Positions 1-64,000 of a stretch of 64,000 bases of DNA are shown here, piece by piece. Within the stretch, counting starts at the first letter, position 1. Each line of letters opens with the position of its first letter. This stretch comes from the human T2T-CHM13v2.0 reference genome, Homo sapiens, in NCBI RefSeq assembly GCF_009914755.1, contig NC_060934.1. One strand, written 5' to 3'. The position numbers were made by a program, and so were the translations under genes. The notes under the pieces are model-generated. The model saw only the letters and a list, made by a program, of their open reading frames with translations. It was not told where the DNA came from and made no database searches.

Positions 1-809
1 TTCAAGGCCTCTCCCAAGAGAGGCCATCCTGTCTCCCACACTGTGTGCTCACTTGGGTCCCCCAGCAGGAGCTCCGAAGACAGGGGCCAGTCTGACTTGT
101 CGACGCTGTGGTCCCAGCACCAGCCCGGTCTTTCCATGGAGGCTCCCACAACTGCCTGTCAGATCAATCAGTCGATTGGCCTGGAGCCTGGGGGTAAGGC
201 AGGGGCATCCCACCTGAGCCGATCAGGGGAGCCGGCACCCAGCCCTTGTAAGGGCTCCATCCTGGGATTTGAGATCTGTCTGTGGGTGCAGGTGGCGGGA
301 GGCGTGTGGGGTGGTGGGGGTCATTGACCGGCCACCTAGAAAGTAACAGAGGGGCAAGAGCTAGCCGGGGCACGGAGGCCATCACTGGGCACCAGGTGCT
401 GAGGCACCAGACAGGTGGGGCTCGCCTGCTCCAGAGGCCTGGGCGCAGAGGGCGTCTTTGCCAAACAGCCCAGAGTTTCTATAGTAGCTCCCACCTGAGC
501 TCACAGCCTCATGGAGCACAGAGGCCGGAGGGCCATGTCACTGGCGTGGGGAGTGGGGAGTGGGGCTGCCTCTGCTGGAGCCCCCCAGGCAGCTCACGCT
601 GAAGGCCAGCCCAGGAGGGGCCTCTCTGTGATGGACACTGTCCTCTCCCTGCCCCCTTCTCCCTCCTCATGGGAATGTGGCTATCCCGGGGTCACTGTGG
701 GTCAAGGGAGAAAGTGGACACGGGTGTCCCGGGGAGCAGACACCTGCAGGTGTGCAGAGAGCAGGGCCTGGTCACAGCGCCTCGGTCATGCCAGCCCAGG
801 GAACCCTCT

Positions 810-1201
810 GCTGTGGTGCGACCTCCCAACCTCGTGTTGCAATGTGATCCCCCGTGTTGGAGGTGGGACCTGGTGGGAGTGTGTGGGTCACAGGTGGATC
901 CCTCAGGAGGGGCTTGGTGCCCTCCCTGGGGCAGTGAGTTCTTGCTCTGAGTTCCCCAGAGAGCGGCCTGTTGAACAGAGCCCAGCACCTCCCTCCCCTC
1001 TCTCTTCCTTTCTCCGTCCCCATGACATGCTGGTTTGCGTTCGCCTTCCACCAAGAGTGGAAGCTTCCTGAGGCCTCACCAGAGGCAGATGCCGGGGCCA
1101 CGCGGCCTGTGAAGCCTGCAGAGCTGTGAGCCAAAGGAAGCTCTTTTTAAATAAATTACCAGCCTCAGGCAGTCCTTTATAGCAACACAGACGGACTAAG
1201 A
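810..1201 (+). mobile_element. MST-type (MSTB-like) MaLR solo LTR
   Basis: Diagnostic segments gttggaggtgggacctggtggg, gaagcttcctgaggcctcaccagaggcagatgc, and 3' end ctttatagcaacacagacggactaaga. Subfamily judged by eye. Confidence 0.8.
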
Positions 1202-2384
1202 TCCCCTCTCTTCCAAGGGGGTGGGCACCTCCACCCTCCATGCTCCTTGGGCAGCCTGGGGGCCTCGACAGCAGACCCCCACTCAGCTCCTGCATGTCTG
1301 AGACCTGACCCTGTCTGCATGCTCTGTGGCCACCAGGCCTCACGACCAAGGCCCAGGCGTGTGGGGTCAGGCAGCCAGGAGGGCCAGCTCTGCCCAGAGA
1401 TGCGGCCCTGGAGGAGTGGAGGCATTGACAGTGCTGGTCAGGGTCGTGCACCCCCTCTGCAACCCAGCCTTCTCAAGACCACACAGGAAGGCCAGCCGAG
1501 CCACAGGGCGGGGCTGCAAACCCTGACTGAAAACCCACTAGCGTCAGAGTCCTGGGGAGGCGTGAGAGCGAGGCGTGATGAAGGCAGGAGGGGAGGGGAG
1601 GTCCACAGGGCCTGGAGGGAACCCTGCGAGCTGAATGGCTTCCTGGGCCAAGGCCAGCCTGGGAGGAAGATGGAGGCAGCCACTGTGGGGAGAAAATGTA
1701 GCAAAGAGGGTGGCGGGCAGGGCAGGCAGCTCCCCAGCTCCTCAGCCAGCGGCCATCCCCACCCAGAGCCCGTGAGGCTGGAGAGGATCCACCAGAGTCT
1801 CCGATGGGAACGTGGCCGAGCCCTACAGCGGCAGCACCTCTCTCCACAAAACTCTCAGGAAGAGCAGCCGGGGTCCAACCGCAACGCCGAGCTCAGGAAG
1901 GAATGAGAGAAAAACACACCCATGGCAGGGAGGAGAGCCTTGTGGACAGGCCTGGACTGCAAAAGCAGAGCTGGGGAAGCGGCAGAGGCCTGAAGAAGCC
2001 GCAAAAGAATGGAACCAAGTCACCAAGTCAAAGTCCCAGTGGAGGGAGATGCAGGGACACGGGGGGTCCACAGAGGTGCTCCCGGGGAAAGAACAGAAAC
2101 CCAGGACAGAAAACACAAAGCCGTGGACGATGAACGCTGTCCTGAAACACCCAGGCAGACACGACAGCACGGCCAGCAGAGGCCTCTCCCCAGATTGCAG
2201 GAGGAAACAGCATCCTATGGGTACTCAGGCAGAAAAAGCAGGTCACATGTGGGGAAAGAGATGCCTGTCCACAGGCTTCCCACAGAATCCCAAGGCCCAG
2301 AAACATGTGAATTCTGCATAAGGAAACTATGGTCAAAAATAGAATCCCAGGCAATAGAGACAGCAGCAGGAATTTCTCACATAC

Positions 2385-2550
2385 GAGGGCACCGAGGGAA
2401 TCACACCCGTCAACACTGCTCCCATGTGGAAGGAATAAAGGAATCACACCCGTGAGCTCCTCTCCCGTGTGGAGGGAATGAGGGAATCACACCCTTGAAC
2501 TCTTCTCTTATGTGGCAGGTTGAGGGAATCACACCCATGAGCTGCCATCA
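2385..2550. repeat. Degenerate ~42-bp tandem repeat, ~4 copies
   Basis: gggaatcacaccc core recurs at ~42-bp spacing. Confidence 0.7.
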
Positions 2551-2758
2551 TACATGTAGAGAACCCAAGGAATTGGGCAGTAGAACTGCTCTTGAAAACT
2601 GACTATTGCCAGAGTCCACCCAACCAAGACAGAGCCAGAATGAACCTCACATTTGGGTAGTCACAGCACCACGATGTTGCCCGGGAGCCCCTTCCATGCT
2701 AAGCACTGGGAGAATCACGGCTCTAGGACGCAACACTCATACTGTGTGCTTTGCATGT

Positions 2759-3002
2759 TGATATGGTTTGGCTGTGTTCCCTCTCAAATCTCACCTTGAA
2801 TTGTAGTTCCCATAATCCCCACGTTTTGCGGGAGGGACCCTGTGGAAGGTGACTGGATCGTGGGGGTGGTTTTCCCACGCTGTTCTCGTGATAGTGAGTG
2901 AGTTCTCACGAGATCTGCACGCCTGGCATTTCCCCTGCTCACACTTCTCCCTGCTGCTGCCTTGTGAACAAGGTGCTGCTTCCCCTTCAGCCATGATTGT
3001 GA
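2759..3002 (+). mobile_element. THE1D/MSTA-like MaLR LTR, 3'-truncated
   Basis: Starts with the canonical tgatatggtttggctgtg, contains gttctcacgagatctg, and stops abruptly at ccatgattgtga. Confidence 0.85.
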
Positions 3003-3751
3003 TGAGAATGAAGCTCTGATTTTCTCATGTTGCCCAAATTCCTATCTAAGGAGTCTGGGGAGTCATGCCCTACAAACCGTAAATTCTCATCAGATGGGTT
3101 TCATTTAACCCTGTATATCGTGACTTACTATCTAATCTGACTCTGGCATAACAAGCGAAAACATCGAAATGTTTTACCCTAAAATATATTTTCTTGCTAT
3201 ACCTTGAAATTGCCCTCCAAAGTCTCCTGTGGGAAAAATCCTCATTCTGTAAAGAATCCTCTTCCCCTTTGTTTCCTTTCTTTGCAGATCCAGGAGATAA
3301 CCAACTAAGAGCCAGGCTCCCTTTTAGGTCTAATAAGAAACATTTTACAACCTGCTCTCTCTCTGAAGTCTGCTATCGGAGAGCTTCCTCTGGACAATAA
3401 AACTTGGTCCCCACAATCTTTTATCTCAACCTGAACATTCCTTTCCACTGATCCCAGGTCTTCAGATAAACTCAACCAATTGTCATCCATAAAATGTTTA
3501 AATTCACCAACAGCCTGGAAGCCCCGCTTGAGTTGTCCCAACTTTCTGAACCAAACCAGTTTATCTCTTCAATGTATTTGATTGCTGTCTCATGCCTCCC
3601 TAAAAATGCATAAAACCAGGCTGTACCCGACCACCTGGGGCGCATGCTCTCAGGACCTCCTGGGGGCTGTGTCACGGGCCACGGTCACTCAGATTCGGCT
3701 CAGAATAAATCTCTTCCAATATTTTACAGAGTTTGACTCTTTTCATCAACA
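3003..3751 (+). mobile_element. MER4-family ERV1 LTR, 5'-truncated
   Basis: ttgcccaaattcctatctaagg and aaattctcatcagatggg; typical 3' end ggctcagaataaatctcttc...tattttacagagtttgactcttttcatcaaca. Confidence 0.8.
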
Positions 3752-4632
3752 ATTTCAAGTAAAATTCATTTGTAATGCTTTGTTGAAATAGTATATTATT
3801 CCAATTTTCTGAAATAAATTCTTCTTTCTTTCAAGCTATGAGTATGTACAAAGAAGAATCTGATTGTGTGGTTGGATTTTAGACAAGTTTTTACTTTCTT
3901 GGTAATTTTCTGGGCAACTTGACTTTTTCTTGATAAGGAGCGTGTATCATGTTTTACAAACACAATTAAGTCATTACTATTAAAAGAGAAATATCATGCA
4001 ATGAGACGATGGACTGAAAGCAATAAACCATCCCTGCTGTAGGAAGCGAGGGGCTCAGGTACCCTCCCGGGGGTCCGGCTCCCCACTCGATCCTGAGCGG
4101 CCTCCCCCAGGGGCGGGCAGGGGGGCTGAGCCTTCACTCTACCACCCTGTGAGCCTGGCAGGCTAAGGTCTCCTTCCTCCTCCCAAAAGCAAGACGGTGA
4201 TAACACCTGCCCAAACGCCTTCCCAGAGGGTATTTTTTTTTTAGCTCTAATGAGATGCTGATGTTTGTGAAAGAGATCCACAGACCGCAAACAGCCTCAG
4301 ATGTGCCTGGAGTCCCTGGACGTCAATCAGCCTGCACTAAACGAATACGCTAATTTAACAAACCTTCCCTGTGCAGGGAGGACAGCTAACGTCCACCAAG
4401 AATGTTTTAAAAATCATTTAGGATATACATTTTTAAGTGAATAAACATATTTTTGGTTTGCAGAGAAAACCCATTGTTTTTAGAAACACATTAATGTTTA
4501 AAGTGTATGTAGATGAGGACAGAGGTCTATTGCCCAGTCTAAGAGAGCTTTAAAATGTAAGCGTTTCAAATAGAAGCTGATGAATTTTTAATTGATTTAG
4601 TTGCAAGTAGGTGCAGTTTCAGAGTATTTTAG

Positions 4633-5796
4633 TGTAAAGCAAAAATAAAACCCTAAGCCCCCCGCTAACTGGACGGATCCCCCTTCATGGCCAAGAGAAC
4701 CTGAGACACGGGATTCCCGGCCATGGTGGGAAGCGGCGGACACCTCTCGTTACGCCCCCTCCCCTTTGGCGTCCGGGCACCACCAACCAGCATTGACGTT
4801 GCAATAGAGATGTTAGGATGGACAGACAGACTCCCAGCCTGACTCTGGTGCAGCCTCCCACACGGACGGCAGACAGCAGGCCCTGAGGACACGCACAGGG
4901 TGCTCACCACAATGTATGCCTTTGACACGTTTAGAAATGGGCCTGTCTGCTGTGGGGGAACATTGCATCTTAGAGGGTCTCCTTCCCTTTCTAGGTCTTT
5001 CCCAGACCTACAGAGGATTAACTAGGAGTCGGACACCTTTTATTTATTTATTTTTAATTAATTTTTTTTTTGAGACGGAGTCTCGCTCTGTCGCCCAGGC
5101 TGCAGTACAGTGGCTCAGTCTCGGCTCACAGCAAGCTCCGCCTCCCGGGTTCACACCATTCTCCTGCCTCAGCCTCCTGAGTAGCTGGGACTACAGGCGC
5201 CCGCCACCACGCCCGGCTAATTTTTTTTTATATATATATTTTTTAGTAGAGACGGGGTTTCACCGTGTTAGCCAGGATGGTCTCGATCTCCTGACCTCGT
5301 AATCCGCCCGCCTCGGCCTTCCAAAGTGCTGGGATTACAGGCGTGAGCCACCGCGCCTGGCCCGACACCTTTTAAATTTGGAAAAGAGACTTCCACCCCC
5401 CGTTCTCTCTGAAGGCTGTTTCCCACCTGGAGGCCTCAGCTACTTAACAACAACCTTGGCGTCTACAGCCCACTTTATACCAAGCCAAGCTTTTCTGTCC
5501 CCTGACTTTTTAAGTTCTTAGACAAAGCTTAACTCTTTCAACCAACTGCCAACCAGAAAATCTTTGAATCTGGGTGCAAGCCCCCATGTCCTACCTGAAC
5601 CTTCCATGGACTGACTGACGTCTTTGCCTGTAACTTCCATCTCCCTGAAAGGTATAAAACTAAGCTGTGACCCACCTACCTCGGACACATTCCCAAGGCC
5701 TCTTGAGACTGTAGCTCAGGCCACGATCAATCATATTGGCTCAGAATAAACCGCTTTCAATATTTTACAGAATTGGGCTTTTTTTTTTTGTCAACA
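4633..5796 (+). mobile_element. MER4-family ERV1 solo LTR with 4-bp TSD, interrupted by AluY
   Basis: TG...CA termini (tgtaaagcaaaaataaaa ... ggctcagaataaa...gtcaaca) flanked by TTAG at 4629-4632 and 5797-5800. Confidence 0.85.
5043..5362 (-). mobile_element. AluY
   Basis: Full dimer in reverse with Y-diagnostic caccgtgttagccaggatggtctcgatctcctgacctcgt; TSD gacacctttta at 5032-5042 and 5364-5374. Confidence 0.95.
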
Positions 5797-6721
5797 TTAG
5801 GAAAACCTTTTACGATACACTTTCCATTTCTGCCAGGATATAATACTTTAAATTACATTGATATAGAAGACATTATGGAATTAAGCCTGTCCGCCCCACT
5901 CCAAAATTAGGAAAGTTAGTAGAAAAAAACTTAAGGTAACGCAAACTAGATTGTTTTCCTTTCCTGAGAAAATCCTCATGTCCTTAGCTCCAAAATAAAT
6001 TCCAAATAAATAGTGAAAATGTAACAAAGTAAATTACACCAGCAACGTTGAACCTGTCTGTTTGGGGAGTGGGAGGGCTGCACTGCCTCCAGGCCTCCGC
6101 GCGTTGACTGGGTCGTCACATGATCCGGGAGTGTGGGGTCCACCCTGCCTCGTCAGCACTGACGCTGCCCCCACACACAGGCTCACCGTTTAAGGATCCT
6201 TCCCTTACGGGGAATGCAGAAAGCCGCAGCCTCTCGCAGCTGCCTGACTCTGCAGAGACTGGGAAGGTCTGAAAAGAAGTCCCTGGAGTCTGGATCTCAG
6301 GGGTGAGCCCCATGGACCACGGCTGTGTCCCCGACGCCTCCCCTGAAACACCAGCGGCTCTCTCGCCTGGCCTCGGCTGCCCTGAGTCCCGAAGTGTTTC
6401 CCTGGAGGCCAGCCCTGCATGCAGCCGGTCCACCACCTCCCAGAGGCTCACACCATCTCCGGTGTGAAGCCCGCATTTGGGGTCTCCAGAGAGAGGCCTG
6501 TTCCCATGCTGGATCCTGCTTCTCTTGCAGCCCCAGCTCCCAGGCCCGGGTGCTCACGAGGAGGGCCCTTCACACAGACCTCGTCCTCCTGTCTGCTCCT
6601 GGCTGCAGCGTCCCCGCCCCACTCACTGCACCAACTTCTTCCACCTCCCTCCTGGGTCACCTCTCTCCTGGGTCTGAGCAGTGGGTCCCTGGGACTGAAG
6701 AGTGTAGCACATTGAGTAACG

Positions 6722-6850
6722 ATCCCTAAAGAGACATGTCTCCATCTTAACCCCAGAAGCACTCGGGTTTGGAAAAAGGGTCTTTTGAGGCAAGATCATC
6801 CTGGGTTGTGGGAGCAGCCCTAATCCAGGCTCAAGTGTCCTTATAAGGGA
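6722..6850 (+). mobile_element. MLT1-like LTR fragment
   Basis: tttggaaaaagggtctttt, ccctaatcca and gtgtccttataag resemble the MLT1 5' region. Confidence 0.5.
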
Positions 6851-8484
6851 ATTTGCCGCTGGGGGTGTCGGGGAGGCCGAGGCTGGGACCCTCTGCAGCT
6901 GCGGACGTCGCCCCACACTGCTCTCACCTTCCCGCTTCCCACAGTGACCTATGACCCCGTCATGACTTGGTGCCAGCCCCTTGGAGACACTGGTGTCCCT
7001 CCAACCCCACAGCCCCAGGGGTCAGCAGAAACGGGAAAGAGAAGAGCACAGCCCCCTCTGCCCGCCTGGTCCCTGGAAGCCCCTCTGACCTGGAGCAGCA
7101 GCCACTCCCTGCAGCCTGTCCGGGAGACCAGGAGCCGCCGGGGGGAGGCTGGAGCTGGGCCGGGAGGCTGCTCTGCCGGACGTGGAGTCTCTGAACCTGC
7201 TCGGTGCATGCGCACGCTCCCCTGAGCCCCGCTGTTTTCCTTGCAGGACCCTGTTCTCATCACTGGGTGGAGGTGCAGAGAGGCTCAGCCGTTTGCAGGA
7301 CAGTCTGAGGAACAGAGCCCTGTGGCTTTGAGACTCTGCAGATCTCCGGGACCTGGGGACTGGGTGAGGTGGGTTGGGGGCTCCCTTCTGCAGCCCTGAG
7401 ATTGGAGCAGACCTCAGGAGAGCCCCCCAGGGCCAGCACTTCCCAGGCCTGGGACTGGGGAATGGGCTAAGGGTCCCATCTGTGGAGCAGCTGTGAGGCC
7501 CCTCGCCAGCCCGTGTGGACGCTGGAACACCGTGTGCAGAGGCTGCTGAGCAGAGGGGCTTCCTGGTCCGCCTCCGTGCTGCCCCCGGGGCTCGTCTGCC
7601 CGACGGCCTCCCCAGCCAGCAGCACCCAGGCTCCTCCGACACCCCGGGACTCAACAAAGTCTGTGTGGAGTTGAGATGAGATCACGGAAGCCCCAAGCCC
7701 CGCTGAGGCAGTAGAGACGCGGCGCCACCTGGAACAGGGGTCTGTTATCAAAAGCCCTTGGCTCGCGGGGTCATTAGGGATTCCGTGCACACACCTGGAG
7801 TGTTGAATAATGAATCAGGCTGCCCTGGTGTGATGAGATTTCATAAATGAGCGATTTGCATATTGTGATTGATCACGGAAGCCTCTGGGGCTGGAGCTGG
7901 AGGAGCCGGTCAGGTGCCGGCTTCTGTGTCCTCAGCGGGTGCCTCAGTCCTGCCCCGGAGGCTGCAGGGACGCAGACTCCCCAAGGTGCATGGACCCTGC
8001 CCCGGGCAGCCGCTGGACTTGAGACTTGGGGTGGAAGCAGGCCGTGTCCCTCTGAAGGTCCCTGCCTTCAGGGTCGGTCCTCAGCGTTTGTGGGAAGCAG
8101 CTGGTGTCCTCTGCCCAGGGGCTATGCCCTTTCTGGCCAAGGGCTCAAGCCCAGAGGTCACTGCTGCCACCTGGCTCTGGCATTCTCACACCTTCTGGAA
8201 GAATTCCAGCTGTAATGACGGCAGCTGCTCATAAAAAACCTGGGGCAGGCCGGCTCAAGGCGAGTCAGGCCAGGCGGCTGCAGGACTTAGCATCTTCCCA
8301 CCTGGCCTGAGCAGCCTGGAAACTGCATCCGCTTTCATGCAGCTGACACCAGCCAGCTGTCCCCGAGGATGTGGGATGCAGTGAGGCCAGAGGCACCCTC
8401 AGGACAGGAGGGGCACGAGGCGCAGGAGGCCATGAGGCTGCTGAGTGGAGGCGAGAGGGACCCAGGACACGAGTGGCTCCGTGC

Positions 8485-8642
8485 AGGGGGGCTGAGGGTG
8501 AGGTGGGGCAGGGGGCGGCGTCTGTGGGTGAGGTGGGGCAGGTGGCAGGGGGGGGGGCTGTGGGCGGGGCAGGGGCGGGGTGGCGGAAAGGGGGCCGGGG
8601 GCGGGGGGCTGTGGGTGAGGTGGGGAAGGGAGCGGGGCAGGG
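8485..8642. repeat. G-rich low-complexity repeat, G-quadruplex-prone
   Basis: Repeated gtgggtgaggtggggcaggggg with many runs of 3 or more G. Confidence 0.8.
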
Positions 8643-8718
8643 CTCTTCTCCGGAAGTGGACATTGTGACATCCACTGGGGGAGGAGACATGGCAAATCCA
8701 GGTCTGAAAGGAGCCCCA

Positions 8719-9012
8719 GGCCAGGCACCGTGGCTCACACCTGTAATCCTGGCACTTTGGGAGACTGAGGCAGGTGAATCACTTGAGCCCAGGAGTTTGA
8801 GACCAGCCTGGGCAACACAGGGAGACCCCATTTCTAGAAATAGTAGAAAGATTAGCTGGGCGTCGTGGTGCCCGCCTGTGGTCCCAGCTTCAAGGGAAGG
8901 TGTGGAAGGAGGAGTCCTCATGCCCAGAAACTGCAGTGAGCTGAGATGGCACCACTGCACTCCAGCCTGGGTGACAGAGACTCTGTCTCATGAAAAACAA
9001 AAGAAAAGAAAA
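8719..9012 (+). mobile_element. Alu (AluJ-like)
   Basis: ggccaggcaccgtggctcacacctgtaatcc...ttgagcccaggagtttgagaccagcctgggcaac, followed by an A-rich tail. Confidence 0.9.
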
Positions 9013-9301
9013 AGGAGGTTCACTTCCTCACAAACCAGCGGAGCAAGGATCAGGGCTGGGCCATTCTCTCTGGCCTTCTCAGGGATCAAGAAAGGGAACG
9101 GGGCCAGCATTGCCAACCCTCAGCCCCGGGTCCAGCTCCCTTCAGGGGTGGGGGGACCCTAGACCCATCCTCCTGGGAGGGGCTCCTTCACGGCAGCCCA
9201 CCCCACCCACCACGCCTGGTCCTGGACACGTGCACCCTGTGAAACCCTCACCTCCAACTCCCCAAGGGCCGGCAGCTTTCTAGCAGGGCACCTGGCAGGA
9301 G

Positions 9302-10147
9302 TCTGGGAAGGCAGGGTCCAGGAAGGCAGGGTCCGGGAAGGCAGAGTCCAGGAAGGCAGGGTCCGGGATGGGTCCAGGAAGGCAGGGTCCGGGAAGGCTG
9401 GGTCCGGGAAGGCAGGGTCCGGGAAGGCAGGGTCCGGGATGGGTCCAGGAAGGCAGGGTCCGGGAAGGCTGGGTCCGGGAAGGCAGGGTCCGGGAAGGCA
9501 GGGTCCGGGATGGGTCCGGGAAGGCAGGGTCCGGGAAGGCTGAGTCCGGGAAGGCTGAGTCCGGGAAGGCAGGGTCCGGGAAGGCAGGGTCCGGGAAGGC
9601 TGAGTCCGGGAAGGCTGGGTCCGGGAAGGCAGGGTCCGGGATGGGTCCGGGAAGGCAGGGTCCGGGAAGGCTGAGTCCGGGAAGGCAGGGTCCGGGAAGG
9701 CAGGGTCCGGGATGGGTCCGGGAAGGCAGGGTCCGGGAAGGCTGAGTCCGGGAAGGCTGAGTCCGGGAAGGCAGGGTCCGGGAAGGCAGAGTCCGGTAAG
9801 GCAGGGTCCGGGAAGGCAGAGTCCGGGATGGGTCCGGGATGGGTCCGGGAAGGCAGAGTCCGGGAAGGCAGGGTCCGGGAAGGCTGAGTCCGGGAAGGCA
9901 GGGTCCAGGAAGGCAGGGTCCGGGAAGGCAGAGTCCGGGATGGGTCCGGGAAGGCTGGGTCCGGGAAGGCAGGGTCCGGGAAGGCAGAGTCCGGGATGGG
10001 TCCGGGAAGGCTGGGTCCGGGAAGGCAGGGTCCGGGAAGGCAGAGTCCGGGATGGGTCCGGGAAGGCTGGGTCCGGGATGGGTCCGGGAAGGCAGGGTCT
10101 GGGAAGGCAGAGTCCGGTAAGGCTGGGTCCGGGAAGGCTGGGGTCCG
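9302..10147. repeat. VNTR, 15-bp unit GGAAGGCAGGGTCCG with a shorter GGATGGGTCCG-type variant
   Basis: Directly visible over ~0.85 kb; it generates the PDPAF/SRTLP ORFs. Confidence 0.97.
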
Positions 10148-11177
10148 TGGGGATGGGCAGGGTCTGTGGGGACACGCAGGGTGTCCCACATGATGCAGCC
10201 TGTCCTCATATGGGGACTCTGAGCTCTGAGACTCCCTGTGTGAGATGTTTGGGTGCAGAGCTGTGAAGACACAGAAGGAAACGTTGCCGTCTGCACCAGG
10301 CTCCCCACCGTTGGTGGCCCTGTTTTCCGTGGCCCTGTGGCCTGTGGCCCTGTCTAACGAGGCCACACCACATTCATGTGGACAAGCACCAGGAGCTCCG
10401 GGTCAGATGAGAACACTGTTTCCTCCGACCTGACTGCCTCTTTGCCTGGCGGTTTCTAAGCCAGCATCCAGCCGGCCTCGGTGAGGATGACACCAGCATC
10501 CCCTTGACCCTCCAAGGTCTCCTGTGACATTGCCCCAGAGGCTCTTGCTGTGGGGCCGTCCAGTTTATGTGGAGTGACCTGCACCCTGAGCACAGCCCAA
10601 CAGTTGGCCACACCTTGGGGGCCCGAGGGGCTGAGTTCTACCCAGAGCGGCTGGAGGCTCACAAGGGACTTTTCCCACCTTGGAGGGAGCCAAGTTCCCC
10701 TGGGGGGCAGGTGGGCTGCTCAGCTCTGAAAGACCTCAGTGCCGTGGAGCTGCGCTCTGGAGGAAGGGTACTGAGCCGATTCCCTGACAGTGACTGTAAT
10801 AAAGATGGCTAAATAGAGCATATTAGCACATTTTTAAACATTTATCAAAGCGAGCCCTGGCAGACATCCTGAAAATGTAATTTTCCCTCTCACTGAGCGT
10901 GTCATCAATCCCGGGCCACGGCCGGAGCTGGGTCGCGAGGGAGATGGCGGCTCCACGGCTCCCCGATGCTGACACAGATCGCTGTCCCCTGCAGCTCCTC
11001 GAACCCCTGAGAGAAATTTGAGGGGGAGCTTTGGCAGCTCTCTAAACACCTCCAGCTCAACTGGAGCCCTCTGGAGTCAAAGTGAAATCTTCTGTCCGGG
11101 TTCAGGACAGGGAAGCGTGCTGTCCAGCTCTGCGGCAGGCAGGGGACAAAGCCTGGACGTCAGCATCCTTGAGACCG

Positions 11178-11436
11178 GCCTGGATGGATGCCCCCCTGCC
11201 TGGACACACCTTGAATGGACATCCCTGTGTCTGGACACCCCCTTGCCTGGATGCCCCTGTGTCTGGATGCCCTCCTGCCTGAAAGCTTCCCTGCCTGGAC
11301 GCCCTCCTGCCTGGAAACTTCCCTGCCTGGACACCCTCCTGCCTGGAAGCTTCCCTGCCTGGAAACTTCCCTGCCTGGATGCCCTCCTGCCTGGAAACTT
11401 CCCTGCCTGGACACCTCTGTGCCTGGAAGCTCCCCC
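11178..11436. repeat. Degenerate ~16-bp tandem repeat (CCCTGCCTGGAAACTT / CCTGCCTGGACGCCCT)
   Basis: cctgcctgga core recurs throughout. Confidence 0.85.
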
Positions 11437-13118
11437 TGGGCCGGGACACTGCACTGCACTGAGTTCTGGGCCACATGTCATGCGCACTGACCCTGTGACC
11501 CTGGAGCCCAGACACCTTGGAGAGGCCTGGGGAAGGTCAGGTTTGGCCCAAGGAGCAGGCATGAGGCTGCAGCGTCGCAGAACTCCTCCACTCAGGGACC
11601 TGGTGGGAAGTCACGGCCCACGCTCACGTGGGCGTTGATCAACACAGCTGACCATCCTCCGGATGCTGTCCAGGCTGCCCCACCTGCCCTGAGGTCTCCT
11701 TGGCCAGTGGGTGGGTTGGGGAGGTGGAGCTGGAAGACCTGAGGGAGTCTGGGGTCAGGGACAGCAGCCAGGCGGTGGGGGCTGTGACCTTCCTTGTGAA
11801 CGTGGGGACTGGAGACCCCCAGGCCCCCTGCTTCCCTCCCCTGCCTCCCCTCCCTGGGGCCTGAAGCTGAGCCCCACAGCAGCATCCTAACACCACCCTG
11901 CCCCAGGGACTGGGGCCTTATGCCTGCCCCACCCACCACAGCACAACACAGGGGGACTCACCCTGCCTCGGGTGGGTGGAGGTGGGCGCTGTCCAGCAGG
12001 GTGGAGGCATGAACGGGCCGGAGACACCTTGATCCCAGGTAGGAGCTGGGTGCACACAGGGAGCCTCATCCTGAGGCCCCTGGGAGTTGGGGTCAGTCAT
12101 CATAGGCGCTGACCTCCAGTCGTCCTTCTCAGGCGCCTTTTCCGGAGAAAGCCCATCTGAGTATTCGGCCACAAGCTCCTTGGTAGGGAAGAGCTCCCGC
12201 TCCCAGCTCCCAGCTTCTCTAAGCCCAGATGAGACACAGAAGCTCATTTTATTCAAATGCAAACTTTTAATGGATGAAATTCTTCAACAGTGACTTTTTG
12301 GCTTTTCATAATGAGAAAAAGATATGTTCTCTCCTGGCAATGTTCTAAAATTTTGCCGTGAGACAGCTTTAGAGCCTCAGAATCTGAGGCCGGGGGAGGC
12401 TGAGCCATCGTCACACGTGAGGCCAAGGCTGCACACAGGAGGGGCCCAGGAGGGGAAAGCCCGGCTCCCCTTTCCCACTGAACTTTCAGGGCGGTCAGTG
12501 GAAGGACGGCGGGAAATGGGGGCAGCAGGGGAGGGACGGGCAGCTCAGCTGGACAGTCAGGTCCCCGCCGGCCCAGAGGGAGGCTGCAGCCCGACAGGGC
12601 TGGAAAGGCGCTGCCCCGGATCTGATCTCACCAGGCCACGGCAGCCACGCTTGGCTGTGCAGGGTGGCGCCTCCCCTGTGCTGGCTGGAAACGCCCGTTT
12701 GTCAGAACAACTCACAATTGGGCCTGGCCCTGGATCTTGCCTTCCCCGCCCCCATGTCTCTTTGTCCTCCAGGCAGGGGCCCCTCGTTCTGACCGCAGGG
12801 CATCTGGCTGTCCCTCAGGCCACCGGCTCACTGCTCCCCAGCTCCTGATCTGCCCCCACCCCGTGGCCCTGTCCAGGGTTTGCCGTCCCTCACACTGTCA
12901 GGTCACTGCTCCCCAGCTCCTGGTCTGCTCCTGCTCCGTGGTCCTGTCCCGGATTTGTGAAATCATCACGGACTGATGACTCGGAATCAGATCAAGATTC
13001 ATCATGTCCTGTGTCCCTTGCTCTCTGAGTGGCCTGGGGGCGAACACATGAACCTCTTAAGGCCCCAGAAATGTGGGGAGAAAACATCAGCTGTGACACG
13101 AGGAGTCAAGCCGTGGAT

Positions 13119-13348
13119 TGAGGACATGAGGCTGGTCCATGCCGAGACACTGAGGACACGGGGCTCATCCACACCTAGATACTGAGGACACAGGGCTGGT
13201 CCACACCGAGACACTGAGGACACGGGGCTGTTCCACGCCCAGACACTGAGGACACGGGGCTGGTCCACGCCCAGACACTGAGGACACGGGGCTGGTCGAC
13301 GCCGAGATACTGAGGACACAGGGCTGGTCCATGCCCAGACACTGAGGT
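13119..13348. repeat. 32-bp minisatellite, ~7 copies
   Basis: Unit acactgaggacacggggctggtccacgcccag. Confidence 0.92.
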
Positions 13349-13531
13349 GCCCTGAGCTGTGGTAACACCCACCTTCCTGCTGCTCAGAAAACACATGAAA
13401 GCTTCCTCTCTGCATGCAGCCCTGTCCTGCTCACCGGGAGCTCCAGGCCTGGCCCTGGTAGCCAACATCCAAGGTCCACTCACTCAGAAACTACATTCAG
13501 CTGCCCTCTGGGGGGAGCAAGACGATCACAA

Positions 13532-13828
13532 TGTGTGCGTGCATGTGTGTGAGTGCAGGTGAGTGTGTGTGTACATGCATGGGAGCGTGTGCATGTGTGT
13601 GCATGTGTGCGCACATGTGCGCACGTGGGTGAGTGCAGGTGACTGCATGTGTGCATCTGAGTGTATGTGTGCATACGTGTGTGCATGTGTGCATGAGTGT
13701 GCATGTGAATGTGTGTGCACATGCATGTGTGTGTATGTGTGCACATGCGTGCATGTGTGTGCCTGTGTGTGCATGCATGTGTGCATCTGTGTGTGCATGT
13801 GTGAGTGTATACAGCGGGTGTGCATGTG
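13532..13828. repeat. (TG)n/(TGCA)-type alternating purine-pyrimidine tract
   Basis: gtgtgcatgtgtgtgcat degenerate microsatellite. Confidence 0.92.
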
Positions 13829-16800
13829 ACTCCTCTCCTCCCCAAGACAGAAAGTCGCCACAGGCTCCACATGAAAGCGCCTCGCTGCTCCCCACCCGAG
13901 GACGGCCCCAAGGGACTTGGCGCCTGGCAGGTGTTCGCTTCCTGGAGCAATCGTACATGCCAGGACATTCTAGATTACTCTGCAGGGATGTGTTAAGCTT
14001 CAAAAGTAAAAGGAAGACAAAGCCGCAGGACACAGTGGGGCATTCGCTGTTCTTTTAAGCAGGAGTCTCCTGAAAGATTCCCGCCAGGCAGTCACAGTCG
14101 CCCATGCGTGGTCTCCAGCCTTGGTGCTCAGCCCAGCCACCCGGGTTCTGCCCTCCTGACTTCCTGGAGCTGTCTCCTGCAAGTCCAGCCTGCTTGGGCG
14201 TTATCTTGAGGAGTGAAATTCAAACTCTGATGACAGCCGCCTGGGGGCCAGCTGGGGCTGCTCAGGTGGTTCTCACAGCAAGTCCCTTCCATGACCTGCT
14301 CCACCGCCAAAGGCTCTTGGACCTCGGAACGGGGCATCTGCTCTCCCCCGCCCGTAGCATAGCCCCCATGCTGGTGGTCCTGGGCCCCCGAACGAGGAAA
14401 ACAGCTCCTTCACCTGATTCTAACTCCATGCCTGGCACTCTCAGCAGCATGAGGCCTCTTCAGAACCGGCGGAGCACTTAATTGAATCTGCTCCCAAACT
14501 GCCAGCTAAATGTGCACTAATTAAAGTTGCCATTGAAGTGAAGACGCAATTCCATGCGTCGAGGTCCCTGCCACTGTGGCCTATAAGGTGCATCCCAATC
14601 AGGGACTCGGAGGCTCCTCCTGCACCTCCCGCCCTGTCCCATCTCCCAGCTGAGTCGCTGGACTCTTCAAAGCTCTATTCATGTCAGAGATAAATTAGCT
14701 CTTTTTTTTTTTTTTTTTGGTTTTGCTTTTTTCATGGGAGGAGAGCATCTTCAAATGAAAACTGCTTTAGCAAATTAAGTTCAAATCAAGGAATGAAGCT
14801 TGAAATTAATTTTTAAAAAAGCCTTCCATGCATTATTGTTCAGTGCCCAGGCTAACGGAATGCAGGGGGTACTGCACGAGGCTGATTTGGGGCTGGCTCA
14901 GGAATCGGTCACCAGGAAGGGGGCAGCTCCAGCAAACTGGAGCTTCTGTTGTTCCCTGGAGAAGAAGTCTGGAGAGCTCGGCTCGCCTCAGAGACCAGTG
15001 GCTGGGAAAGCCCCAAAGCGAGGGTTTGGTTGGATCAAGGAGTCACAGATTTGAGAACGATGCAACTATTTCCGTGTCACAAGCACAGAGATGGTTTTCT
15101 CCTTCAGAGCTCGATCCCAAAGGATTTGACCAGGGCGTCCTGGGCAGAGTTGGGCAGTTCTTGGGGAGCAGCTGTCACCACCCAAGAGTCTCAGTGTCCC
15201 CCCGACGTGTCCTCCCAGGCGTCCCCCCAGGCATCCTTTCCAGGTGCCCCCGCAGGTGTCCCCTCCAGTCACACCTTTCCGGAAGCCTCCCCATGCAGGA
15301 GCACAGGGAAGCACGATCCGCTGAGGCCTGTGTGCATCGCTCCGTCTCTGTCAGTTCTGAATTTTGATTATTTTCTACTCAGGGCCTCAGAAGCCACCTT
15401 GTGATGCTGCCTTCCTGCAGCTGGCTCTGGCCAGCCCCCACCTCGGCTCTGACGTGGTCCACGCCTGGAGTCCTTCGGGATAGAGCCTGCCCAGTGCACA
15501 CCCGGCCCTCGGGCCCCCACTGCCCACTGTCAGGACCGGGGTATGGACGCCTGGCCACAGCTCCAGGACTGCAGGGCCCAGCATCCCCCACCCCCGGCCC
15601 GTGCGAGGCTCTCAGATTCTGACGCGTGACCAGCATGTGGCCTCCTGCACCCGAAGTAACGTCCTCTCCCTGCAGAGGCCGACCGCGCACTTCAGCCGCC
15701 CCCCTCCAGTGTCACCGGCCAACGGTGCCGGCAGCACGGCTCCTGCCTGCGCGTAGCCCCGTCAGCTACGTCTCAGGCTTCTCAGGTGCGGCTGTGCGAG
15801 CAGCGGCCTCTGCACGCACCGTGGCTCTCCGCCTGTCAGTGCAGAACCAACTCTAGAGACTGTGATGCTGATGTTGATATTTATCGACGGGGCCATCTGT
15901 CAGTGACATCACGCCACCCGCAGCAGCGACATCTTCCCGGTGTGGCCTCTGTCGCTCAGTGAGGCCTTTTGCCCACAGTTCGGAAGCGTCAGCTCCAGCT
16001 GCTAGATGCATTTGAACCCCCAGCAGGGAGCACAGACCCGGGGGCCTGTTCCTGCCTTGTCCCTCCCTGGCCTGCTCAAGGCCACCCTGCACCCAGCCAC
16101 TGGCTCTGTTCAGTTGTTTCTAACATCGGGCAAATGATTAAGAGGCCACTCACGTGTGGACAGGAGAGAGGAAGGAGCTCACCAGGGCCAGAGCGGGAAC
16201 TTTCTTCTCTAAGTTCCGAATGTCGACTGCACACCAGGAAGCCTGAGCTGAGACGGTTCCTGATTCAGCTCAGAGGCAGCAGGGACTCTGCTCCTGCCCC
16301 GTGACCCGGGCTCAGAGTACAGGCATCTGAAGTGCTCTTGGCAGCTGCTGGGAACCCCACCCTGCACCGCACGACCTGTGCCCCCCATAGAGGTGCTGCT
16401 GGTGCAGAGCTGGCAGCAGAGAGGCCCCGGCCTCCACAGGGGCCCAGGCTCCGGATTGCAGGTCCCACCTGCAGGTGCAGCTCTGTGGCCCGGAGGGTGG
16501 AGGCAGCAGGAGGAAGCTGTGGGACACGTGGGCTTGGACCTCACCCCTGCCGACCCCACCAGGGACACAGAGCCTCCCTGTGTCCTGAAAATGCAAAAGC
16601 TCTGCCGTTCACATTCCCGTCTTCACAGCAGCTTAAATACTCCTGAACATGTCTACTTGTCCTTTCTCATCATCCATTGATGTGGTGGTTTCCTCCAGTT
16701 CTGACAGACAAGAAACAGGCCCTTCCCCAGCTGCTTTCCCAGAACAGCAGGCAGAGGAGGGGAGGACACCGCTGCCCACCTCCCTCAGCCGGATGCTCCT

Positions 16801-18714
16801 GGGCGCAGGGCATGGGGTGAGAGAGGACAGGACCCCCGGTGTCAAATGTGTGAGCAGAGAGGGGACAGCGGGGTCCAGAGGAGCAAGGGGCATCCACAGA
16901 GAGGGGGTCACACAGGAAGAAGACGGGGCCATGCCTGCAACAGACACCCCACTCCGGAGCTTGCTCCACAGACTCTAGACTTTCCATAGCTCCGCAGCCC
17001 TGACCCCACACCCCACCCGGGACCCCCACCCCACCCACGCAGGGAGCAGCAGCCATGGAGCCAAGCCCCCAGGCCCCCATCACCACGCGCTGAAGCCCGT
17101 CTCCTGTAACCCGGGGGCTGGACTCACACGGGACTGCAGCAGGAAAGAGGAGCATTCTCTCTCCTGTCTCCCCAGTTCTACCCAGAGTGAGAACCTCCGT
17201 GTCCACCTCCCAAAGCAGATCCAGAGTCTGTTGGTTTCCTCTGCGCCAGGAATGCCAGTGTCCAGCCTCTTCCCGGGAGGCGTGGAGCAGATGCTCATTC
17301 ACACGGCTCTGCTGTGCAAACGCAGGTGGTTGTGAAGTTACCGGCTCTGCCCGCCGCCCGTCAGCCCCGTTCATCCTTCTGAATCAATAGGCAAACCAGC
17401 TAGCCCAGGGACTGACTGGGCCTTCATTCACCCCTGAGCTCCCTGGGGGCCGAGGGGAAGGGAGAAGCCAGCGTGTTAACCTCAATGTACCCTGGAGAGA
17501 CTTGTTCACGTCCTTCTTCCCTTGACTGATGGTGAGGGTCATGTTGGCCACAGCCACGGAACGGCCCAGCTCCTCCAACACGGCGGACAGTGCCTGGCAC
17601 AAAGGCCCTTCTGAGGCACCTCAGGCCGGCCCAGCCTGGCAGGGACCTTGCCCCACAGCAGGGGTGGGGGCCCTGCTGCAGGTTTCTCCTTGAGTCTCTG
17701 CCTCCACCGCCTTGCGGACCTACCAGCAGCACTGGTTCCAGGGTCTGGCCTGGACTCTCTTCTCCAGCTCTGGGTTCCTCTCCTGAGAGTCCTCTCGGTA
17801 TAGGCTCTGCAAGCCCCAGAGGGGCCATGTGCGGTTTGGAGGGCCCTCAGCAGACCAGGAAGCGAGGACCCCACCATGGGCCCGCCTCCCGAGGCTGCAC
17901 CTCCCAGCTCAGTGCCTGTTGGCGCTGGGAGAGGCCTGGCCCCATCCACGATCTCCCCAAGCCAGCAGGGCCAGGGAGGGTGGCTGAGCCCCAGCTCCAG
18001 GAAACCGGCCCTGGGTGGACAGGTGGTCCCAAAGGCCGGCCATGCTGCAGAGGCTTAGCCACCCTCCCTGGCCCTTCCTGGAGACCCATTCAGCCCAGCT
18101 TCCGGGGCCGTGATGGCTCGGAGAGATCGTGGATGGGGCAGGGCTCCTCCCAGCACCAGCGGGCACAGCCTCAGGGCATGGGCGAGGCAGTCAGCGCTCC
18201 CGAGCAGCTCTCAGGGCCTCTGTCCACAGAGCTGCCCACCCCCACCACATGAAATGAGGGAGTTCCCATCCGTGCAAAGGGCCCTAAGCCCCCACCTCCA
18301 CACCAGCAGGCAGCTGTGAGCCTCAGGTGGACAGGAAGAGGGGCTGGCACTCCCAGTTCAATCTGGTCTAAGTCCCCAGAGAACAAAAACTTGATGGACA
18401 GATCGACCAGGACACGATGCGCTTGCTGTGGGGCCAGGGCTGTTGGCCTGACCGAGGGCCTGGCCTCCGAGGCAGGGAGGGCGGTGGCTCTGGGTGGGGG
18501 AGGTCCCCACTGACAGCTGCTCCGCAGGACAGGCGGGGCCGGGCTGCAGGTTCCCTCCCCAGCCTGGAGCCGGCTGCTGGGCTGGGACTTTCTGCCACCC
18601 AATGCTTTCTGATGAGGAGGAGGGCAGGGGGCAGATGCTTGGAGCTGGAAAGGCAGCAGCCTTGCCAGGTTGCAGGCCGCCCCCATATGCTTTTATCAGG
18701 CTGGACGGCAATTC

Positions 18715-18990
18715 AGCTGGGGTCCCAGTGCTGGTGTCTAAATTCCTGCACTGATATGGGGTCCCGGGCACTGGTGTCTGAATCCCCGCACTGATTTGGG
18801 GGTCCCAGGCGCTGGTGTCAGGATTCCTGTCCTGATGTGGGGTCCCAGGCTCTGGTGTCAGGATTCCTGTCCTGATGTGGGGGTCCCAGGCACTGGTGTC
18901 TGAATCTCCACACTGATGTGGGGTCCCGGGGGCTGGTGTCAGGATTCCTGTCCTGATGTGCTGTCCTGGGCACTGGCATCTGGATCCCCA
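18715..18990. repeat. ~41-bp minisatellite, ~7 copies
   Basis: Unit tgatgtggggtcccaggc(a/t/g)ctggtgtcaggattcctgtcc. Confidence 0.88.
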
Positions 18991-19009
18991 CACTGCCTCT
19001 GGGACCAGA

Positions 19010-19065
19010 CTCAGCAGCTCCATGGCTCCGTTCTACAGGCTCAGCAGCTCCATGGCTCCGTTCTA
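19010..19065. repeat. 30-bp direct duplication
   Basis: ctcagcagctccatggctccgttcta occurs twice. Confidence 0.85.
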
Positions 19066-19558
19066 GGGAACAGAACACCAAGCCCCTTCCACACTCGTTT
19101 GTCCTCTCCAGACTCACAGCAGTGGCCCCGCATCAACACTGACCACGGAAGTCCAGCAGGCCTGGAAACAGGGATGGGTGGGGATGCGGGTCCTGCTGGG
19201 AGGTTGGCCGCCTCGCTGTGCCGACTCCAGCACCGAGGTCAGAGTAAGTTATCTCCTCATTCAAATGCAGATTTCACGTGGAACCAAATCATGTTCCTCT
19301 TAAGAAATTGCCAGCCTAACAGTGCGTGCTAAATTAGAGCAAGATTATTCCAGGTTATTTGAAATCACTTTCTCCATCACGGTTTTCAGAGGAAAAGAGG
19401 AAAGCTGACGAGAGCCCTGCCCAGCCCTGAAGTGTGTTCCCGTGTGGCAGGACCTGCAACTAAAATCTAACCGCTGGACTTCCCAGGACGGAGCACTGAC
19501 TCCCCCAGGCTACAGACAGAGGCCCAGCAGCTCCCTGAGGAGGCCTCCTTGTTGGAGG

Positions 19559-19702
19559 CCCAACCAGGACACACACTGTATTCATCCATTTCACACCGAG
19601 ACCACCCTACCCGCCCCCAGGACACACGCTGTGTTCATCTGTTCTCACACCGAGACCGCCCTGCCCCAACCAGGACACACTCTGTATTCGTCCATTCTCA
19701 CA
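19559..19702. repeat. 53-bp tandem triplication overlapping an LTR end
   Basis: caggacacac..tgt(a/g)ttc.tc..ttctcacac, with tgt at 19577, 19630 and 19683. Confidence 0.85.
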
Positions 19703-20044
19703 CTGCTATAAGAAATACCTAAGACTGGGTGATTTATAAAGGAAAGAGGTTTAATTGACTCACAGTTCTGCAGGGCTGGGGAGGCCTCAGGAAATTCACA
19801 GTCATGGCAGTAGGTGCCTCTTCACAGGGTGGCAGGAGACAAAACGAGAACCAGCCGGCGAAATGCCAGACGCTTATAAAACCATCAGCTCTCATGAGAC
19901 TCACTCACCATGGTGAGAACAGCATGGGGGAGACCATCCCCACGATTCAATGACCTCCACCTGGGTTCTCCCTTGACACGTGTGGATTATTATAATACAA
20001 TTCCAGGTAAGGTTTGGGTGGGGACACAGAGCCAAACCATATCA
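19683..20044 (-). mobile_element. MSTA/THE1-type MaLR solo LTR, full length
   Basis: tgtattcgtccattctcacactgctataagaaatacc...gaggtttaattgactcacagttc...gggtggggacacagagccaaaccatatca; 5-bp TSD cac(t/g)c. Confidence 0.92.
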
Positions 20045-20914
20045 CACGCTCTGCCCCCAACCTGCTGCCTGAGAGCCCCGGTTGCTGGAGCGGGCGGGCC
20101 CAGCCGCTGGTGCTGTGTCTTGGGGGTGTCAGACGGGAGCTGGGGTTCTCTCCCGGCCAGCCTGGGGCTGTGCATTTACACATCAGGCTCCCGGTGGGCA
20201 AGGCAGCTCACGGGGGTGCCACATCGCAGAGAACCTGTGTGATATTCACACTGCTCCCCCGGGAGCGTCCGAGGCCAGTGTCCTGGGCCTGCCATTCTAG
20301 CTGCCTTAGGGGCCTCACCAGCACCCAGCTCCTCCCCACTCAGGTGGGAAGCCCCCAGCAGCGTGGGGCCCTTTCCTCTCCTGAGATGTGGTGGGCAGAG
20401 CCAGACGCGCCCTCAGCCCTCAGGCTGGAGGGTCTGGTTTCTGCCTCTGCTTTGAACCCCAGCCCAGCACCTAACGAGCCAGATCAAGAGCCTGCCTAGA
20501 GCCACCAGGGGCCCATTTGCAGCACACATTCTAGGCCTCACCCCAGCCTTGCAGAAGCAGCGGCCAAGGAAGGGCCCCAGGAATCTGCATGGCTGACAGC
20601 CCCTCCCACCTTCAGAGACCCCCAAGAAACTTGAGGTGTTACCCTGCCTTGAGGTCACCTGGCTGCCCCCTTCTAACTGTTTGAAGCATGTTGTGTCAGA
20701 GAGGAGACAGGTGTCACCCTGGGCCGTGGTCCCAGCTCGTCATGACCCCGTGACCCCACACAGGACCCAGCCATGACCTCATGACCTGTGAGCAGACCTG
20801 GGCCCAGCCATGAACCCCAGGGCCTTGCACAGGCAGATGAATCAGGGAAGGCAGCTCATGCTTGGGACCTGACTCGAGCATCCAGCCTTGGGGTTATTTG
20901 CCCCAGCACAGGGG

Positions 20915-22670
20915 AGCAGATGGGCTCTCAGATGGGTGGATGGGGTCTCAGGTGGGCAGATGGGGTCACAAATAAACAGATGAGATCATGGATGAACTAA
21001 TGAGATCTCAGATGGGCAGATGGTGTCTAAGATGAGCAAATGGGGTCAGAGATGAGCTGATAGGATGTGCAGATGTGCAGATGGGGTCATGGATGAGCTG
21101 ATGAGATCTCAGATGGGCAGATGGGATCTCAGATGAACAGATAGGGTCACAGATGAACTGAAGGGATCTCAGATGAACAGATAGAGTCACGGATGAGCTG
21201 ATGGGATCTCAGATGAAAAGATAGAGTCACGGATGAGCTGATGGGATCTCAGATGGGCAGATGGGGTCACAGACGAGCAGATGGGATCTCCGATGAACAG
21301 ATGGGGACATGGATGAGCTGATGGGATCTCAGACGGGCAGATGGGGACATGGATGAGCTGATGCGATCTCAGACGGGCAGATGGGGACATGGATGAGCTG
21401 ATGGGATCTCAGACGGGCAGATGGGGACACGGATGAGCTGATGGGATCTCAGATGAACAGATGGGGACACGGATGAGCTGATGGAATCTCAAATGGGCAG
21501 ATGGGGACACGGATGAGCTGGTAGGATCTCAGATGAACAGATGGGGACACGGATGAGCTGATGGGATCTCAGATTAACAGATGGGGACACGGATGAGCTG
21601 ATGGGATCTCAGATTAACAGATGGGGACACGGATGAGCTGATGGGATCTCAGATGAACAGATGGGGACATGGATGAACTGATGGGATCTCAGACGGGCAG
21701 ATGGGGACATGGATGAGCTGATGGGATCTCAGACGGGCAGATGGGGACACGGATGAGCTGATGAGATCTCAGACGGGCAGATGGGCACATGGATGAGCTG
21801 ATGGGATCTCAGATGAACAGATGGGGACACGGATGAGCTGATGGGATCTTAGATGGGCAGATGGGGACACAGATGAGCTGATGAGATCACAGATGAACTG
21901 ATGAGATCTCAGATGAGTTGATGGGATCTCAGATGAACAGATGGGGTCACAGATGAGCTGATGAGATCACAGATGAACTGATGAGATCTCAGATGAGTTG
22001 ATGGGATCTCAGATGAACAGATGGGGTCACAGATGAGCTGATGGGATCTCAGTGGTCAGTCTCAGATGAACAGATGGAGTGGGATGGACATATGAGTTCT
22101 CAGACAGATGGGGTCTCAGATGAACAGACAAGTGTCAAGTGGGCCGACTGGGTCAATGATGGGCAGATGGGATCACGGGTGAACAGTGGGCTCTCGCGTA
22201 GGTATATGGGGTTATGAATGAGCAGCTGGGGTTTTAACTGGACAGATGGGGTCACAGATGACAAATAGGGTCTCAGATGAACAGATGGTATCTCAGATAA
22301 ACAGATGAAGTCATAGATGACAGATCAGGGGGTCACATGGGCAGATGGGTTCTTGGACAGACAGATAGGGTCTCAAATGGACAGATGGCGTCTCAGATGA
22401 ACAGACAGGATCTCAGGTGGACAGAGAGGACCAGGAATGGGCACTGAGGCTTCAGATGAGCAGATGGAGTCTTTGGTGCACAGATGTGGTCACTCATGGC
22501 TTAATGGGGTCTCAGGTAGGCAGATGGAATCTTGGAGGGACATGTGTGGTCATATATGAACAAATGAGTGAGATGATCGGATGGGTTTTCAGAAAGATGT
22601 GGTGTCAGATAGGGAGACAGCATCTTGAATAGACAGATGGGGTTTTGGATGGACAGATGGGGTCTCAGAT
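20915..22670. repeat. VNTR, 40-bp unit with a homogeneous core (~21190-21880) and degenerate flanks
   Basis: Unit ggatgagctgatgggatctcagatgaacagatggggacac. Confidence 0.95.
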
Positions 22671-22932
22671 GGAGCTTCCCACAGCCACACACCCCACGGT
22701 CACATTAATGACACAAGAGTCTGATTTATTCCAGATGCCGCAGAGAGGGCACGCTGAGCGTCTGTGAGGAGAAAGGTTTCTGCTGCTCACCTGGCTTCTA
22801 GCACCTGGACAAGTCCACAGAGAGGTTGACCTTGGTCCCATGTTCCCAGGCAACAGCCACACGGCTAAGCACTGGAATCCTTTTCAGACCTTCAGTCCTG
22901 ACCGCGTGTGCACAGCAGGTGTAGCTTCCTGA

Positions 22933-23389
<457 letters not shown>

Positions 23390-25619
23390 AGGGTCTCCCT
23401 GGTTTCTAAGTGCCCCCAGGACAGGCTGTGGTCTCCTGTGCTGGCATGTGGGGGACAGCATTTGCTCTGCATCTCTGTGTAATCCTCATAGAAACTGCTT
23501 TTTGTGCAGTGAGACCCCCTGGGAGAGGACCTGCCACTCCTGAATGACCTCACTGAGGAAACAAGAGGCCCCTGCAGGAATGTGGAGCTGAGAGCTGCCA
23601 CGATGTGGCTTCCTGAGGGCTGAGAGCACCGTCCAGCCTATGTAATTAAGCCAGGAGGCTAAAGGAGAGACAGAGAACCCAGGATGGCATCTTCCATGGC
23701 TGGGCAGGCTCAGCTGCTGTGGCCAAGGGACAGCAAGGCTGGCCCCATGCAGGCAGGTCCAGGCCCTCTCAGAGGGAGGGGAGTGGATGGGGTTCTGGAG
23801 AGTGGGGTGAGAGGGGTCTGGGAACAGTGGTGAGGAGAGGGTCTGCATCCAGCTTGGGAGGTGAGCTGGCCACACAGGACCTGTGGGTGCAGGTGCTGTT
23901 GGAGCTGAGAGGGGCTGTGGTCTCCACGTCGAGCCATGAGGAGGCTCTCTGGCCTCCCCCGCTGCGTGGGCCAAAGCCACACATGAGGCTCTTTGTTAGA
24001 TGTAAGGGTCCTGGGAGCTTCCGAAAGCAGAATGGACGTGGCCCCCAGGGCACAGGCCTGAGGCTGCAGGCTGCCCAGTGAGCTCTGGCCCCTCAGAGCC
24101 CCCCTGATAAGCACCGGCCGTCAGACCGGCAGACTCTCTCAGAGATGGCCTGGGCATGGCCTCACAGCTGGGGAGCCGGGGGACTGGGGGCCACAGGCCC
24201 AGGACCCAAGGTCATGAGAATGGCCCCCACAGAGAAGGCTATGTCATGGGGACCTACTGCCCGCACACTGGCCGTCCACAAGCTCATCGTCCACACCAGG
24301 CCCCAGCACCTGTGCTGGAGCCCAGGACACAGGAAAAGAGGATGGGAGAGAAGCCTGCAGGGGGTGGAGGGTGAGAACATCATCTGTCTCCATCTGTCTA
24401 GGACATCCTTGCAAAAGGTTTTCAGCTGAAAGGGCTAATTTAGAAGGAATAAAATAAATGATATCGACCTTGGTGAAAACCTTGTCCGAAATAATTTTCC
24501 ACTGCCTTTGCACGTCACTTGGAGACTTTGAGGCCCGAGATGAAGGGAGGGGCAGCTGTCCAGGCCACATGGCCAAGAAACCTCTGGCCAGCCAGGAATC
24601 CATCACCCAGCGGCCGCGGGTCCAAGGGGGCAGCCACGTGGCCACGGGTCACAGGCTCCCTTGCCGCTCTTTAGGAAAAGAGAAGATGGGAACAGAGCCG
24701 GGCCTCAGGGCGGGTGCCAGCCACGTTCTGTGCTTCTTCCTGCACGTGCCTGGGGGCAGGGGGCACATCAGACATGAAGGGGAGAGTGGGTCTGGATGCC
24801 CAGCCACAGGGGACCCGGGGGGCAGCCCTTCCGGGGTGGGGCAGGCTCAGGCCCGAGGAGAGGAGTGGCCGTCATGGATATCCAGACAGTGCCAGGCTCC
24901 GGGGACTCCAGGGCATTGCCACAGACTCCTGGGGCCTGTGTGAGCCCAGCCTGTGCGCCTGCACCGGTGGACAACCCATCAGCTCAGGGCCTCCCTCCCA
25001 GGAGGCTGGCTTCACCCGCAAGTGGTGATGCCCTGTGGCAGGTGCAGAGGCAGGTGAGGAGGGCGGGAGGAGGAACCCCAGCAGGATGAGGCAGCCCCAG
25101 ACCAACTGGAGGACAGCTTTGAAGGGCTGAGGTCAGCAGCGACCGGCGGGTGGAGGTGCAGTTCGGATGCAGGAGGGGCCGAGCATCAGGTGACCAGCAC
25201 AGGGGCCCCACGGCCCCTTCCAACCTGGAGCATTGAGCAGAGGAGGGAGCAGGTGATTTCACCCCAACCCATGCCCTTCACAGGGAGGAGGGCAGGGCAG
25301 GTGTGCACTTCCTGGAGAGGAGGGCAAGGCTGAGTGAGTGCAAATCCCCCTCCACCCCCCACAGGCTCCTCCCTGGCTCCCACCTGTGGGCTGTGCCTTG
25401 ATTTTGACTTTGTTTATCCAGGGCCTGGGAAGAGCGACTTTTAGTCCTATTCATCAGGAATCACCCAAGGCACTTTCTGAGAAATGGTGTATCAGGAGAT
25501 ACATTTTCTGTGTCCTTACAAGTCACACAGTCCTCGTTCTGCCACAAACTTAATGGATTGGTTCTCAGAACCTCATGCCCCTAGATAAGAAGCCAGGCTC
25601 TGGTGCCTGTGGCCCCAGG

Positions 25620-26327
25620 GCAGGTGAGAGTATGTGCAGGTGAAGGACCGGGCAGGTGAGGGGCCCCGCAGGTGAGGGACCGGGCAGGTGAGGGTATGTG
25701 CAGGTAAGGGACCTGGCAGGTGAGGGGCCCCGCAGGTGAGGGTATGTGCAGGTGAGGGACTGGGCAGGTGAGGGTATGTGCAGGTGAGGGACCGGGCAGG
25801 TGAGGATATGTGCAGGTGAGGGACCGGGCAGGTGAGGGTATGTGCAGGTGAGGGACCGGGCAGGTGAGGGTATGTGCAGGTGAGTGTATGTGCAGGTGAG
25901 GGACCGGGCAGGTGAGAGTATGTGCAGGTGAGGGGCCCCGCAGGTGAGGGTATGTGCAGGTGAGGGACCGGGCAGGTGAGGGTATGTGCAGGTGAGGGAC
26001 CGGGCAGGTGAGGGTATGTGCAGGTGAGGGACCAGGCAGGTGAGGGTATGTGCAGGTGAGGGACCGGGCAGGTGAGAGTATGTGCAGGTGAGGGACCGGG
26101 CAGGTGAGGGTATGTGCAGGTGAGGGACCGGGCAGGTGAGGGGCCCCGCAGGTGAGGGTATGTGCAGGTGAGGGACTGGGCAGGTGAGGGCCCTGCAGGT
26201 GAGAGTATGTGCAGGTGAGGGACCGGGCAGGTGAGGGTATGTGCAGGTGAGGGACTGGGCAGGTGAGGGCCCTGCAGGTGAGAGTATGTGCAGGTGAGGG
26301 ACCAGGCAGGTGAGGGGCCTGCAGGTG
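25620..26327. repeat. VNTR, ~16-bp units GCAGGTGAGGGTATGT / GCAGGTGAGGGACCGG, mostly alternating
   Basis: Directly visible; roughly 44 units by length. Confidence 0.96.
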
Positions 26328-27139
26328 CTCCCTTGCCTCCTCTGGAGTCTCCTCTGCCGTTTGTGGTGGTGCCTGTGGGTTGGTGGTTTTCCTTGGGGGG
26401 GCTCTTCATGCCCTCGGGTGTGGAAGTTCCCGTCCTCACTTCCTCCCTCCCCTCCGTTCCTTTGCTTGCCTGGGTGGTGGCCCCTGGGTCAGCGCTGCAG
26501 CAGCCTCGCCCTCTCCTTTCTGGGAATTTCCTGGGATTTCCTCCCAGCCCCTCCACAGGACGTTTCTCACTCCCACAGTTTAATTTTTTATTTCAGAGAG
26601 CTCCTTCTTTCTCTGACTTCTCTTTCCTGCTCACATCTTGGTTTTGGTTTGTGGTTCTAACATCATCCAACCCTCGTGCTCTTATGAAGGGTTTGGCTTC
26701 TGTGGGTTTTGTTTGCTTGGGGAAGGAGCTTCCTTTTGCCCCCTAAGCTCCTGTGTCTTCCATGCACCTTTTCTGTGTTTTGCCATCAGAGGCTGGACAC
26801 TGCTAAAGCCGGCACTCCCGGGGTGCCCCTCCCGGCCTCCTCAGGGCGTGGGGCCTGCAGCCTTGACTGACACTGTCACCCCATCACCAGCCTTTTGGGG
26901 GGTGGGAGGTGGAGGACTTTGATGTGTGTGGTCAGCCCTCCTCCCTTGCATATCATGGCTCTGTTAATATCATCGATTAAATTGCTGATTGAACTCAAAA
27001 TGTCATCCAGCCTCACCCACTGCCTCTTCACCAGCCCTTTACACAGAGGGGCCACTCCTGCTCCTGTCACTTTGTGTCGTCACCGTGGGATGTCCCAAGT
27101 CTTGTCTGGAGTCAGCAGCACCCGTTACCTTTATTTCCA

Positions 27140-27404
27140 TTTCTTTTTCCTTTTCTTGAGTCAGGGTCTTGCTCTGTGGCCCAGGCTGGAGTGTAGTGTC
27201 GCAATCTCAGCTCACTGCAGCCTCGACCTCCCACGCTCAAGTGATCCACCTGCCTCAGCCTCCTGAGTATAATTTTTTATGTTTTGTAGAGCTGGGGACT
27301 TGCTATGCTGCCCAGGCTGGTCTCGAGCTCCTGGACTCAAGTGTCCACCCACCTTGGCCTCCCAAACTGCTGGGGTTACAGGTGTGAGCCACCACGCCCG
27401 GCCT
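27140..27404 (-). mobile_element. Alu (AluJ-like) with an internal deletion
   Basis: cagggtcttgctctg...ctcactgcagcctcgacctccc; jumps from cctcctgagta to taattttt; ends gagccaccacgcccggcc. Confidence 0.88.
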
Positions 27405-29849
27405 CCATTTCCATGTCTTTTCTTTTTATTTCTTCCCAAATGCTTAGTGGAATTTAAAGTGGGATTTACCTTTCCCTAAGATATAGAGCTCTCTCAGCCC
27501 CAGGTGAACATAGTGATTTTAAATTACCTGGGGAAAGTGGAGGGAGCTGGGCCTTCTGTCCAGAGGGGCTGGACTCCCAGATTGTAGCCAGGGCTCCGCG
27601 CTTCCACCTGTGTCCTTACTGTGTTGAGCACCTCCAGGTGCCAAGGGGGCAGGGCGGGGGGACTCCACCCGAATTTGGCAGCTGCCCACCCCCCACTCAG
27701 CCTGGGTCTCAGGGCCCTCCCTGAGGGACACGGGTCTGGGGGCATCCAGTCCACCCTGAGGGACTTCTGGTGGCTGCTGCCCACACACACAGCCTCTGCC
27801 CAGATCTTTGCTCCTCATCCTGAAGGAACAATCCGGCTCTGTGTGTGTGGCCGGGGCCGGGGACCTGCTCGATTTTATGTGCAGGGAAACAGAGGTCTTC
27901 CAAAGTCACCTGCCCGCCGTGCCAGCTCACTTCCAGAGAAACGAACACACCACATTCACTTTCCGTCTTTCACGCTACACAGTGTAGTAAAGACACCCCC
28001 TAATGTACACGAGCTGGGGCTTCAAGGTCGTTCCTCCGCCCCAGGCTCCTGGTCTCCGTCTATGTGGGCAGGTGGGCGGCCAGCCTGGGTGGCAGGAGGA
28101 CCCCTCCCCAGCCTGACAGCCTGCGGTGCCCACCAAGCAGGAAATTAGGATTGGGAGCCAGGAGACACCCGGCAGTAACTTCCGGCAGGTTCACACCCGC
28201 CCCGCCCCAGTCGGGCCCAGTGCAGGGAGACTTGCACGGCCTCTTCGGAGACTCCCCATGCAACACCTTTGCACAGACAGCAGGTGGGCTCGGTAGCGGA
28301 TGGTTCTGGTGACTTCCAGACGAAAGAAAGCTCCACAGCTGGCACCAAACTGGCCGTTCCAGAGGCCCAGCAAGGCCACGGGTCAGGAGGGTGGGCAAGC
28401 AGGACCCCCGACGCCACCGCCTCAGGGAAACCCTCCCCATGAGCCCCAGGGATGGCTGCAGCTCCCAGTCTGCCCACCACTGGCCTCCCCGAGGGCCGAG
28501 GGCCGAGGGCTGGGCAGGGAGCCTCGCTGGGGAGCCCACAGGCGCCGAGAGAGTGCAGCTGATCCGGCTTACCCTGCAGCCCAGACCAGCCTGCTGCAGG
28601 CTGGGGAGGGCCTGCCCCTTCACTGAGGGTGGGACCACCTGTGGCCGGCTGGCCGGGTCTGCAACACAGGCCAAGGTCCTCGACCTCTGGGCACACTGAC
28701 AGGGTGGTCCATGGCCGATCGAGTCACACCGCCTGCCTCTTGCCGGGCACGCCATGTGTGGCCCTGTCCCTGGGACTCCCAGCACAAAGCTGAGCCTGCC
28801 GCCCCCTCTCAGCTGCCCCTAATGACCCCCAGTTGCCAGCCAGGTCAATCTCAAGCCCCCCAGCCAGCACCCCAGGCCTCCACGGTTGGGTCAGGCCTTT
28901 CCCCTCCTCAAGTCTCATGACACCAGCCTCCCCGGTCAGTCCTGTGCCCTCCCGGCGGGGGCCACCCATAGGCACCCACGCTTCCTTCCTCTGTGCCCTC
29001 CTAAGCCAGGTGAGGGCCCTGCAGGTGCTCCAGGCTCCACACTCGTCTCCAGGCTCAGGCCCCTTGACCAGCCGCCCTGCCCGGCGTGCAGTGAGTGCAC
29101 AGGTGATGTTCTGTGTTGGGGCAGCTGCGTGCTCCGTGCACAGGGGAAGACAAAGGCTCTCAGAAACAAAGCCCACGTCAGAGTCCAGTCTCACAGCTGA
29201 ACCCCATTAAGAGCTCAATCATCTCTAAAGGTTAAATATGCTGCTGCTTAAAAAATATTCTTATTTAGCTGTTTAGATTTAGGGCACCAACAAAAGTTCT
29301 GTCCAAGAATGTTCTGTGGCTCGAGGTGGGCCACGCTCCCCTTCATGCTGAATCCTGAATCCGAGGCCTCCACCGTGACCCTCGCCTCCACCCGGGTGCC
29401 GGCTGCAGAGACGGGGTTTCCTGCTGAAAGTCGAATGGCCCGCCACCTGGCCTCACCCCCTCCTCACAGACAGCAAGGTGGCCCCACTGGCCAGAACGGC
29501 CTATGGGCGGCTTGGCAGGGCCACTGAGCCTCTCTCTGCCTCACGCTGTTTCTCTTCCAGCTTCCAGGCACCCATCCTCATCCAGGAGCCCATTTGGAGG
29601 GGTGGGCCAGACCCTGATTTGGGGAGGGTTTTCCCACAGCCGTGGCTGCTGGGCTGGACTCAGCAGCAGCAGAGCTGCACCTTCGGCGTGCAGGTGGCTG
29701 GGGCTTCACACTTCCCGTTTTTAGCCACCTGGCCCACAGGCAGAAGCGTCAGACCTGGGCCTGCCCAGGGTCACCCTGGAGTGTCACATGAATGGGTCCC
29801 GTGTCGCAGGCCCTCCTGGGGGTGGAACCCCTCCCCGTGGCGGCCCCTT

Positions 29850-30890
29850 TTCCATTGCTGTGTGGCACTCCCCATGTGCGTACGCCCCAAAGCATTCATT
29901 CCAACACTGAGCATTCAGGTCACTTCCAAATGTTGGCTTTTAGGAAAAATACTGATAAGAACATTCATGTCCCTTTCCTTAGCAGACATACGTACTCATT
30001 TTTCTTGGGTGATTTCCCAGGATTAGAATTCGGGTCATGGGATATACATAGCTTAGCACCAGTAGACACCACCAAACGCTGTTTTCCAAAATGGGTGTCC
30101 CAGCACACACCGCATGAAAATAGCCAGTTCCGGGGGCTCCGCACCCGCGTAGGGGGCGCGTCGGTCCTTTCCATTTTAGCTGCGTGGGGGAGGGTGTTGG
30201 CGGCACCATTGTGCTTTCATTCCACGTTTCCTCAGTGATTCAACACGTTAAGTAACGTGTCACGTGCCTGCTGGCCACCGCCGTCCGCTCCTGGGAAGAA
30301 CCTGTTGACTCAGCTGCCGTTTTACCTGGATCATCCGTCATCTTTCTCTCGAGATAGAGTTCTCCAGGCTTTCTGGACCCGGACACACATGGCAACACGC
30401 CCTGCAGACAACCTTTCCCAAAGCCACGGCTTACTTTGTAACTCATCATGGTGCCTTTTAATAATCAAAAATTCCTAATTTTAATGAAGTCCAATATTCC
30501 TGATGTTTCTTTACAAACAGTTCTTTTTATGCCTTCTTTTTAAAAATCTTTGTCTTTGCGAGTCCTCAAAGATGAGTCGTCTCTCGGTTTCCCCAGAAGC
30601 TTCTCTCTTGTCTTTCCCATTAGATCTGCAAGCGCCTCAGGCCAGTGCCAGGGTGGTGTGGAGTGGGGCTCAGCCCTTTTTCCATGGGACTCGGCGTGGG
30701 TCCAGGGCCCTGGGTTGCGGGCCCCTCCCTCCCCAATCCCACTGTGTGTGCGGGTCAATTCCCGGCCGTTTCCTGTCCATTTCGTCAGCAGCACGTATCT
30801 CAGTTCCTGCTGCGTTAGAGGAAGTCTCGGTGTTTGCAAGTAGAAGGCGCCTCTCATCCTCTTTCTAAGGTCGTCTTGGAAGCAAGCGGG
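29850..30890 (-). mobile_element. Old L1 (L1M-type) 3' fragment, highly diverged
   Basis: Motifs of reverse L1M 3' ends: gaacattcatg, tttcttgggt, gttttccaaaatgg, ttccattttagc, aattttaatgaagtccaat. Boundaries approximate. Confidence 0.6.
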
Positions 30891-30914
30891 GTCCCACCTC
30901 CAACCTGGGGTGTT

Positions 30915-33005
30915 CGCCCTCGAGAAGGCGGCGTTCCGCTGGGCGAACACACACACACACTCGAGAAGGCAGCATTCCGCTGGGTGAACACACACACCCA
31001 CTCAAGAAGGTGACGTTCCGCTGGGCGAACACATACGCCCACTGGAGAAGGTGGCGCTCCGCGGGGCGAACACACACACCCACTCGAGAAGGCGACATTC
31101 CGCTGGGCAAACACACACACCCACTCGAGAAGGCGGCGTTCCGCTGGGCGAACACACACACACACTCGAGAAGGTGGCACTCCAGCTGGGCGAACACACA
31201 CACACACTTGAGAAGGCAGCACTCCAGCTGGGCGAACAAACACACACACTCGAGAAGGCGGCACTCCAGCTGGGCAAACACACACACACTGGAGAAGGTG
31301 GCACTCCAGCTGGGCGAACACACACACCCACTCGAGAAGGCGACATTCCGCTGGGCAAACACACACATCCACTCGAGAAGGCGACGTTCCGCTGGGCGAA
31401 CACACACACCCACTCGAGAAGGCGGCACTCCAGCTGGGCGAACACACACACCCACTCGAGAAGGCGACGTTCCGCTGGGCAAACACACACATCCACTCGA
31501 GAAGGCGACATTCCGCTGGGCGAACACACACACCCACTCGAGAAGGCGGCGTTCTGCTGGGCGAACACACACACACACTCGAGAAGGCGGCACTCCAGCT
31601 GGGCGAACACACACACCCACTCGAGAAGGCAGCGTTCTGCTGGGCGAACACACACACACACTCGAGAAGGTGGCACTCCAGCTGGGCGAACACACACATC
31701 CACTCGAGAAGGCGGCGTTCTGCTGGGCGAACACACACACACACTCGAGAAGGCGGCGTTCTGCTGGGCGAACACACACACACACTCGAGAAGGTGGCAC
31801 ACCAGCTGGGCGAACACACACACCCACTCGAGAAGGCGACGTTCCGCTGGGCAAACACACACATCCACTCGAGAAGGCGACATTCCGCTGGGCGAACACA
31901 CACACCCACTCGAGAAGGCGGCGTTCTGCTGGGCGAACACACACACACACTCGAGAAGGCGGCACTCCAGCTGGGCGAACACACACACCCACTCGAGAAG
32001 GCAGCGTTCTGCTGGGCGAACACACACACACACTCGAGAAGGTGGCACTCCAGCTGGGCGAACACACACACCCACTCGAGAAGGCGGCGTTCTGCTGGGT
32101 GAACACACACACACACTCGAGAAGGCGGCGTTCTGCTGGGCGAACACACACACACACTCGAGAAGGCGGCACACCAGCTGGGCGAACACACACACCCACT
32201 CGAGAAGGCGACGTTCCGCTGGGCGAACACACACACCCACTCGAGAAGGCGGCACTCCAGCTGGGCGAACACACACACCCACTCGAGAAGGCGACGTTCC
32301 GCTGGGCAAACACACACATCCACTCGAGAAGGCGACGTTCCGCTGGGCGAACACACACACCCACTCGAGAAGGCGGCGTTCTGCTGGGCGAACACACACA
32401 CACACTCGAGAAGGCGGCACTCCAGCTGGGCGAACACACACACCCACTCGAGAAGGCGGCGTTCTGCTGGGCGAACACACACACACACTCGAGAAGGTGG
32501 CACTCCAGCTGGGCGAACACACACACCCACTCGAGAAGGCGGCGTTCTGCTGGGCGAACACGCACACACACTCGAGAAGGCGGCGTTCTGCTGGACGAAC
32601 ACACACACACACTCGAGAAGGTGGCACACCAGCTGGGCGAACACACACACCCACTTGAGAAGGCGACGTTCCGCTGGGTGAACACACACACCCACTCAAG
32701 AAGGCGATGTTCCACTGGGCGAACACACACACACTGGAGAAGGTGGCACTCCAGCTGGGCGAACACACACACACACTCGAGAAGGCGGCGTTCTGCTGGG
32801 TGAACACACACACCCACTCTAGAAGGTGGCGTTCCGCTGGGTGAACACACACATCCACTCGAGAAGGCGGCGTTCTGCTGGGTGAACACACACACCCACT
32901 CTAGAAGGTGGCGTTCCGCTGGGTGAACACACACATGCGCTCGAGAAGGTGGCGTTCCGCTGGGTGAACACACACACGCACTTGAGAAGGTGGCATTCCG
33001 CTGTG
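30915..33005. repeat. CpG-rich VNTR, 41-bp unit, ~50 copies
   Basis: Unit ctcgagaaggcggcgttccgctgggcgaacacacacaccca; CTCGAG at 31083 and 31124 gives the period. Confidence 0.97.
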
Positions 33006-33267
33006 TGCAGGGTCCAGCGTGTGTCAAGTAGGTCAAGATGGTAGGTCAAGCTGCTTAGTGTCTAGGTTCTTAGTGATTTTCTTTCTGTTGTTACATTGTG
33101 TACCCAGCCCCACTTGCCTTTTCAACCTGTCTCCTGCCAATCTGTACCCTGACTCCCAGGCTTCAGGGACCCTCCCCTCCTCGGGCTGGCCACTCCTCTG
33201 CTCTTCCCCCTCCCAGCTGCAGCTCTGTATGTTTCCCCTGTCCACAGGGAGAGGGTCCTTGTAAAAG

Positions 33268-34822
33268 GGTGGGTGGGCAGGTGGGTAGATGGGAAATGGA
33301 GACATATGGGTGGGTGGGGGATGGATAGATGGGTGGGTGGGTGGGTGGGTGGATGTATGGATGGATGGATGATGGATGGATGGAGGGTGGATGAATGGAT
33401 GGATGGATGGATGGATGGATGGTGGATGGATGGTGGATGGATGGTGGATGGGTGGAGGGGTAGGTGGGGGATGGATGGAGGATGGATGGATGAGTGGGTG
33501 GATGGGTGGATGGATGGATGGTGGATGGATGGTGGATGGGTGGGTGGATTGTGGATGGGTGGATGGATTGATGATGGATGGATAGATGGAGGGTGGATGG
33601 GTGGATGGGTGGATGGATGAGTTGGTGGATGGGTGGATGGATGGTGAATGGGTGGAGGGGTAGGTGGGGGATGGATGGAGGATGGATGGATGAGTGAGTG
33701 GATGGGTGGGTGGATGGGTGGATGGAGGGATGGATAGATGGTGGATGGATGGAGGGTGGACGGGTGGATGGATGAGAGGGTGGATGGATGGATGGATGGA
33801 TGGGTGGATGGATGGATGGATGGATGGATGAGTGGGTGGATGAGTGGGTGGATGGGTGGGTGGATGGATGGATGGATGGATGAGTGGGTGGATGAGTGGG
33901 TGGATGGGTGGGTGGATGGATGGATGGATGGATGAGTGGGTGGATGAGTGGGTGGATGGGGGAGGGTGGATGGGTGGATAGATGGTGGATGGATGGAGGG
34001 TGGATGGGTGGATGGATGAGTGGGTGGATGGGTGGATGGTGGATGGGTGGAGGGTGGATGGGTGGATGAATGAGTGGGTGGATGGGTGGAGGGTGGAGGG
34101 GAGGAGGGGTGGAGGGGTAGGTGGGGAATGGATGGATGGATGGATGTTGGATGAATGAGTGGGTGGATGGGTGGATGGATGGATGGTGGATGGGGGAGGG
34201 TGGATGGGTGGATGGATGGGTGGGTGGATGGGGGAGGATGGATGGATGGATGGTTGGTGGATGGATGGATGGATGTTGGATGAATGAGTGGGTGGATGGG
34301 TGGATGGTGGATGGTGGATGGTGGATGGGTGGATGGATGGGTGGATGGGTGGATGGTGGATGGGGGAGGGTGGATGGGTGGATGGTTGGTGGATGGATGG
34401 ATGGATGTTGGATGAATGAGTGGGTGGATGGGTGGATGGGTGGATGGTGGATGGTGGATGGTGGATGGGTGGATGGATGGGTGGATGGGTGGATGGTGGA
34501 TGGGGGAGGGTGGATGGGTGGATGGTTGGTGGATGGATGGATGGATGTTGGATGAATGAGTGGGTGGATGGGTGGATGGGTGGATGGTGGATGGTGGATG
34601 GGTGGAGGGTGGATGGGTGGAGAGGTGGAGGGGTGGAGGGGTGGAGGGGTAGGTGGGGGATGGATGGATGAGTGGGTGGATGGGTGGATGGGTGGATGGT
34701 GGATGGTGGATGGGTGGAGGGTGGATGGGTGGAGAGGTGGAGGGGTGGAGGGGTGGAGGGGTAGGTGGGGGATGGATGGATGAGTGGGTGGATGGGTGGG
34801 TGCAGGGATAGGTGGGTGGTGG
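33268..34822. repeat. (GGAT)n/(GGGT)n compound microsatellite, ~1.55 kb
   Basis: Directly visible. Confidence 0.97.
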
Positions 34823-37379
34823 TTGGCAGGCATGGACAAGAAGAGGAAGAACGAACAAACAGATGGCTGGAGAATGGACAGGGCAACAGAGGGAAAGGAA
34901 CACAGGATGGTTTCACCTTCAAAAAAAGAGGAAGGCTGGTTCCAAGGAGCAGCGGTCCAGCCTTAAGCATTTATTTTTCCCCGGAATTCATTATGCCTGT
35001 GAATACTGACACACGGGGCGGACATTTACGGATCCACATCATAAAGAAGTTGTTCTATAGAAATTCCAAAACTGGATGAAATATTAGGAACAAAATCATG
35101 TTTTAAGCTCCCCGCAAAGAAACATTAGCTGATAAGTAACAAAGAAGCAGAGGAGCTGGAGGAGGGTTTTCCGTTCCCTCCTCCTGGATCAGAGCTCAGG
35201 CCGGACTCTAGAGGGGGGGACTCCGCGGCAGCAGCTGGGCTCAGAAGACCGCACTGTGCAGGCGCAGACGCTGGGTTCAGACGCCAGAGCAGCTCGCTTC
35301 ATGGAAACCACTGAGAAAGGGAGGAGAAAACTGTGAGAACAAATGTTTTCTCAGTAACTTTCTCTTAAATGAGGTTAAGTATCATAAATATACAAATTAG
35401 GTTAACAAAACAAATGTGTTTGGGACTTCCTCAACTACTTTGTGAAAATTATTCTGGTTTTATGTAAAGAAATGAAAGGTTTAGTGCTGTTTCTAAAAAT
35501 GGCCATTACTGAATAAGGATGCAAAAGGCAGTGACAGAACAGTCCCGAAATGCCTGCGGTTCCCAGAGCCTGCAGGAGCCGGTCAGCGTGGGTGTGTGTG
35601 AAAGACAGACACACACAGACAGGCAGACGCATGGACACATGGGCACGCGGATACACAGCGGGAGGCTTTGCCCCACACTTCAGGGTGCTGTGGCCTGGTG
35701 CGGGCCAGGGGGTGGGGACTGGGCCGCTTCTCCCCGTCCTAGCTTGGGATGTGCTGCAGTGGGACCACCTGGGAGATGCTGGACCTTCCTCCTGGGACAG
35801 TGAAGAGCAGAGCTGTGAGCCCCTGCCTGCCTGCCCCACCCCCATCCCCAGCACTGTGCTGGCCACAGCAGCAGACACGTGTCATGTGTGCTAGAAAGCC
35901 TGCTCCCGGAGCCCCCTGCTCCCACCCCCAGCCGCCTTCACTCATCAAGTGCTGGCCATGACCCTGGGCCAGGCTCGCTCAGGGACAGATGGTTGGGTGG
36001 AGGGAGGCAGCGGCATCAAGCCATTGGGGCAGAGGCCAGGGGCACCCTGGTCTCCTGCACAGCCTGGCAGGTGGACACTGGACCTTCTTGGCCTTCACAA
36101 AATGGCTCCACTTGGCCCCACGACGCTGGCTGCACCTCACACCTTGGCTGGCTGTGGGTTTGCTCTGCAATGGGAGGGCTGTGCGGCTTCTTAGCCCATT
36201 GGCTGAAAGCTGGGAGAGGTTCCAGAATGTTCTGCACCAAGGGGCAGGGCACCTGTACCTGGGCAAGTATCCAGTCCAAGCATCCATGGTCACACAGACG
36301 AGAGGCCCCGCCCTCCCCTGGCCACAGCATGGCGCAGCAGAAGCCCTGAGAACTCGGCTGAGAGTGAGCCGGCGCTGGGGTGCACGAAGGGGTCTCTTTG
36401 CTCCGTGGGTTGTCAGCTCTCTGTGTCCTGGGAACAGCCACCCAGGGGTCTGCCCCACATCACCCGAAGGTGGCTGGCAAGTGCTGACCCTGTTCAGATC
36501 ACGCTGGTGTGAGGTCCCCGTTGGCTGCCACCAGGACTGGCCCTGAGATGAGGGTTGGCCCCGCCATCTGCCCGGGCTCCCGGCACACCCGGTGCTCTGG
36601 GCAGCTCCAGTGCTCAGAGAAGCCTCCCCCTGGGTGTGTGGGGGCCAAATCCCGGCCTGTGGCCCCAACTGTGCAGCTGAGCCTGGGCCCTGAGTCCCAA
36701 ATCTGCCATTTCCCTGAGTTCTCTGCAGCCCCTGGGGCTGTCATCACTTTATTCTTTTAATTAACTCTGCAATTACAGCCTCCTGTCTCTCATGCAGAAG
36801 CAGATTCGGGCTCTGTGGGGAGACAGGAGAGAGCTCCTCTCTGTGGATGCCGCCTCTCAAACAGCACCTGCGGCCGGCGTGGCTGGGTTTTAATTATTGC
36901 AAAACCCTTTGGTGGCTTTTCATCTGTTTCAGACCAAAACCAATAAACACATTCACTTATGTCTTGAGTGAGGCCGGCCCCAAGGGCTCCGTGTGGTCAT
37001 GGCGCACAAGGACCTTTGGAGAAACCTCATCGTGCCCTTCGCTGGCCCAACCCCCGCGGATCGGCCGCCCCGGGCCTGGTTCCAGCTCCTGCCAGCTGCT
37101 GTGGGAGGCCTCAGACCCTGGGACCCACAGCTGGGAAGCTGGCGGGGAGGCCGAGGGGCCGTCAGCAGGTCTCAGGCAGGCCTCTGGGGTGCTCACACCA
37201 ACCCTGTCCCATGAGTGACCTCAATGGAGCGAAGGAAGGGGTGGGAAGGCGGCCGACGTTTTTCTAGAAGCACTGGGAGATGTACTTGGCGTTCTGTTGT
37301 GTTTACAGAGGATGTCCATGTTTTCCTGGAGCAGTGTGAGGAACCTCGCCCGCCTCTGCCCAGGGCAGGCGTGGGAGGG

Positions 37380-37946
37380 CAGGGGGCCGTAGTGTGCAGA
37401 GCCAGGGGGCCCTGGGGTGCAGAGTCAAGGGGCCGTAGGGTGCAGAGTCAGGGGGCCGTAGGGTGCAGAGTCGGGGGCGTAGGGTGCAGAGTTAGGGGGC
37501 TGTAAGGTGCAGAGTCAGGGGGCCATAGGGTGCAGAGTCAGGGGGCATAGGGTGCAGAGTCAGGGGCCCTGGGGTGCAGAGTCGGGGGCGCAGGGTGCAG
37601 AGTCAGGGGGCATAGGGTGAAGAGTCAGGGGGCCCTGGGGTGCAGAGTCGGGGGCGCAGGGTGCAGAGTCAGGGGGCCATACTGCAGAGTCAGGGACCGT
37701 AGGGTGCAGAGACTGGGGGCCATAGGGTGCAGAGTCAGGGGGCCCGGGGGTGCAGAGTCAGGGGGCGTAGGGTGCAGAGTCAGGGGGCCCTGGGGTGCAG
37801 TCAGGGGGCATAGGGTGCAGAGTCAGGGGGCCACAGGGTGCAGAGTCAGGGGGCCCTGGGGTGCAGAGTCAGGGGGCCATGGGGTACAGAGTCGGGGGGA
37901 CCTGGGTTGCAGAGTCGGGGGGCCCTGGGTTGCAGAGTCAGGGGGC
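37380..37946. repeat. G-rich VNTR, ~21-23-bp unit GGGTGCAGAGTCAGGGGGCC(ATA/CTG)
   Basis: Directly visible; ~25 units. Confidence 0.95.
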
Positions 37947-37976
37947 AGAGGTGAAGCCACGCCCTGGGATGTTTGA

Positions 37977-38364
<388 letters not shown>

Positions 38365-39227
38365 AGAAGCTCTGTTCTGACCTCATTTCTCTCTCTATCT
38401 CTGCCCGCTGGCCTTTGAGGCTCGGAGGAGCTGGCCCTGAGGCCCTCACCACTCACTGACTCGCTGGCGTTCCTCGTCACTCTGCCCTGGGCCCTTCCCA
38501 CGACTTCTCTCCTCTCCTCTTGGTTCCTATTCATCTTTCAAAGCCGCCTCCTCCAGGACACCCTGCCTGCTTGCTCCTCCCTTCCTTTGCCTCAGGCGAG
38601 TGCCTGTCCCTGGTGACTTGAGCCACAGCTATTTCTGTGCCTGTCTCTCCTCTGGGGCCGCCCACCCGGCTCACATCCTCCGTGGGACTTCGCCCATCCG
38701 CACAGGCCAGTCACCTAGTCACCTATTAGGAGGCCCAAGGAGCAATTTCAGAGATCAACTCCTCCATTGTTCTGCAATCTCGGATCTGAGTGAAGACACC
38801 CCAGCCTCTAAGGGGGGCGCAGTGGACCCAGGAAGGGGCACCTGCCCGGCAGATGCGAGGCCACGGGAACCACTCGCGGCTGAAATCCAGATGTGCTTCT
38901 CTGGGCAACGTCCATCACCACCAGGCACAGATGGCGCACGGTGCACACTGCCGAGGGGGCCGGACACCACAGTCACCAGACAGCCGGGGCCCAACCGCTG
39001 GGGGCCACACCCGGGGCAGATGGACGTACCGGCCCATCGAGGCCCTCATCAACGTCAGCTTTCCCGGAGCAAAGGTGCTGCTGGGATCTGTGGCAGCTTC
39101 CCCCAGGACCCAAGCCCCAAAGCCTGCGTGCAGAGGCCCTTCCGAGGTGAACTCACACCAAGAAGCCTCGCAGCCAGGGAGGAGAGAGCACAGGAGCTGG
39201 GGGGCTTCCAGCACAGAGCTGAACCCT

Positions 39228-39442
39228 GTCCCTCCTGCTCTCCCTCCCTCTCTCCCTCCCTCCCTTTCTCTCTGCCTCCCTCCCTTTCTCTCTGCCTCCC
39301 TCCCTTTCTCTCTCCCTCCCTCCTTTTCTCTCTTCCTCCCTCCCTCTCCCTCCCTCTCTCCCTCTCCCTCCCTCTCTCCCTCTCTCCCTCCTTCCCTCTC
39401 TCCCTTCTTCCCTCCCTCCCTCCCTCCCTTTCTCCCCTCCTC
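39228..39442. repeat. CT-rich homopyrimidine tract
   Basis: (CCCT/CT)n over ~200 bp. Confidence 0.93.
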
Positions 39443-41798
39443 GGGCCTCCCCACTGTTCTGTTGCTCCCCCAGGGTCAGACTCAGTCGCCTGTGGCCCCC
39501 CAGCCTCACACACCCTGAGCCCTCAGTAGATGTCATGAACCAGTGACTTTAAAATGAACCAACTGACTCTCACCCCAGGGGCCAGGCACAGCGGATTCCT
39601 TAGCCTGGCTACTGCTATTGCTCAGGGTCACTGGCTGGCTGTGGCTGAGAGTGTCCAGCCACACACTCCTTCCCCAGGATGTGGCCTCCCAGCTGGGGGT
39701 CTAAGGGGGCTCTGGATCACTGGCAGAGGGAGGGCAGCCCTGGGGGCCTCGGGAAGCTGTGGGGTGGAGCACAGGGCAGGGCGATGCAGGCCTGGCCCCA
39801 GCCCTGGAGAAGGAGGGACTCCACAGCTGCTCTCTGGGCAGCAGATGCCCCTGCCAGACGTCACATGCCTCCGGGCACCTCAGGGTGGGAGAACGGCCGA
39901 GGGCGAGCCCTCATGGGCGTGGGTCTTCAGAAGTGGCTATTTGCAGAGACAGGCTCTTCCTGGGCTTCCCGTCTCCACCCGAGTGGCTGCCTGCTGGTGG
40001 CAACACCATCCAGGCAGGGACTCAGGTGAGGCTGGTGGCGCCAGGGGCCTGCAGATGAGGCCCTTCCAGGAGACTGGGGCAGCCGTGGGGAGAGTGAGGC
40101 CCAGACAGCACCATGGGCCTGAGAACGTCCTCCCAGGCCATAGCCTGGAAGCGGGATGCCGGAGATTCCTGCTGAGGAAGGGGCAGAAGCCTGGACTCCA
40201 GAGGGCCGCCCACAGGTGGGACATCTGCCCGGGGAAGGGCCTGCAGGTCCTGGTGACCAAGGACACCCGGGAGCCTCTTCACTGGAGGAAGAGTCGGCTC
40301 AGGGCGGAGCCTGGCCACACAAAAGCGGCGTATCCCCCAGGGAGCCCGAGGCTGTGACCGGGAGGCCTGCAGCTGCCACGGATGCTGACGGACCTGCACT
40401 CACCACAGGAGGTCCGGCTGGAGGGCGGGTCTGGGCAGGGGCCACCGGGTCTGTCCTGCCCGGGGGACTGCCTGGCCCTGCCTGGTTTGCCCCATCACTG
40501 GAGCGCCCCAGTTTGGATGCCAAGTGCCGAGCTCGCACGGGTGACTCTACCTCGCTGAGAACTGACGAACCGTAAGTGGTGCATTCACAGAATTCACACA
40601 TCAAGCTTTTTAATTTCATTTCCAATTTAATATCATCTATCTCAGTCTGTTTCTCCTGTAACACAGTCTTTAAAGTTAAGTGGGCGCGACCCACTTAACT
40701 GTTCCCACCCCTTCCGGCACGGCACCGGCACCGTCCTGGGCGCCCCTCAGGGTTCTTGGGACCTGGATTTATTGACCTGCTCAGAGAGGAGCCCAGCGGC
40801 CGTGCAGATGGGAAGGCAGCTGCTCAGAAAACAGGGCGTCTTTATTTGTTCCCGACTTTCCTAGGCAACAAATTACCAGAGGCCGCCGACTCGTTTGGGG
40901 AAATTGCTTCTGGGAACAGTGTTATTTTTACCTCCGTCTTGCAATCCTCTCACCCACCTGGCACCCCACCGCCCAGCGCACGCAAGCCAAGTCCCGGAGC
41001 TGCCATGCTCGTCTGTGAGGAAACGCTGGAGCTGGGTGCCCAGGGCTGCTGGGGGTCCACGAGCCCCCGGGGCCAGGCCGTGAGCTTGGTCGGTGGGCCC
41101 ACGGCCGGAGGCTCCAGGCTGGTGAGGACCCTGGGCAGCAGGAGCCCCCATTGCCTTCTGGGATCTGGGCTGATGCTGCAACGCTGGCCCGGTGGCCCCA
41201 GGTGGCCTTACGGCCTCAAGGACAAGTGGGTGCCAGAGCCCAGGTCTCCCTGGAGGTCCCAGTTACAGAGGAGTCGCCGAGACCAACGGCAGGGCCTTCA
41301 CCCACACCCCGTGCAGGCATTTGTTCACAGGTCCCCCTGCTAGTCCTGATAAAGGGCGACGTGTGTGCACACGCGTGCACGGTGTGTGAGTAAAGTGGCA
41401 GAAAGAGTGTCATGAGGCGGTGACGCTACCGTCCCCACAGCCAGCCTCATCTCACTGACGCCTCCCTGTACGCATTGCTAAAAGATAACAGCTGTGATTT
41501 CTTCAAAAATTAGCAATAAAATTCCTGTTTGATCAAGTATTAAGCCTAGGTTCCCATTTTCTGGGTTTTCTTACACTTTGTACAATTTATTTGTAAAATC
41601 AGGACCAGCACAGGCCCCAGGTGTGGCTGGCTGATGTCCCGCCCTCCGTCTGGACCTGCCGGCCTCTGCCAGCCGCCTTTGTCTCCCCGAATACTCTTTG
41701 CTGAAGAAACGCCGGCCGGCATCCTCCGGCCAAAGTTCCCCCTGTGGACTCAGGGGTGGTGCCCACGGTGTTGTTTACAGGGTCTTGTGGCCCCTTGT

Positions 41799-42110
41799 CT
41801 TTTTTTTTTTTTTTTTTTTCCTTTTTTAAAAGACCAGGTCTCACTCTGTTGCCCTGGCTGGAGTGCAGTCGCGTGATCTCAGCTCACCGCAGCCTCAACC
41901 TCCCGGGCTCAGGTGATCCTCCCGCTTCGGCCTCCTGAGTAGCTGTGATTACAGGCACACACCACCACACTCAGCTACATTTGGTATTTGTGGTGGAGAT
42001 GGGCTTTCGCCATGTTGCCCAGGCTGGTCTCGAACTCCTGAGCTCTAAAGATCCTCTTACCTCGGACCCCCAAAGTGCTGGGATTACAGCGTGAGCCACC
42101 ATGCCCAGCC
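41799..42110 (-). mobile_element. Alu (AluJ-like)
   Basis: Poly-T followed by ggtctcactctgttgcc...cagcctcaacctccc...gagccaccatgcccagcc. Confidence 0.9.
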
Positions 42111-42257
42111 CCTGCGTGTCTTACAAGGTTGTGGCTGTGTCTGAGGTACTGACCGCCCAGAGGTGGTGGAGTCTCTCTTCCCACAATGGCTGTTGCCAAG
42201 TCCACTGACCCAGCAGGGGTCAGAAGGCCAATCCCCTCATCTCTTTTTCTTTCAGTG

Positions 42258-42592
42258 GCCCTGTAGACGCCTGCACAGGTCCCCCTGGTCCGTGGTCACT
42301 GTAGACGCCTGCATGATCCCCCGTGGTCTGGGGTCCCTGTAGACACCTGCACAGCCCCCCCGGTCCATGGTCCCTGTAGACGCCTGCATGATACCCCTGG
42401 TCCATGGTCCCTGTAGACGTCTGCATGATCCCCCGTGGTCTGCCGTCCCTGTAGACACCTGCACAGGACCCCATGGTCCGTGGTCCCTGTAGACACCTGC
42501 ATGATCCCCCATGGTCCGTGGTCCCTGTAGACACCTACACAGGCCCCCATGGTCCGTGGTCCCTGTAGACGCCTGCACAATCCCGCGTGGTC
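42258..42592. repeat. 38-bp minisatellite, ~9 copies
   Basis: ctgtagac at 42261, 42299, 42337 and onward. Confidence 0.92.
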
Positions 42593-42669
42593 AGTGGCTC
42601 CAGAGTCCTCCCGAGATGATGTCAGCAGCAGTGGCCCGGATTTCTGGTGCTGCTGGCCCCCGGCCCCGA

Positions 42670-42745
42670 CACACTCTTCCTGATCCAGCTGGGCATCACC
42701 ATTGTGCACACTCTTCCTGATCCAGCTGGGCATCACCATTGTGCC
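42670..42745. repeat. ~38-bp direct duplication
   Basis: cacactcttcctgatccagctgggcatcaccattgtg occurs twice. Confidence 0.88.
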
Positions 42746-45399
42746 CAGGGCTCCTTGCAGGGGCTGTGGGCTTTAGAGACCACAGAGTGTTTGCCCAGAG
42801 TGTTCACTGAGACTGGGCTATTCATTGTTTAACTGGGCAAACTAGGAGTGAGGAGTGTGGTGGGGACCACAGGTGCCAGCAGCCCGTGGGGACCTTGGCT
42901 CAGGGTGAAGCTGGGAGTCGGTCTGAGGATGCAGACCTAGGACCCGGCCATGCACTCAGAAGCAGCCGCCCCTCAGGAACCTCCCTTCCGATCTCTGTCA
43001 TGAGCTCCCTGGGGGTGGAGCAGAGGCTCCTGCTCTTCACAGGGCCACCGCAGAAGCCTCAGGCCCCAGCCCTGGCCTGTGGTCACAGCAGGGAACAGCC
43101 ACAGGCCCCGAGCTCTGCAGCCCACAGCACCCCCTGCCGAGGCCCAGCAGCTGACCTCTGTGACCTCTGTGCCGAGGCTTGGCTGACAGCACCATGTCCA
43201 GCCCTGCTGAGGCTTCCGTCTAAACTCCGCAGAGCACACAGCCCCTTCACCTCCCACACAGCACAGCCCAGTCAGGGAGCCCCAAGTCCACACAGGAACC
43301 AGCCATTTTCTCCAGGCGAGCACCCTTGCTGGGCAGGTAGGAGAGGGCAGAGTGGCGGTGGCAGGGCCGCCCCAGGCCACGCCAAGCTGCATGGAGGGAG
43401 GAGCAGGCCCAGCCAGGAGCGGTCGCAGTCCCTGTCCACCTGGCAGGCAAGCTGGGGTCACGTGAAATCACACGTGGGCGCCCTCGGTCAGGAAGACAGC
43501 ACCCACGGGCCAAGCAGCGAGCGTGTTTCCCTGCAGCATTGCCCTGGGAGGAGTGGACGCTCAGGTCTGGTCCAGGAAGCAGCTGGGGCTGGGGCGGCCC
43601 ACGGGCAGCAGGGCTGGCAGGAGGCTGGGGCCTGGTCCTTGTGTCCTTCCTGCTGGCCACACACCCACTACCTGGGTCCTGTGGCCCTCGGGGTGTCCTG
43701 GGCATGGCACAACCAGCGTGGGGAGATACTGCTAAACCTACTGACTCTTTGAGGAGTGAAAACGGAGGGCAGAGATTTGGGGGAGGAATTTTAAAGTCAA
43801 CTTGAAAGACTGGCTTAGTGGATCTGGCTGAGTCCAAATTGCATTTGGAGAAAATTGCTGTGTCAGGAATCTTTTTTTAACCTGCGGATGAGGAAGTCTT
43901 GTTTTATCCGTAGTTTAGGAGTGACAGGGTTGCGCTGTGTGATAAGGTGAGTGCAATGCTGGCTCCTCATGCCCCAGTGGGGGACCCCTGGCATCCGTGG
44001 GGCCACAGGCAGGGTCCTCTGGGGGTGGCCCACACGGGAAGATGCTGCCTTTTCTCCACCGAGGGCTGCGCCTGCCCCTCACTCCCCCAGCATCACAGGC
44101 CAGAGGTCTGGGACTGGCCTGGACACCACTCCTGACGTCCTGGGCAGCCTTGGACCCTTCTTCCCCCACCTTGGGCACCCTCAGGGCAAGGCACAGGTGA
44201 GGGGCAAATAGGAGCAGACCACCCACAGCGTGGATCCTGCAGATGCAGGCACAGTGGGCCACAGGGTCCAGGAGGAGGACGCAGCAATGCGGGGTGCGTG
44301 GGCTATGGGCCGGGAGCAGGATCTGAGCAGGATCCACCACCTCCGAGGGACACGGGGGCACCTCACCCCCTCTCAGCCCTGTCCCTGCACCTCACTCACC
44401 CCTCTGGGTCCTCCTGCCCACAGCCCTTGCAGGGCACGTGAAACCGGTCACTGTGGACCGGCCTTCGCCTCCGGCTCTGCCTCTGCCTCACGCCTCGTCC
44501 TGCGAGTCTCACGCCAGCTGCTCTGTGGCTATGATGATGGCTGAGCATATGGACGCACTGGTCAAATATTTGGAGTTTGTGAACTATATTTTGAAATTAA
44601 TGAGGATTTTGGCTTTCATAGACTTCCAAAATATATAAACATGCCAGCTTCTGGGGAGGATGTGATCCACCTGAAACCAACCCCTTGTCAGCAGGGTGTT
44701 TGCTCCTGGGTGGCGCCTTTAGGAGCCGAGGGTGCCGGGCTCTGCGGCCGCATGTGCTGGTGCCCGTGTCTCAGGCTCTGCGGGTTCCCCTGCCTCCTGG
44801 GTGATGATGTGGTTCCCAAACTCTCCGCATCTTCCAGGGAGGATGCCTGCGCTGCCGTGGCCACCTGCCCAGCCCAGATGGAGCCGTCGTGCTCAACACC
44901 AAGCCCCAGGGCCCCTGACCTGGTCTCCCCGTCTCTGTGGCACCAGCTGCTACCCACAGATGCAGTCGGTTCAAGTGCTTATCACCCCCCAGAGCAATTC
45001 TTGAGAGCAGGGCCTCCCGGTGGTGTACCCCCCACCCAGCCCAGCCCAGGAAGGTCCACTTGCTGCTTGTACGGGAGCCTTGTTTGGGGAGAGGGGCTTG
45101 TGAGGCTCTGACGAATGCCCTCGAGGCCCCGGGCACACACCGCAACCATCTGTCCATGGCTCTGCGAGCCACTGGCTTCTCCCCTTTCCACAATGCAGGG
45201 AGTGGTCCCCACGGAGGGCGTGAGTCCCTGCCCCCACTTCAGGTATTAGCTTGTTCTGGGCTTCGGCTATTACCAACAGCTCAAAGCAGGAATCACTGGC
45301 TCAAAGATTATTATAAATTTTTAAATAAAAAGATTATTTTTAGGCTCAAAGATATTTTGAAAGGAGAGAAAGCAATGTCTTAAGACACAAAGAACTGAA

Positions 45400-47612
45400 A
45401 AACTGCCCTACGGTGTGTGAAAAACTGCCCCGTGGCGTGTGAGAAACTGCCCCGCGGCGTGTGAGAAACTGCCCCTCGGCGTGTGAGAAACTGCCCCGCG
45501 GTGTGTGTGTGAGAAACTGCCCCGCGGCGTGTGAGAAACTGCCCCACGGTGTGTGAGAAACTGCCCCGCGGTGTGTGTGTGAGAAACTGCCCCGCGGCGT
45601 GTGAGAAACTGCCCCTCGGCGTGTGTGTGAGAAACTGCCCCGCGGTGTGTGAGAAACTGCCCCTCGGCGTGTGTGTGAGAAACTGCCCCGCGGCGTGTGA
45701 GAAACTGCCCCTTGGCGTGTGTGTGAGAAACTGCCCCGCGGCGTGTGAGAAACTGCCCCTTGGCGTGTGAGAAACTGCCCCTCGGCGTGTGTGTGAGAAA
45801 CTGCCCCGCGGCGTGTGTGTGAGAAACTGCCCCGCGGTGTGTGAGAAACTGCCCTGCGGTGTGTGAGAAACTGCCCCTCGGCGTGTGAGAAACTGCCCCG
45901 CGGCGTGTGAGAAACTGCCCCTCGGCGTGTGAGAAACTGCCCCTTGGCGTGTGTGTGAGAAACTGCCCCGCGGCGTGTGTGTGAGAAACTGCCCCTTGGC
46001 GTGTGAGAAACTGCCCCTCGGCGTGTGTGTGAGAAACTGCCCCGCGGCGTGTGTGTGAGAAACTGCCCCGCGGTGTGTGAGAAACTGCCCCGCGGTGTGT
46101 GAGAAACTGCCCCACGGTGTGTGAGAAACTGCCCCTTGGCGTGTGTGTGAGAAACTGCCCCTTGGCGTGTGTGTGAGAAACTGCCCCGCGGCGTGTGTGT
46201 GAGAAACTGCCCCTTGGCGTGTGAGAAACTGCCCCTTGGCGTGTGTGTGAGAAACTGCCCCGCGGCGTGTGTGTGAGAAACTGCCCCTCGGCGTGTGTGT
46301 GAGAAACTGCCCCTTGGCGTGTGTGTGAGAAACTGCCCCGCGGCGTGTGTGTGAGAAACTGCCCCGCGGTGTGTGAGAAACTGCCCCGCGGTGTGTGAGA
46401 AACTGCCCCTCGGCGTGTGAGAAACTGCCCCGCGGCGTGTGAGAAACTGCCCCGCGGCGTGTGTGTGAGAAACTGCCCCGCGGCGTGTGAGAAACTGCCC
46501 CGCGGTGTGTGAGAAACTGTCCCGCGGTGTGTGAGAAACTGTCCCGCGGTGTGTGAGAAACTGCCCCGCGGCGTGCGTGTGAGAAACTGCCCCGCGGCGT
46601 GGGTGTGAGAAACTGCCCCGCGGCGTGTGTGTGAGAAACTGCCCCTTGGCGTGTGTGTGAGAAACTGCCCCGCGGCGTGTGTGTGAGAAACTGCCCCGCG
46701 GCGTGTGTGTGAGAAACTGCCCCTTGGCGTGTGTGTGAGAAACTGCCCCTCGGCGTGTGTGTGAGAAACTGCCCCTCGGCGTGTGTGTGAGAAACTGCCC
46801 CTCGGCGTGTGTGTGAGAAACTGCCCCGCGGAGTGTGTGTGAGAAACTGCCCCGCGGCGTGTGAGAAACTGCCCCTCGGCGTGTGAGAAACTGCCCCTCG
46901 GCGTGTGAGAAACTGCCCCGCGGCGTGTGTGTGAGAAACTGCCCCGCGGCGTGTGAGAAACTGCCCCGCGGTGTGTGAGAAACTGTCCCGCGGTGTGTGA
47001 GAAACTGCCCCGCGGCGTGCGTGTGAGAAACTGCCCCGCGGCGTGGGTGTGAGAAACTGCCCCGCGGCGTGTGAGAAACTGCCCCTCGGCGTGTGAGAAA
47101 CTGCCCCGCGGCGTGTGTGTGAGAAACTGCCCCGCGGCGTGTGAGAAACTGCCCTGCGGTGTGTGAGAAACTGTCCCGCGGTGTGTGAGAAACTGCCCCG
47201 CGGCGTGCGTGTGAGAAACTGCCCCGCGGCGTGTGAGAAACTGCCCCTTGGCGTGTGAGAAACTGCCCCTCGGCGTGTGTGTGAGAAACTGCCCCGCGGC
47301 GTGTGTGTGAGAAACTGCCCCGCGGCGTGTGAGAAACTGCCCCGCGGTGTGTGAGAAACTGCCCCTCGGCGTGTGAGAAACTGCCCCGCGGCGTGTGTGT
47401 GAGAAACTGCCCCGCGGCGTGTGTGTGAGAAACTGCCCCACGGTGTGTGAGAAACTGCCCCGCGGCGTGTGAGAAACTGCCCCGCGGCGTGTGTGTGAGA
47501 AACTGCCCCGCGGCGTGTGTGTGAGAAACTGCCCCGCGGCGTGTGTGTGAGAAACTGCCCCGTGGCGTGAGAGAAACTGCCCCGCAGCGTGAGACACACT
47601 GCCCCGCGGTGT
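45400..47612. repeat. CpG-rich VNTR, 22/26-bp units GAGAAACTGCCCCGCGGCGTGT(GTGT), ~90 copies
   Basis: Directly visible over ~2.2 kb; source of the 980-aa and 729-aa minus-strand ORFs. Confidence 0.97.
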
Positions 47613-48603
47613 GCCAAAACTGCTAATCCTAGAAAAACCAGCGACTCAGGAATATTAATTTTCAAACAAATAATTATTTTAACAAAATTGCCAGGTGGAA
47701 CGACTTGCTTCCGACCACATCTAATTTGGTAAAATTGCTTTGGCCCGGTTGCCAGAAGCCTTGGCAGGAACCAGGCTGAGGCAGCTGGGCCAGCCACGGA
47801 GGGCAGCGCAGCCGACCCAGGCAGGGCCGGGCAGCACCAGGCGGCAGGTGTGATCAGACGGAGCGGGTCCCACGGAAGGGCGGGGGCTTGAGCTGGACAA
47901 AGGCTGGGCCAGTGGGTGGGCAGGACCTCAGGTACCAGGTCTACTCCAGGCAGCACCAGGGACAGCTCCCAAGCCGCTGCCGGCTCTGGTCCCCAGGGAG
48001 GGGCTGGCTGCACCATGGGCCTGCTCATGGCCCTCCAGGCCAGACGCCCCAGGGACGGCACCTGGGCTGACCCTCGAAGATGCTCCAGGGCTGTGGGTAA
48101 GGCAGGGAAGGCTTCATGAATGTCAGGACAGTGAGGCCCCGTGGGTGAGCCGGAGGCAGGCGAGGGTGTGGTCGGGAGGGAACGCGTGCTTGATCCCTCC
48201 TTGGTGGTACGGAGACAGGATTGTGGGGCCGCCTGCTTCCTCCTCACTGGACCCGCCCTCTTGCCTAAGCAGGACCCCGAGGGGTGCGGTGGGGGCTGGA
48301 TCCCCGTCCTTCTTGTGACCACGGCCCAGGGATGGCTGGCCAGACGGGGATGGCGTCCCAGCCCTGACAGAGCAGGGACAGGACCAAGAAAGGCCCCAGA
48401 GCCACCCCCACTCCTGGGAAGACCCCAACGATGGACTTGGCCCTGGAGGGACCACCAGGCTCCAAGAGGCAGCTCCTGACCCCCAGGATGGAGGCTTTTG
48501 TGAAAACCAGGTCATGTGGCTGATTATTCAGGTCTGGAAACCGGAATAGTCCCAAAAATGTAAAACCATCTGGACATTTGGCTGTTTCTGTTTCAGCCTT
48601 TAT

Positions 48604-48945
48604 CCCACGTTGAGATCAGGGTAGACCTGGGAGACAGCTGTGCAGGCAGCAGCACTCTGATACAGGGAAGCCGGAGCCGCGGACCTGTCCCACGTTGAGA
48701 TCAGGGTAGACCTGGGAGCCAGCTGTGCAGGCAGCAGCACTCTGATACAGGGAAGCCGGAGCCGCGGACCTGTCCCACGTTGAGATCAGGGTAGACCTGG
48801 GAGCCAGCTGGGCGGGACGCACTGCTCTGATACAGGGAAGCTGGAGCCTCGGACCTGTCCCAGGTTGAGATCAGGGTAGATGGTCTTGGAGCCAGCTGGG
48901 CGGGATGCGCCGCTCTGATGAAGGGAAGCCAGAGCCTTGGACCTA
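48604..48945. repeat. 85-bp tandem repeat, 4 copies
   Basis: cacgttgagatcagggtagacc at 48606, 48691 and 48776, plus a diverged fourth copy. Confidence 0.93.
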
Positions 48946-51900
48946 GATGTAAAAGCTCTGTGTTCACAAATCTTCCCGGGGACCCACATTAACTTCCGAG
49001 TCGGGAAGGAATCATCTGCATGAAATCGGGGGTTTCACGGTGCTCCCGCATCTTGGCGAAGATGGCGTTTGGTGGCCGTGGGCTTCACCGTCTGAATTCA
49101 TGGACGTTAACGGGCAGGAGCGCATGCATGTCGCTGTTAAGATCGGCAGTGTGGCTCTGTGGTTCCCTGTGATGAGCCCTCATTACAATTCCGGGCTGCA
49201 TGTGGTGGTTTCTGTGGCAGAGTTTATAAGTGTCCTCGCCCCACGTCTGTGGCCGGGTGCCCAGGCCACGTGTCAGCCCTGGGAGGGGTGGACAGAGACT
49301 CACATCGAACACTCGTGAGCCTGCCTGGAGCAGCCACAGTGCTTGGGGTGCACCGAAGGGGAGCCCTCCTTGGTCTGCTGAACCCTGACTCCTTGTAGAG
49401 GGCTCGGGCCTCACCAGGGCTGCCCTTGTGAGTCCAGGGCCATCGGGGGTGGAGGAGGACACCAGGAGGGAAGGCTGCGTGCTTGTGGGCTCCTGGAGGT
49501 CGTCCACCCACAGAAGCCGTGTTCTGATTATCAACACGCCCTCTGGCAGGACCCCCTGGAGCCAGGGCTCCCTCGGCAGCACCGGGCGCTACAACCAGAC
49601 CCGGGCACCAGGCAGCCAGCAGCAGGGGCTGTGCTCGGATGCAGCTCTACACGAGGATTTTGTGCCGGGTGCAGCCACTGGCTGGCGGGGACACTGTGGG
49701 TTCCCAACTACTGTGGCCTGGCCACATCCGCTCCCCTCCCCCACTCAAGTGTCCAGACAGAGGCTGGTGGAGCTCCTGGGCTGCAGAGGATTTATCCATC
49801 AATGCGCAGCTGAGGACGTCGGAAAGCCATGTCTGGGGTGGGGCCTGTGGGGCCTCGGGGAGAACGGGTGAAGGCATGTCACCCCCAGTGTGTGAGCAAA
49901 GCTACAGCATAGCCATTGCCCCAACAGCCAAGTGCACTCCTGCCCCTCACAGCCCCTGCCCCCGACACCTGCCTGGCTCCCTGGCCTGCAGAATGAGCAG
50001 AATCCCACACCCATCCAGCCCTCCCCACCTGATCCCAGACTTCCCCAGGTGCTCTCTGCCTGGGTCCCGGGTGGGCTCAGTGAGAGAGGAGGCCACGTGG
50101 ATCCTCTGTGGCCACCGGCAGGAGCCAACAGGAGCTGTGGGGGCCCCAGGCCACACCGGGGACCCCAGAACCTTGTAGGATCGGGGCTTTGCATAGGGCC
50201 TCCCTTCCCGTGAACACCCACTCAGAGCCTACTCCTGCCTTCTTTCAATACCCTCCACAAGCCTTCAGCAAAACCAAGGTTCGCGACTTGGGGAGGGGAG
50301 GCCTTTATGCCTTTTCCAAGGAGGAGAAGGTATCTGAGGCCCAGCGGGTAGAGGCCTACGAGACCCACGGCCTTGGCCTGAGGTGGGCATAGGATGCTGA
50401 GACAGAGCACATCCCTCACACAGCCGGACCCCTGACACGCAGAGTCCGCCCCACAGTACAGGCCGACAGAACCCTGTGCCGTCCCCCTGTAAGCCTGGAT
50501 GCGTGTGCCAGGGCCTTGCGCTGGACGCAGAGGCCTGGCCGAGGCACCCTGGACGCAGGCCCTGTGCGGTGAGGCCTTCCAACGTAAAACCCACCCAAGG
50601 GGCTCATTCTGCAGGGGGGCCCACAAGCGCCAAAGGGCCTGTTTGCCACACGTGGTGGTCAGTGGGAGCCACGTGAGCTTCCCCGGGGGCCTCCCGCCTC
50701 AGAGGAGGGAGACTGTGCTGGCCCTGTGTCCTCTCGGGGGCTCTGCTGAGTGCTTATTAAAGAGGCGGCAGCAGTGAGGAGATTTTAGGTTTGTTAATTT
50801 TATTATTTGGTTCTCAAACGAGGCTTCACCTCAGGGTAAGCACGAATCTGTTGGCTTGAATCTTGGCTAGGAATGGTCTGCACAAATTCAAACTGACGCT
50901 GGGGGGAGACGGCTGGTTGCCGTGGCAACCAGAGAGCCGTTTTTAATTCCGCACGGTGAGTGGCGGCTGCTGCCGCTGTCTCGGGAGGACGGTGGCCCTG
51001 GGTCCCGCGCGCTCTGCGGCCAGGCTGCCCGCTCCCCGGAGGCCGCCATTTCCCCTCTCGGCGGGCTTCTAAGTTCAGGCTCTCAGAGTCTCCACCAAAT
51101 GGCTGGAAACGAACAAACGCAAAGATCTCGAAAGTGTTCCAAAAAGAGGCAGGTCCTGCCCGAGATGCCAGTGGCGTGAGGCCACTGTTGCTCCAGAGCT
51201 CCGTATTTACAGCAAGCTCCTCACGCGAGTCCCCGGCAGCCACGGCCCCTCCAAACTCGGGGCTGGGGAGGGGCTCACCCTGGCGAGGGAAGACGGGGCT
51301 GGGGGCTCACCCCTGGCGAGGGAAGGCACCCATCAGCGTCCTGAGCCTCAGGCGTCGGCCTGACCTCCAACTCTGTTAACCTGCATGAGGCAGCGTCATC
51401 TCTGGGACTGTTTCCCGTTCTCCCACAAACAGCCTGCAGAACCCAAAGCCACAAGATGCAGAGAAACGTGGTCCCCTGGCTGAGGCCTTGCAGGCAACAC
51501 GGCCCACTCTCTCTGGGTAGGGGCGGGCCCATCCCCCATTGTTCCTTCCCTACGGAGGCAGCAGCCGCAGCTCAGGCCCCAAGGGGGACTGTGGCAGGAG
51601 CAGGCGGCCACCCACGGGCGCCCCACATCTCGTGTCCATCAGGACGTCCCCTCAGAGGGAGGAAGCCCACATCCACTACTAAGAGGGCTGAAGGCTCCTG
51701 GCGGGAGGCAAGTCTTCGGCCATGGCCCCAGCATTTCGGAGGAGGTCCCAGTGGCCTGCCCAGTTAATGAGGCCAGGTGGCGGCCTGGCCCCTCCCAGAA
51801 TAGAACCCCAAACTGACCTTTCCAGAAGGGAGGAAGAATCGCAGAGCAGTGGGAAGGGCTGGGGGGTCCCATGCACCCGAGACCCTGTGAGCCTGGGCCT

Positions 51901-54769
51901 CGGGTGCCAAATAAACAACAAAGCCCTCGAGAGTCGCGCGCCTCAGGAGTGGGGCTCTCGTTGCTGTCGGGCGGCGTCCAGCAGCTGTTTCTTTGGAAGG
52001 TCAGTGTTGAAGGCGTTAGGATTTGCGTCAGGAAGAACTGCTCCCACCCCCCTGTGCCAGGCCCACCTCCACCAAGGCCAGCTGGGCTGTGTTCAGACTG
52101 CCCGGCCCTCCACAAACCCCTCCGCAAACCCAGCCATTTCTTTTGAGAACATCTTTCCTCCCACAGTGAGGCAGGAGCCACATGCCTGCTTCCGTGTGGA
52201 CTGTGAGCTGTGTGTTCTTACAGTTTTAAACCATCAGAAAAAGTCAAAAGAAGAATAACCCTTCGTGGCACGTCCATGGATGACGCTTCGTGGCACACAG
52301 GCCCACCCCTCGCTGGTGTGCTACCTGCAGTGCCGAAGCCAGCAGGAGGCTGCCCTGATGGAGAACGTGGCTGGAGGGGCTGCGGTGGTCGGCCCTGGGC
52401 ATCCGCTTGGCAAGGCTGCTGTCTGCAGTTTCCCATCGAGCACTCGTGGAGTTGCTGCTGAGAAAGGGGTGGTGTAGATGCAATGGCCGTGACCAGCACT
52501 TGGCCGTCTGCGCTGTAGGCCAAGGAGGCCTGCCTGGGCCCACCTGGCTGCAGCGGGGAGCTGAGCCTCCCTGAGGAGGAAGGAATCGCACCTGGGGCAG
52601 CAACAGCAGCTCCTGCCTGGGTCCCTCATGGCCGCGTGAGCCGCTTCCTCACTGTAAAGCTCTTCACCTATGTAACTATGTATCAATGTAAACAGGAACG
52701 TATCCTCCGCCTCTGCATCTCTGGTGAATCCGGGCGATACGTGGTGAGACACCTTAATAAACACCTAGATAGACCCTGCCGTGGTGAGCACCTGCCTCCA
52801 AGGGGCAAGCACGGGGCATTTTCCTGGCTAGGAATTCTGTCTTTCTCACCACGAGACTCTTCATGGACTTACGTTTTGAAACAGCATGTTTGGGTTTGTT
52901 CGGATTTTAAAATTTCATTCTTCTTTGTCTTATTTCCATTTCCTGGTCTTATCTTTTTTTCTTTTGTTTTCCTCTCTTGGGGAGGTAAGAGTCAGGGAGG
53001 CAGGCAGCACCCTCACCCGTGTGCCTGCAACATGGTTGAGACGCTTCTCTCCTGCCGGGACTGGAAAGGTGGGCCCTGTGGTCAGCCGGTGCCGCAGCCA
53101 ACCCTGCAGTCCAGAAAGCAGACGCTTTGCTGATGAACAGTGAGCAGAGGGCCGGGGGCCCAGGGCCCGGGGCAGTGACCTCTGGTGGCAGGGCAAGTGC
53201 TGACATCCCCGGGCTGCCGGGCACACGGCCGCCGGCTCACCTGCTGAATGCCACCCAGAGGCCTGCGTGATCCTCCAGGGGGGCAGCTCCTCATCCTGCC
53301 ACACAGCGCCCGGAGACTTCTGGAACACACAACCGCAAGTGGGGTCTAACCTGCAACTGGAAGAGCACGTGACTGTCTGTGCCTCGGTTTCCCCATCCCA
53401 CAGGCGTGCCGCCCAGGCCACCATGTGGGACTGTTCAGGAGACAGTGCCCGGTCCCCAGCACCACCCTGGAGATGAGACCTGAAGCAGGTGCCCTCCAAG
53501 GGCAGCTCCAGGGAGGGGCTCGCAGAGCAGCGGGGGAGGGGCCCTGGGGGGCAGCTGTGAGTGAGCAGGAGACACCCGGTGCCCCCACCCCTCACAAGGC
53601 CGAGCCCCACAGACTCTGCCCAAGGGCAGCTCTGGAACACGTGGCAGTGCCAGCTCCCCCTGGCTCTCTCTCCTTCACCTAGGTTATCACTAGGTGTGGA
53701 ATGGGGGGGGAGGGGCAGCCCTCCCGGGTCCTGACCACCACGTGCGGGGGCAGCAGGACATTCGCAAGCCAGTGGACCTGTCTGCCTCAAGTGCCGGACC
53801 CCAGGGCCCCCACAGCACCTGGTAGCCTTCTGTGTGTCCTACCCGGATACCAGCGGCCTCCAGGGCTTTCCCTTGGACAACCTTTCCCTTTGGAGCCTGT
53901 GGGGGCCCAGCCCAGGGCCCAAAACCAGCTAGGACTGAGGTGGGCAGTGGGAGCTTCTCTGGGGCCTCCCAGAGCCTGGCTGGCTCCACCACCTCCCTCT
54001 GCCCCCACAGCACCTTCGAGAAGTTCCCCCGCAAAGTCCCCGTGGGACTCAGGGCAGGGCTCCAGTCCGTGTGCAGGGAAAGAGACAAGCCAGGGCCACT
54101 CCCCCCACCGGCCGGGGCCTCCTCTGGGCCCCAACTGTGATGTGCCAGGAGCCTCCCGGGAGACACAGGCTGACCTGTGCTCAGTGTGGTACCCTCACCT
54201 GGAGCAGTCTCTGTGGTGGGAGCCGCTGGGTGCAGGAGTAAGACGTCAGGGCAGAGCCCATGGGGACCCCCGGCCTGGGGACGTCTGGGGCAGAATCCTC
54301 CCCTTGCTGCCCGCTTCTTCCCAGCCCTCTTGTCCAGGACCATCACCCAGGGGACACCAGGGGGGGCTCCGAGGCTCCAAGGGAACGGTGTCCAGGGAGT
54401 CAGGGCGGCCAGGTCCTGGGGTGCCTAGAGCGTCTCCAGCTGGGAACTAGACCGTCGCCTGCCTGGACCCTGTGTCCCTCAGCTGGAGTTCAGGGACCAG
54501 CACAGTGTCCCCACAGAGGGGCTCTGGGAACACCAGCTAGATGGGGCAGTGGGGCCCTGAGCACATCCCGCTCAAAAGCCCCATAATGAGAGGCCGGGGA
54601 AGCGGAACGCTGTCACCCCTGCATCTAATTCTGCCTCTGTGAGTCTTCATGACAACCTCCCAATAGTACATCCTTCAGGCCCCTCAAAATCCATGGCAGC
54701 AGGGCCTGGGGACCCCCTGAACAGGCGCCAGTGTCACAGAACCTGGGGCAGAAGTAGCCATGCAAGGGT

Positions 54770-54892
54770 GGAGGCCAAGGAGGGAACAGGTGGAGGGGTG
54801 TGGGGTCACCCAGGGCCAAAGGGGGAACAGGTGGAGGGGTGTGGGGTCACCCAGGGCCAAAGGGGGAACAGGTGGAGGGGTGTGGAGTCCCC
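54770..54892. repeat. 41-bp tandem repeat, 3 copies, G-rich
   Basis: gaacaggtggaggggtgtgg at 54784, 54825 and 54866. Confidence 0.9.
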
Positions 54893-55629
54893 CAGGGCAG
54901 TTCCTGAGACTCTTGCTGAGGCTGCCACCAGGCCAGCACGTGCCCCAGAAAACGGAGTTTGTGACGAAAACTGGAGTGGACTTGGACCCACCTTGTCGGG
55001 TAGGAGGCCCCTTGGGGCAGGATAGGGACCTGTGGGATGTGTGCAGAGCCCAAACCTCGCTGCGGGTGGGAGGCTGGGCTGCGCCGCCCCTGGCACCCTG
55101 GCCTCCACACTCGCCTTGGCTCTGGATGCCCAGCTCTGTGGCCCAGGATGCAGGAGGGTTGGGGTAGGGGGACAGGGACGCTTTCTGCACAGCCACAGGC
55201 CCTGTCTGTCTACACCGGCTGCGGCTGCCCTGCTGACTCACACTCAGACGGGTTCACGACAGGTGCACCTCGGTTCTGGCATATCTGGACTTGAGAATGT
55301 TAAATAAAGGATGGAAAATTCCTTCCAAATCCATTTTCTTGTGTATATTTCTGTTCCTGCAGCTTCTCCACGGATGGAGATTGTCTTTGGGAATAACACA
55401 GGGTCGTGCAGTCCGCCCGGCGGCGTTTTCGGGCGAGGGTCTGGTGCTGGGGAGCGAGCGCGGAGCGAGGTGTCTCTTTAAATACGCTCTGCAGTGTGAC
55501 GGCGGCCGCCCGGCTGGAAGAGCCATCCCCACCCTGCGGCAGGAGCCCGCCCGCCGCCATCGCCCGCCCCGGTCCCCATGGTTACGCGCCTGCCTCCGGC
55601 CCCGGGTCCCCGCTGTCGCCGCGGGAGGT

Positions 55630-55848
55630 GCGCGCAGAGGCGGCGGCGCTGCTGGCCGGGCTGGGCCGCTCGTGCGCGGGGCTGTGACTCACCGGCCGGC
55701 GCCGCAGCCCCGCAATCTGTTGATAACTCGGTCCCAGCTCGGCCGCTGCCCTCGCGAATGGAGAGCGGGTCCCCGGCGGGGGGAGCGCAGCGCGTCTGTC
55801 TCCGGGAGCGCGGCCCGGCCGCCCCGGCAGCCGCTTCGGCCACAGCAG
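55630..55848 (+). other. ADGRA1: Probable non-coding first exon of ADGRA1 (start approximate)
   Basis: Lies in the island upstream of the acceptor at 56417. Candidate donor cag|gtggga at 55848/9; alternatives gag|gtgacg (55925/6) and cga|gtaact (55956/7). The TSS cannot be read from sequence. Confidence 0.45.
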
Positions 55849-56417
55849 GTGGGAAGGACGCGCGGGTCTGGGCGGCGGGAGGGACGCGCGGGGCCGCGGC
55901 TCGGCAGAAAAGCTCGCGCCCCGAGGTGACGCTGGCCGCGAGGAAAGCAGCTCCGAGTAACTTTCGGCTCCGCTGGGGCGGGAGGCGCCACGGATAATCC
56001 AGGGCCCCCGCCCCGCGCGCCCGGCCCGGAGCTCGAGCCACATCCAGGCAGAGCAGGCGCCGCGGCCGGGCTGGGGCGGGCGGGTCACTCGGTGCCGGTT
56101 CCCGGTGCAAACCCCCCGGCGCGCCTCTGGCTTTGTGCAGCCCGAGATGGTTGAGTTTGGCTCCGGAGCCGGGAGTGGGGCGCAGATTGATTTTTAAATA
56201 TGGAGAAGGAGACGCATCTGCCGCTGGCGCGTTCGGTCCGAGCCCCCCACCGGTCCCCACCGGCACCGCCTCCGCCAGCCCCAGGCGCAGCCCCCAGGCC
56301 GCCCGCGGAGGGGAGGGAGCGACAGGGGCCGCGGCTGCTCCCTGGCGGGGTCGGGGCTGCGAGCTGCCCTCCGCGGGGACCCTCCGCCCGCCCCGCTGAC
56401 CGCCGCTGTCTTCACAG

Positions 56418-56513
56418 ATGGGAGCAGCTCCCGGACTGCGCCCGCCCCGCCGCGGTCACCCTGAGGCCAGGGGCCCGGGAGCGCGACCTCCTGGCCGCCG
56501 TCTGGGACTTTGA
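56418..56513 (+). other. uORF, 31 aa (MGAAPGLRPPRRGHPEARGPGARPPGRRLGL)
   Basis: ATG at the first exon base with +4G; TGA at 56511-56513; out of frame with the main ATG. Confidence 0.6.
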
Positions 56514-56526
56514 CCTTCCAGAGGCC

Positions 56527-56559
56527 ATGGAGGCTGGCGGGGAGCAGGGCGCCACCTGA
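56527..56559 (+). other. uORF, 10 aa (MEAGGEQGAT), strong Kozak, in frame with the main ATG
   Basis: gccATGg; TGA at 56557-56559; 93 nt (31 codons) upstream of 56620. Confidence 0.7.
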
Positions 56560-56619
56560 TCGCCTCCCCCTGGACGCCTCCTCCAGCGGCGCTCACGCTT
56601 CCGCAACTTTGCAGCGCTC

Positions 56620-56622
56620 ATG
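56620..56622 (+). CDS. ADGRA1: Initiator Met of adhesion G protein-coupled receptor A1 (GPR123); the rest of the CDS is downstream of the window
   Basis: ATG directly before gtgagt; the in-frame upstream NFAALM resembles the ADGRA2/3 pre-TM1 motif. Gene identity from memory, not from a search. Confidence 0.75.
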
Positions 56623-57681
56623 GTGAGTACGGGGGTCCCGGGGGTCCTGCAGCTGGGGGCTAGGCCGCTGCGGGGGGGCGGCCACCCGTATGGGGACTCC
56701 CAGGCTGGAAAAGTTGTGGAATGGCGAGCTGGTGACCGGGCTTCCGGGCTCAGTGCCGGGGTGGGAGGCTCTGTGGAGTGGGGGCCGGGGACAGGCCGCG
56801 TGTCTGGGCACCTCTGCTCCCCGCGTGCTGGGTGCTGATCATACTAATGAGTTGCAGGCATATGGCAATGTGGAATCATTTAATCAATGGAGGCGACGTC
56901 CCTCCCGCAAAGCTGGCATCCGTGCCCTGTGAAAACCTGGTCTGTGCCTGGGCTGGGGTCCCTGCCACCCCAAGCCCCTCCACCCTGGTCACCGGCCTCC
57001 TCCACGCCACCCTGCCGGCCCCTTCCCATTAGAAAGTTGATGAAAGGCAGTGCGGACAGACGTAGGTGGGCTTCAGCAGTGGAGGCTGTGGCGGAGAGAA
57101 GGCGGCCGCGCACACGGCAGGCACGGGAAGGGTGTTTCAGCGGGAAGGGGCTCGTGGCTGGCAGCTGGCTGGATCGGCTAGCCGGGCCCATCGTGGGTCC
57201 CTCCCTGAGGCACCAGCAAGCTTTTGCTGCAGTTGCTGAATGTCTGGGTTCCGGAAGGGCTGACAGCTGAGTGAACAATGCATTGTGTGTGCTGGTAAGG
57301 GACAGCTGACAGGCGGTGAGGACCCAGGGCACGTGCAGAGAATGCCAATGGCCTCTAGAATGTGCGGCCGCCACAGACGCCGGCTGGCGTGCTTCGGAGC
57401 AGACCCAGTGTTCGCTGCATAAGGAGCCATCGGTCTGAGTCACTTGCTCATTTTCTTCTTGTTCCGTTCGAAATGTCCAAGCAAGAGAGATGCCTTTGCC
57501 AACATTCAGTATCGTCTTCCAGTGGCTGCTTCACCTCTGAGGCTGGCTGAGGTCTCCGCACTTACCTTTCAGACACCTGACAAGGTTGCGTCTCCAGCAC
57601 CAGCAGCACCTCAGGGGGCAGCAGGCCAGCCCCAGGGCTCCTGCCTGCCCCCAGGCTCCCACCAGCCTCAGGAACCATCGC

Positions 57682-58977
57682 TGTTGCCCCGCAGGTACCA
57701 CACCCAGCGCAGCCCCAGGCCTCCCAGTTGGCAGGATCTGTGGCTTTTCAGCCTCAAATTGAGACCCTTATTTGCAAAATGGAAAACTGTCATTGACAGA
57801 GGACAGTGAACGGAGAAGGGCTTCTGAAGGTGGGGGTGCTGCCGCAGCCCGGGGGTCCCTCTCATCCCCTTCCTCGCCTCCTCCTCTCTAACCCTTGGCC
57901 CTTCTGCGAACAACTGTGCGGGGGCCTCCCCAATCCAAGAAGGGCACCACCCCTCGCAGGCTGAGCCTGTTCGTGCACTCTCCTCTCAGCTCCTGGCTCC
58001 TGGTGGAGCTTCCTGCTACCACCTCCTCGGCCCGGGGCCACCCGGTCCCAGCCGGCCTGGCAGCCCAGAGCTCCTGCTCACCCAAGACTGTGAAAGCCTG
58101 CTGAGCTCGATCTGCCTGGAGAGTGTGGCATTTCAGCAGCTCACTGTTTTTATTCACAACAAGTAACATTTGCACCTGAGAAAATCTCTGAAAGTGTGAG
58201 GAGTTGCCCTCCCGTGCTGCATCAGTCTGGTGCAGCATTTTTCTGCATGTGTCTCCAAGTTCACAGCGTAGTGTGACAGCGTAATTCACAGCACGTGTCT
58301 CCAAGTTCACAGCGTAGATACCTGGGCAGGCTCACCCCATGGCCATGGGGTCTTGAGAAGGAAGCCTGGAGGCCGTGGCCAGGGCAGGGTGGCCCTGACT
58401 CTGCCTGCCCCACTGCTGTGCTCTGGGGGGCTCCTGACGCCTGCCAGGGGCAAGCTGCCTGCTGAGCTCCCAAGTGTAAGGGCATAGGGCACAGGTCACA
58501 GGTCAGATTCTTTGGTGGCATCGCTCCTGGCCAGGCACAAAGGCATGAGTCAGCCCTGGATTCTGAGCTGCTGTCCAGCAGCTTGGCTGGGCCAGGCCGT
58601 CCTCTCAAAAGGCTGGTTTGTCGGCCCATGGTGCTCTACAGGATGGACAGTTTGCTCCCCTCTGGAGGACCTGCAGGCCACCTGTCCAGTGGTTAAAGCT
58701 GGGGCACCTCCTTCTGCAAGCTGTGTCTCCGTCACCACTGTTAACGAGCAAAAGCAAATGTGAACTTGCCTGTCTCCGCAAGGGGTGCTATCAGGACTTA
58801 CGTTCCAGCAGGCTCCGAAATGAAATAGGTGTCACTTCGCACCCTGTAACTTGCAGTCCTCACACTTAACTCAGAGAACAGTTGTTCTCGAGGGCCTGAA
58901 TTTGAGGCTGAAAAGCCACAGATCCTGCCAACTGGGAGGCCTGGGGCTGCGCTGGGTGTGGCACCTATGGGGAAACA
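57682..58977. repeat. Long inverted repeat; core arms 57693-57760 and 58899-58966
   Basis: 68-bp arms are reverse complements at 67 of 68 positions, with looser ~10-bp extensions on each side. Confidence 0.93.
58249..58317. repeat. Short direct duplication
   Basis: gtgtctccaagttcacagcgtag occurs twice. Confidence 0.85.
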
Positions 58978-58989
58978 CCTGCAGGGTTG

Positions 58990-59110
58990 GATGGTGTGGC
59001 TGGTGCAGTGTGGTTGCCGTGGGATGGGCGGTGTGGCTGGTGCAGTGTGGTTGCCGTGGGATGGGCGGTGTGGCTGGTGCAGTGTGGTTGCTGTGGGATA
59101 TGGTGTGGTG
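58990..59110. repeat. 37-bp tandem repeat, 3 copies
   Basis: ggtgtggctggtgcagtgtggttg at 58993, 59030 and 59067. Confidence 0.9.
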
Positions 59111-60454
59111 TGAAGATGTCGTCTGGCCCTCTGTGGCTACTTTCATTCCACAATTGCAATATTTAGGTGCAGCTGGGAGCATGAGCTCATCGTCCCTTCA
59201 GGGTTCAGGCCCTGTGCCGATGGCACCATTGCCTGGTTAGCATCTGTGTTTCTATGTGGTCATCTGTGAGCTGCCAGCTTTCTGTGAGTAGGGTGGAGGC
59301 TCTCAAAGGGGACTCAACCGAGCCCCTTCCAGCTCTCAATTCAGGGCTGACTCTTGGTCATCAGAGGCGCTGTTTGCTGCACCCTGCATGTTCTCAATGC
59401 CGGGATTGAGTGCGAGGACAAGCTTGGGCTGGGGGACCCCAGAGACCTGGTGTGTGTAGGGAGCTCCTTGGGTCTAACACTTCCTTCCCCAGCTTCTGAA
59501 AGGACAGAGTGCCTTCGAAACCTCCAAGGAGACGAGGCGGGTAGCCAAAGGGTGAAGACCTCCAACCGGAGGGTGACAGGCCCAAGGTCAAGGCCAGCCT
59601 CCTGGCGGTGCCCCCAGGAAGGGGAGTCTCGGAGGCCGAGAGTGAGGAGGAGCCTGCAGCTGCTCCCCGAGGCCGGACCCATGTGAAGTCCGCCCTGAAG
59701 AGAACCAGGATCGGGTCCTGGCCCAAAGGCAGGTTGTGGGAGACTCGGAGCTCTGAGTTGTTAGGAAGTACGTGAGCCCACATGAGGTGGGTTTATCTCT
59801 GCTCAAATTTTACCCCTTGGCCTCTGCCAGGAATGGGCATTCAGGAGGTGGGAGGGGCCCGGGACGCAGGGCCTCTCACAGGGCGTAAGGATGGTCGGTC
59901 GCGCGTACGAACATTTCAGAGCTATACTGAGTTCTTTTCAGCTAGTTGTTTTTTAGTCTAATATCTAAATTACTAAAAATGGCTACAGTCTACTTCCTTC
60001 ATCTCACAGATGGAGAGTTTGTCATCCCACCTCACATCTTCCCGAAAATTAAGAACTTTAAGCAAGTAACTACCAGTCTAGAAAGAAAGCGTCTATGATA
60101 TTTTAACACTTTTTTCCCAAATCTCTTCAAAACTTCACTAGCCCATCTACTCCTCCAAGAAGAAAATCATAACGCACCTTACAAACGTAATGCCGACTAT
60201 GGGTCATCTGTGTTCTGGAGGAATAAATTCTTCTCCTCTACCTTCCACCTTTCCCCTGGAACACATCCATGAAAAGTTGACAGATCAGTAGATGCAATTA
60301 TTATTTAAAAGGCAGACAAGGGAATACATCAGGCTCTCAGGAAATCAGTGTTCATTGGCACAGAACCAGGAAGTAAAACAGGGAGAACCAGAAAAAACAA
60401 GAAAGAGAAACAGGAAGAACCAGGAAGAAGCACCTGAATGAAGAAGGAGAAATA

Positions 60455-60598
60455 GGGAGGAAGGAAGGAAGGAAGGAAGGAAGGAAGGAAGGAAGGAAGG
60501 AAGGAAGGAAGAGAGGGAGGGAAGGGAGGGAAGGAAGGAAGAGAGGGAGGGAGGGAAGGAAGGAAGGAAGGAAGGAAGGAAGGAAGGAAGGAAGGAAA
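60455..60598. repeat. (GGAA)n compound microsatellite
   Basis: (GGAA)13 at 60459-60510 and (GGAA)11 at 60554-60597, separated by GGGA/GA units. Confidence 0.95.
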
Positions 60599-60664
60599 TG
60601 AAGGGAGCCTGAACCTGGAAGAAGGAGAAGGAGGACTGGAAGCACCTGGGAGGATATGTGTTCC

Positions 60665-60912
60665 TTCCTCAGCCAGTTGGAGCTGCAGACCTGGCCCCGG
60701 ACACCTCACCGTGCAGGAAAGAAGGTTCCTCAGCCAGTCGGAGCTGCAGACCTGGCCCCGGACACCTCACTGTGTAGGAAAGAAGGTTCCTCAGCCAGTT
60801 GGAGCTGCAGACCTAGCCCCGGACACCTCACTGTGCAGGAAAGAAGGTTCCTCAGCCAGTCGGAGCTGCAGACCTGGCCCCGGACACCTCACCCGCAGGG
60901 AGGAAGATTCCT
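60665..60912. repeat. 61-bp tandem repeat, 4 copies
   Basis: ttcctcagccagt at 60665, 60726, 60787 and 60848. Confidence 0.93.
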
Positions 60913-63769
60913 TCAGGCAGCTGGCATTCCCCAGGTTTGAAGAGGTCACTTTCCCACCTCTCACTGCTGCAGAAAGGTTAAGTTTTGATCAGAAAATTCA
61001 CACATAACTTGACCGACTGCTTCCTTCTCATCTTTCCTCCTTTGTTTTTGTCTTTAACACCCTGACCCACTTGATTTGCAGAACACACCAAAGAGGAGAC
61101 CTCCAATTAAAATGAGGGAAAACAGAGGAGGAAGTTATGACTAAAGAAAGAGGAGACACAAATAAGCCAGAGCACGAGTCCCACGCACGCCGGGCTCACA
61201 CGCTGGCGGGACTGTTGGCTCCGAGGCCGGCAGATGGGAGATGGATGCCCGCCTTCCCCAGGGAAGCAGAGACATCTCTGGGTGCCTTCTAGAGCAACCT
61301 GGGCCATCCTGCGGGCACAGAACCAAGCTGGCATTCCGGCCATTTCATCTGGGCCAAGAAGGTCGGGGCCACCTTCATCCGCCCCTTCCCAGCCCCCTTG
61401 GGTCCTCGGAACCGTGTTCTTCACCCCCCAGGAGCCTGGCTGCATTGCGAGCCGAGGGTCCAGGAACTCTGCTTCTGACTTGCTGGCTCACCCCTGTCAG
61501 CCAGGCTCTGTTCAGCCACAGATCAGACCAGCAGGCCTGGGGAACACTTGCAAAGAAGAATCGGTGCATGTGCAAACTTTAAAAGACAACACACGTCTCC
61601 ACTGCACATGACCCACTTTGAGTTTTAAATGTCACCTCTGAAAATGTAGACAGGCACTGTTGATAACTGTAATTTGGAGACAAGAAAAAGAAAAGAAACC
61701 AAACCAAATCACACATCTGTTTCTTATAAAACATCTTGTTGACACACGGATCATTGCACAGGTGAGGACCATGGCCCAGGCCTCCAGCTCACGCGGCAGC
61801 TCCAGGCGTCCACGCCTGCCCTTGCCGCCTCAGTCCGTGTGAAACCTCACAGCTTGGCCTTCAGACGAGAAGCCCCACACAAGGCGGCGTGGCCCTCGCT
61901 GTCACTGGAGCTTGGGCGGCCTCCTCCCAGCGCAGCCTGCACCTTGCACTCGCGCCCTGAGACGTTTGCCTCTTGCATGAAAAGCAGCTCTGATTGGGCT
62001 TAACATGAAGGGGTTTGTGTTTGTGACTAAAAGCCACAAACGGGAGGCTAAGTCTCCTTCTGGCCCTGAGGATGGAGGCAGCGGGACAGGACGCGGCTCG
62101 CAGGCACCAGACATCAGGGCACACACTTTCCTGGCTGCCATCTGCGCCTCCGCCCACAGTGGCACCGCCCCTCGCCCCCGTAGCTGAGCAGGAGTCTGAG
62201 TCCTGCAGGAAGGCGCGGCGGCCACAGCAGCCCCAGGGAGGCCGTGAGAGGACGCGTGAGGGCCCGGGGCAGACCACCCCAGGCTCTTCAACACAACAGA
62301 TGAGAACGAAGTCCTTGTTCCAGGCGACTCACTGAGGAAATGCTCCGATAGACTCGGAGAGGGCTGGACACAGAGTGGACCCCACTCTCTTGGCTTCTCT
62401 CGCGGATCTGGGTTTGCAACAATGGCTCGTCGGAACTGTGTAGAGCGTTCAGGTTTATTTTAGACCCTGGGTCAATGTCTTGGAGGAAAAGCCATTGACT
62501 CTCGTGGAAGAATCCTGGGGACAAGAATCTGGGGCGTCGCTCACGCCCTGTTAAAACTTCAGTTCTTCTACCCACATGGGGCATTCTCCACCTCCCAGCA
62601 GCAGATAACTCACTGGATAACCTGATGTCGGGATTTGGCCGGGAAAACATGCTTTTCTGTGACTTTGGAGCTGTTTGCACGTGGCAGGAAGTGGGCGCCT
62701 ACTAAACCAGCAAACGTGGGACAACCAGCCTGGCACCGCCCGAGCCACGCCAGAGCCCCCATGCATCGTCTCCTGATGGCAAGCACTCCAGTAGCCAGAA
62801 CACCAAGGAGGGACGTGCGAATGTCCACAGTTGGCCGGGCTGTCCCTGGGCTGATCTCTGGGGGAAGCAGGAGCCCCAGCTGGAGCTCGGACCGGACACT
62901 CACCCCACGACTGTTGCAGGAGGCAACTGACGCTTCGGGCTCTGGGGCACTCAGGAGAATCTGGACAGAGGCCCACCCAGCTCACCTCTTTACAGAGGGG
63001 CAGAGTGAGGGTGGGGCTCTCCTGGGCCCTGACTCCCCCGAAAACCCTCAGGGGCCTCTGTCCAGGGTGGGCCTCAGAGCCAAGCCTGAACCACAGGGCG
63101 CTGTCTCTCTGTGGGGTCCTGGTGTCCAGGAAGAAATGGGCAGATTCTAAACACTCCCCGGAAAGCAAAGTGTCTGCTGTCACTCCAGCTCTGCGGCCCC
63201 ACAGCGACGCCCGCTCCTCTCCCAGGTGCCTTCGCCCTCGCACAGGTCCAGGCTCCTCGTCCCGGGATGCAGGGCCCCTCCGGTGCCCGCCTGGCCAGTG
63301 CTGTTCGAACCCTGGGGCAGGGGCCCTATTTCGGGCTTTGACTGTCAGCCAGTCCCTTGGCTCCCCAGAGCACCCTCTGTCCACGGTGGACACTCTCTAG
63401 CCAGCCAGGGCCTCGTCTTGGCTGGACGGACAAGAAGTGTGGCCTCAGGAGGGAAGCAGGAGCTCTCGGGCCCGCTGGCTGCCTGCATCCCGACACAGGT
63501 GACACTGCCTCTGCCCATGGCCCTTCCTGCACAGGAGGGTCCCTCTCCACTTCCCGCCTCACTCAGCCGGAGCCATCCCAGAGGCCCGGCCGGCTGCCTC
63601 CTCCTGCCCCGATGCCCAGGGCAGCATCCATGGCGTGGTCAGAGTGGCTGGAGCCTGGCACAGGTGCAGCGATCACCAGGGGGCTGGGGAGGGGCCAGGC
63701 GGCTGCAGCCCTCACCCCTGCTGGCACCCACCCACAGGGTTCTTACCGGAACATGGCACCCACCCTGCT

Positions 63770-64000
63770 CGCCTGCCTGAGGTTCATAACTAAACCCTAC
63801 ACAGTGGGGCCCTGAAGCACAGACATGTTTCCCACAGTCTGGAGGCTGGAAGCCTGAGACAGAGCTGAGTGCAGGCTGGTGCCCCGAGGCCCCCTCCTGG
63901 GCCTGTGCACGCATGTTTCTGGGCTGATGCCCCTGAAGCCCCCTCCCCAGCCTGTGCACCCCTCTGTGCTTCCCCGGTGAGCTCACCTCACTCACCTGAT
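63770..64000 (-). mobile_element. MLT1-like LTR fragment
   Basis: cataactaaac and cccacagtctggaggctggaagcctgaga resemble reverse MLT1. Confidence 0.6.

What the first reader, a model, noticed from the sequence alone, without database searches (positions are those of the whole stretch)
56560..56622. Hidden Stachel (tethered-agonist) motif encoded in frame in the ADGRA1 5'UTR
Seen: the 20 codons before the ATG at 56620 are open and read SPPPGRLLQRRSRFRNFAAL-M. Known: adhesion GPCRs carry H-L-(T/S)-(N/x)-F-A-(V/I)-L-M just before TM1 (ADGRL HLTNFAVLM; ADGRA3 SLSNYAVLMDL and ADGRA2 HLGNVAVLMEL as I recall them). ADGRA1 is described as the member without a GAIN/GPS domain, starting MDL. RFRNFAALM|DL aligns position for position. 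Inference: the annotated start Met is the last Met of the ancestral Stachel. The UTR then holds either a fossil of the GAIN-terminal exon or a still-translated N-terminal extension. I do not know whether this has been published.
Basis: partly seen in the sequence, partly recalled or inferred. Interest (0 to 1): 0.88.

Follow-up and report, generated by a model that had tools for sequence, protein, structure and literature searches.

The report
Fossil GAIN-domain exons in ADGRA1 5'UTR
The two untranslated leader exons of human ADGRA1 are decayed remains of the exons that once encoded the end of its lost extracellular GAIN domain, and the protein's start codon is the last methionine of the old built-in activating peptide, which explains why this receptor is the odd one out in its family.

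Summary
Window 56560-56622 (+) reads SPPPGRLLQRRSRFRNFAALM, then a gtgagt donor, with an in-frame TGA at 56557-59.

It is not chance. ADGRA1 of platypus, marsupials, turtle, frog and gar reads ...H-F-G/[16 protein letters not shown]... at the same junction. ADGRA2 and ADGRA3 in the same genome end their GPS exon at ...AVLM|gt, with the same phase-0 intron.

- All of exon 2 (56418-56622) is the relic of the last GAIN/GPS exon. It has three frame breaks and has lost both GPS cysteines.
- Exon 1 (55634-55848) is the relic of the exon before it.
- A third, unannotated relic lies at 10466-10618.

Each of the three beats 150 of 150 GC-matched genomic windows.

None of the eutherian gene models returned (48 clusters plus human P0001) carries the ectodomain, while marsupials and platypus keep it. 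The loss therefore dates to the eutherian stem.

Translation of the motif in humans is unlikely. The upstream stop blocks it, no in-frame start or near-cognate codon follows, and the motif is eroded in murids and tenrec.

The closest precedent is the ADGRD1-6 isoform, which has an internal promoter and a first AUG at Stachel position 7 (PMC6667449). I found no paper reporting the ADGRA1 fossil.

The parts
10466..10618 (+). Unannotated relic of an upstream GAIN-domain coding exon. Its core, 10511-10585, reads SKVSCDIAPEALAVGPSSLCGVTCT. It lies about 45 kb upstream of the present transcription start.
   Evidence: tblastn gives 14/25 identities to turtle, and 22/48 to platypus at E 0.002. The profile HMM of 97 non-eutherian ADGRA1 N-termini hits it at E 0.0038; it ranks second among 7406 ORFs, after the true exon 3. 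It exceeds 150 of 150 GC-matched genomic windows for each of 3 orthologues. It is on the same strand as, and collinear with, the other relics.
55634..55848 (+). ADGRA1 exon 1 (5'UTR), a relic of the penultimate GAIN exon. QSVDNS lies at 55713-55730 and NGERVPGGGSAARLSPGA at 55757-55810, in a different frame. The last base, G, joins the AT of exon 2 to form the Asp codon of the ancestral I-D-G-C. There is a uATG at 55758.
   Evidence: tblastn pieces match at 10/12 and 11/18 identities to antechinus. The frameshift-aware alignment gives 25/47 (antechinus), 15/40 (turtle) and 14/36 (platypus). Against dinucleotide shuffles z is 3.3-7.1, with 2/150, 0/150 and 0/150 shuffles reaching the observed score. 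No GC-matched genomic window reaches it, 0/150 for each of 3 orthologues. The first 55 bases or so are not convincingly aligned.
55849..56417 (+). Intron 1, the retained ancestral intron between the last two GAIN exons (phase 1).
   Evidence: The acceptor cacag|ATGGGAGC in ADGRA1 matches ccag|ATGGTGTG in ADGRA3 and gtag|GTGGCTGT in ADGRA2, all in the same phase.
56418..56622 (+). ADGRA1 exon 2, a relic of the last GAIN/GPS exon. It is 205 nt; ADGRA3's exon, and my residue count for the turtle protein, give 209 nt.
- 56418 to about 56447: first ancestral frame (D-G-S-S...).
- 56446-56517: the ATG frame (PAAVTLRPGARERDLLAAVWDFDL).
- 56523-56567: a shifted frame (GHGGWRGAGRHLIAS).
- 56569-56622: the ATG frame again (PGRLLQRRSRFRNFAALM).
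   Evidence: The frameshift-aware alignment gives 31/60 identities to turtle, 29/57 to platypus, 33/66 to antechinus and 29/66 to gar. z is 16-23, with 0/150 dinucleotide shuffles reaching the score. No GC-matched genomic window reaches it, 0/150 for each of 3 orthologues. DNA identity is 120/219 to the ADGRA3 exon (z 8.3) and 128/225 to the ADGRA2 exon (z 5.7).
56527..56559 (+). A short uORF (MEAGGEQGAT, then stop) in frame with the main ATG. Its TGA at 56557-59 closes the frame upstream of the Stachel relic.
   Evidence: In the ancestral (shifted) frame the same bases read R-H-L-I, so the stop is a consequence of the frame break.
56596..56622 (+). The Stachel (tethered-agonist) relic RFRNFAALM. 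Its last codon, ATG at 56620-22, is the annotated start codon and corresponds to ancestral Stachel position 7.
   Evidence: NFAALM compares with NFAVLM, which is found in 91 of 103 GPS-bearing ADGRA1 proteins; all 101 non-felid proteins end in A-V/I-L-M. The Pfam GPS match in platypus ends one residue before this Met.
56623..64000 (+). Intron 2 (phase 0, donor gtgagt). It continues to 64691, outside the window, and exon 3 begins at 64692.
   Evidence: The intron position and phase are the same in ADGRA2 and ADGRA3.
56587..56760 (+). Alternative exon of the 1279-aa database isoform of human ADGRA1 (P0001). It enters at an internal acceptor, reads RRSRFRNFAALM, and then runs through the donor into intron 2.
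   Evidence: tblastn of P0001 gives 100% identity over residues 534-591. P0001 is the only database protein that contains this stretch, 1 hit among 51 candidates.

Best explanation
Human ADGRA1 is what remains of a full-length adhesion GPCR that carried LRR, Ig, HRM and GAIN/GPS domains ahead of its 7TM. The extracellular coding part was lost on the eutherian stem.

Transcription now starts in what used to be the penultimate GAIN exon. The two ancestral exons are still spliced at their old splice sites, but they serve only as a 417-nt, 76% GC leader.

Translation starts at the ATG that once encoded Met-7 of the tethered agonist (T/S/G-N-F-A-V-L-M). This ATG is the last codon of the old GPS exon, so the protein begins M|[9 protein letters not shown], which is the post-core part of the old Stachel linker.

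The remaining Stachel codons (RFRNFAAL) sit in frame in the 5'UTR as an untranslated fossil. They are closed off by a TGA that a frame break created.

Shown here:
- homology of exon 2, exon 1 and the 10.5-kb piece to the orthologous coding exons;
- conserved splice positions and phases;
- disabling lesions;
- the taxonomic distribution of the long and short forms.

Inferred:
- The short form descends from an older internal-promoter, CTF-only isoform. Models starting M|DLK are also predicted in opossums, a bird, a lungfish and a fish.
- The relics decay roughly neutrally.
For: (1) Orthologues. Platypus, three marsupials, turtle, Xenopus and gar ADGRA1 read ...WDFDLL.GHGGW..EGCHI...[25 protein letters not shown].

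(2) Human exon 2 aligns to that exon over its whole length once frameshifts are allowed. Identities are 29-33 over 57-66 aligned positions. The score is 120-132 against null means of 27-34, and 0/150 shuffles or GC-matched genomic windows reach it.

(3) Both splice sites of exon 2 and the exon 1 donor sit at the ancestral positions and phases, shared with ADGRA2 and ADGRA3.

(4) The relics are collinear on the + strand at 10.5 kb, exon 1 and exon 2. They rank 2, 3 and 5 among 7406 ORFs in a profile search.

(5) Disabling changes:
- three frame changes in exon 2;
- the first GPS Cys position reads R, and the second is also lost (R or S, depending on the alignment);
- Pfam GPS is not detected in the human pieces or in the cat model, while platypus scores E 5.4e-10.

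(6) No in-frame ATG or near-cognate codon lies in 56560-56619, and there are three uATGs.

(7) Taxonomy.
- All 7 marsupial clusters and the platypus carry Ig, LRR or GAIN-region Pfam domains. GPS itself is listed for 3 of the 7 marsupials and for the platypus.
- The 3 eutherian proteins in the 'longer' list have 7tm_2 only.
- By my reading of the names, 32 of 48 eutherian clusters start exactly M|DL. Murids start MTQW|DLK, and tenrec reads ..GLSVPM|DLK.

(8) The unexpressed 10.5-kb relic keeps as much similarity (14/25 to turtle) as exon 2 does (31/60). Coding constraint is therefore not needed to explain exon 2.

(9) Precedent. In ADGRD1-6 an internal promoter starts within the GAIN coding sequence and the first AUG lies at Stachel position 7 (PMC6667449, passages read).
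Against: - No orthologous eutherian DNA was available, so codon-level selection (PhyloCSF, dN/dS) on 56569-56619 could not be measured.
- The human core NFAALM is better kept (5 of 6) than in cat, tenrec or murids. My rough estimate is that this is compatible with neutrality, but that estimate is inference, not a test.
- In felids the homologous exon is open in frame for 134 codons, with both cysteines kept, and it is annotated as coding (P0002, P0121, P0122).
- A 1279-aa human database isoform includes RRSRFRNFAALM.
- The orthologue sequences are mostly automatic gene models.
- Evidence for exon 1 is weaker than for exon 2 (platypus z 3.3, 2/150 shuffles reach it).
- Ribo-seq and mass-spectrometry data were not consulted.
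Confidence: 0.9

Rival explanations
1. The in-frame codons are still translated in humans as an N-terminal extension. This would happen by read-through of the TGA, by non-AUG initiation or through an alternative transcript, and it would give ADGRA1 a cryptic tethered agonist.
For: The 20 codons are open and in frame. The core NFAALM differs from the vertebrate consensus at one residue. A database isoform (P0001) translates RRSRFRNFAALM. Felid models read through the homologous exon.
Against: - There is a TGA at 56557-59, and none of the 20 in-frame codons is ATG or near-cognate.
- P0001 does not join the motif to DLK. It runs into the intron, and about 170 unrelated residues precede TM1. Its N-terminal 720 residues carry no ADGRA-type domain.
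- No other database protein holds this stretch; there was 1 hit among 51 candidates.
- Murids and tenrec have lost the motif.
- Mouse ADGRA1 lacking its first 22 residues kept its G-protein profile (PMC13178472, passages read).
Confidence: 0.04
2. The resemblance to a Stachel is a chance match in GC-rich leader sequence.
For: The match to the paralogue motifs alone is only 4 of 9, a level reached by 101 and 132 of the 127,948 9-mers in the window.
Against: - The motif matches the orthologue 9-mer at 6 of 9, at a position fixed by the splice junction. Only 2 of 127,948 9-mers reach that level.
- The whole exon aligns, with z 16-23.
- No GC-matched genomic window reaches the observed score, 0/150 for each orthologue.
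- The splice phases are identical at both ends.
Confidence: 0.01
3. The relic is kept for a non-coding role rather than decaying freely. Possible roles are start-codon context, the splice donor and exon definition, uORF-based translational control, or the CpG-island promoter. On this view the good preservation of NFAALM reflects constraint at the RNA or DNA level.
For: Both exons are still spliced at the ancestral sites. The leader has three uATGs, one of them in frame and ending 60 nt before the start. The codons next to the ATG and donor are the best-kept part. M|DL is the start in 32 of 48 eutherian clusters.
Against: The unexpressed 10.5-kb relic is equally similar to the orthologues. Tenrec and murids changed the codons just upstream of the start without losing the gene. 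No conservation track could be consulted.
Confidence: 0.3

Closest known systems
ADGRD1-6 (GPR133) CTF-only transcript variant (Knierim et al. 2019, PMC6667449; passages read)
   Same: [quoted passage not shown] The authors attribute its lack of raised basal activity to that truncation.
   Different: In ADGRD1 this is one isoform alongside the full-length receptor. In eutherian ADGRA1 it is the only form, the upstream coding exons are gone or decayed, and the GAIN exons survive only as leader.
Full-length ADGRA1 of marsupials, platypus, sauropsids, amphibians and fishes (for example P0014, P0019, P0069, P0027, P0053, P0054)
   Same: These are orthologous genes. The junction ...LM|[9 protein letters not shown] is the same, the linker is the same, and the 7TM is 73-82% identical to gar in eutherians.
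   Different: They encode LRR, Ig, HRM and GAIN/GPS domains (Pfam). In human only three decayed pieces of the GAIN part remain. No Ig, HRM or GAIN-A relic was found in the 100 kb upstream or anywhere else in the genome.
GPS exons of human ADGRA2 and ADGRA3
   Same: Exon boundaries and intron phases are the same at both ends. The ADGRA3 exon is 209 nt, against 205 in ADGRA1. DNA identity is 55-57%, about the same as ADGRA3 against ADGRA2 (117/216).
   Different: The paralogue exons are intact and coding. The ADGRA1 exon has frame breaks, a stop and no cysteines.
Engineered Stachel-less CTF constructs of adhesion GPCRs (recalled from the field; not read here)
   Same: These are a 7TM that begins after the agonist core.
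   Different: They are laboratory truncations. ADGRA1 is a natural, fixed one.

Membership tests
GPS motif / GAIN subdomain B (Pfam PF01825) | Recognisable GPS profile match directly before the 7TM | tested here: not met
   Platypus ADGRA1 matches at residues 534-575, E 5.4e-10. The three human conceptual pieces and the cat model give no GPS hit at E<=1.
GPS motif / GAIN subdomain B (Pfam PF01825) | Conserved cysteines and an intact reading frame | tested here: not met
   The first Cys position reads R in human, and the second is also lost (R or S, depending on the alignment). There are three frame changes and a net loss of 4 nt in exon 2.
GPS motif / GAIN subdomain B (Pfam PF01825) | Descent from a GPS-encoding exon (homology, exon boundaries) | tested here: met
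   Identities to orthologues are 29-33 over 57-66 positions, with z 16-23. The acceptor and donor positions and phases match ADGRA2 and ADGRA3.
Stachel / tethered agonist | Core motif x-N-F-A-V-L-M immediately before the linker to TM1 | tested here: met
   Human NFAALM compares with NFAVLM in 91 of 103 GPS-bearing ADGRA1 proteins. It is followed across the intron by DLKTVLSLP, as in the orthologues.
Stachel / tethered agonist | Is part of the translated receptor | tested here: not met
   Only the final Met is coding in the annotated transcript. A TGA lies 21 codons upstream and no in-frame start codon lies between. Ribo-seq and MS data were not available.
Stachel / tethered agonist | Activates the 7TM | not testable with these tools
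   This needs peptide or construct assays. The published ΔN(1-22) mouse receptor kept its basal G-protein profile (PMC13178472), which does not address the missing core.
Relic (pseudo-)exon re-used as 5'UTR | Homologous to a coding exon in outgroups, disabled in this lineage, still transcribed and spliced | tested here: met
   Homology and lesions are shown. Transcription and splicing rest on the RefSeq annotation supplied with the finding (exons 55634-55848 and 56418-56622), not on data I examined.

The most novel reading that the evidence does not exclude
The fossil and its living orthologues supply the missing agonist of an orphan receptor. On this reading the eutherian ADGRA1 7TM still has a pocket that accepts the ancestral tethered peptide (N-F-A-V-L-M followed by the conserved DLKTVLSLP linker).

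A synthetic ancestral or human-fossil Stachel peptide, or an N-terminally extended construct, would then switch on a receptor currently said to be unable to use Stachel activation.

In felids the homologous exon is still an open frame with both cysteines. A GAIN-less receptor with a Stachel-like N-terminus may actually be made there.
Probability: 0.2. Interest if true: 0.75.

Novelty: new member of a known kind. Interest (0 to 1): 0.55.

Why it matters
ADGRA1 is routinely described as the one adhesion GPCR without a GAIN domain or a tethered agonist. A 2026 functional paper states that its short extracellular sequence has no homology to the agonist (PMC13178472).

This analysis shows where the truncation lies:
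- The protein starts at Stachel position 7.
- Its N-terminus is the old post-core Stachel linker.
- The gene's leader exons are the old GAIN exons.
- The loss dates to the eutherian stem.

This makes eutherian ADGRA1 a fixed, natural version of the Stachel-truncated CTF isoform seen as a minor variant of ADGRD1. It also gives a concrete, testable candidate agonist sequence for an orphan brain receptor. Finally, it is a caution for gene models and database isoforms that translate through this region.

Tried and rejected
(1) More relics of the N-terminal exons.
- I ran tblastn with 7 orthologue N-termini, and a profile HMM of 97 sequences, against 174 kb (100 kb upstream, the window, and 10 kb downstream).
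- Nothing convincing turned up for residues 1 to about 515.
- Whole-genome searches with turtle ADGRA1, and with its Ig-HRM-GAIN-A part, found only ADGRA2, ADGRA3, LRR proteins and a chr18 locus. The first of these searches warned that weak matches may be missed.

(2) The chr18 hit (12237987-12239303, minus strand). I thought it might be a retrocopy of the lost ADGRA1 ectodomain. It is 97-99% identical in DNA to ADGRA3 exons and has no introns, so it is an ADGRA3 processed pseudogene.

(3) Weak GPS-like hits at window -12351..-12292 and -17849..-17679, the latter inside LOC112268067. E-values were 0.05-3 and the hits are out of order, so I judged them chance.

(4) A second 6-of-9 9-mer at 14031-14057. 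It has no GPS context or donor, so I judged it chance.

(5) Pfam on the human pieces gave no hit.

(6) A search for primate or other models that translate the fossil directly onto DLK. Only the human 1279-aa isoform holds the stretch.

(7) Literature.
- Five full-text searches were run. Passages were read from 11 records covering 10 distinct papers.
- None describes the fossil or places the ADGRA1 start codon in the Stachel.
- Lagerström 2007 (PubMed 17212699) is not held and could bear on this.
- The supplements of PMC11697300 (list of 84 ADGRA1 homologues with GAIN) and of PMC13470171 (Stachel alignments) were not opened and may show the orthologue motif.

Full report
**The observation**

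On the + strand, 56560-56619 is 20 open codons reading SPPPGRLLQRRSRFRNFAAL. The ATG at 56620-22 follows, then the donor gtgagt. An in-frame TGA lies at 56557-59, and an in-frame upstream ATG at 56527 opens a 10-codon uORF. Using the held genome, I located the next coding exon at window coordinate 64692. It begins [21 protein letters not shown] after a cctcag acceptor, so the intron is phase 0.

**Paralogues in the same genome**

A search with the exon 3 peptide found ADGRA2 on chr8 (E 1.5e-5) and ADGRA3 on chr4 (E 0.008).
- Their homologous exons begin ELSAF... and DLTGS... directly after an acceptor.
- The exons before them end ...ALHCQHLGNVAVLM|gtgggt and ...IQCYSLSNYAVLM|gtatgg.

All three genes have a phase-0 intron directly after the Stachel Met.

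**Orthologues**

A protein search with the last ADGRA1 exon returned 557 proteins at E<=0.001, of which 120 were listed.
- Marsupial models (7 clusters), platypus, sauropsids, amphibians and fishes are 1100-1390 residues long. They carry precomputed LRR, Ig, HRM, GPS and GAIN-region Pfam domains. GPS itself is listed for 3 of the 7 marsupials and for the platypus.
- The only three eutherian entries (human 1279 aa, Geoffroy's cat 692 aa, elephant shrew 722 aa) carry 7tm_2 alone.
- Around the junction the long forms read ...WDFDLL.GHGGW..EGCHI......H-F-G/[27 protein letters not shown].
- Among 103 GPS-bearing ADGRA1 proteins in hand, the six residues before DLK are NFAVLM in 91, HFAVLM in 4, NLAVLM in 3, SFAGLM in 2 (felids), and NFAILM, NIAVLM and IIAVLM in 1 each.

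Human NFAALM differs from the consensus at one position.

**Is it chance?**

- RFRNFAALM matches the platypus 9-mer at 6 of 9. Only 2 of the 127,948 9-mers in the six frames of the window reach that level, and the second (14031-14057) has no GPS context.
- Against the ADGRA2 and ADGRA3 9-mers the match is only 4 of 9, a level reached by 101 and 132 window 9-mers.

**The fossil is the whole leader, not 20 codons**

In the ATG frame, exon 2 reads ...PAAVTLRPGARERDLLAAVWDFDL.... This is the orthologous ...P.T.GLRH.A.G.DP.AA.WDFDL. One base short of two codons later, in a shifted frame, 56523-56567 reads GHGGWRGAGRHLIAS. The platypus has GHGGWRGEGCHIISS here, 11 of 15 identical. From about 56569 the ATG frame is ancestral again.

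A frameshift-tolerant protein-to-DNA alignment gave these results:

| Orthologue | Identities |
|---|---|
| turtle | 31/60 |
| platypus | 29/57 |
| antechinus | 33/66 |
| gar | 29/66 |

- Scores were 120-132, against 27-34 (sd 4-6) for 150 dinucleotide shuffles. That is z 16-23, with 0/150 shuffles reaching the observed score.
- No GC-matched real genomic window reached it either, 0/150 for each of three orthologues.

Further points on exon 2:
- The TGA at 56557 is what the ATG frame makes of ancestral R-H-L-I. It is a by-product of the frame break, not a mutated codon.
- The first GPS Cys position reads R in human. The second is also lost (R or S, depending on the alignment).
- The acceptor (cacag|ATGGGAGC) has the same position and phase as in ADGRA3 (ccag|ATGGTGTG) and ADGRA2 (gtag|GTGGCTGT).
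- The last base of exon 1 (G) plus the AT of exon 2 still spells the Asp of ancestral I-D-G-C.
- The exon is 205 nt. The ADGRA3 exon is 209 nt, and my residue count for turtle also gives 209.
- DNA identity to the ADGRA3 and ADGRA2 exons is 120/219 (z 8.3) and 128/225 (z 5.7). That is about the same as ADGRA3 against ADGRA2, 117/216.

Exon 1 carries QSVDNS (55713-55730) and, one frame over, NGERVPGGGSAARLSPGA (55757-55810). The orthologous sequence is ...QSVDNSTCKLQFIVFRNGKLFP.... Identities are 25/47, 15/40 and 14/36, and z is 7.1, 6.9 and 3.3. Two of 150 shuffles reach the platypus score, none reach the other two, and no GC-matched window reaches any of the three.

A third piece at 10466-10618 is unannotated and lies 45 kb upstream of the transcription start. 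It reads SKVSCDIAPEALAVGPSSLCGVTCT against SK.SLNIALEAF.I.PSSF.G.TCT. The profile HMM gives E 0.0038, ranking it second of 7406 ORFs, and no GC-matched window reaches its score.

The three pieces are collinear on the + strand.

**What is missing**

No relic of residues 1 to about 515 (LRR, Ig, HRM, GAIN-A) was found in the 100 kb upstream. Whole-genome searches found none either. They returned ADGRA2, ADGRA3, assorted LRR genes and a chr18 locus. The chr18 locus is an intronless copy 97-99% identical to ADGRA3 exons.

The 10.5-kb relic is still recognisable without being expressed. The better-conserved upstream exons would be expected to be visible too if they were present. I therefore infer that they were physically removed, but I could not test this.

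**Eutherians**

By my reading of the names and the N-termini:
- 32 of 48 eutherian clusters begin exactly M|DL(K/R). These include primates, carnivores, bats, cetartiodactyls, horse, rabbit and pika, several rodents, shrew, pangolin and sloth.
- The murid cluster reads MTQW|DLK, as in the mouse protein quoted in 10.1101/2025.07.30.667713. Jerboa reads GAEW|DLK.
- Tenrec reads ...MEAGEEQAPGIGLSVPM|DLK. It shares the human ATG-frame reading of the middle of the exon but lacks most of the Stachel region.
- Three felid models read the exon as an open frame: ...TATVWDLDLRDGHGGRRGGGCHIIGSAATPLRPHSGCRSFAGLM|DLK.
- The remaining clusters use unrelated upstream exons or are partial.

The Met is thus widely kept as the start, while the residues before it vary between orders. 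That is the pattern expected of a decaying relic.

**Short models outside eutherians**

Models starting M|DLK or M|DFK are also predicted in two opossums, a thrush, a lungfish and a killifish. This suggests that an internal-promoter isoform starting at this Met predates the loss. It rests on automatic gene models only.

**Translation in human**

- None of the 20 in-frame codons between the TGA and the ATG is an ATG or a near-cognate start.
- The leader has uATGs at 55758, 56418 and 56527, and is 76% GC.
- The 1279-aa database isoform (P0001) does contain RRSRFRNFAALM. It enters exon 2 at an internal acceptor (56587), ignores the donor and reads into the intron as far as 56760. Its first 530 residues or so map to non-homologous exons at 38853-52749. 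It has no domain other than 7tm_2.
- P0001 is the only protein in the database holding this stretch, 1 hit among 51 candidates.

I rate translation of the motif next to TM1 in human as unlikely.

**Side result**

In 270 ungapped 7TM columns, all 15 eutherians sampled are 73-82% identical to gar. Platypus and marsupials are 86-87%, sauropsids 89-91% and Xenopus 88%. The eutherian receptor core has therefore evolved faster since the split.

Of 194 columns invariant in 10 non-eutherians, 132 stay invariant in the 15 eutherians. Only 5 look like stem substitutions; by my reading of their sequence context, several lie near the intracellular ends of helices (not checked against a structure). This fits a shift or relaxation of constraint after the ectodomain was lost, but I did not test it on a tree.

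**What is known**

- Reviews and primary papers call ADGRA1 the one member without GAIN.
- PMC11697300 notes 84 ADGRA1 homologues in 47 species with a GAIN domain.
- On the evidence here the second statement needs qualifying. The N-terminus is the ancestral Stachel from position 7 onward, plus its linker.
- The closest precedent is ADGRD1-6 in PMC6667449. It has an internal promoter within the GAIN coding sequence, a first AUG at Stachel position 7, and no raised basal activity, which the authors attribute to the truncated Stachel.

In five full-text searches, and the passages read, I found no statement that the ADGRA1 leader exons are GAIN relics or that its start codon is the Stachel Met. 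Lagerström 2007 could not be read.

**Verdict**

This is a real feature. It is a new, well-supported example of a known kind of event, in which coding exons are demoted to leader after N-terminal truncation and an internal start sits at Stachel Met-7. Its practical interest is that it hands the field an ancestral agonist sequence to test on an orphan receptor.

Noticed in passing
G000 chr18:12237987-12239303 (minus strand; L027): An intronless copy of the ADGRA3 5' coding region covering LRR, Ig, HRM and part of GAIN-A. It is 97-99% identical in DNA to ADGRA3 exons and contains 2 TAG stops, so it is a young processed pseudogene of ADGRA3, not of ADGRA1.
   Followed up: yes
window coordinates 78673-85875 (outside the window; L003/L004, ADGRA1 intron): A tandem array of about 7.2 kb that stays open in two frames for about 2400 codons (repeated PNPTRQPAHHGHLP-like units). 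Further repeat blocks lie at about 66700-67100, 76300-77000 and 86000-87100.
   Followed up: no
ADGRA1 7TM (proteins P0174 and others compared with P0054): All 15 eutherian 7TM cores sampled are less similar to gar (73-82%) than platypus, marsupial, sauropsid and frog cores are (86-91%). Five substitutions look fixed on the eutherian stem, for example W to R in RKG-W-HMLL.
   Followed up: partly
window 38853-52749 and 56587-56760: The 1279-aa database 'isoform 1' of human ADGRA1 (P0001) is built from upstream exons with no similarity to any ADGRA ectodomain. Several pieces match T2T at only 75-98% or change frame, so it looks like a conceptual translation of a long non-canonical cDNA.
   Followed up: partly
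window 55758, 56418, 56527: There are three upstream ATGs in the 417-nt, 76% GC leader. The first uORF crosses the exon 1-exon 2 junction in the ancestral GAIN frame, and the third is in frame with the main start and ends 60 nt before it.
   Followed up: partly
proteins P0147, P0189, P0165, P0178, P0191: Short ADGRA1 models starting at the Stachel Met (M|DLK or M|DFK) are predicted in species that also have the full-length form: two opossums, a thrush, a lungfish and a killifish. This hints at an old internal promoter.
   Followed up: no
window -17849..-17679 (L007, inside LOC112268067): There is a weak, out-of-order tblastn hit of a wallaby ADGRA1 segment (E 0.05). I judged it chance, so the predicted gene upstream shows no ADGRA-type similarity.
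   Followed up: partly
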